IMG/VR virus record: IMGVR_UViG_3300020138_000016
Span: 1-25,943 of that record
Source of the DNA: a virus
Taxonomy: Duplodnaviria > Caudoviricetes
Direction: 5' to 3' (one strand)
DNA length: 25,943 nucleotides
Shown here: one piece after another, positions 1 through 25,943 of the stretch
Layout of the letters: every line of letters starts with the position of its first letter
How positions within the stretch are numbered: the first letter of the stretch is position 1
Notes under the pieces: model-generated
Seen by the model: the letters and a program-made list of their open reading frames with translations, nothing else
Database searches by the model: none
Told to the model about the DNA's origin: nothing
Position numbers and translations under genes: made by a program

Positions 1-42
1 CGGGTTAAAGTGGCGTCCCCACGGGGATTCGACCTTAACCCG
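1..42. other. Recombinase attachment (att) site: 42-bp imperfect palindrome around a central AC dinucleotide, containing a tRNA-Glu 3'-end fragment
   Basis: Left arm 1-20 (cgggttaaagtggcgtcccc) matches the reverse complement of right arm 23-42 (cgggttaaggtcgaatcccc) at 16/20. The minus strand of 11-32 reads TCGAATCCCCGTGGGGACGCCA, the T-arm/acceptor/CCA end typical of proteobacterial tRNA-Glu. It lies at the 3' end of a serine recombinase gene. Confidence 0.75.
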
Positions 43-1535
43 GCAGGGTCGCCGATGAGGCGGTTCGCGGCCAGGCGGTAGTGCACCTGGCAGGCCAGGG
101 TGTCGGGATCCAGCTCGACGCGCTCCAGCATGGTGAACAGGGCATGCTTGAGGCCCTCGCGGTCGGTTTCTTCCATTTCGGTGGACAGCGCCACCAGCAG
201 AGCGCGTACTTCGTGCTCGCTGACCTGGTGCCATAGCATCTGCTGTTGGTATTCCGTCTCACGGCTGGTCAGCTCTGCGGCAAGGTGTTCGCGCTGTTGT
301 TCGAGCTCGGCGACTTTGCGCATGAATGGCGCCGGTGTCTCCGCTTGGGCCGCCAGGTCCACGAGGCGGGATATCTGCTTGTTGGTCTCGGCGATGGTGC
401 TGCGGATGCCGACAGTGGGATCCTCGACGCCGGCGGTGGCGGCCGCTCGCGCAGCCTGCGTCAATGCCCGGATGAATGCGGGGCCCTGCAGATCCCGCAT
501 GACCTGGTCGACCACGGCCGATTCCAGGGCTATGGCGGGCACGTAGCGCATGCCGGCGCCGGTACGCTGCCATCGGTAGCTGCCGCGATCGCCGCTCCAT
601 CGCGTGCCGTCAGGCGATTGGAGCAACCCCGTGAGCAGGTACGCTGCACCTCGGTTTCGCACCCGATGGGGCGAGAACGCTTCCAGGCTGGCCAGGATGG
701 TGTCTGCCTGCGCCTGTGTGATCAGGGCGGGGTGCGTATCGCGCTGAATGACCCAGTCGCGGCGTGGCCGCCGTTTTTGGCCGCCCACGTAGGCACCGTC
801 CTTGCGCTCAGCGTGCACGTTCCAGACGGTATGGCCCGCATAGGTGAGCGCGTTCCATTCCAGGCCGATCAGAGAGGACCCGGAGAGCTTCAGGCCGGCT
901 TGCTTGGCGGCCGCGGTGCGCGAGACGCCTTCCGCGCGCAGGGCGAGGAATTGCCCCACGCTGCCGGCAAGCAACGGATCTGGCTCAAGCTTGCTTTTCG
1001 TGACCGCCTCGCCGTCGCGGACGGCGCCAGTGGTATGGTGCGCCAGTCGGTACCCGGTAGGCGCGCGGCCGCCGGCGCGGAAGCCGCTTTTGACGTTCTC
1101 GGCCATGCCGGCCAGGCCCTTGTCGCGGCTGGTGAGGCTGTGCCACTCATCCATGGCGCGCAGGATCGACTTGAGCAGCATCATGGTGATCGGATCGCTG
1201 TCCGGCACGCTGCGGTAGACGACCTCGATGCCGCGCTTGCGGCACTCGACTTCCTCGAAGATCACGGCGATATGCTGCCGCCTGGCGATGCGGGCGGTGT
1301 CCAGCACCAGCAGGGTGTTCCAGCCGCGCTTCGGGTTCCGGATGGCTTGCAGCAGGCGCTGGAAGCCCGGGCGGTGTTCGTCCTTACCCGACTCGACCGC
1401 GTCGCTGAACTCCGCGACGATCGTGATCCCTCGCGCCAGCGCCAGCTCTTTCAGCAATCGGCGCTGCGCCGCAGGGCTCATGTCGCTGCGGTCCTTGCTC
1501 GATCGCAGGTACAGGGCGGCTGTTTTCGTCGTCAT
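3..1535 (-). CDS. Large serine recombinase (phage integrase), 3'-partial: no stop codon before the window edge
   Basis: Manual translation from ATG 1535: MTTKTAALYLRSSKDRSDMSPAAQRR...DAVESGKDEHRPGFQRLL...VLDTARIARR...GGRAPTGY. This has the resolvase YxRxS catalytic motif, SG..RPGF, a DRxxR-like motif and the recombinase-domain PxGY. The frame continues to ...ERVELDPDTLACQVHYR... near the edge, over 510 codons. Confidence 0.93.
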   Translation of the reverse strand, partial: MTTKTAALYLRSSKDRSDMSPAAQRRLLKELALARGITIVAEFSDAVESGKDEHRPGFQRLLQAIRNPKRGWNTLLVLDTARIARRQHIAVIFEEVECRKRGIEVVYRSVPDSDPITMMLLKSILRAMDEWHSLTSRDKGLAGMAENVKSGFRAGGRAPTGYRLAHHTTGAVRDGEAVTKSKLEPDPLLAGSVGQFLALRAEGVSRTAAAKQAGLKLSGSSLIGLEWNALTYAGHTVWNVHAERKDGAYVGGQKRRPRRDWVIQRDTHPALITQAQADTILASLEAFSPHRVRNRGAAYLLTGLLQSPDGTRWSGDRGSYRWQRTGAGMRYVPAIALESAVVDQVMRDLQGPAFIRALTQAARAAATAGVEDPTVGIRSTIAETNKQISRLVDLAAQAETPAPFMRKVAELEQQREHLAAELTSRETEYQQQMLWHQVSEHEVRALLVALSTEMEETDREGLKHALFTMLERVELDPDTLACQVHYRLAANRLIGDPAGLRSNPRGDATLT

Positions 1536-1650
1536 TGCGGGCTTTCCTTTGGGCGCACAGGCGCAACAGCAGCGGCATCAAGCCTTCCACGGCGAGATCG
1601 AGATCGGGGGAATTCGCTGAGGTTACGACGATGGCGGGGTGCTTTTCCAT
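1384..1650 (-). CDS. Small hypothetical protein overlapping the integrase 5' end; possible recombination directionality factor. Alternative call: 41-aa ORF 1532-1657
   Basis: MEKHPAIVVTSANSPDLDLAVEGLMPLLLRL... has AGGA 10 nt upstream. The alternative ORF 1532-1657 has TGATG and ATGA overlaps on both sides. The sequence alone cannot decide between them. Confidence 0.35.
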   Translation of the reverse strand: MEKHPAIVVTSANSPDLDLAVEGLMPLLLRLCAQRKARNDDENSRPVPAIEQGPQRHEPCGAAPIAERAGAGARDHDRRGVQRRGRVG

Positions 1651-1656
1651 CCGCCA

Positions 1657-3549
1657 TCAATCCTTTGCGGCCAGTTCGGCCTGCAGCCATTCCGGCGGCG
1701 TGGCGCGGTGGAAGCGGCACGTTTGCCAGTAGAGGCGCGCGCGGGCCATGACCGACACGCGCGCAAATCGGGCGCCGATGCCTTTGGCCGCCTGCCTGGT
1801 ACGCACGTCGCCCGCCAGGCGCCAGTTGTTGACGGTGGCGGTGGATACGCCGGCGAGGCGGGCGGCGGCGGCCAGGTTGATCCAGGTCGACGGAAGCTCA
1901 CGCGGCGGGCGGGGTGCGCTCGTCGCGGCGCGCTTCAGCTTGGCCAGCATCGGCGCGGTGATGTAGAGCCGCCGCTGATCCCAGCGTGCGCGGGTGATGC
2001 GGATGGTGCCGTCCTTGATGCGGTCACGCACCCAGGCTTGTGGCCTGCCGATTTCGGCGGCCGCTTCGGGGATGGTATAGCCCTGCTGCGAGTTGAGCCG
2101 CTTGATGACGGCCTGCACGGTCGCGAGGGGGATCAGCCCTTCCTGGCGCCAGTGGACGCCATCGAGCAACGTGCGCAGGGCGGCCACGCTGACGCCGACC
2201 TTGGCAGCCGCCTGCTCGATGGTATAGCCGATGTCCTGGCGCAATTCCGCCACCTGCTGGCGCATCACGAGGCGCTTGCCGGCGGTGGCGCGGGCGTTCA
2301 CGCGCTGGTCGGCGATGAAGGCCTCGATCTCCGCGCGCGTGAAGTCGTACCAGCGGCCGGCGGTGCGAATGGAGATCCACGAGCCTTTGCCGCTGCCATC
2401 CGGGTGCTTCCGAGCGGCCCAGCGGGTGGCGTCGGTCTGGGTGATGCGATAGCTGCGGCCATGCGTGCTCGCGCGCAATGCGCCGCTTTGGATGGCGTCG
2501 ATGACCCGCTGGTAACTCTGCCGGGTTTGCCGGGCGACTTCCGCTGGGGTGAGGCCGGGTTTCCACACCAGCGTCAGGTGGCGCTTGGCGCCGTGAGCCA
2601 GGGGCGGATAGCGCTCGCAGTATTCGGCGAATGTTTTGGGTGCGCCGGCGGCGCCCCAGATGGTTTGGCAGGTTGCGCAGCTGGCGGGGTGCTTGCGGGC
2701 CACCCACCGCGCGTGGGAATGCTTGAGGTTGCCCAGCAAGGGCTTGCCGTGCCACGGCATGGGCCTACCGGCGTGGCGATCGGCGACGAGCTTGCGCGCC
2801 ACCTTGGGGTCGACGTACCAGGTGCCGTTCTTGCCGGTATGCACGCCAGGCTTGGCGGGGTTGCAGCGGATGGCCGTGGGGATGTAGCCGGCCTGGGCAA
2901 ACTCCGGCAGTTTGGCGTCGCTGCTGATGCCCAGCGGCTCGCGCAGGCTGGCCAGGTGGACGTAGCCGGGTGGGGCGATCGCGCGGGTGGATTTCCACCG
3001 CGCCCATTCCGCATGCGGGATGACGAAGAGGCGGCCGACGCGGTGGGTCTTGAGTCCCTTGGCGCGGATCGCGTTGCGCACGATTTCCACCGAGCCGATC
3101 TCGGCGGCGGCCTGCTGGATGGTGATGCCGCCGACCACGTCGGTGGCTTGCATACCCATGCGGTTGATGCGGATTTGCACCGATTGCTCGTTGCGCGCCG
3201 CGCCTTCATCGCCCGTAATGCGCTGCAGGCGATCCGTCAGGATGGCCGATATCTCCGGCTTGGCCAGGCGGCCGACCAAGCTGGCGAGCAGCTCGTCTTC
3301 CGGCGGCAGCCACTGGTAGGCGCCGGCGCCGCGGCGCAATGGGGCGGGCCAATCCACAGCGGCTGGTGGTCGGCCGTGCCAGCGTGCAAACAAGTCGGCG
3401 AATATCTCCACGTCCGATGCGCGCGCGCGGGCCGCCGAGCCGGCTGAGCGAGCTTTGCGCACGGCCGCGATGGGTTGGCCGACGATTGCTGCCAGGTAGT
3501 GCGCAGGGAAGCCGCCGCCGGCGCTGGCGACGAAGGCTTGCCAAGTCAT
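1657..3549 (-). CDS. Large DNA-binding protein with about 6-7 tandem excisionase/MerR-like HTH units
   Basis: Repeated units such as GITIQQAAAEIG..., GLTPAEVARQT..., GYTIEQAAAKVGVS..., GYTIPEAAAEIGR..., WINLAAAARLAGVSTATVNNW. ATG 3549 overlaps the upstream stop (ATGA); alternative start at 3555. Confidence 0.75.
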   Translation of the reverse strand: MTWQAFVASAGGGFPAHYLAAIVGQPIAAVRKARSAGSAARARASDVEIFADLFARWHGRPPAAVDWPAPLRRGAGAYQWLPPEDELLASLVGRLAKPEISAILTDRLQRITGDEGAARNEQSVQIRINRMGMQATDVVGGITIQQAAAEIGSVEIVRNAIRAKGLKTHRVGRLFVIPHAEWARWKSTRAIAPPGYVHLASLREPLGISSDAKLPEFAQAGYIPTAIRCNPAKPGVHTGKNGTWYVDPKVARKLVADRHAGRPMPWHGKPLLGNLKHSHARWVARKHPASCATCQTIWGAAGAPKTFAEYCERYPPLAHGAKRHLTLVWKPGLTPAEVARQTRQSYQRVIDAIQSGALRASTHGRSYRITQTDATRWAARKHPDGSGKGSWISIRTAGRWYDFTRAEIEAFIADQRVNARATAGKRLVMRQQVAELRQDIGYTIEQAAAKVGVSVAALRTLLDGVHWRQEGLIPLATVQAVIKRLNSQQGYTIPEAAAEIGRPQAWVRDRIKDGTIRITRARWDQRRLYITAPMLAKLKRAATSAPRPPRELPSTWINLAAAARLAGVSTATVNNWRLAGDVRTRQAAKGIGARFARVSVMARARLYWQTCRFHRATPPEWLQAELAAKD

Positions 3550-4496
3550 CGGCATTCGAGTTCGTCCTCCAGCGCGCGACGGCCGGACATGACTTGCTGC
3601 GGCGACAGGCCGGCGACGGTGGCCAGCAGGCTGACCACGGGGTCAGTAAGCATCTGCAGGCGCGGCGTGGCGATGTCGCGCATGGCGCGGTCCCACTGGC
3701 TGAACGTGGTGGGCAGGGCGGGCTTGATCCGCGGCGCCTCGAGCGCGACTTGCTTCATCGCGTCGGCCATCGGCAGGCGCACTTTCTCCACACCGCGCCG
3801 GCTGAAGCAGAAGAATTCGCCCGGGCCCAGCGCCGCGAGGGCGGCAAACTCGATCTTCGACGACCGGAACTGTGGTGCCAGCGCGGCCCACGCCGCGGGA
3901 TCCTCCTGGCAGCCGATCAGGCTGAGGTTCTTGTTCGCGAAGATGTGCCGGTGCAGCGAGCCGGTGAAGCTGGTCGCGGTCATGAACAGGTCCAGCGCGC
4001 GCTTGCGGCCGCGCTGGGCAATTTCGTTGACCAGGTCCGAGGCGACGCCCACGTCGTTCTTTCGCTTGCGGCTGGCGCTGAACACCTGGCCTTCGTCGAG
4101 CATGACGAACATGGGTTTGCGGTGTGTGTCTGCGGCCTCGAGGATGACCCGCCCGAAGGGAATGAATTCCGTGGCGTCCCGCGCCGAGACCACCACGATG
4201 TTGCGGTCGCGCTTTTCCAGCACGGCTTTCAGCTCGGCGGCATCGATGGACGGGCCGTACATCGATTCGATCTCGCCCTCGGGATCCACCAGCACGCTCA
4301 CCCATCCCTGGCTCGCAAGCTGCTCGCCGATCAGCAGGCCGGCGTTGGTCTTGCCGGCGCCGCTGGGCCCCACGGCCACGACGCGCAGGCCGGTGGTGGC
4401 GTAATCCGCCAACTCGATGAGCTGGCCGCCCAGGTCCAGGTGGGCTTCGGCCAATTCGGTGCGGCGGATGACGTGGCGGGAGGTGGTATCAGCCAT
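3546..4496 (-). CDS. P-loop ATPase, HerA/FtsK (DUF87)-like, 316 aa
   Basis: Walker A GPSGAGKT, LVDPEGE, Walker B MFVMLDEGQVF and the RGRKRAL arginine-finger motif of HerA/VirB4-like ATPases. GGAGG RBS before ATG 4496. Confidence 0.85.
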   Translation of the reverse strand: MADTTSRHVIRRTELAEAHLDLGGQLIELADYATTGLRVVAVGPSGAGKTNAGLLIGEQLASQGWVSVLVDPEGEIESMYGPSIDAAELKAVLEKRDRNIVVVSARDATEFIPFGRVILEAADTHRKPMFVMLDEGQVFSASRKRKNDVGVASDLVNEIAQRGRKRALDLFMTATSFTGSLHRHIFANKNLSLIGCQEDPAAWAALAPQFRSSKIEFAALAALGPGEFFCFSRRGVEKVRLPMADAMKQVALEAPRIKPALPTTFSQWDRAMRDIATPRLQMLTDPVVSLLATVAGLSPQQVMSGRRALEDELECR

Positions 4497-5013
4497 GGTT
4501 GGCCTCCCGCGCGCTGAGCACGATGTCCTTGAGGCGCAGCTGCTGCGCGGAGGAGAGCGCGAACACCACGGCGAAATCGTCAATGACCTGCGGCGTCACC
4601 TGTTCCAGCAGGCCGGCCCGACGTGCCTGCGCGAGGTATTTGCGCAGGTCCGACCAATCGGCGGCGTTGACGCCGCCGGCAGGCAACCCCTGGATTTCCG
4701 CGTGCAACTGGTCGAGGGTGTAGAGGTTGGCAGCGTCGCCAAGATCCGCCTGCAGGCGTTCGTTGAGCAGGGACAGCAGCTGCAGCGGCGTCATGTAGCC
4801 GTAGACCTTGCGGATAAGCGCCTTCTCGGCCGCGGTGAAATCGCGGGCGGCGCCCGCCGAGGCGCTGGACGTTGGCAGAGGGCCGAGGCGGCGGGCGGCA
4901 GGGTGCTGCCGGCAATCGCTACAGATGGCGCGCGCGAAGTCGTCGCGGGGGTGATCCTGCGAGAGGCGCGCGGTGCAGAGGCGGCACTTCACCAGGCCGG
5001 GTTGGGCGTTCAC
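4489..5013 (-). CDS. Hypothetical phage protein with an N-terminal CxxC...CxxC zinc finger, 174 aa
   Basis: GTG start overlaps the upstream stop (GTGA). CRLC...CSDC is followed by a helical domain DFTAAEKALIRKVYGY... Confidence 0.7.
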   Translation of the reverse strand: MNAQPGLVKCRLCTARLSQDHPRDDFARAICSDCRQHPAARRLGPLPTSSASAGAARDFTAAEKALIRKVYGYMTPLQLLSLLNERLQADLGDAANLYTLDQLHAEIQGLPAGGVNAADWSDLRKYLAQARRAGLLEQVTPQVIDDFAVVFALSSAQQLRLKDIVLSAREANHG

Positions 5014-5267
5014 CGACGCACCTCCACCAGCCTGGAAGCGCATTGCGGCAGGCCGCCAGCGACGATGATGTCGCCGTCGGCATCTACCGCGAAGTAGTCT
5101 TTGCCGGTATCCGGGTCGCGCCACTGGACGGCACGTGGATCATTCCAACCGGTGGCGCCAGGCGTTGGCACCAGCCTCGGGAGGATATCGCCAGGCTCCA
5201 CGTGCGGGCATTCGGGGCAGCAATCCCAGTCGCGCTCATGCGCGGCACCACAATTCAGGCAGGCCAT
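5010..5267 (-). CDS. Small Cys-rich hypothetical protein, 85 aa
   Basis: MACLNCGAAHERDWDCCPECP. TGATG and GTGA overlaps with its neighbours. Confidence 0.65.
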   Translation of the reverse strand: MACLNCGAAHERDWDCCPECPHVEPGDILPRLVPTPGATGWNDPRAVQWRDPDTGKDYFAVDADGDIIVAGGLPQCASRLVEVRR

Positions 5268-6427
5268 CAGATGGCCTCCGACGCACGTTGACGGTGTTGC
5301 GCGCTGCCTGCGAATGCGTAGTGGTCGAGGCTGGCTACGAAACGCAGCGCCATCGCGGCGGTCTGGATGGCTTCCGTGCGGACGTCGCCTGTTGTGCTTT
5401 TGTGCGGCTCGTATGTCGCCTGCATCACCGCTTTGGTCAGCTCGCCGAACTCCTCGCCGAGCACGCCAATGGCGTGCAACGGGTCGGTGGGCCAGGTCGG
5501 GAACTTGGCGGTTGCTGTTTCGATTTCCGCCATGACCGCGGGCAGGATGGCATCCACTGCAGTGGCTGGGCCGAGCGCCTGCATGGACAACAGGACCGCG
5601 CGTACGCCTTCGCGAATCGAGGCGTCCAGTACCTCGACCGAAGGGTTACCCTCGGGATGCGTCTCCATCGCCATGCGGGACACGCAGGCAACCTTGTATG
5701 CGTGCACCGCGTGATCCAGGACCGCAGCCGGCGGCGCCGCGCGATCGGGCGGGATGTGCTGCCAGGTCGGCTCGATCGCTTCGCTGTTGTCTTCCGCGCC
5801 CAGCCACTGAGCGCCTTCCTCCGGATACTCGGTGCAGTAGACGTACAGGCCGGCCGGAGCCGTCGGGTTGTCTGGCCAGTGGTTGGCGGGAAAGTACTCC
5901 ACGGTCATGTCGCCATTCGAGCCACCGAAGAACGACAACAGCGTTTCGGCCTGGCCCAGCGTGAACTGCATGGACGTGCGGGGAGCATTCGCAGTTGTCG
6001 GCGCCCTGGAGGCCGTGATGGCCTCACCGCGCTGATGCAGGAACATGCAGAAGTTGGCCACGTCAAGGGGATCACCTTTTTCGACGTGCGCGCGCAACAT
6101 GTCCGACAGTCGCTGATGCATGCCGGGCTCATTGTTGTTCCAGCCGCCGCGACCCTTCGCGCGCGCAGCGGCAAGCTTTTGTTTCATCGACGCCGCAAAC
6201 CGGTCGACGGCATCGTCGTGGGGTAGAACGGGCTCGCCCATGAAGGTCGGACCGTTGGCCTCCTTCGCGAGGTCGCCGACAAGGCGATCGATGGTGTTTT
6301 CGGCCAGGCCTAATTCGTGCGACACCAGTTCGATGTCGGCGCGCCGGGCATCGAGACCTTGCTGGTCATCCAGGTAAATGTCATGCCTTAGGCGATGGAT
6401 GGCATTGTTGAGCGCAGTGGTATTCAT
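5267..6427 (-). CDS. Mosaic phage early protein with a C-terminal MazG-like (all-alpha NTP pyrophosphatase) domain, 386 aa
   Basis: ATG 6427 overlaps the ParB-like stop (ATGA). C-terminus VLGEEFGELTKAV...VRTEAIQTAAMALRF follows the EExxE...ExxD/Q pattern. An internal module reads MKQKLAAARAKGRGGW...KGDPLDVANFCMFLHQRG. Confidence 0.7.
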   Translation of the reverse strand: MNTTALNNAIHRLRHDIYLDDQQGLDARRADIELVSHELGLAENTIDRLVGDLAKEANGPTFMGEPVLPHDDAVDRFAASMKQKLAAARAKGRGGWNNNEPGMHQRLSDMLRAHVEKGDPLDVANFCMFLHQRGEAITASRAPTTANAPRTSMQFTLGQAETLLSFFGGSNGDMTVEYFPANHWPDNPTAPAGLYVYCTEYPEEGAQWLGAEDNSEAIEPTWQHIPPDRAAPPAAVLDHAVHAYKVACVSRMAMETHPEGNPSVEVLDASIREGVRAVLLSMQALGPATAVDAILPAVMAEIETATAKFPTWPTDPLHAIGVLGEEFGELTKAVMQATYEPHKSTTGDVRTEAIQTAAMALRFVASLDHYAFAGSAQHRQRASEAI

Positions 6428-8256
6428 TTCGCACGCCCCTTCGCGGCTTTTTTCTCGGGCGCGTTCTTGGCTTTTCGGGCGGCCGGTTTTTTCGTTACCG
6501 GCTTCTTTGCCGCCTTGGTCGGCGCTGCCGATTTCTTCGGCGGTGCAGCCTTCTTTGCCTTCGGCGCCGACCGCGGGCGCAGCGGTGGCGGCAACCATCC
6601 CTCCGGGAAGTGCTTGAGCGCAGCGCCCGGTAAATTCGCCTTCGCCACGTTCCGCAGCAGTGCCAATTCGACCTCGGGCGCGCCGGCGCCTTTCGCCAGG
6701 TCCAGGATGGCGGCCTTGGGCAGTGTGGCCAGCCATTCCTCGGTGGGTGACCACGCCGCCGACAAGTCGGTTTGCGTCATGTCGGCGAGATCGGCGACCG
6801 TTTCCTTCTTGGAGCCGGCTGATACTTCGACGCCATCGACCTCCCGCGCGACAAGGAAGGCGAGGAGCTTCTCGACGGTCGCTTCGTCTTGCCGGAGGAT
6901 CCACGCACGCGCGTCGCTGCGGTTCCTTGGCAGCAGTGCTTTCCATTCCTTCAGCTGATCATCCATCCGGTTTGCGGCCGGCGCGCGGCCGCTGATCTTT
7001 GCGATGTTGCCATGCATGCGGCCGCCAGCTTCGCGGCTGATGTGGACGAAGGTACGCGAGCCGACCCAACCGTCGTAGAACACGGAATCGGCAAGTTCGG
7101 CGGCCAGCAGCGCGATCGCCACTTTCGGCTTCGTGGACAGATCGAGCGCGATGATGTCGCTAGCCTCGGCCTGAAGCCGTTGCACGGCGGCGAACGACAG
7201 TTCGCCGGGCTTGTGTGCGGGCTTATCCTTGCCGCCGGATACCTTCTCGCCGGTGGCGGCGGTCATCGCCTTGCGGTCTGCTGGCCGTACCAGGCCGCGC
7301 TTGATCTCGGCCTGGCCGTTGTAGCCCAGCGACACGATGGCGCCGGCGTGCGCTTTCGCTTCGGCCGACCACGTCTCCTTGCTTCCTTTGTACTCGCTGG
7401 GCGCATTGCCGAAACCATCGCGGTGTTGGTAGTACTCGAACTTCAGGCGCGGCTCGACCCAAAGCCAACCCTCTTTGCGGATTTTCTCGGCAGTGCGTTC
7501 GAGTTTCTCCAGCGCGAGCTTCTCGGCCAGTTCGGCGTCCATCAGGAAGGCGTCGGCATCGGTGCCGAACATGTCGCGACGCACCTGTCCACCGGCTTTT
7601 TCGTAGGCGGCGAGGCCCACGAATTTTGCGAGCGATGAATCGGCCGCCAGCTCCTGTTGGGTGATCACTTCGCGCAGGCGCCGCGGCTCGCGTTGCCATT
7701 CGTTCTTTGCAGCTTTCCAGACCCGCAACTGCACGGCCTGGTCGTCGGTGAGCGCCAGCGCCATCATCTGCTCGAGGGTGGCATTGCCGGCGCGGTAGTC
7801 GGCCAGGATGTCGGGGGCGACGTTGGCCAGCTTGAGACGCTGGCGCACGAACAGCTCGGACTGGCCGAAGCGTGCGGCGATCTCGGACACGGGTAGCCCG
7901 TCGTCGACAAGCCTCGCGAAGGCGTCGCATTCGTCGGCGGGGTGCATTGCGTGGCGCATGACGTTTTCGGCGAGGCTGGCCTCACGGCTCTGGCCATCCT
8001 CGATCACGCGGCAGGGAATGCCGGCCGCCAGCGTTTCGGGCAGCGTGCCAGCCTCCTGGAGGGCCTGCAGCGCCTTGAGGCGGCGGCCGCCGGCGACGAC
8101 GGCGTAGCCGCTGTCGTTGCGCGTTACCGTGAGGTTGTGGATGAGGCCGTGGTGCACGATCGATGCGGCGAGGGACTCGACCGATGCGCCGCCGGTCTTG
8201 CGCACGTTGAGGTATGTCGCATGCAGCTGCGACAGCGGGATGGCTTGGATGCTCAT
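6424..8256 (-). CDS. ParB/RepB/Spo0J-family protein with a Lys/Ala/Pro-rich histone H1-like tail, 610 aa
   Basis: NVRKT...LAASIVHHGLIHNLTV...VVAGGRRLKAL...SLAENVMRHAMHPADEC is the ParB N-domain with arginine patch. HTH VSEIAARFGQSELFVRQRLKL. AGGAG RBS and ATGA overlap with the RT stop. Confidence 0.88.
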   Translation of the reverse strand: MSIQAIPLSQLHATYLNVRKTGGASVESLAASIVHHGLIHNLTVTRNDSGYAVVAGGRRLKALQALQEAGTLPETLAAGIPCRVIEDGQSREASLAENVMRHAMHPADECDAFARLVDDGLPVSEIAARFGQSELFVRQRLKLANVAPDILADYRAGNATLEQMMALALTDDQAVQLRVWKAAKNEWQREPRRLREVITQQELAADSSLAKFVGLAAYEKAGGQVRRDMFGTDADAFLMDAELAEKLALEKLERTAEKIRKEGWLWVEPRLKFEYYQHRDGFGNAPSEYKGSKETWSAEAKAHAGAIVSLGYNGQAEIKRGLVRPADRKAMTAATGEKVSGGKDKPAHKPGELSFAAVQRLQAEASDIIALDLSTKPKVAIALLAAELADSVFYDGWVGSRTFVHISREAGGRMHGNIAKISGRAPAANRMDDQLKEWKALLPRNRSDARAWILRQDEATVEKLLAFLVAREVDGVEVSAGSKKETVADLADMTQTDLSAAWSPTEEWLATLPKAAILDLAKGAGAPEVELALLRNVAKANLPGAALKHFPEGWLPPPLRPRSAPKAKKAAPPKKSAAPTKAAKKPVTKKPAARKAKNAPEKKAAKGRAK

Positions 8257-9614
8257 CGCGTGAGATCGCTCCTGATGGTGATGGGCCTGCCATGCAGGCG
8301 ATGGGAAAAGCGCTGCGGTTGCGCAGCGGCGGTAATCCAGGGAAAGCGTTGCCGCAGGCGATGGGCCAGTCGGCGGGTGGCGGCGTGCTTCAGGTGGCCG
8401 GCATAGCTGGCCAGCACGGTGCGGATGTGGTCGAAATCGGCGGGCGTGCCGTGCATGGTGTCGCCGCGCACGTGGGCGGATTCCCACTCGGCCAGCGCCT
8501 GGCGAAGGTGAGTGACGACGCGCCGGCGCGCCAGCAGATGCGTGGGGTAGATGATGTAGCCGAGGAAGTCGAGGCCCGCGGTCAGTGGCCGCAGCTTTAC
8601 GTCGGCTTTCAGCCGCAGGTCGAGCTCGGCGGCGAGGAATACCTCGATTTGCTGCTGCCAACGCACCAACTGCTCGCGGTCGTGGTGGAACAGGACGAAG
8701 TCATCCACATAGCGCAGGTAGCGCTTCGCGCGCAGCGTGTGCTTGACGAACTGGTCCAGCTTGTCCAGGTAGACGTTGGCCAGGAACTGGCTGGACAGGT
8801 TGCCGATGGGCAGGCCGCAGCGCGGTCGCGCGTTGCAAAGGCGCTTGTGCGTTGGCACCAAGGCCAGTTGTGCCGGCGTGGCGCGTTCGCGTACGCCGGC
8901 CTGTAACGGGTTGCCTCGCAACAGCGCGTGCGTCGTCGCGACGATCGTCGGCGACAACCCGGCGCGCAGCAGCACCGGCTTCATGGTGCGCCACAATTTA
9001 TCGCGGCGGATGGAGATGAAGAAGTTGGCGATGTCGAGCTGCAGGTAATAGCCGCTGCCCTGGCCGGAGTAGACCTGGCGCACGCACGCATGGGCGTAGC
9101 GGACGGCGGCGTGGCTGCCCTTGCTCTTGCGGTTGGCGTAGCTGTGCGCGTAGAAGCGCGGCTCGTAGACCGCCTCCAGCGGCGGCACGATCAGGTGATG
9201 CACCACGCGATCGCGGAAGGGCGGGGCGTGGATCTCGCGTGCCTTGGGGCGCGTGGCCACGAATGTGGTGGTGGGGCCAGGTGACCACGTGGCCGTGTTG
9301 AGCTCGGCCTGCAGATTGAGCAGGCCATCGATGAAGTGTGCGTCGAAAGCCAGCTTGTCGAAACTGGGCTTCTTGCCGCGGCGAGCGGCCATGTAGGCAT
9401 CGTAGAGAGGGCGCAGCTGGACGCCCTCGGCACCCTGAAACTCACGGGCACGCCGGCACGCGAGACCGAACCCGCTGTTGTTGCGGTGGTTGTTGTTCAC
9501 GTTGCCGTTGTGGAGATTGACGTTGAAGGCGGACGCCGAAGACCACGGCGCCGCGTCCCCGCGCACTTGCGACTCTGCCGCACAGGCCTTTTTCGGATAG
9601 CGCGGCGTCGTCAT
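8253..9614 (-). CDS. DGR reverse transcriptase, 453 aa (N-terminal codons include the template repeat)
   Basis: Motifs PKAREIHAPPFRDRVVHH, YLQLDIANFFISI, GLPIGNLSSQFLANVYLDKLDQFVK (DGR-type SQ motif), YLRYVDDFV, GLDFLGY. No maturase or endonuclease domain. ATG 9614 overlaps the avd stop (ATGA). Confidence 0.95.
   Translation of the reverse strand: MTTPRYPKKACAAESQVRGDAAPWSSASAFNVNLHNGNVNNNHRNNSGFGLACRRAREFQGAEGVQLRPLYDAYMAARRGKKPSFDKLAFDAHFIDGLLNLQAELNTATWSPGPTTTFVATRPKAREIHAPPFRDRVVHHLIVPPLEAVYEPRFYAHSYANRKSKGSHAAVRYAHACVRQVYSGQGSGYYLQLDIANFFISIRRDKLWRTMKPVLLRAGLSPTIVATTHALLRGNPLQAGVRERATPAQLALVPTHKRLCNARPRCGLPIGNLSSQFLANVYLDKLDQFVKHTLRAKRYLRYVDDFVLFHHDREQLVRWQQQIEVFLAAELDLRLKADVKLRPLTAGLDFLGYIIYPTHLLARRRVVTHLRQALAEWESAHVRGDTMHGTPADFDHIRTVLASYAGHLKHAATRRLAHRLRQRFPWITAAAQPQRFSHRLHGRPITIRSDLTR
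9444..9551 (-). repeat. DGR template repeat (TR), 108 nt
   Basis: GCG CCG TGG TCT TCG GCG TCC GCC TTC AAC GTC AAT CTC CAC AAC GGC AAC GTG AAC AAC AAC CAC CGC AAC AAC AGC GGG TTC GGT CTC GCG TGC CGG CGT GCC CGT. It has 21 adenines, 18 of them in nine AAY codons, and aligns without gaps to both VRs. Confidence 0.96.
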
Positions 9615-10054
9615 GCGTTGGCCCTCGATCGGGCGGCGCGGGTACTCAGTTTCTTGCCACGCTGTGCGGAGGCCTCGGCCTGCACATTCCGGGCATTGGG
9701 GTGCGTTTCCAGGCTTCGCTTCCAGCCACCGGCCTGCTTGCCGATTTCGCAGGCGCGCACCATGAGCCGCTCGAATTGCGCGAACGATTGGTAGGCGCGA
9801 ACTAGCTTGCAAACCTGCAGGCGATCCTTCAGGTCGTCGACGGCATCGACCAACTTGTCGGCATAGAACCGCCGCTGGTCCTGGCGCTGCCACGTACGGG
9901 TCGCACAGCGCATCACTGTTTCGGCCTGGAGCCGCAGCGCGGCGCCCGACTGATAGCGGTGGTAGCGCGGGAACTTGCGCACAACCTGTTCGATGTCCGC
10001 GCATAGATTGCGCGCGGCATCGACGATAGGCGGCGGCTGGAAGCGTGAGGCCAT
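9611..10054 (-). CDS. avd: DGR accessory variability determinant (Avd-like four-helix bundle), 147 aa
   Basis: Basic helical protein with VRKFPRYHRYQSGAALR and EIGKQAGGWKR motifs, in the canonical position between target and TR. Confidence 0.9.
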   Translation of the reverse strand: MASRFQPPPIVDAARNLCADIEQVVRKFPRYHRYQSGAALRLQAETVMRCATRTWQRQDQRRFYADKLVDAVDDLKDRLQVCKLVRAYQSFAQFERLMVRACEIGKQAGGWKRSLETHPNARNVQAEASAQRGKKLSTRAARSRANA

Positions 10055-10073
10055 TTCAATCAATCCAATGGCC
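10049..10073 (-). other. Hairpin just downstream of VR1 (candidate DGR target-recognition stem-loop)
   Basis: Minus strand GGCCATT-GGATTGATTGA-AATGGCC starts 2 nt after the target 1 stop. The 3' arm includes the avd ATG. Confidence 0.5.
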
Positions 10074-10075
10074 GA

Positions 10076-10696
10076 TTACTGACGGGCACGCCGGCACGCG
10101 AGACCGAACCCGCTGTAGCTGCGGTGGAAGCTGTGCACGAGGCCGTAGCGGAGACTGACGTCGAAGGCGGACGCCGAAGACCACGGCGCTACCGTGCTGG
10201 TCCAGTACCAGTCGTCGGTCGGCAGGTCGGGGAACAGGTTCTTGTCCACGGCCGGTTCGTGGTAGCAGCGGTCGATGACGTGCCTCTCGTAGACCGTGTC
10301 CGGCGCCAGTTGCCAGTCGTTGTAGCCGAGCAGCTGGAGGGTTTTGCCGGCCTCTTCGGTGGCCTGCTGGCTCTTGAATGGACGGCCATTCGCCGCGAGC
10401 GACTTGACCGCCACTATCCAGCCGGTGTCGGGAAACAACACGGCTACATGATCGGTGCGGGGATCCGAAGCGGGCACCTCGTTGCCATCCGCCAGGATCT
10501 TCCGTGGCGCGGCGTCGTCTTTCGCCGCGGAGCGATCGGCGACCGCGATGGCGCTTGCCAACGGCGCCGCGAGGAAGCCAGCAAGGCCGCTGAGCGGGTT
10601 GGAATCGAGCCGGACGATCAGGTCGCCGGCCACGTGGATGAAGGGTGTTGCTGCTTTTGCTTCGTGCAATGGCAGCGTATGGTTGGCTTCGCTCAC
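10076..10696 (-). CDS. DGR target protein 1, DUF1566/Lcl-like C-type-lectin fold, 206 aa
   Basis: AAAGGAG RBS and GTG start overlapping the upstream stop. Motifs LLGYNDWQL...PAVDKNLFPD...WYWTST; VR1 at the C-terminus. Confidence 0.9.
   Translation of the reverse strand: MSEANHTLPLHEAKAATPFIHVAGDLIVRLDSNPLSGLAGFLAAPLASAIAVADRSAAKDDAAPRKILADGNEVPASDPRTDHVAVLFPDTGWIVAVKSLAANGRPFKSQQATEEAGKTLQLLGYNDWQLAPDTVYERHVIDRCYHEPAVDKNLFPDLPTDDWYWTSTVAPWSSASAFDVSLRYGLVHSFHRSYSGFGLACRRARQ
10082..10189 (-). repeat. DGR variable repeat VR1
   Basis: Ungapped 108-nt match to TR with 12 mismatches, all at TR adenines (e.g. AAC>GAC, AAT>AGT, AAC>CTC, AAC>TTC). Confidence 0.96.
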
Positions 10697-10771
10697 TGGG
10701 TATCTCCTTTGGCGTGGTTGAAACGGCGGATGTGCTCCAGCAGTTCGGTGGGGCACTGGGAATCGGAGAGG

Positions 10772-11185
10772 TCATGCAGGAACCGTTCGGCCTGCGCCAG
10801 CAGACTCCTGGCATCGCGTAACAAGCGTTTGGCGCGGCGCAGGGCGCGCGGGCAATCCGGTGTTATGCCGCAAAAGCTGGCCCAGTCGTCGCCGCAATTT
10901 TTTTTCATCCTCGCGTGCTGGCATTGGCATCCAGCAAATCGGCGTACAGGCCAGCGCTTTCCAGCGCACCGGCAAATCGCAATCACCACCCTCTCCGGTG
11001 TAGCGCGACCCACAGGCCGCCCACCAACCAATGCTGACTTCCGCTTTCTGGCCCATCCGTGGGTCGCCACCGCCCATGTTTGCGTACATTGCCGGCAGCA
11101 CGTTGTAGTGCTCGCCATTCGGTGTTTCGGTCACCAGCACGACTGTTCCGTCGCGCGGCGCGGTTGTCATCGGTTGCCAGCTCAT
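10772..11185 (-). CDS. Cassette-borne DUF551-like phage protein, 137 aa as integrated (may also be read from ATG 11281 as an in-frame fusion)
   Basis: MSWQPMTTAPRDGTVVLV...PICWMPMP matches the WQPxxTAPxDG...WMPLP pattern of phage DUF551-like proteins. GGAGAG RBS. Confidence 0.75.
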   Translation of the reverse strand: MSWQPMTTAPRDGTVVLVTETPNGEHYNVLPAMYANMGGGDPRMGQKAEVSIGWWAACGSRYTGEGGDCDLPVRWKALACTPICWMPMPAREDEKKLRRRLGQLLRHNTGLPARPAPRQTLVTRCQESAGAGRTVPA

Positions 11186-11256
11186 GTCGCTCTCCGGGGT
11201 TGCGGCATAACAATTCAATCCAGCCGACCAGCTCCGCTGGCGGCTGATTTCAGGTG
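10863..11256 (+). mobile_element. Integron-type gene cassette (394 bp) integrated at a secondary G/TT site
   Basis: Begins at core site G/TTATGC (10862-10868) and ends in an attC. The 13-bp segments 10861-10873 and 11200-11212 are perfect inverted repeats. GGTGTT occurs at both junctions. Excision restores an ORF. Confidence 0.82.
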
Positions 11257-11262
11257 TTGGCT
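11205..11262 (+). other. attC recombination site (59-base element), 58 bp
   Basis: R'' GCATAAC, spacer AATTC, L'' AATC(C)AGCCG, (A), CCAGC-TCC-GCTGG, L' CGGCTGATT, spacer TCAGGT, R' GTTGGCT. Two extrahelical bases (G and T on the bottom strand) and 5/6-nt spacers, as in canonical attC sites. Confidence 0.87.
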
Positions 11263-11277
11263 TGAGCGGCTTGATGC

Positions 11278-11556
11278 TCATGAGCGGCTGCACCGGAATC
11301 GTCGGCTGGCCTTGATCTGCCGGGCTGCCTTCAGCCCTTCCTGGGTGAGCGTTAACGCGCTCGGAAAGGCCGGATTGTCGAACGCGAACAGGCCGTCGCG
11401 CTCCAACTGGTTGGCACAGCGCCTGGTCACCGCGACCGGCTGGGCAGGGCGGCTGGAAACGAATCCTTCGCGCGTGCGGCGCAAGGTATGCGCAGGTGTT
11501 TCCAGCGCGGCCATGAGTGCGGCGCTGACGGCCGGCGTATAGGCGGTGGCGATCAT
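11278..11556 (-). CDS. Hypothetical protein, possibly winged-helix, 92 aa
   Basis: MIATAYTPAVSAALMAAL...VTRRCANQLERDGL...LTLTQEGLKAA. ATGA overlaps at both ends. Confidence 0.7.
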   Translation of the reverse strand: MIATAYTPAVSAALMAALETPAHTLRRTREGFVSSRPAQPVAVTRRCANQLERDGLFAFDNPAFPSALTLTQEGLKAARQIKASRRFRCSRS

Positions 11557-11771
11557 GCAGCACCACCCAGGGCGCGCTCGACGATGCGGCTGAGGTAATC
11601 GGGATCGTGCGCGGCGAGCCACAACGATGCGACGAAAAACGACAGCCATATGACGGTTGCCACAACGATCTGGCGGCGCGACAGCGGCGCTTGGGATATG
11701 GGGCTCTTGCGCTCCCGGCCATCGTCCGGGCGACGGAGCAATGCGTGGCGGTGAAGCGATTGGCCGGCCAT
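11553..11771 (-). CDS. Small membrane protein, 72 aa
   Basis: Hydrophobic segment IVVATVIWLSFFVASLWLAA. TGATG and ATGA coupling. Confidence 0.65.
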   Translation of the reverse strand: MAGQSLHRHALLRRPDDGRERKSPISQAPLSRRQIVVATVIWLSFFVASLWLAAHDPDYLSRIVERALGGAA

Positions 11772-12073
11772 CAGACCCACCCCGCCCAATGCGCGAGCAA
11801 ACCAAGCGCCGCGACGATGACCAGTGGCGCGAGCGCGCCAGCCAGGTCCCGCCACCCCGAATGTTTTTGCGGCGCGCGGGCCGGCCCGATGCTGCCGATG
11901 GCACGCATGGGCGCCTTCGCATTGGCCCGAAATTCGCTGCGCAAGGTGCGGAGCTGCCGATACCGTGATTCCCTGGCGGCCTCGGTGGCGCGCTTGGCCG
12001 CAAGCAACCGCTCCAGACGCGCCTGCACCTGCCGGTCAGTCAGCTGCTGGTTTTCGGTGCGAGGTGCCGTCAT
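11771..12073 (-). CDS. Hypothetical protein with a C-terminal membrane anchor, 100 aa
   Basis: MTAPRTENQQ...LAGALAPLVIVAALGLLAHWAGWV. GAGG RBS. Confidence 0.65.
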   Translation of the reverse strand: MTAPRTENQQLTDRQVQARLERLLAAKRATEAARESRYRQLRTLRSEFRANAKAPMRAIGSIGPARAPQKHSGWRDLAGALAPLVIVAALGLLAHWAGWV

Positions 12074-12075
12074 GA

Positions 12076-12333
12076 CTACGCCTCGCTTGCCATGCGGCGG
12101 CTTTCGAACCACTGGAAGATCACGGTGATCGTGCCTTCTGCGTAGTTGCCAAGCTGCTTGCTGTGGCACCGCTGCTCGTATTCGGAGCCGTCGGCGCGCA
12201 GCAGCGTTTCGATCTTGTCGGGCTTCCACTCGTGGACCATTTCGGGGAGCGCGATGCGATCGAATTCTTCTTTCGTCCTCGGCCCCGCAAAAACGGTGGT
12301 TTCCGAAAGCACTGAGCAAAACGATGACGTCAT
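12076..12333 (-). CDS. Hypothetical protein, 85 aa
   Basis: GGAGA RBS before ATG 12333; fills the gap within the leftward operon. Confidence 0.6.
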   Translation of the reverse strand: MTSSFCSVLSETTVFAGPRTKEEFDRIALPEMVHEWKPDKIETLLRADGSEYEQRCHSKQLGNYAEGTITVIFQWFESRRMASEA

Positions 12334-12363
12334 GGCGATGGTCTCCGTCAGCAAATGGGCCAA

Positions 12364-12819
12364 TTACTGACGGGCACGCCGGCACGCGAGACCGAACCCG
12401 CTGAGGCTGCGGCGGCCGTAGCCCACGTAGCCGAGGCGGAGATCGACGAGGAAGGCGGACGCCGAAGACCACGGCACTACCGTGCTGGTCCAGAACCAGT
12501 CGTCGGCAGGCAGGTCGGGGAAGAGGTTGGTGTCGACGGCGGGGTCGTAGCGGTCGTGCGTCAGCACGTGGCGCAGCCAGACCTCATCGAGCGGGGCGTT
12601 GATCCAGTCCTGGTGGCCCAGCAGGTCCAATGCCTTGGCGGCCGCGTCCACGGCATCGGCATTGGCCAGCGGCTCGTACTCTTCGCCGGCGAGCGCCTTG
12701 ACCGCCACCATCCAGCCGGTGTCGGGAAACAGCACGGCCACGTGGTCGGTGCGCGGATCGCTGGCGGGCACCTCGGTGCCATCGGCCAGGATTTTCAGCG
12801 GGGTGGTGCTGGTGTTCAT
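12364..12819 (-). CDS. DGR target protein 2, DUF1566/Lcl-like, 151 aa; first gene of the leftward early operon
   Basis: Paralog of target 1 (shares KILADGxEVPASDPRTDHVAVLFPDTGW and PAVDxNLFPDLPxDDWxWTSTV). VR2 at the C-terminus; GGAGAG RBS. Confidence 0.92.
   Translation of the reverse strand: MNTSTTPLKILADGTEVPASDPRTDHVAVLFPDTGWMVAVKALAGEEYEPLANADAVDAAAKALDLLGHQDWINAPLDEVWLRHVLTHDRYDPAVDTNLFPDLPADDWFWTSTVVPWSSASAFLVDLRLGYVGYGRRSLSGFGLACRRARQ
12370..12475 (-). repeat. DGR variable repeat VR2
   Basis: Ungapped 106-nt match to TR with 16 mismatches, all at TR adenines. The first non-A mismatch (12476) marks the 5' boundary. Confidence 0.96.
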
Positions 12820-12959
12820 GCGGCGCTCTCCGGTGAGTGGAGGGCGCCGGCGGGTCGTTGGCTAGGCCTGCAAGGGTTCAGGCCTTCGCGCTACCGGACA
12901 GGGGTTCCGGCGGGTGGCGACCCGCCGGTCGCCCGCCCCGGATGGCCGGGGCGGGAAAG

Positions 12960-13003
12960 ATTGCAAACTATCTTGCAAAAATTGTCAACAAGTTTTTTTG
13001 CAT
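12960..13003 (-). promoter_or_regulatory. Leftward early promoter (pL-like) with two 18-bp operators
   Basis: TTGACA-N17-TGCAAT on the minus strand (12988 to 12960). Operators TTGCAAACTATCTTGCAA (12961-12978) and CAACAAGTTTTTTTGCAT (12986-13003) match those between cI and cro. Confidence 0.8.
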
Positions 13004-13075
13004 TGCTAGATGCCGGTGTCGGATTGCCTATACTGTTTGCCGGGGTTTGGCGGGTATAGAAGGGGGGTACGTGCT

Positions 13076-13429
13076 ATGGCTTCAGGGGCATCCGTTGGAC
13101 GGCGCGGAGTCGCGCTCACTATTGGTTTCGGAATCTGCTCGGCGCTCGGACTCATGTGCGATGCACATGCAAGCGATGGCCGCATGGAAGGGCTGTCGCT
13201 TTGCCAGGAGGCGATCAAACGCGTGGCGACCAATCCCTCTTCGGCGCACGTGCCCTATACCAAGGATTACGGTTCAGCAACGGAGCATTATTTCGCGTGG
13301 CCGAAAGGGTCAGGACTGACCATGATGAATGGATTTGGCGCCAACATCGACGTGAGCGCGGCCTGCACCACCACTGGTGATGGCGCGCGGATTACGAGCC
13401 TGAGCGTCAACGGCAAAACAATCCTGTGA
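13076..13429 (+). CDS. Putative exported accessory protein in the immunity region, 117 aa
   Basis: Signal-peptide-like N-terminus (RRGVALTIGFGICSALGLMCDAHA/S) and AGGGGG RBS. Convergent with cI. Confidence 0.7.
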   Translation: MASGASVGRRGVALTIGFGICSALGLMCDAHASDGRMEGLSLCQEAIKRVATNPSSAHVPYTKDYGSATEHYFAWPKGSGLTMMNGFGANIDVSAACTTTGDGARITSLSVNGKTIL

Positions 13430-13436
13430 GGCCGCG

Positions 13437-13865
13437 CTAGCTTCGAGGTTTGCCACGCGGCGTGCGGGACTCGCCCGCCGCATCCATCATGACCAACACG
13501 GCCTTTCGCACTTCATTGCCGCAATCACGGTAAAGGTCGATCAGTCGACGCTCATCAGCTGCCATAGGGAAGCCATATTCCCCGGCCGGATCTCGGACTG
13601 CAAACGCTGGGCGCGAGTCAGTGGCATGCGGGCCATAGACGGGCATGCCTGGCACCCACGCACGGAGCTCCTCGACCGTCTTTCCGAACGCGCAGGCGAG
13701 CTCGATGAGATAGCGAGGGCGTGTATTCGGCTTGGCCTCGAGCTGTTGCAGGTGCTGGTGCTGTACCTTCGGAGCTCCGCAACGTCTGACGTTGGCGGCG
13801 AGTTCCTGCAACGTCCATCCGTTGGCCGCCCGAAGAGCCGCTATGTTTTCGCCTAGCGGTTTCAT
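13437..13865 (-). CDS. cI: CI-like XRE-family repressor lacking an S24 peptidase domain, 142 aa
   Basis: HTH LGENIAALRAANGWTLQELAA...HLQQLE...LIELACAFGKTVEEL. Divergent from cro. Short C-terminus DERRLIDLYR. Confidence 0.85.
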   Translation of the reverse strand: MKPLGENIAALRAANGWTLQELAANVRRCGAPKVQHQHLQQLEAKPNTRPRYLIELACAFGKTVEELRAWVPGMPVYGPHATDSRPAFAVRDPAGEYGFPMAADERRLIDLYRDCGNEVRKAVLVMMDAAGESRTPRGKPRS

Positions 13866-13929
13866 GCAAAACATTTTGCATTGTTGACTGACAAAAATGC
13901 TTGCATTACCTTTGCAAGAAATCTTGCAA
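13864..13929. promoter_or_regulatory. OR-like operator triplet and rightward promoter
   Basis: 18-bp sites ATGCAAAACATTTTGCAT (13864-13881), TGACAAAAATGCTTGCAT (13889-13906) and TTGCAAGAAATCTTGCAA (13912-13929). Candidate pR TTGACT-N17-TACCTT (13884-13912). Confidence 0.82.
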
Positions 13930-13939
13930 GGTTCAGGCA

Positions 13940-14167
13940 ATGTCTGCGCTCGAGAAGGCCATCACAATTTGCGGCTCGCAGAGCGAGCTCGCCCGTCGGA
14001 TAGGCGGCAAGGTCCGCACTGGGCATATCCACTATTGGCTCAAGAACCGGGTGCCGGCTGATCGGTGCGGGGACATTGAGACAGCCACGGAAGGCAAAGT
14101 CACCCGCCACGACCTCCGCCCCGACGTCTTCGGCGAGCCCAACCCCGCCACCGCGAGGGCCGGCTGA
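13940..14167 (+). CDS. cro: Cro-like (YdaS-family) regulator, 75 aa
   Basis: MSALEKAITICGSQSELARRIG...VPADRCGDIETATEGKVTRHDLRPDVFG is the typical YdaS/Cro pattern. Confidence 0.9.
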   Translation: MSALEKAITICGSQSELARRIGGKVRTGHIHYWLKNRVPADRCGDIETATEGKVTRHDLRPDVFGEPNPATARAG

Positions 14168-14168
14168 T

Positions 14169-14426
14169 ATGGCCATCATCAGGAGCGATCTCATGCGTGG
14201 ATTGATCGAACGTGCGCGCGTCGCCGTGCGCGACTGGCTTACCGCGCCTACAGCAGCTGAACGCGACGCCGTGCGGGCAATGCTCAGGAGACGGAGGGCG
14301 TTGCATCCAACAGACCTTCCACCAGTCGCGGAAGTGCCTGGTTCGACGCCAGTTCCGGCGACGGCGAATCCAGCATCTCCTGCAGCGTCGCCCGAATGTC
14401 CTGCAGATACGAGGAATCCTGGATGA
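14169..14426 (+). CDS. Hypothetical protein, overlapping an opposite-strand gene
   Basis: ATG immediately after the cro stop; N-terminus ...LIERARVAVRDWLTAP looks coding. Confidence 0.4.
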   Translation: MAIIRSDLMRGLIERARVAVRDWLTAPTAAERDAVRAMLRRRRALHPTDLPPVAEVPGSTPVPATANPASPAASPECPADTRNPG

Positions 14427-14511
14427 GCACCGGCAGGATGTGTTCCACCAAATGTTCGAGTGCCGCGAGTCGCTCGGCCGCGTTCTCCAGCGTGACGGTT
14501 GTCGGTTCCAT
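14284..14511 (-). CDS. Reverse-oriented accessory protein, 75 aa
   Basis: Acidic helical sequence with a GGAGA RBS inside repeat copy A. Confidence 0.65.
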   Translation of the reverse strand: MEPTTVTLENAAERLAALEHLVEHILPVLIQDSSYLQDIRATLQEMLDSPSPELASNQALPRLVEGLLDATPSVS

Positions 14512-14569
14512 GTCGGTCTCCGGTAGCGGTGGTGGGTTGGCGCTCCCATCCTACCGGCAGGCCGGCACC
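14506..14569 (-). repeat. 64-bp gene-leader repeat, copy A
   Basis: 52/64 identical to 15001-15064; internal inverted repeat CCGGTAG...CTACCGG. Confidence 0.85.
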
Positions 14570-14700
14570 CGGGCCGGCTGGATCGCCGTGACTCCCGTCG
14601 CGAGGATCGGCTGACATGGAAAAGGTACGGGTGGTGAAGGTCTTTTCCGAATCCGATCTGCACCAGGCAATCTCCGCGAGCCCTGCGATGGAGCGGATCG

Positions 14701-15006
14701 TCATTCGCCTTGCTTCGGATCCAGCGCGTTCGCTACCGATGCCAGCATGCCTTGGAAGGCCTCGCGATAGCCGTCGCTCCCATAGGCGGACAGATCCATT
14801 TCTGCGTCGACTAGCTCGGCGCTTATGGCTTGCCATTTGCCGCGCAGGGTCGCGCGATCCGGGTGCGCTGCGATGAGCATGATCAAGGCGTATCGCATGG
14901 CTTTGCATTGGCCGGCCATCATGTCGATCGCGCGATGCTGGTCCGCCAGGCGATCGGCAGCCCATTGCGGGAAGTCTTCCGCGCTGATGGTGCGTCCGTT
15001 TTCCAT
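14701..15006 (-). CDS. Reverse-oriented accessory protein, 101 aa
   Basis: MENGRTISAEDFPQW... with a GGAGA RBS inside repeat copy B. Confidence 0.7.
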   Translation of the reverse strand: MENGRTISAEDFPQWAADRLADQHRAIDMMAGQCKAMRYALIMLIAAHPDRATLRGKWQAISAELVDAEMDLSAYGSDGYREAFQGMLASVANALDPKQGE

Positions 15007-15064
15007 GCGGGTCTCCGGTAGTGATGGCGATGGGGTCATCCCATCCTACCGGCAGGCCGGCACC
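15001..15064 (-). repeat. 64-bp gene-leader repeat, copy B
   Basis: The last 26 bp on the + strand (tcccatcctaccggcaggccggcacc) are identical to copy A. Confidence 0.85.
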
Positions 15065-15165
15065 ATCGTTGGACGCCACAGGGTGCGGCGCGGCGAAGCA
15101 CGGCCGGTGAAGTGGCGGGTTGGTGTTCATGCGGCACAGCTTGCCGTCAAGGCCCGGGTGCGCGC

Positions 15166-15738
15166 ATGAAGCCCGCGCCTCATTTCATGCCGCCGCTGCA
15201 GAGCGTCGTCTACGGCTACACCCGTCGTGTGCTGGATGAGACGGCGACGAACGCGCAGTCGTTCGCGATGGTGGTGGCCGAGCAGTACCTGGCGCTGGTG
15301 GCGCCGGATGTGCGGGGTGTTCCGCTACGGCTGGGCGATGATCCGGCAAGCGACATGCGCAATAACGCGCAGATCCTGCGTCGGTACATGGACGGCACCG
15401 TCAAGGTGTTGCCGGCCGACCTGCTCGATGCCTGGGTGCTGTCGCTGCCCGAGCCGTATCGCGGCGAGTGCGAGCGTGACCTGGCGCGCCGCCGCGGCCT
15501 GCTGGCGGTGCGCATGCCTGCATCGGTCGAAGCGTCGCGGGCTGTTGGTCTTGCCGAATTGGCTGGTGACTTCGGGCGGTTGATCGAGGCGGTGGCGCCG
15601 GCGCTGGCCGACGGCGTCATCAACGCCAGCGACCTGCCGTATGCCCGCCGCATCCTCGACGAATCCGACGATTTGATCGCCGCCGTGCTCGCGATGCGCA
15701 AGCAGGTGCAGGCGATATTGCCGGACGTGCATTCGTGA
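15166..15738 (+). CDS. Putative CII-like phage regulatory protein, 190 aa
   Basis: Lies downstream of cro. C-terminus ALADGVINASD...ILDESDDLIAAV resembles phage CII/YmfL-like proteins. Confidence 0.6.
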   Translation: MKPAPHFMPPLQSVVYGYTRRVLDETATNAQSFAMVVAEQYLALVAPDVRGVPLRLGDDPASDMRNNAQILRRYMDGTVKVLPADLLDAWVLSLPEPYRGECERDLARRRGLLAVRMPASVEASRAVGLAELAGDFGRLIEAVAPALADGVINASDLPYARRILDESDDLIAAVLAMRKQVQAILPDVHS

Positions 15739-15793
15739 GCCGCTGGGACGATGACGTGCTGGCGCGCGCCCCCGAAGGCGGGAGGTTGTCTTG

Positions 15794-16012
15794 ATGATCG
15801 ACTTTCGCGTTCACGACGTATACGAGCGTGCCCGGCAACCGGCCGATGGATCGTTGGAGTTCAGCGTCGATACCGAGGCCGCGCAGTGCATTCGCGACGG
15901 GCTGCGAGCGATGCGGGAAGCCGAGGCATTCGCGGCGGCGGATAAACGCATGCTCGCCGGCCGGCGAGCCAACAAACAGAAGGCGCAGCCATGCGCGCGC
16001 GGAGCCGTCTGA
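15794..16012 (+). CDS. Hypothetical protein, 72 aa
   Basis: GGAGG RBS; lies within the rightward operon. Confidence 0.6.
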   Translation: MIDFRVHDVYERARQPADGSLEFSVDTEAAQCIRDGLRAMREAEAFAAADKRMLAGRRANKQKAQPCARGAV

Positions 16013-16185
16013 CGTGTCGCCCCCGCAAGTTGCCGCCGTCGCCGGCGGCCCGCGCGGCTATCGCGCAGATCAAGCACATGTTGACGAACGGTTGTTCCGC
16101 GGCGGAGCTCGCGCAAGCGCGAGCGAGCCTGGACGCGCTCAACACGCCTCGACAACCACAGCTGACGCTGCGGTTGAAGCCGTAA
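15991..16185 (+). CDS. Hypothetical protein, 64 aa
   Basis: GAAGG upstream; overlaps the previous ORF. Confidence 0.45.
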   Translation: MRARSRLTCRPRKLPPSPAARAAIAQIKHMLTNGCSAAELAQARASLDALNTPRQPQLTLRLKP

Positions 16186-16219
16186 CGCTGGCAGGCGGCG
16201 TACCGCAATGGGGGAATCC

Positions 16220-16564
16220 ATGATCAGCCATTGCCTGGGGGACGCCATGCGTCGCTTCTCGACGATGTCATCCGAGCAACGCGCGGCGGAAATCACCCAG
16301 ATACCGGAAACATGCGGCCATGCCGATTGCACCACCGGCATGGGTTGCCGCGCCTACATCGCGTCAATGCTCGATGCGGAGCAATGGCGACGGGTTTGCG
16401 AGGCGAGAGGCTGGCTTCGACGCGGGTACACCCGCAGGCCCAAGGTCGACGCACTCATCAGCCAGATCGGCGCGCGACGCGGAACTGCGGCTGCTGAGCG
16501 GCTGCGCGAGGACATGCGCGTCGAATGGCGCCGGCGGAACGAATGGATGGAGGTGGCCCGATGA
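16220..16564 (+). CDS. Hypothetical phage protein, 114 aa
   Basis: GGGGA RBS; ...EQWRRVCEARGWLRRGY...RRGTAAAERLREDMRVEW. Confidence 0.65.
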   Translation: MISHCLGDAMRRFSTMSSEQRAAEITQIPETCGHADCTTGMGCRAYIASMLDAEQWRRVCEARGWLRRGYTRRPKVDALISQIGARRGTAAAERLREDMRVEWRRRNEWMEVAR

Positions 16565-16627
16565 CCCCTCGGAGCCAGTGGCTGCGCCCCGCCCCCCGGG
16601 CCTGGCGGATGCCGGCACCCATTTTTC

Positions 16628-16683
16628 CCGTTCAGTTTCGCTTAACAACGCATTCAGCTTCGTTTAACATTCCGTTCAGCTTT
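16628..16683 (+). repeat. About 2.5 copies of a 22-bp tandem repeat
   Basis: TTCAG(T/C)TT starts at 16631, 16653 and 16675; the first two copies continue CG(C/T)TTAACA. Confidence 0.65.
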
Positions 16684-16692
16684 TCCAGGGGT

Positions 16693-16735
16693 GGGTCCTC
16701 CCTTTGGGGTTGGCTATGCGGGTCGCGCAGCCGCA
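16693..16735 (+). other. Candidate lambda-like cos site
   Basis: GGGTCCT (the lambda cosQ heptamer) at 16693-16699, followed 17 nt later by the dyad TGCGG-GTCGCGCAG-CCGCA. The phage encodes a lambda gpA-type terminase. Confidence 0.5.
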
Positions 16736-16771
16736 ATTCTCGTGTAGTTAGTCTGGGCTGGGGTTACTGAA

Positions 16772-19228
16772 ATGGCGGGCCCCACGAACTACGACGACGT
16801 GCTGCGCCAGCTCGAGGACGCTGGCCTGATCATCCCGCAGGGTGAGCGGTTGCGCGTCGGTACGCACAAGCCCGTTCGGCTGGCCGTTCGCGATGGTGGA
16901 CGCGAGAAGCGGGGGTGGTATCTGCTGAAGGAGTGGGCGCCCAGCGTCGACCGCTCCCTGATCGTCGGCGCCTACGGCGTGTGGCGCGGCAACAACAACG
17001 GCGCGCAGAAGGTCACGCTGCCCAGCGACGACACCGGCCGCATCACGCCAGAGCAACGCGATGCGATGCGGCGCATGTGGGCGGAAGCGGAGAAGGCTGC
17101 GGAGCGCCAGCGCAAGCACGACGCCGCCGCCGCCGCCAACACCGCGATGAAGGCCTGGGGTCGGTTGCTGCCGGATGGCGACTCGCCGTACCTGCAGCGC
17201 AAGGGCGTGCCTGGCTACGGCCTCAAGTACACCAAGAACGGCACCGCGGTGGTGCCGCTCATCGACACCGCGGGCAAGATCCACGGACTCCAGTTCCTGC
17301 GCACGGAAGCCCAGGCGCGCGAAGGCAAGCGGCCGGTGAAGGAGTTCTGGCCGGCCGGCTGCGAGAAGAAGAACCATTACCACCTGCTGGGCCACCAGCC
17401 GCATTGGATCGTGCTGATCGCCGAGGGCTACGCCACGGCGGCCACGCTGCACGCCGCCACGGGCTACCCGGTCGCGTGCGCGTTCGACGCCGGCAACCTG
17501 AAGGCCGTCGCCGAGCAGCTGCACCGGCGGTACAAGCGCGCGAAGATCCTGGTCTGTGCCGACGACGATGCCCTGGGCAAGTGCCAGCACAAGGATTGCC
17601 AGGCGCGCATCGTGCTGCCGCAGCATCCGGTCGATTGCCCCGCGTGCGGCAAGCCCCACGGGTACCGCAACGCCGGCGTCGAGGGCGCGAGCGCCGCGGC
17701 GATGTCCGTGGGCGGCGAGTGGGTGTTGCCGACGTTCGCCGCCGAAGATGAACGGCGCGCCGCGTACCTCGATCGCGGCGTGAAGGATTCCGACTTCAAC
17801 GACGTGCACGCCGCTGAAGGCCTGGCCGTCGTCGGCGCCCAGGTGGCCGCCCGCCTCTCGGATCTGCGGTGGTCGCCGCCGGCGTTGCGCGCCGTTTCAT
17901 CCTCCGCACCCGGGGGGAAGGGCGCAAAGCTGCGCCCGATCCAGACGCTCGACGAATTGCTCGAGCGCTACTCACTGGTCTACGGCGGCGGCGGCGCAGT
18001 GTTTGATGCGCAGGAGCATTGCCTGTTGCCGATCAGCGACATGAAGAACGCCTGCGTGCGGCCCGAGCTGCACAAGGCCTGGATGGAACACGCAGACCGA
18101 GACATCGTGCGCCTGACCGAAGTCGGCTTCGACCCCCCGTGTTCGGACCCCGCGGTCACCTGCAACCTCTGGGGCGGCTGGCCGACGGAGCCAAAGGCCG
18201 GCAAGTGCGATCGCGTGCTCGATCTCCTGGCCTACCTGTGCAGCGAAGAGCGCAACAGCCGCGCGCTCTACCAGTGGGTTCTGCGCTGGTGCGCGTATCC
18301 GATCCAGCACCCGGGCGCCAAGATGAAATCCACCATCGTGGTGCACGGTGGCCAGGGCGCCGGCAAGAACCTGTTCTTCGAAAGCATCATGGCCATCTAC
18401 GGCCAATATGGCTCGATCCTCGACCAGAACGCCCTGGTCGACAAACACAACGATTGGGCCAGCCGCAAGCTGTTCTTGATCGCCGACGAAGTCGTCGCCC
18501 AGGCGCACCGGTACGAGCAGAAGAACCTGCTGAAGGTCCTGGTCACCGGCCAGCGCATCCGCATCAACCCCAAGCACATCGCCGCGTACGACGAGGTCAA
18601 CCACCTCAACCTGGTGTTCCTGTCGAACGAATCCATGCCGGTCGTGCTCGAGGAGGATGACCGCCGCCACTGCGTCATCTGGACGCCGCCGAAGAAAGAT
18701 CCGGCCTACTACCACGCCATCATGGAAGAGCTGGCCAACGGCGGCATCGCCGCGCTGCACGACTACCTCCTGCACTTGGACCTCGGCGACTTCGGTCCCG
18801 GCGAACTGCCGCCGGACACCGAAGCGAAGCGCGACCTGGTCAAGCTCGCGCAGGACAGCCCGGTGGATTTCGTCGACGCGCTCGTCGCGCTGGAGATCCC
18901 GCCATTGAAGCCCATGCCCGGGCTCACCGAAGACTGGTTCCGCGTGTACGGTAACTGGTGCGCCAACCAGGGCGTGCGGCCCGCATCGATTAAGCGCTTC
19001 GTGAACCTGCTGGATAAGCGCCGCGGCATCAAGGCGCAGCGCAAGGGCCACCGGCGACAGCAGACCATCTCCAACCCACTGTCGACGCTCACCTTCGGCG
19101 AGCGGCCGCCGGAAGGCATGGTCGAGGCCGATTGGCTCGGCGAGCAGATCGTGGCCATGCGCAACCGTGCCGGCGACTACAAGGCAGGCCAGACGGACGG
19201 CGCCGGCTGGGACGAGGGGGATTTCTGA
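16772..19228 (+). CDS. Primase-helicase (Toprim primase plus SF3/D5-like DUF5906 helicase), 818 aa
   Basis: IAEGYATAA, CAFDAGNL, CADDD and SDFND (Toprim, P4 alpha/TraC-like); GGQGAGKN Walker A, LIADE Walker B, FLSNE and DDRR. Confidence 0.93.
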   Translation: MAGPTNYDDVLRQLEDAGLIIPQGERLRVGTHKPVRLAVRDGGREKRGWYLLKEWAPSVDRSLIVGAYGVWRGNNNGAQKVTLPSDDTGRITPEQRDAMRRMWAEAEKAAERQRKHDAAAAANTAMKAWGRLLPDGDSPYLQRKGVPGYGLKYTKNGTAVVPLIDTAGKIHGLQFLRTEAQAREGKRPVKEFWPAGCEKKNHYHLLGHQPHWIVLIAEGYATAATLHAATGYPVACAFDAGNLKAVAEQLHRRYKRAKILVCADDDALGKCQHKDCQARIVLPQHPVDCPACGKPHGYRNAGVEGASAAAMSVGGEWVLPTFAAEDERRAAYLDRGVKDSDFNDVHAAEGLAVVGAQVAARLSDLRWSPPALRAVSSSAPGGKGAKLRPIQTLDELLERYSLVYGGGGAVFDAQEHCLLPISDMKNACVRPELHKAWMEHADRDIVRLTEVGFDPPCSDPAVTCNLWGGWPTEPKAGKCDRVLDLLAYLCSEERNSRALYQWVLRWCAYPIQHPGAKMKSTIVVHGGQGAGKNLFFESIMAIYGQYGSILDQNALVDKHNDWASRKLFLIADEVVAQAHRYEQKNLLKVLVTGQRIRINPKHIAAYDEVNHLNLVFLSNESMPVVLEEDDRRHCVIWTPPKKDPAYYHAIMEELANGGIAALHDYLLHLDLGDFGPGELPPDTEAKRDLVKLAQDSPVDFVDALVALEIPPLKPMPGLTEDWFRVYGNWCANQGVRPASIKRFVNLLDKRRGIKAQRKGHRRQQTISNPLSTLTFGERPPEGMVEADWLGEQIVAMRNRAGDYKAGQTDGAGWDEGDF

Positions 19229-19239
19229 TGCCCATCCAG

Positions 19240-19515
19240 ACCGTTCTGCGGCGTTTGCCGGCAAACTTGCGGCCAAGTCTGCTGGCAGAAATGGCTCTGC
19301 ATCTGGCTTTCTGCGGCATTGCGGCTTCTCGCGCGCCCGCCCGCGCGGGGGATGGCACTCCGATCCTGCACCCACTTGCGCGCGCACATGCGCGCACACG
19401 GGGAATGTGCCCGCAGACGCCGCAATGCCGCAGAGGCGCAGGCGTGGCGCGGGTTTGCGGGTTCGCGCTGCCCGCAGACGTGCCCGCAGACCGGCGCCGT
19501 CGCCGCAGAACGCCC
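19240..19515. repeat. Array of convergent TGCGG/CCGCA motifs with a perfect 16-bp inverted repeat (candidate replication origin)
   Basis: TCTGCGGCATTGCGGC (19310-19325) pairs with GCCGCAATGCCGCAGA (19419-19434). TGCGG dominates the left half and CCGCA the right half. Confidence 0.55.
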
Positions 19516-19579
19516 GCGCTCGCGCGCGCGTTTCTCTCTTCTTTCGAAACTCCGAAAAAAAAGGAAGAGGGTGATGCCC

Positions 19580-20185
19580 ATGGGTGACCTGCCGGCAACG
19601 GAAGGCTTCCGCGAGTTCGCGGCCCGGATCGGGTGCAAACCCGGCTACGTGACCGCGCTGCGCCACGCGGGGCGCTTGGTGCTCACTGATGACGGCAAGC
19701 GCGTCCGCGTGGCCGACTCCCTGCAGCTGATCGCGTCCACGCGCGATCCGGCGAAAGCCGGCGTGCGCGCCCGGCATGCTTCCGCCCGCGGGCAGGGTGC
19801 CACGCCGGCGCCTTCCGCCCCACCATCCGTGGCCGAGGAATCGGAGCCGAACGATCCCGACGCCGTCGTTTTCCCGGTCGATCCTCTCTCCCTCCGCCGC
19901 GCCAAGGCACAGGCCGAGCGCGAGGAAGCGCTGGCCCGCAAGGCGCTGCGTGATGAGCAGGTGGAGATGGGCGGTCTGATGCCGCGCGACGAGGTCCTGG
20001 CCACCGTCGCGGACGTCACCGTCCAGCTGCGCAGCCGCCTGGAGCTGCTGCCCGCCGTCCTGGCACCCCAGCTGGCTGCCACCGACGATGAGGATGCGGT
20101 GCGGCTCAAACTGCGCGACGGCATCGAGCAGGCGCTCGAGGAGTTGGCCCGCAAGTTCGCATCCATCGGCCGGGCGGAAGCATGA
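19580..20185 (+). CDS. terS: Terminase small subunit (Nu1-like), about 201 aa
   Basis: N-terminal HTH FREFAARIGCKPGYVTAL and coiled coil RRAKAQAEREEALARKA...GGLMPRDEV. ATGA overlap with terL; alternative start at 19574. Confidence 0.8.
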   Translation: MGDLPATEGFREFAARIGCKPGYVTALRHAGRLVLTDDGKRVRVADSLQLIASTRDPAKAGVRARHASARGQGATPAPSAPPSVAEESEPNDPDAVVFPVDPLSLRRAKAQAEREEALARKALRDEQVEMGGLMPRDEVLATVADVTVQLRSRLELLPAVLAPQLAATDDEDAVRLKLRDGIEQALEELARKFASIGRAEA

Positions 20186-22362
20186 GCGCCGCCTACGCCA
20201 TCGCCCGCACCGAAGTCGCCCGCGCCGTGGCCCGCGCCATCGCGCCGCGCAAGCCGCTGCGCGTCAGCGAGTGGGCCGCGGCGAAGCGCCGGCTTTCGCG
20301 CAAGGGCAGCGCTATCCCGGGTGCCTGGGACAACGCGCGCAACCCACTGCAGGTCGAGGTGATGGACTGTTTCAGCGCGCGCAGCCCGGTGCACGACGTC
20401 GTGGCGCTGTTCCCGATCCAGTTCGGCAAGAGCGAAATCGAGACCAACATCCTCGGCTACACCATGGAAGAGAACCCGCAGCCGATCATGGTCGTGCTGC
20501 CGGGCGAAGTGTCGATGAACAAGTGGATCGACCAGAAGCTCAATCCGCTGATCGATGAAACCCCGTCCGTACAGCGCGTGCTCACCAGCATCGCCAGCCG
20601 CGAATCCAGCAACCGGCGAAGCTTCAAGGATTTCCAGGGCGGCCAGCTCTACATCGAGCACGCCGGCAACCCCGTGCGCCTGAAGTCCACCGCCGCCGGC
20701 ATGATCCTGGTCGACGAGTTCTCCAGCTTCGCGAGCGCGCTCAAGAGCGGCGATGATCCCGATGCGATGCTCGACGGCCGCACCTCCGGCTTCCCCAGCA
20801 CGTACAAGCGTTTCAAGGTCGGCACGCCCGAGATCATCGGCCTGTGCCGCCTCACCGAGCTGTGGCAGAAGTCCGACCAGCGCCGCTGGCTCTGGCCATG
20901 CCCCGACTGCGGTCACGAGCAGCCGTTCGAGTGGAGCGGCCTGCACTGGACGCCCGACGGCCAGCGCTGCTGGTACGGCTGCCGCGAGTGCGGCGTGGTG
21001 ATTGAGGAGCACCAGAAGACCGGCCTCATCGCGCGCGGCCGCTGGGTGCCGGCATACCCGGATCGAAAGATCCGCGGCTACCACGCCAACTGCCTCTACT
21101 ACCCGATGGGCCTGGGCCCGCGCTGGATCGACCTGGTGCGCATGTGGCTCGATGCGTCAGGCGACCCGGCCAAGCTCAAGACGTTCATCAACGACCGCCT
21201 GGCCGAAGCGTGGGAAGACCCCTCCCTGCGCAAAGTCAAGGTCAACCTCATCCGCGATCGCCGCGAGCTGTACCGCCTGCGCACGGCGCCGCGCGGTGTG
21301 CTCGCGCTCACCGCCGGGGTGGACACCCAGGACGATCGCCTGGCCGTCACCATCCTCGGCTGGGGCCGGGGCATGACGTGCTGGGTATTGGACTACGTCG
21401 AGCTCGCCGGTGACCCGGGTGAAGACGACGTCTGGGCCAAGCTCACCGACCTCCTCAATCGCCCCCTGGCCCATGAGTTGGGTGGCTGGTTGCACATCGA
21501 GGCCACTGCCATCGATGCCGGCGGTCACCGCACCGAGCACGTCAAGCACTTCGTGCGCTCGCGGCGCATCCGCCGCCCCATGTGCATCTTCGGCGCCGTG
21601 CCCAACAACGCGCCCGTCATCAACCGCCCGAAACTCGAAGACGTCAACTACAAAGGCAAGCTCGACAAGAAAGGCGTGCACATCTACCACGTCGGCACCG
21701 TGGGCATTAAGCACTGGCTGTTCCAGCGCCTGTCCAGCGATGCCGATGCCGCGCCCGACGCGCGCCTGGTGCACCTGTCCGAAGACCTGGACGATTTCTA
21801 CCTCGACGGTCTGGTCAGCGAAACCTTCAACCCGCGCAAGGGCCGCTGGGAAAAGAACCGCAGCAGCATTCGTAACGAGCCGCTCGACACGTTCGTCTAT
21901 TCCTACGCCGCAGCCCACCACCACGAACTTCGCCTGCATCGCCTGAGCGCGGCCGATTGGACTGCACGCGAAGCGCGCCTGATGGACCTGGCGCGGCAGG
22001 GCGCGGCCGCGCTGCCGGAACCGATCGTCGCACCCCGTGATCCCCGTGAAACATATCGACCGGCTGTCCAGGTATGGACGGTGCGCCAGGCGATCGACGA
22101 GATCCTCTGCCAGCTCGATCGCGCGCCCGCATCCACCATCGATGGTGAGCGCCTCGGCCAATGGCGCCAGGCGTCCGGCGGCCTGGCCGATGAGGTTGCC
22201 GTGCTGGGCGCGCTCACCGATCAGCTTGCCGAATCCGGCTCGCCCATCGTCGCCTTGCTCGACGCCGCCCTGGTACAGCGCGCCCGCGACGTCCTGCGCG
22301 GCCCCACCCAAACCACCACACGCCGCAATGCCCGCGGCACCCGCCACGCTGGCCTGAGATAG
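20182..22362 (+). CDS. terL: Terminase large subunit, lambda GpA family, 726 aa
   Basis: PIQFGKSE (Walker A variant), ILVDE, VGTP, SDQRRWLWPCPDCG, LTAGVDTQDDRL, IDAGGH and RNEPLD. Confidence 0.95.
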   Translation: MSAAYAIARTEVARAVARAIAPRKPLRVSEWAAAKRRLSRKGSAIPGAWDNARNPLQVEVMDCFSARSPVHDVVALFPIQFGKSEIETNILGYTMEENPQPIMVVLPGEVSMNKWIDQKLNPLIDETPSVQRVLTSIASRESSNRRSFKDFQGGQLYIEHAGNPVRLKSTAAGMILVDEFSSFASALKSGDDPDAMLDGRTSGFPSTYKRFKVGTPEIIGLCRLTELWQKSDQRRWLWPCPDCGHEQPFEWSGLHWTPDGQRCWYGCRECGVVIEEHQKTGLIARGRWVPAYPDRKIRGYHANCLYYPMGLGPRWIDLVRMWLDASGDPAKLKTFINDRLAEAWEDPSLRKVKVNLIRDRRELYRLRTAPRGVLALTAGVDTQDDRLAVTILGWGRGMTCWVLDYVELAGDPGEDDVWAKLTDLLNRPLAHELGGWLHIEATAIDAGGHRTEHVKHFVRSRRIRRPMCIFGAVPNNAPVINRPKLEDVNYKGKLDKKGVHIYHVGTVGIKHWLFQRLSSDADAAPDARLVHLSEDLDDFYLDGLVSETFNPRKGRWEKNRSSIRNEPLDTFVYSYAAAHHHELRLHRLSAADWTAREARLMDLARQGAAALPEPIVAPRDPRETYRPAVQVWTVRQAIDEILCQLDRAPASTIDGERLGQWRQASGGLADEVAVLGALTDQLAESGSPIVALLDAALVQRARDVLRGPTQTTTRRNARGTRHAGLR

Positions 22363-22372
22363 GAGATTCACC

Positions 22373-22729
22373 GTGACCGATCCGAACGACCTGAAACCGC
22401 AGCTTCAACGATGGGCCGACGCGTACGGCGGAGCGCAACTGGCGCGCCTGGGCTATGCCGCGGCCGAAGCGCTGGCCGGCACCGCGCCGCAGTGCGGGGA
22501 TGCTGATGCCGACCGTGTCGAGATCATCGTTCGGCGCATGGAAAGCCAGGGTCGCTGGCGCGAGGCGCGTGTGCTGCGCGCGGAATACTTCATGGGCGGG
22601 CTGCCCGAAGGGGAGCGCCTGCAGCGCCTCACCCGTATCGGCGTGAGCATTGGCCGATCGGCGTACTACGCCTACCTCAAATCCGCCCTTGCCTTTGTTG
22701 ATGGCGCCTTGACCGGCGAACCGGCGTGA
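22373..22729 (+). CDS. Putative late transcription regulator (Q/sigma-region-4-like), 118 aa
   Basis: AGGAG RBS. The pattern LQRWA...VLRAEY...IGVSIGRSAYYAYLKSALAFV resembles phage Q-like antiterminators. Confidence 0.55.
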   Translation: MTDPNDLKPQLQRWADAYGGAQLARLGYAAAEALAGTAPQCGDADADRVEIIVRRMESQGRWREARVLRAEYFMGGLPEGERLQRLTRIGVSIGRSAYYAYLKSALAFVDGALTGEPA

Positions 22730-22938
22730 GCCCTCGCATCAAGCCGCGCCGCGGTGTCCACGTCGCCGTCGCCGATGTGCTGCGCGAGATCGGTCCCTGC
22801 ACCGCGTCGGCCATCGCCCAGCATCTGGGGCAGGAATACTTCGGCGTCGCCGCCTGCCTGGCCGGCATGCACCGGCGCCGCGAGGTAACGCGCCGCATCA
22901 GCGCGCCCGGTCAGCCCGCTATTTGGAGGCTCGCGTGA
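22726..22938 (+). CDS. Small winged-HTH-like protein, 70 aa
   Basis: VLREIGPCTASAIAQHLG...VAACLAGMHRRREV...PAIWRL; GTGA overlaps. Confidence 0.6.
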   Translation: MSPRIKPRRGVHVAVADVLREIGPCTASAIAQHLGQEYFGVAACLAGMHRRREVTRRISAPGQPAIWRLA

Positions 22939-23147
22939 GCCCGTCCATCAAGCCCGAGGTATGCATCATCGACGGCCGGCTCAACATATTCTTGGGCGCC
23001 GATTACAAGGCCATGCCGCTCGATGTCGCCGACCGCTTCGTGCGGCGATGCCAGGGCGAACTGGCGCGGCTGAGGCGCCAGGAAAAGCGGAAGCGGAGAG
23101 CGGCCACCGAAGGCAGGGTAGAAGCCCAAGCCATGGGAGACGCCTGA
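22935..23147 (+). CDS. Hypothetical protein, 70 aa
   Basis: GGAGG RBS and GTGA overlap. Confidence 0.55.
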   Translation: MSPSIKPEVCIIDGRLNIFLGADYKAMPLDVADRFVRRCQGELARLRRQEKRKRRAATEGRVEAQAMGDA

Positions 23148-23235
23148 CCATGCCTATCCGCCACGATGCCAGTGCAGCAAGGAATGGCGACATGATCACC
23201 AATCACGGGTTGGCAACGGCGGCCCCATGAGCGCG

Positions 23236-23709
23236 CTACGGGAACGAGCGCAGCACCCGGTAGGTGATGCCGTTGTTGTTGGCATCGATCACTTCGAGCT
23301 GTGCACCCTTGTAGCTGATCGTGCTCGATTCGCTGAGGTCGTACTCCACCTCGTTGTTGTAGGCAGGACGCGCCATGTCGTTGCCGAATTCGCGGTAGCC
23401 GATATTGATCTTGTTGCCCACGCGCCCGTTGTACAGCAACGTCTGCTGAAAGCTCTGTGCCTGCGCGGACATCACCGTCTTGCGCTGGTAGCCCGTCGTG
23501 TAGCACACCTTCGAGCCCATGCCGGCGATCACACAAAGCTCGGTCGGCGGCCCTGCTTTGGGTACAGCCAGCGCGTGCGGCGCATCGCTCAGAAAGCTGT
23601 TCCAAGTGACCATGCCACCAGAGCCCACGCTGGCGTAGAACCAGAATTTCTTGTCGTCGCCCACCTGTTTGTACGTGCCGGCCGGAATCTGATATGTGGC
23701 CTTGTCCAC
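23236..23709 (-). CDS. Conserved-looking hypothetical moron protein, possibly 5'-truncated
   Basis: Beta-rich C-terminus FQQTLLYNGRVGNKINIGYREF...ARPAYNNEVEYDL...YKGAQLEV. Only a weak GTG start and no RBS. Confidence 0.6.
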   Translation of the reverse strand: MDKATYQIPAGTYKQVGDDKKFWFYASVGSGGMVTWNSFLSDAPHALAVPKAGPPTELCVIAGMGSKVCYTTGYQRKTVMSAQAQSFQQTLLYNGRVGNKINIGYREFGNDMARPAYNNEVEYDLSESSTISYKGAQLEVIDANNNGITYRVLRSFP

Positions 23710-23760
23710 TCGCTGCGGTATTACCAGAGGCCCGCGGCCGCCAGAAAAAATGACCGCGCA

Positions 23761-24207
23761 TCAGGCGGCTTCCTGCCGCACCTCCCAGCCCAGCATAGCC
23801 AGGCCCACGGTCTTCGGGATGGGTTTCTCGCCGCTGCGGTAGTAGGCCAGCATGCGCCGGCTGATGCCGAGCGCATCGGCCGCGGTATCGAGGGACAACT
23901 GGTGCCGGTGCATCCAGACCACCAGCTGCTGGTGCGAGTATTCGCCGGCCTGTTCGAGCGCCATCGCGCGGAGGTTGTCGCTGGCCAGGGACAGGCCGTC
24001 ATCGCCGGCGAACGTCACGCCGAGGCGCCATTCGTCCGGCGCGACTTGCGCGAATATCTTGGCGCTGCCGAGTCGGGCCAGTGTGGGGTGTCGGGCGATG
24101 GTGTCAGCCAGGTCGACCTCGGTACTGAGGCCGTCGGCAAAGGTCAGCGCCAGCCGGTATGGGCCGGCAGCGGCGACCTGGGTGAGGGTGAATTGCGGCT
24201 GGTTCAT
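23761..24207 (-). CDS. DUF2442 + HTH protein, putative antitoxin, 148 aa
   Basis: YRLALTFADG...VDL N-domain and HTH LSLDTAADALGISRRMLAYYRSGEKPIPKTVGLA. ATGA overlap with the toxin. Confidence 0.85.
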   Translation of the reverse strand: MNQPQFTLTQVAAAGPYRLALTFADGLSTEVDLADTIARHPTLARLGSAKIFAQVAPDEWRLGVTFAGDDGLSLASDNLRAMALEQAGEYSHQQLVVWMHRHQLSLDTAADALGISRRMLAYYRSGEKPIPKTVGLAMLGWEVRQEAA

Positions 24208-24434
24208 GGGTTCAGCTCCTGCCACTTGGCGATGAGGGCTTGTTTGTTGACGGTGGCCCATGCCAAGGCCGGGGCCAGTTCGCGGGGCTTCAGCGAACTG
24301 GTGAGGATGGCGAACGTCTCGATGACCACCAGCGCCTCCCGGCCATCGCGCATGCGTACGTGGAAGTGCGGCGGCAGATGATCGCCGGCATACATCGTGA
24401 TGGTTGAATTCGCGAGGCGGATGATCGTGGGCAT
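24204..24434 (-). CDS. DUF4160 protein, putative type II toxin, 76 aa
   Basis: MPTI...ITMYAGDHLPPHFHV...WA...LIAKW is the DUF4160 signature. Confidence 0.88.
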   Translation of the reverse strand: MPTIIRLANSTITMYAGDHLPPHFHVRMRDGREALVVIETFAILTSSLKPRELAPALAWATVNKQALIAKWQELNP

Positions 24435-24440
24435 GGGTAA

Positions 24441-24480
24441 ATCATAGTGCAACCATTGCACCAATGCAACCATTGCACTA
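24441..24480 (-). promoter_or_regulatory. TA promoter with tandem palindromic operators
   Basis: TTGCAT-N17-TATGAT (24469 to 24441), ending 6 nt before the toxin ATG. Two copies of TGCAACCATTGCAC overlap it. Confidence 0.75.
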
Positions 24481-24569
24481 TTTACCATTTATGATTTGTT
24501 CAGTTAATCGCCAACGTCCGGACGCGATCTGACAATAATCAGGTGTCGGCAGGGCCTGCCGACGCATCG

Positions 24570-24600
24570 AAAGCCCCGCCATCGCGCGGGGCTTTTTGTT
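24570..24600 (+). terminator. Intrinsic terminator ahead of the head genes (tR'-like)
   Basis: AAAGCCCCGC-CATCGC-GCGGGGCTTT TTGTT, preceded by a second hairpin GTCGGCAG-GGC-CTGCCGAC (24545-24563). Confidence 0.75.
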
Positions 24601-24625
24601 GGCCCCGGCCCACCGACCGGATCGC

Positions 24626-24841
24626 ATGGCCACACTGCAAGACCAACTTGACGAAGCCATCGCTGCCCGCCACGCCTGGCGCACCGGCGCGACGCGTTCG
24701 TCGGTGACCTTCGGCGATCGCACGATCCAGTACTCCGTCGAGGGCCTGAAGCAGATCGACGCCTACATCGCCGAGCTGCGTCGCGCGCTGGCCGGCACCA
24801 CCCGGTCGCGCAATCGCGTCACCTACGCGGTGCCTGACTGA
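24626..24841 (+). CDS. gpW-family head-tail joining protein, 71 aa
   Basis: LDEAIAARHAWRTG...SVTFGDRTIQYS...IDAYIAELRRAL; immediately before the portal gene. Confidence 0.88.
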   Translation: MATLQDQLDEAIAARHAWRTGATRSSVTFGDRTIQYSVEGLKQIDAYIAELRRALAGTTRSRNRVTYAVPD

Positions 24842-25943
24842 TGGCCGGCCACGCGTCCGCCAACGTCGCCGCGGATCGCCTGAGTGCGATCATCTCGGTC
24901 GATCGTGACCAGCGCGCCGCGCTGCCGACCGCCCAGGCATCGGCGCCGACGGAAGTGCAGGGCACGCGCTGGCGCGGCGCCTCGCGCACGCTGCGCAGCT
25001 TACAGAATTGGTTCGCGACCATCGGCAGCGCCACCAGCGACCTGCCGGCGCATGAACTGCGCACGCTGCGCGCCCGCTCGCGTGACGCCTTCCGCAACTA
25101 CCCGCTCGCCCGCGCGGCTCTGCTTCGCCCGCGCACGGCTGTGGTCGGCACTGGCATCGTCTGTCGCCCCTCCGTCGACTACCAGGCGCTGGGCATCACG
25201 GCGGAAGAGGGCGAGGTCTTCAACGCCCAGCTGCGTGCCGGCTGGGAGCGCTGGGCCGAAGACCCGCGCGAGTGCGACGTGGAGGGCACGCACGACATCT
25301 ACGGCCTGCAGGGCCTGGCGCTGCTCTCGGCCATGTCCAGCGGCGATCTGTTTGCGATCACCCCCATGGAGATCCGCCCCGGCGGCGTGGGCGAGCTCAA
25401 GGTGCAGCTGATCGAGGCCGACCGCGTCAGCAACCCCAACGATGGCGTGGACACGGCCACCTGCGTCGACGGCATCCAGCTCGATGGCGTGATGCCGGTT
25501 GGCGCGTGGATCCGCAACACGCACCCCGGTGATCGCATCAGCCTGCGCGTGCCGCGCTGGACGTACTACCCGATGTTCGGCGCCGATACCGGCCGCCGCC
25601 GCGTGCTGCAGGTCTGGAATGACAAGGAGCGGCCGGGCCAGCTGCGCGGCGCGCCGTTCCTTGCGCCGATCCTGGAGCCGCTGAAGCAGATCGAGCGGTT
25701 CAGCGGCGCCGAGCTCATGGCCGCCGTGATCTCCGCCATGCTCACCGTGTTCATCGAGAAGGAAGGCGAGGAGACCGACGAGGCCGGCAATCCATTGCCC
25801 GCCTTCGAGGGTGACGGCGGATCGCTGTCGCTCGGCAACGGCGCCATCGTCGACCTGGCGCCCGGCGAAAAGGCGAACGCGGTCGATCCGTCGCGGCCCA
25901 ACGCGAACTTCGACCCTTTCTTCATGAGCATCGTGAAGCAGAT
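24841..25943 (+). CDS. Phage portal protein, lambda family, 3'-partial
   Basis: Manual translation from ATG 24841 (TGATG overlap): ...LRARSRDAFRNYPLA...VVGTG...KVQLIEADRV...RPGQLRGAPFLAP... Confidence 0.93.
   Translation, partial: MAGHASANVAADRLSAIISVDRDQRAALPTAQASAPTEVQGTRWRGASRTLRSLQNWFATIGSATSDLPAHELRTLRARSRDAFRNYPLARAALLRPRTAVVGTGIVCRPSVDYQALGITAEEGEVFNAQLRAGWERWAEDPRECDVEGTHDIYGLQGLALLSAMSSGDLFAITPMEIRPGGVGELKVQLIEADRVSNPNDGVDTATCVDGIQLDGVMPVGAWIRNTHPGDRISLRVPRWTYYPMFGADTGRRRVLQVWNDKERPGQLRGAPFLAPILEPLKQIERFSGAELMAAVISAMLTVFIEKEGEETDEAGNPLPAFEGDGGSLSLGNGAIVDLAPGEKANAVDPSRPNANFDPFFMSIVKQ

Follow-up and report, generated by a model that had tools for sequence, protein, structure and literature searches.

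A DGR with two small lectin-fold targets in a predicted early leftward operon of a lambdoid phage

The window analysed here (the whole stretch of 25,943 nucleotides of viral DNA) carries what is virtually certainly a real DGR (Table 1). Our best explanation, still a tentative one, is that of an intact temperate lambdoid-phage DGR diversifying early intracellular binders of variable host proteins, most likely targets in defence or takeover.

Table 1. Features of the window; promoter, operators and gene functions are predictions.
Feature	Positions	Strand	Basis or remarks
Remaining leftward operon	3..8256	minus	ParB-like protein, unknowns, ATPase, multi-HTH/excisionase-like protein, serine integrase (runs off contig)
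DGR reverse transcriptase (RT), 453 aa	8253..9614	minus	YVDD at residue 302; Pfam RVT_1 E 2.8e-17, phrog_1423 E 3.2e-90
Template repeat (TR)	9444-9551	minus	21 adenines, 12 A-bearing codons; within 5' end of RT reading frame
avd accessory gene, 147 aa	9611..10054	minus	pI 10.6; phrog_3206 E 3.8e-15
Target 1, 206 aa	10076..10696	minus	Disordered N-terminal 58 aa + lectin-fold domain; Pfam search, disorder prediction
VR1	10082-10189	minus	12 adenine-only changes vs TR; second allele known from run X1
Target 2, 151 aa	12364..12819	minus	Stand-alone C-type-lectin-fold protein, first operon gene; Pfam search, structure modelling
VR2	12370-12475	minus	16 adenine-only changes vs TR
Structured leader RNA of leftward operon	12820..12955	minus	Conserved; terminal hairpin over ribosome-binding site
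Predicted pL	12960..12988	minus	TTGACA (12988-12983), 17 nt, TGCAAT (12965-12960); operator palindrome 12962-12977 overlaps
cI-like repressor, HTH, 142 aa	13437..13865	minus	Pfam HTH_3 E 1.6e-4, weak PHROG repressor matches; divergent from cro
OR, predicted operators	13865-13880, 13913-13928		Between cI and cro; two perfect TGCAA-N6-TTGCA palindromes; same sites in related locus L004
cro-like gene	13928..14167	plus	Start codon approximate; Pfam YdaS/P22_Cro, phrog_35 E 7.9e-20

Template, Variable Repeats and Recent Homing

On the minus strand, the genes follow each other in the order target 2, five or six small ORFs, target 1, avd and RT, with the TR sitting inside the first ~60 codons of the RT. 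An earlier note on this DNA had described a two-target DGR, which is what was recovered: one TR, two variable repeats (VRs), avd, an RT with a YVDD motif and two intact lectin-fold targets. Our recount likewise reproduces its figures of 12 (VR1) and 16 (VR2) substitutions at adenines only and in differing patterns, since VR1 departs from the TR at 12/108 positions and VR2 at 16/106, all of which (12/12 and 16/16) are opposite TR adenines. A 22-nt constant portion of the repeat is present in exactly three copies in the window (chance 0.01), while the sequence after the repeat reads CAGTAAT at both VRs vs GAGTTTC at the TR, a difference between putative IMH and IMH* that is kept in relatives. 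The hairpins 3' of the VRs are weak (z -0.96 for VR1 and -2.2 for VR2, the latter with a different stem, vs -3.2 for BPP-1). As for avd and the RT, the former scores below the cut-offs of Pfam bAvd and NCBIfam DivGenRetAVD, and the nearest phage relatives of the RT, among those checked, carry TR/VR pairs.

Read in the target frame, the A-bearing codons of the TR are nine Asn, two His and one Ser, the adenine of the Ser codon being kept in both VRs. Concerning the 4^21 diversity advanced earlier, the count of 21 TR adenines in 12 codons stands, but the usable diversity was overstated, as AAC codons show a strong bias in their outcomes. The VRs are also rich in Tyr, Gly and Ser, but DGR RTs by themselves largely produce such richness (PMC12875486), which makes it uninformative on the ligand; selection for protein ligands was thus rejected as its cause, and the AAC codon-pair bias looks biochemical too.

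Judged by sequence comparison, mutagenic homing is recent or ongoing, since an otherwise identical phage from the public run X1 (possibly the source sample of the window) has VR1 rewritten at TR adenines. This second VR1 allele rests on one low-depth X1 contig spanning 10089-11681, which has 14 differences from the window, the 12 listed ones all lying in VR1 and at TR adenines, while five neighbouring X1 contigs over 8200-14200 have none. At two of these 12 sites, the allele matches the letter of VR2; an assembly swap with VR2 or the TR was rejected. Adenine-specific variation is therefore seen between near-identical genomes. Another run, X2, covers neither VR.

The Leftward Operon and Its Conservation

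The placement of the DGR within a repressor-controlled early leftward operon, also claimed earlier, holds as a prediction, and the targets, avd, TR and RT are very probably under pL/CI control. The 16-bp operator palindrome has three copies in 26 kb (chance 0.02), at OR and pL only, and is conserved in L004. From target 2 to the integrase, the junctions are mostly -1 to -10 nt, hence tightly coupled, and a terminator scan found no minus-strand terminator between pL and the RT. A generic promoter scan found no promoter, pL included, the latter being missed because its weak -10 lacks the second-position A. Across related leaders, the best sigma70 match is located 24-26 nt ahead of the leader anchor in 58/77 cases and scores at least 9/12 in 46/77, vs 2.6 in shuffles. 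A separate internal promoter may exist for avd-TR-RT. The leader RNA itself (folding z -5.9; a single irrelevant sub-threshold match in Rfam) is conserved at 89 viral loci, of which 59 have a different gene after it, so that it was rejected as a part of the DGR.

In a survey of 67 non-redundant loci with both RT and target, markers of the divergent side (cro/cII/primase/O/terminase) were found upstream and divergent in 56/67 and on the same strand in 0/67, the other 11 being short (seven) or showing none (four). Genes for xis/int were seen downstream in 41/67, with nine of the remaining 26 loci too short and 17 showing none. These counts are lower bounds, the gene caller having missed some true genes, including the cI of the window. 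None of 76 further same-strand neighbours had a virion gene as best match. The window is without tail genes. In 10/10 related whole records (six at least 90% complete), no VR was found outside the early region. The TR/VR counter took adenines as wildcards and stopped at any other mismatch, which makes the family non-A count a lower bound. On the RT tree of 13 cultured DGR phages, six with early, small targets are split from seven with large targets (364-770 aa) in the structural region (support 98/95). Going by gene order, the early-left layout typifies a broad DGR lineage and is not peculiar to this genome. We found no statement in the literature on such early-operon placement, even though the Roux 2021/bioRxiv supplements may describe these targets.

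The Target Proteins

Both targets match Pfam Lcl_C/DUF1566 (PF07603) weakly (31.3 bits, E 2.8e-7; gathering score 34.9), their lectin-fold domains being 67% identical. The C-type lectin fold is backed by modelling (pLDDT 95), with the VR at the C-terminus, and the structures matched by the model are the Lcl C-terminal domain (Z 12.5), Bd2740 (10.0), TvpA (8.5) and Mtd (8.2). The earlier portrait of stand-alone DUF1566-like domains devoid of fibre, signal or membrane segments survives for their small size, non-fibre nature and modelled fold, but target 1 has more than the domain alone. Its residues 1-58, predicted to be disordered, include an Ala/Leu-rich stretch whose 19-residue hydropathy (1.86) is the highest among 163 family members; since this stretch is not conserved in the family alignment, a membrane segment is unlikely.

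These 163 targets (111-234 aa, median pI 5.0) contain neither lipobox nor Tat motifs (0 each), and related DGRs have one to three of them. Short and long paralogues fall into clades of their own (19 changes vs 62.5 shuffled, on a quick tree), the long ones having in common a short N-terminal beta-strand-like motif, potentially a docking site for a partner. Scans with PADLOC and NCBIfam returned no match for the targets, and none of the libraries scanned yielded an anti-defence family. A tblastn search of target 2 against annotated phages was negative as well, while the ESM Atlas returned Lcl_C/DUF1566 clusters only. A Foldseek search of viral models returned DUF1566 proteins alongside scattered virion proteins at weak, uninformative E-values, and the homotrimer prediction for target 1 (score 0.00) provided no answer.

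Comparison with Known DGRs

The element belongs to a class that is already catalogued, through the DUF1566-only targets of Wu et al. 2018 and through phage Magia. With BPP-1 (mtd-avd-TR-brt), it has in common the target-avd-TR-RT order, the adenine-only changes and the C-terminal VR in a C-type lectin fold, but the two RTs are only 29% identical. In BPP-1, a single 381-aa tail target lies among tail genes, the TR precedes brt and a strong GC hairpin follows the VR. Here, two small targets lie early-left without structural neighbours, the TR is part of the RT frame and the hairpins 3' of the VRs are all weak and non-matching.

Likened by description, among the closest categories is CLec2/category d (PMC5758913), e.g., Rhodanobacter thiooxydans LCS2 and Stenotrophomonas sp. 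SKA14, for which the accessible part of the paper reports short DUF1566-only targets, a TG-avd-TR-RT order, one non-adjacent target and no GC-rich stem-loop. There too, sub-threshold DUF1566 matches are usual, and our VRs overlap this motif in short targets; that same part mentions no early-operon placement in prophages and proposes no intracellular function. Burkholderia phage Magia (PMC7883833) and Pseudomonas phages Haboob, LPPA56 and Cruim01 also carry a DGR among early/recombination genes, between repressor and integrase where annotated, with two or three small targets (118-220 aa). Their RTs form a sister lineage (only 37-42% identity to ours) and their targets scarcely match our family profile (one match, E 0.002). 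In Magia, an annotated terminator stands right before the avd-adjacent targets, and we found three VRs whereas its paper names two short targets. Finally, the DGR-diversified putative antigen sensors described in multicellular bacteria (PMC10907252), part of bacterial conflict systems, resemble our targets as predicted cytoplasmic CLec proteins, often one short and one long, but they are cellular, of FGE-type CLec and have STAND/vWA-MoxR effectors fused or next to them, effectors that are absent here.

What the Targets Might Bind

The targets probably act inside the cell and outside the virion, where they would likely bind something variable, because they are encoded in the early operon and not among tail genes. 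The leftward operon of lambda (N, cIII, gam, ral) is the home of host-takeover and anti-defence genes. By this analogy, the most weakly inferred step of our reading, host defence or regulatory proteins would be the favoured ligands, provided that the action is intracellular. In a lysogen, CI bound to the palindrome over pL would silence the targets, avd, TR RNA and RT. Upon infection or induction, one long transcript would yield target 2 ahead of target 1 and of the Avd-RT-TR complex; this complex would copy the TR with adenine errors, the cDNA homing into either VR. Progeny would thus bear new VR alleles, to be tried early in the next infection.

If the targets are early cytoplasmic binders, DGR function would extend to the interior of the infected cell, across a widespread lineage. 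A bolder version, possible yet doubtful, sees in this distinct temperate-phage lineage an evolving intracellular antibody-like library: small soluble binders, the first products once the DNA has entered and re-randomised at each lytic round, that would neutralise the defence sensors or effectors of the next host, i.e., adaptive counter-defence through programmed hypermutation. The stable 150-aa scaffold with its ~12 randomised residues is a candidate intracellular binder library. The layout would then offer a testable route to the roles of unannotated viral DGR targets, the more so as cultured phages having it exist (Magia, Haboob, LPPA56, Cruim01).

Early binders might instead recognise proteins of other mobile elements, namely the repressors, anti-repressors or replication proteins of phages that share or superinfect the host cell; their effect would be on competition between phages or on the choice of lysis or lysogeny, not on host defence. 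This alternative, rather unlikely in our view, fits the same anatomy. Lambda has its first regulator at the first position of the leftward operon, a place that target 2 occupies here, and the mosaic immunity regions of related phages (several cI/cro/cII clusters) would supply a variable ligand set, but many relatives lack a first-gene target, as the leaders followed by another gene indicate.

The targets are unlikely to be accessory virion proteins (decoration, fibre-tip cap, injected protein) that happen to be early-encoded and broaden host range like Mtd. In the literature consulted, all characterised phage DGR targets are receptor-binding virion proteins, most viral targets are virion-type like that of BPP-1 (PMC8144416), and adaptation or a change of host range was suggested for Magia (PMC7883833). 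Among solved structures, surface adhesin domains (Lcl, Bd2740) come nearest in fold, and the motif of the long targets could dock on a partner. Against this stand the early-left placement without structural neighbours, the absence of a fibre or anchor domain, sizes well below those of structural-region targets and a separate RT lineage.

Defence sensors or superinfection-exclusion factors expressed in the lysogen to help the host, by read-through from cI (upstream on the same strand) or from an internal promoter, appear improbable, even if DGR immunity has been hypothesised in print (PMC10053308, PMC10907252): the promoter right before target 2 lies under an operator, the gene between cI and pL runs convergent, neither an effector domain nor a notable defence-system neighbour is found, and the operon continues to excisionase-like and integrase genes. 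Very improbable, lastly, is a passenger cassette still mutating its targets without selectable effect at present, as the varying number of targets and the eroded TR of one close relative might suggest, given that the ORFs are intact and that distinct paralogue clades are kept across dozens of mosaic phages.

The retroelement and its recent activity

Sequence comparison confirmed that the repeat in three copies is real, with all changes of VR1 (12/108 positions) and VR2 (16/106 positions) opposite TR adenines and in patterns that are not alike, as the earlier note had claimed; its count of 21 adenines in 12 codons of the TR came out the same. No further copy was found in the window, which is the entire record and stops in the portal gene, so that the tail region of the phage lies outside it. 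The avd and RT reading frames are intact, with YVDD at RT residue 302 and the TR within the first ~60 RT codons. Target 2 is predicted, with pLDDT 95, to take a single C-type-lectin fold, in line with the proposed stand-alone domain; its model matches the C-terminal domain of Lcl with Z 12.5 and Mtd with Z 8.2. In target 1, by contrast, the corresponding domain (67% identity) follows 58 N-terminal residues predicted to be disordered.

In X1, a public sequencing run holding a near-identical phage, one contig (depth 7.6) shows 14 differences from the window; all 12 of those listed fall at TR-adenine sites of VR1 (2 back to adenine, only 2 equal to VR2), which is adenine-specific variation of the kind that the earlier note proposed to look for. 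Five adjoining contigs, VR2 included, show 0 differences. VR1 in this one contig has been re-homed in a genome otherwise identical, whether or not X1 is the source sample. The element is real, recently active and a member of a catalogued class.

Positions of the features discussed
Feature	Position	Strand	Remark
Serine integrase	window 3-1535		tyrosine integrase in L004 (close relative), same multi-HTH gene ahead
TR	window 9551-9444		
X1 contig with VR1 differences	window 10089-11681		
Five adjoining X1 contigs	window 8200-14200		
Leader RNA, ~135 nt, conserved	window 12820-12955	minus	follows pL
139-aa gene	window 13010-13429	plus	between cI and pL, opposite strand to both
64-nt direct repeat, 81% identical	window 14506-14569, 15001-15064		copies precede two small leftward ORFs between cro and cII
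Late-region insert	window 23236-24488	minus	DUF4160 + DUF2442/HTH pair, 157-aa unknown
Eroded template	L004 10638-10749		only 7 adenines
Third VR	phage Magia (L118) 8242-8332		within gene 46; the announcement does not name it

Across 135 family VRs, we counted 1915 mismatches at 3060 TR adenines and at least 38 (a lower bound by method) at 11,512 non-adenine positions. Residues at 1220 AAC codons (Tyr 22%, Gly 20%, Ser 16%) resemble antibody paratopes in composition, but this was rejected as evidence for a ligand class because such a make-up is largely an RT property (available text of PMC12875486). Neighbour dependence is strong at these codons (observed versus expected: CTC 105 vs 20, TAC 243 vs 143), with TGC (11 vs 112), CGC (2 vs 47) and ATC (3 vs 40) depleted; owing to this bias, the 4^21 DNA variants once estimated overstate the real diversity.

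Early operon and its predicted control

Family profile searches identify the window as a lambdoid temperate phage's left half, which runs from serine integrase through leftward operon, cI/cro, cII, primase and terminase to portal. The host of the phage is probably a member of the Xanthomonadales, since named target homologues come from Rhodanobacter, Luteimonas and Stenotrophomonas. The palindrome TGCAA-N6-TTGCA has three sites in the window (chance 0.02), two between cI and cro and one over a predicted promoter (TTGACA-17-TGCAAT) 140 nt ahead of target 2, and L004 has the same three. A generic promoter scanner did not pick this promoter in the window; of 77 related leaders, 58 have their best sigma70 match at that same distance, and 46 score at least 9/12 (2.6 in shuffles). 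Because a palindrome lies over the promoter, consecutive genes, beginning with target 2 and stopping short of the integrase, mostly overlap by 1-10 nt, and a terminator scan found no minus-strand terminator from pL to RT, the simplest reading is a single transcript carrying targets, avd and RT, predicted to be CI-repressed. Gene order and the predicted operator support the repressor-controlled operon claimed earlier, CI repression itself being a prediction.

Target or RT queries gathered 116 loci, reduced to 88 non-redundant ones (the window's own record included), of which 67 hold both RT and target, with two VRs in 47, three in 11 and one in 8; the remaining locus has two, missed by the automated count. 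Gene labels came from clustering and PHROG scans of representatives (92 of 148 largest clusters). Operon position in homologous loci, a suggested check, proved consistent: upstream of the element, 56/67 loci carry rightward markers (cro, cII, O/P, primase, Q, terminase) on the strand opposite to the DGR, and 0/67 have them on the DGR strand, seven of the other 11 being too short and four showing none. On the DGR strand, cI occurs in 36/67, and xis/int lies downstream in 41/67 (9 short, 17 none seen). In relatives, the search for further VRs, which had been suggested for the phage's own genome, found none beyond the early region in 10/10 whole related records, 6 of them at least 90% complete.

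The available text of Wu 2018 (PMC5758913) lists targets made of DUF1566 only, and among its entries is a Rhodanobacter element whose cassette is the same and which likewise has one non-adjacent target. Gut prophages in which second VRs lie close to counter-defence genes are noted in the available text of Dahlman 2025. In the literature covered (most subscription journals and several supplements lying outside; other DGR papers, in part: Benler 2018, PMC10743442, PMC10053308, PMC11661182, PMC10907252, a Bacteroides preprint), we found no paper placing DUF1566-target DGRs in an early operon or giving them an intracellular role. Small targets within an early operon make up a conserved variant of a catalogued class, with a function that we infer; the operator and promoter evidence, the VR allele turnover and the RT split including cultured phages are new here, as are, on the side, the leader RNA and template erosion.

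Cultured phages

Among 13 cultured-phage records hand-picked from 40 listed (of 138 RT matches), six (Magia, E192a, QDWS, Haboob, LPPA56, Cruim01) carry 2-3 VRs; the ORFs that hold them are 118-220 aa long and sit with early, recombination or integrase genes. Each of the other seven carries a single VR, in an ORF of 364-770 aa, and six of these adjoin annotated virion genes, the unannotated Wae15 being grouped by size and kinship. In an RT tree of 26 rows, one branch (support 98/95) separates the 19 early elements from the rest; given midpoint rooting and the long branches of BPP-1 and Bise, this shows a split between early and large-target elements, not a proven single origin.

Proposed function of the targets

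In its chemistry the element follows the usual mutagenic retrohoming, as established with BPP-1 (available text of PMC5758913); timing and place differ. Under CI repression, the DGR machinery and both targets would be made only upon infection or induction, and the targets, lacking both export and fibre domains, would find their ligands in the cytoplasm. In a crude screen, none of 163 family targets (111-234 aa) has a lipobox or Tat motif, which agrees with the claimed lack of signal segments; on the other side, hydropathy exceeds 1.6 in three of the 163, the maximum being that of target 1 itself. On a quick tree, the short, the long and the first-gene targets keep to persistent clades, with 19 changes vs 62.5 when shuffled, which suggests that their roles are divided.

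Tentatively, we take the ligands to be variable proteins of the host, either of its defence or targets of takeover. Less likely partners are other mobile elements or regulators. A virion accessory role is rather doubtful: viral DGR targets are mostly structural in the available parts of Roux 2020/2021 (unannotated ones guessed likewise; clade 3 mixing Proteobacteria and Bacteroidetes), and the Magia announcement (PMC7883833), noting short targets, suggested adaptation or host range, but a virion protein is the best match of 0/76 further same-strand neighbours (one lower-ranked partial tail-fibre match; one ATPase matching a terminase family). Lysogen defence is improbable, and a passenger cassette more so.

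Leader RNA and minor observations

The leader RNA occurs in 89 viral loci (L122-L210), without a match in Rfam, and a DGR target follows in 18/89, other genes in the rest. It comprises a 5' hairpin with differing pair types across loci (covariation counted without phylogenetic correction), a long helix enclosing two hairpins in 76/79 unique leaders (the core helix being fixed by the search pattern), and a 3' hairpin that covers the ribosome-binding site and whose 5' arm has an alternative pairing partner upstream. The leader is a candidate put-like antiterminator or translational switch.

In L004, the first-gene VR fits the eroded template with 3 changes, each at an adenine, and the avd-adjacent VR does not (11 non-adenine mismatches), which suggests that mutagenised cDNA or a VR overwrote the TR and that the remote target was re-homed later. 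The 139-aa gene, also in L004 and L076 (a related locus), has a hydrophobic segment and cysteines, matches no family in profile searches and is possibly a lysogen-expressed exclusion or moron gene. In the late-region insert, two TGCAACCATTGCA repeats lie upstream of the DUF4160 + DUF2442/HTH pair, which we take to be toxin-antitoxin-like.

Follow-up and report, generated by a model that had tools for sequence, protein, structure and literature searches.

How did an integron attC site, together with a gene running backwards with respect to it, come to lie inside a gene of a phage? Integron cassettes are generally viewed as a place where bacteria store genes, with expression from Pc on the attC top strand, and recent work presents them as libraries of anti-phage defence. 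The locus described here, which departs from this picture, lies in a window of 25,943 bp, the whole stretch of DNA that was analysed. The evidence set out below makes it very probable that a cassette composed of a phage-family gene and a catB3-like attC interrupts codon 9 of a 64-aa phage gene, likely inserted by a host-encoded integron integrase at an attG-type G/TT site.

The interrupted phage gene and its empty counterpart

The window is a metagenome assembly with a depth of about 7.6x. Its phage genes include those for a serine integrase, a ParB-like protein, a DGR, a CII-like protein, a primase, a terminase and a portal; the source is a temperate, DGR-bearing phage, and the cassette lies within a leftward operon. 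The features around it are as follows.

11278-11559, minus strand: upstream phage gene, 93 aa, phrog_27259 (counterpart in L155 at 2232-2504)
11257-11281, minus strand: 5' part of the split 64-aa gene, comprising codons 1-8 (the intact relatives open with MSIKPL..., MSVKPL... or MSMKPP...)
10863-11256, plus strand (attC top strand), cargo on the opposite strand: whole inserted cassette, G/TT at both junctions, empty site in L155
10693-10862, minus strand: 3' part of the 64-aa gene, from the final two bases of codon 9 (T) through PDCPRALRR...GDTQ to the stop
10076-10756, minus strand: downstream gene, DGR variable protein with an Lcl_C-type C-terminus, in the same order in L155
9611-10063, then 8253-10004 (frame): Avd, then reverse transcriptase, beyond the DGR variable protein and in the same order in L155

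BLASTN of positions 9500-12900 against a phage collection gave no match. A syntenic viral contig of 49.9 kb, L155, is 74-82% identical to the window on both sides of the insert and carries, in the same order, a phrog_27259-like gene, an intact 64-aa gene (2501-2695), the DGR target, Avd and the reverse transcriptase. It is without exactly the 394 bp of the cassette, with about 20 nt in place of the roughly 415 nt of the window. Excising the 394 bp from the window restores the 64-aa reading frame, whose codon 9 spans the junction and, as integrated, takes its missing bases from the cassette (11256-11255); the cassette also supplies codon 10 of MSIKPLKPTP (11254-11252), where the residue is the same by chance. 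Eight intact relatives of the split gene, other than itself, have 76-86% identity (seven of 64 aa, one of 66 aa), and several start MSIKP. The adjacency of the DGR looks incidental because L155 has the same DGR without a cassette, and genesis of the cassette via the neighbouring DGR reverse transcriptase was dropped as a candidate.

The empty site bears on the reading that the attC is all that remains of an integron array or attC cluster since decayed, once part of the phage itself or of host DNA next to it. Arrays do occur on many viral contigs that have this attC type; but here the flanks are the two halves of one gene, intact in L155 in the same order and in the eight protein relatives, model R1 (described below) finds no second attC across the 25.9-kb window, and the empty-site comparison contradicts a remnant. 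We consider this origin exceedingly unlikely.

It is very unlikely, too, that a bacterial integron cassette was joined into a phage contig during assembly. Depth is low, and the stretch is held by one run only, so that there is no independent sample, because this sole run may be the window's own source; among its contigs, at that depth and with that possible identity, joints, the excised circle and an empty-site variant were each seen 0 times, and the cassette is so far single copy at the DNA level. Against an artefact, a Logan contig of 1593 bp, from a second assembly of the same run, covers 10300-11681 and differs nowhere, both junctions fall at G/TT within one frame that closes perfectly without the insert, and the cargo belongs to a phage family and is co-oriented with the operon, features that would not arise from a chimera.

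Extent and ends of the cassette

The inserted element is an integron-type cassette of 394 bp, as had been observed at first pass. G/TT stands at both junctions, 10862/10863 and 11256/11257, and with the right-hand GTT at 11256-11258 the cassette is 10863-11256. Its left end carries a further feature.

10861-10873, plus strand: left end of the cassette, 13 nt that repeat the R'' region (11200-11212) in inverted form without a mismatch (100% complementary)

This end, which would complete R' as GTTATGC in the circular form, matches R'' as its exact complement, which is what opening a circular cassette into linear form should produce. The junctions share six nucleotides (GGTGTT), and the crossover is therefore not fixed to G/TT by sequence alone. 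Target bases +6 to +9 read TTGA and do not fit the CRGM motif described at these positions of Escherichia coli hotspots by Loot et al. (10.1101/2022.09.11.507474).

The shared GGTGTT is also a microhomology of the kind that ordinary illegitimate or homologous recombination (phage mosaicism) could use, the attC being a mere passenger and no integrase acting on the phage genome. In the same direction, off-target homologous or illegitimate recombination at GTTRRRY-like motifs has been proposed for phage attC clusters (Qi et al., PMC9892861), and the contig has no intI: TIGR02249 has no match in the 25,943-bp record, a fragment that CheckV puts at 56% complete, and that record holds no complete integron, with intI, attI and Pc beside the cassettes. 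Yet the insert is exactly one cassette, from the TT after G to the G of R', and the left end complements R'' perfectly over 13 nt, just as the R'' complement lies upstream at 14 of 18 other single-attC viral loci. Such ends fit a circle linearised at the integrase cut site and argue against random mosaic joints, which makes mosaicism improbable.

The attC site

Insertion by an integrase presupposes a genuine attC, whose parts are listed here.

11205-11262, plus strand: attC, 58 nt, homologous to the catB3/catB10 attC and recognised by its fold and by model R1
11205-11211, plus strand: R'' (GCATAAC)
11212-11216, plus strand: spacer
11217-11232, plus strand: L''
11233-11235, plus strand: loop
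11236-11249, plus strand: L'
11250-11255, plus strand: spacer
11256-11262, plus strand: R' (GTTGGCT as integrated)

BLASTN of 11190-11270 matched 738 plasmid records. In the best matches, which are 78-81% identical over 61-64 nt (best E 3e-5), the aligned segment is the 3' end of a catB10 or catB3 cassette from class 1 arrays. These arrays read aacA4-catB-blaOXA-aadA, and the window attC is on the same strand as catB. In a three-way alignment of the attC sites, compensatory double changes are present in 4 of the 20 predicted pairs. Model R1, built from the catB3 and catB10 attC sites and the window site, gives the window attC 82.3 bits (E 7e-21, plus strand only), a score that is not independent because the window site is among the three training sequences. 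The model also recovers 86 sites in bacterial arrays and, at E 0.027, the blaOXA-4 attC, on which it was not trained; its sensitivity is limited, because the aacA4 attC present in locus L035 was missed.

As bottom-strand DNA, the attC folds at -13.2 kcal/mol (z -2.5) into a short R stem, a 5/4-nt unpaired spacer, a 14-bp L stem and a 3-nt loop, with two bases, a T and a G, bulging from the R''-side arm of the bottom strand opposite 11220/11221 and 11227. The consensus for R'' is RYYYAAC. That for R' is G/TTRRRY (Qi et al., PMC9892861). R'' (GCATAAC), R' as integrated (GTTGGCT) and R' in the circle (GTTATGC) each agree at 6 of 7 consensus positions, with AAC/GTT intact. The site thus has inverse core sites, an imperfect L''/L' with extrahelical bases and likeness to experimentally used attC sites; judged by these sequence features, it is a real attC and no chance palindrome.

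The cargo gene

The gene carried by the cassette lies on the attC bottom strand, which puts attC ahead of it on the sense strand, and its orientation is that of the surrounding phage genes.

10772-11185, minus strand: cargo ORF as integrated, 137 aa plus stop (TGA at 10774-10772)
11186-11281, minus strand: in-frame upstream extension through the attC bottom strand, from ATG 11281, containing the RBS GGAGAG (11195-11190)

The first-pass annotation had described a bottom-strand ORF with its own RBS and no stop within the cassette, and this description holds: GGAGAG ends 4 nt before ATG 11185, its GGAG core 6 nt before. It had also noted that the attC bottom strand is open in frame from ATG 11281; indeed, no stop is met from either ATG until the TGA at 10774-10772. 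ATG 11281 overlaps the stop of the upstream gene as ATGA and would yield a 169-aa fusion. The family core of the protein, residues 1-108, ends ...LLRHN (11185-10862), and flanking DNA encodes the tail beyond it, as had been said, although this tail has 29 residues (10861-10775) and not 30. The cassette lacks an internal stop, so that in a circle or an array translation would run on to RHNT-stop, with the TGA in the L'-R' spacer of attC, in agreement with the junction that had been read from the sequence.

The cargo had been called phage-type, and it does belong to a phage-associated family. Its 25 homologs, most of 111-128 aa, end 5-10 residues past ...QLLR and lie on viral contigs of jumbo-phage size, one megaplasmid and metagenome contigs; the closest (P0001, 81%; P0002, 92%) have ...LLRHN in common with it and diverge thereafter. 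In a metagenome scan for the cargo, the window itself was recovered along with relatives at no more than 79% identity. Model R1 found an attC beside cargo homologs at 0 of the 32 reachable loci, and a degenerate pattern for ...LGQLLRHN, one codon longer, matched 5 loci in viral contigs, 0 of them encoding a relative.

Pfam and PHROGs have no match for the cargo. The proposed membership of DUF551 (PF04448) fails by Pfam, with no cargo match at E <= 0.01 and 0 of 26 family members at E <= 1. The nearest language-model cluster is DUF551 (0.91), a weak lead, and many of the best BFVD fold matches are labelled DUF551, again weakly (E 2e-3 to 0.3, TM 0.3-0.65); a PDB fold search with the cargo model gave a best E of 0.25. 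The modelled fold, a small beta-rich domain followed by a C-terminal helix, is DUF551-like at best.

Backward cassettes in viral and bacterial contexts

Whether the backward gene is a peculiarity of this locus can be judged from other sites of the same attC type, taken from 56 viral contigs and from bacterial arrays. Coding strand called by the longest ORF came to 13 top, 17 bottom and 27 unclear (n=57), and by a score of ORF length, GC3 and RBS to 8, 29 and 20, the window itself being 'ambiguous'. Both calls were rejected; family hits and a fixed start-site signature were used instead, because ORF-based strand calls are too noisy in GC-rich DNA. The inverted signature, defined as an RBS and a start codon immediately beyond R'' on the bottom strand, is present at 76 of 110 viral attCs and at 2 of 74 attCs of bacterial arrays (p = 6e-14 by a Fisher test that used a subset of the signature counts).

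At 72 of 74 sites in the bacterial arrays, which were searched with the same attC model, R'' is where a top-strand ORF ends, the arrangement previously taken as typical, and four bacterial single sites read by eye all look canonical (4/4). Homology points to the same strands. PHROG matches in viral arrays fall on 14 of 28 bottom-strand ORFs vs 1 of 32 top-strand ORFs and Pfam matches on 8 bottom-strand and 2 top-strand ORFs, while in bacterial arrays Pfam matches 6 of 39 top ORFs vs 0 of 20 bottom ORFs. A stop supplied by attC, as the window cassette would have in its circular form, recurs among the 24 inverted array cassettes: it is exactly the core TAA/C in 13, and in 6 it lies 7 nt past the edge, which is the same AAC-NCC-TGA reading as in the window. 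Single inverted cassettes carry cargo co-directional with the flanking phage genes in 10 of 11 cases; one viral single (L083) carries a promoter-like TTGACT...TATTCT. An integrase was found on 0 of 5 viral records tested.

This compact backward build, consisting of attC, a short RBS leader and an ORF ending in or just past the core site, recurs in most viral cassettes of the attC type, which makes the window one member of a phage-borne cassette pool. A class of inverted cassettes in phages had been anticipated by the first-pass annotation, and the counts bear it out. Two observations had been named there as telling against it: the homologs do lie apart from attC at the loci examined, as the first supposed, while the second, that no other phage examples exist, is contradicted by the survey. 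Its further expectations fared less well. DUF551-like cargo is not enriched, DNA methyltransferases accounting for 8 of the 14 PHROG-supported ORFs in viral cassettes, and a preference for early operons is unsupported, as the neighbours are not only early genes and one is a portal gene.

Proposed mechanism and significance

Insertion of the window cassette would have required a host-encoded integron integrase to recombine the folded attC bottom strand with a secondary G/TT (attG-type) site; we infer a host IntI because no integron integrase is present on the contig. The cassette itself may have arisen by capture of an ordinary phage gene. Once in place, the cargo would be transcribed by read-through from the phage leftward promoter, as suggested by its co-orientation and by a search of 10000-13500 in which no promoter- or terminator-like site was found, and translated from ATG 11185 or as the 169-aa fusion from ATG 11281. 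As integrated, it would pick up 29 foreign residues in place of RHNT-stop. On the broader reading given next, excision between an inserted attC and a GTT lying farther along the operon could carry off a downstream phage gene and so create a new cassette.

A broader reading, which we place midway between doubt and acceptance, is that phages keep their own pool of back-to-front cassettes, moved between phage genomes by host integron integrases and plain GTT sites, with cargo that includes anti-restriction methyltransferases; the window would then have been caught in the act, with the empty site kept in a relative. In cassettes of this pool, the sense strand of the gene, with attC ahead of it, would be the recombinogenic bottom strand, and the ORF would end in the core site or in the attC next to it.

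The locus is a precisely bounded natural cassette insertion in a phage gene whose uninterrupted allele still exists in relatives, and it offers field evidence for the attG route, experimentally shown so far in E. coli. The survey points to a mirror-image pool on the phage side, on the opposite strand and with phage cargo rich in DNA methyltransferases. If this is true, phages would be trading accessory and counter-defence genes via host integron machinery, the strand rule would allow phage-borne cassettes to be told from bacterial ones by a simple check of the sequence, and cassette genesis would become open to direct test, for example of flanking-gene capture through excision at a secondary site.

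Comparison with known systems

A close parallel in mechanism is the insertion of cassettes at 5'-GWT-3' genome sites, described together with single attCs lacking integrase, or SALINs (Loot et al., 10.1101/2022.09.11.507474). The window likewise has one attC and a CDS, no intI or other att site nearby and a GTT target; as in the SALIN/attG case, one cassette occupies a GWT site (here GTT) in coding sequence, and expression is expected only from a neighbouring promoter. It differs in that the target is a phage gene and not a bacterial chromosome, the empty site is known from a natural relative, the cargo reads from the attC bottom strand and the target is without CRGM. In the searched passages of Loot et al., phage appears only in an analogy with lambda integrase.

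Bona fide attC sites carried by phages have been described by Qi et al. 2023 (PMC9892861), and DNA methyltransferases are prominent in phage-borne cargo in both studies (5 predicted there, 8/14 here). Single cassettes fall outside that work, because at least two attCs per cluster were required, and its searched passages hold no comparison of coding strand with attC strand.

With the catB3/catB10 attC, the window site shares 78-81% identity over the whole site, a similar length (58 nt in the window vs 60 nt) and the same stem layout. The catB genes lie upstream on the top strand with their stop in R'', whereas the window cargo occupies the opposite strand, its start being 20 nt from R'' with 19 bases in between. 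A canonical cassette holds a promoterless top-strand ORF ending at or in R''; here the sole homology-supported ORF is on the bottom strand. Toxin-antitoxin cassettes are among the oppositely oriented cassettes of chromosomal integrons. Another case is symE/sRNA-Xcc1 in Xanthomonas (10.1101/2025.06.18.660453), where, as in the window, the gene is antisense to the Pc direction and so on the attC bottom strand. Such cassettes are exceptions, expected to have their own promoters; the window, in contrast, has no promoter-like site found, and its gene, unlike theirs, spans the cassette from an RBS beside R'' to the core site.

Finally, the element resembles a phage moron, an extra gene dropped between or into phage operon genes and carried along. 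Morons usually have their own promoter and terminator and no defined recombination site, whereas the window element has an attC and exact recombinase-type ends.

A single cassette interrupts a conserved small gene

The cassette locus of IMGVR_UViG_3300020138_000016, a 25,943-bp virus record of IMG/VR that is rated 56% complete and has a G+C content of about 65%, lies within a long minus-strand block, between a regulatory region at ~13-15 kb and the integrase gene. The features of the window are as follows.

Window features
3-1535, minus strand: serine integrase, listed with an excisionase-like region
6424-8661, minus strand: ParB-like protein
8253-10004 (frame): reverse transcriptase (RT) of a diversity-generating retroelement (DGR)
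9611-10063: DGR Avd
10076-10756 and 12364-12819: two DGR variable proteins, Lcl_C-type
ATG 11185 to TGA 10774-10772, minus strand: cargo ORF, with GGAGAG ending 4 nt 5′ of the ATG
11205-11262, plus strand: attC, composed of R″ GCATAAC and R′ GTTGGCT, which enclose, in order, a 5-nt spacer, a 16/14-nt imperfect inverted repeat with a 3-nt loop between its arms, and a 6-nt spacer
15112-15738, plus strand: CII-like activator, divergent from the leftward block
after the CII-like activator: primase, small and large terminase, portal

At 13000-14500, in the gap that separates the leftward block from the CII-like gene, the G+C content falls to 59-61%, and this stretch is likely to be the regulatory and divergent-promoter region. 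The DGR (8253-10756 and 12364-12819) has two targets. Its template repeat, which reads ...AAPWSSASAFNVNLHNGNVNNNHRNNSGFGLACRRARE with many AAC codons, stands just 5′ of the RT domain; both Lcl_C-type proteins terminate in variable repeats that match each other (...PWSSASAF...SGFGLACRRARQ), and by BLASTN the repeats lie near 9440-9555, 10078-10189 and 12366-12474.

The cassette, a 394-bp stretch, is an insertion. On the minus strand, 11281-11252 reads MSIKPLKPTP and 10863-10693 reads TPDCPRALRR...GDTQ-stop, and these two pieces of a 64-aa gene share one frame once 10863-11256 is removed. A protein search with the unchanged 3′ piece returned nine proteins, the window's own and eight relatives (76-86% identity), seven of them 64 aa and one 66 aa long, several starting MSIKPL. 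One relative sits on L155, a 49.9-kb viral contig syntenic with the window (L155 2104-2517 with window 11684-11265, 74%; 2538-5192 with 10850-8196, 82%), where a phrog_27259-like gene, the intact 64-aa gene, the DGR target, Avd, the template repeat and the RT follow in this order and ~20 nt replace ~415 in the window at the cassette position. The restored frame, the intact relatives and the synteny together define an insert of 394 bp, which has destroyed the 64-aa gene. The frame of this gene is open upstream into the cassette, to an ATG at 10908 (10693-10908, minus strand), from which the source gene caller derives a 71-aa protein, P0027, whose translation is doubtful because GAGG abuts the ATG and the spacing is poor.

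With G/TT at both borders and attC at its top-strand 3′ end, the insert is built like a single integron cassette opened into linear form where the integrase cuts; since GGTGTT is common to both junctions, the crossover cannot be located more precisely from the sequence.

Identity of the attC site

The elements of an attC site are named R″, L″, L′ and R′, and R″ has the consensus RYYYAAC. When window 11190-11270 was compared by BLASTN with 72,556 plasmids, 738 records matched, the best of them at catB10 and catB3 3′ ends within class 1 arrays (aacA4-catB10-blaOXA-4-aadA8 and aacA4-catB3-blaOXA-10), with 78-81% identity over 61-64 nt and a best E-value of 3e-5; as the match lies on the catB strand, the window plus strand is the attC top strand. 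For R′, section 3.4 of PMC9892861 gives the consensus G/TTRRRY. RNAalifold predicted 20 pairs in the three-way attC alignment, four of which keep pairing through two-sided changes, and the bottom strand, folded as DNA (-13.2 kcal/mol, z -2.5), forms a short R stem, followed by an unpaired spacer and a 14-bp stem that has two bulged bases and is closed by a 3-nt loop. The covariance model R1, built from the window, catB3 and catB10 sites, scores the window attC at 82.3 bits (E 7e-21) by construction, this site being one of its three training sequences, and also recovers the blaOXA-4 attC, which lies outside the training set. R1 found no second attC in the window.

An inverted cargo gene of a phage family

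The first-pass annotation described a minus-strand gene with its own RBS, also open in frame from ATG 11281, and both the RBS (GGAGAG) and the reading frame are confirmed; the longer frame also forms an ATGA overlap with the stop of the upstream gene. At the left end, 10861-10873 repeats the R″ region in inverted form over 13 nt without a mismatch, so that a circle closed at both GTTs would have R′ = GTTATGC. Closing the cassette in this way reproduces the R-H-N-T-stop reading proposed for the cargo across the circular junction, while the tail gained in the integrated form comes to 29 residues rather than the 30 first counted.

Homologs of the cargo (25, most of 111-128 aa) open a few residues before W-x-P-M-x-T-A-P-x-D-G-T and close 5-10 residues after ...KLRRRLxQLxR. 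The closest, P0002 (92%) and P0001 (81%), have ...LLRHN in common with the window and part from it directly afterwards, at the cassette edge, which would fit three different flanks. Distant relatives occur in ordinary phage-like operons on viral contigs of 340 and 167 kb, on a Pseudomonas megaplasmid and on metagenome contigs, which supports the proposal that the cargo is a phage-family gene. R1 found no attC in any of the 32 loci of these more distant relatives. Neither Pfam nor PHROGs matched the cargo. Its AlphaFold model (pLDDT 75; five strands and a C-terminal helix) gave nothing in a PDB fold search and weak best matches in BFVD (E 2e-3 and worse), many labelled DUF551, and by language model its closest cluster is one of DUF551 (0.91). 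None of 26 family members matches DUF551 at E ≤ 1, and DUF551 is a lead for the cargo rather than an assignment. Immediately beyond another inverted cassette, on L080 (777-1151 and 1430-1525), a weak relative of the cargo (34% over 106 aa) stands by a Gam-like gene; both kinds of gene occupy one accessory region of phage genomes.

Inverted cassettes in other viral contigs

An exact scan of IMG/VR with a 20-letter pattern from the conserved R″-L″ half of attC returned 118 stretches, and R1, run on 100 of these loci (L037-L136; L137-L154 left out), gave 243 matches at E ≤ 0.01, the best 150 of which were kept as alignment A4. Eighteen loci were read as one attC within 1.5 kb. In 14 of them the exact complement of the site's own R″ lies upstream, as in the window, and by eye ten of these 14 cassettes carry a bottom-strand ORF and four are canonical. 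The inverted ORFs start 15-30 nt after R″ (~75 nt in L083), behind a GGAG-type RBS, and, with L080 included, 10 of 11 are co-oriented with flanking phage-family genes, the exception being L058; the flanking genes of these inverted singles include portal, PAPS-reductase-like, NinG-region, DNA methyltransferase, DnaB, RecE-like and Gam-like genes, among others. No integron integrase matched in five viral records with inverted cassettes, three of them rated at least 90% complete.

L095 (1464-1560, minus-strand attC), a further viral contig, bears a different cassette whose R″ is likewise GCATAAC and whose 23-nt leader from R″ to the ATG is very similar to that of the window (11185-11212); in frame it reads NCYAELPENDM against NCYAATPESDM, but the cargo is unrelated. 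P0001 also begins ...PERSM. The attC and leader may form a reusable module.

Array cassettes were those flanked by neighbouring attCs of one strand at a spacing of 300-1300 nt, without duplicates, and their longest ORFs of at least 90 aa were scanned; the bacterial set comprised 30 loci with 86 attCs.

Matches of array ORFs by strand (Pfam E ≤ 1e-5; PHROG E ≤ 1e-4)
Viral, top strand (n = 32): Pfam 2, both in L126, a catB-bearing class 1-like array; PHROG 1 (L126)
Viral, bottom strand (n = 28): Pfam 8; PHROG 14, of which 8 DNA methyltransferases
Bacterial, top strand (n = 39): Pfam 6
Bacterial, bottom strand (n = 20): Pfam 0

An inverted signature was defined as a bottom-strand ATG or GTG at most 75 nt after R″, preceded at 4-16 nt by an RBS-like word and followed by 50 or more open codons; duplicates and sites with less than 420 nt upstream were dropped. 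Within one attC subtype, with viral and bacterial loci chosen by different rules and 'viral' meaning the IMG/VR classification (plus PHROG matches for singles), the signature was present at 76 of 110 viral versus 2 of 74 bacterial attCs, and on 43 of 56 versus 2 of 28 contigs at least once. The other phage examples anticipated by the first-pass annotation do exist in this subtype. Sites passing only the inverted or only the top-strand test numbered 32 and 29 in viruses versus 0 and 70 in bacteria (Fisher p = 6e-14), the top-strand criterion being lax in GC-rich DNA and 44 viral sites passing both. A canonical top-strand start just after attC was found at 7/113 viral versus 22/75 bacterial sites. 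Among 24 inverted array cassettes (L126 excluded), the stop falls exactly at the edge (TAA/C of the core) in 13, 7 nt past it in six (the AAC-NCC-TGA reading, as in the window), further out in two and 7 nt inside in three.

DUF551-like cargo, for which the first-pass annotation suggested a test, is not enriched; DNA methyltransferases prevail, with eight of the 14 PHROG-matched viral bottom-strand ORFs. Methyltransferase ORFs of this orientation occur in the arrays of L046-L048, L062, L073, L081, L098, L101 and L114 (IMG/VR) and belong to N6_N4_Mtase and C-5 DNA_methylase families (phrog_67, 363, 799 and 3816); G152, a 38.3-kb methyltransferase-array contig, is rated 100% complete and is without an integron integrase match. 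L126/L130 (IMGVR_UViG_2834908352_000001, 48 kb), a record classed as viral, has a top-strand array of canonical build that includes a catB-like hexapeptide acetyltransferase, and looks like a class 1-type integron on or beside a phage, or on a phage-plasmid.

Probable route of insertion and expression

According to the available text of Loot et al. (10.1101/2022.09.11.507474), IntI inserts cassettes at 5′-GWT-3′ genome sites (attG), integrase-less single attCs are frequent in bacterial genomes and such cassettes are expressed when near a promoter. The window contig, 56% complete as a record, carries no integron integrase, and of 151 genomes (G002-G151) drawn from the order to which the Luteibacter record belongs, 64 have attC sites of the R1 type, often in arrays and up to 34 per genome, which makes this order a plausible home of both the cassette pool and the phage host. 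Given the missing intI, the abundance of this attC type in bacteria and the attG findings, a host integrase probably inserted the cassette into the phage genome, during infection or lysogeny. The CRGM motif of the E. coli hotspots, as described in that text, is absent at the window target. As the cargo has the orientation of all its neighbours and a simple scan of 10000-13500 found no promoter- or terminator-like site, its expression would be driven by leftward phage transcription.

Comparison with known integron cassettes

The available sections of Qi et al. (2023, PMC9892861) report 21 phages with integrons or attC clusters of at least two sites, five methyltransferase cargos among them and recombination of five of six phage attCs by IntI1; neither single cassettes nor the orientation of the gene to attC is discussed there. 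The full-text literature, in which subscription journals are thinly covered, yielded no description of inverted integron cassettes and, on phage attC sites and CALINs, nothing further on gene strand. In a Xanthomonas integron, the available part of a preprint (10.1101/2025.06.18.660453) has most cassette genes following Pc, with symE/sRNA-Xcc1 opposite. The cassette insertion in the window is real, and as a single cassette at a secondary site it is of an already known kind; its build, with phage cargo on the bottom strand of attC, is unusual and, apparently, systematic, a finding that bears on integron research and on gene flow between phages and their hosts.
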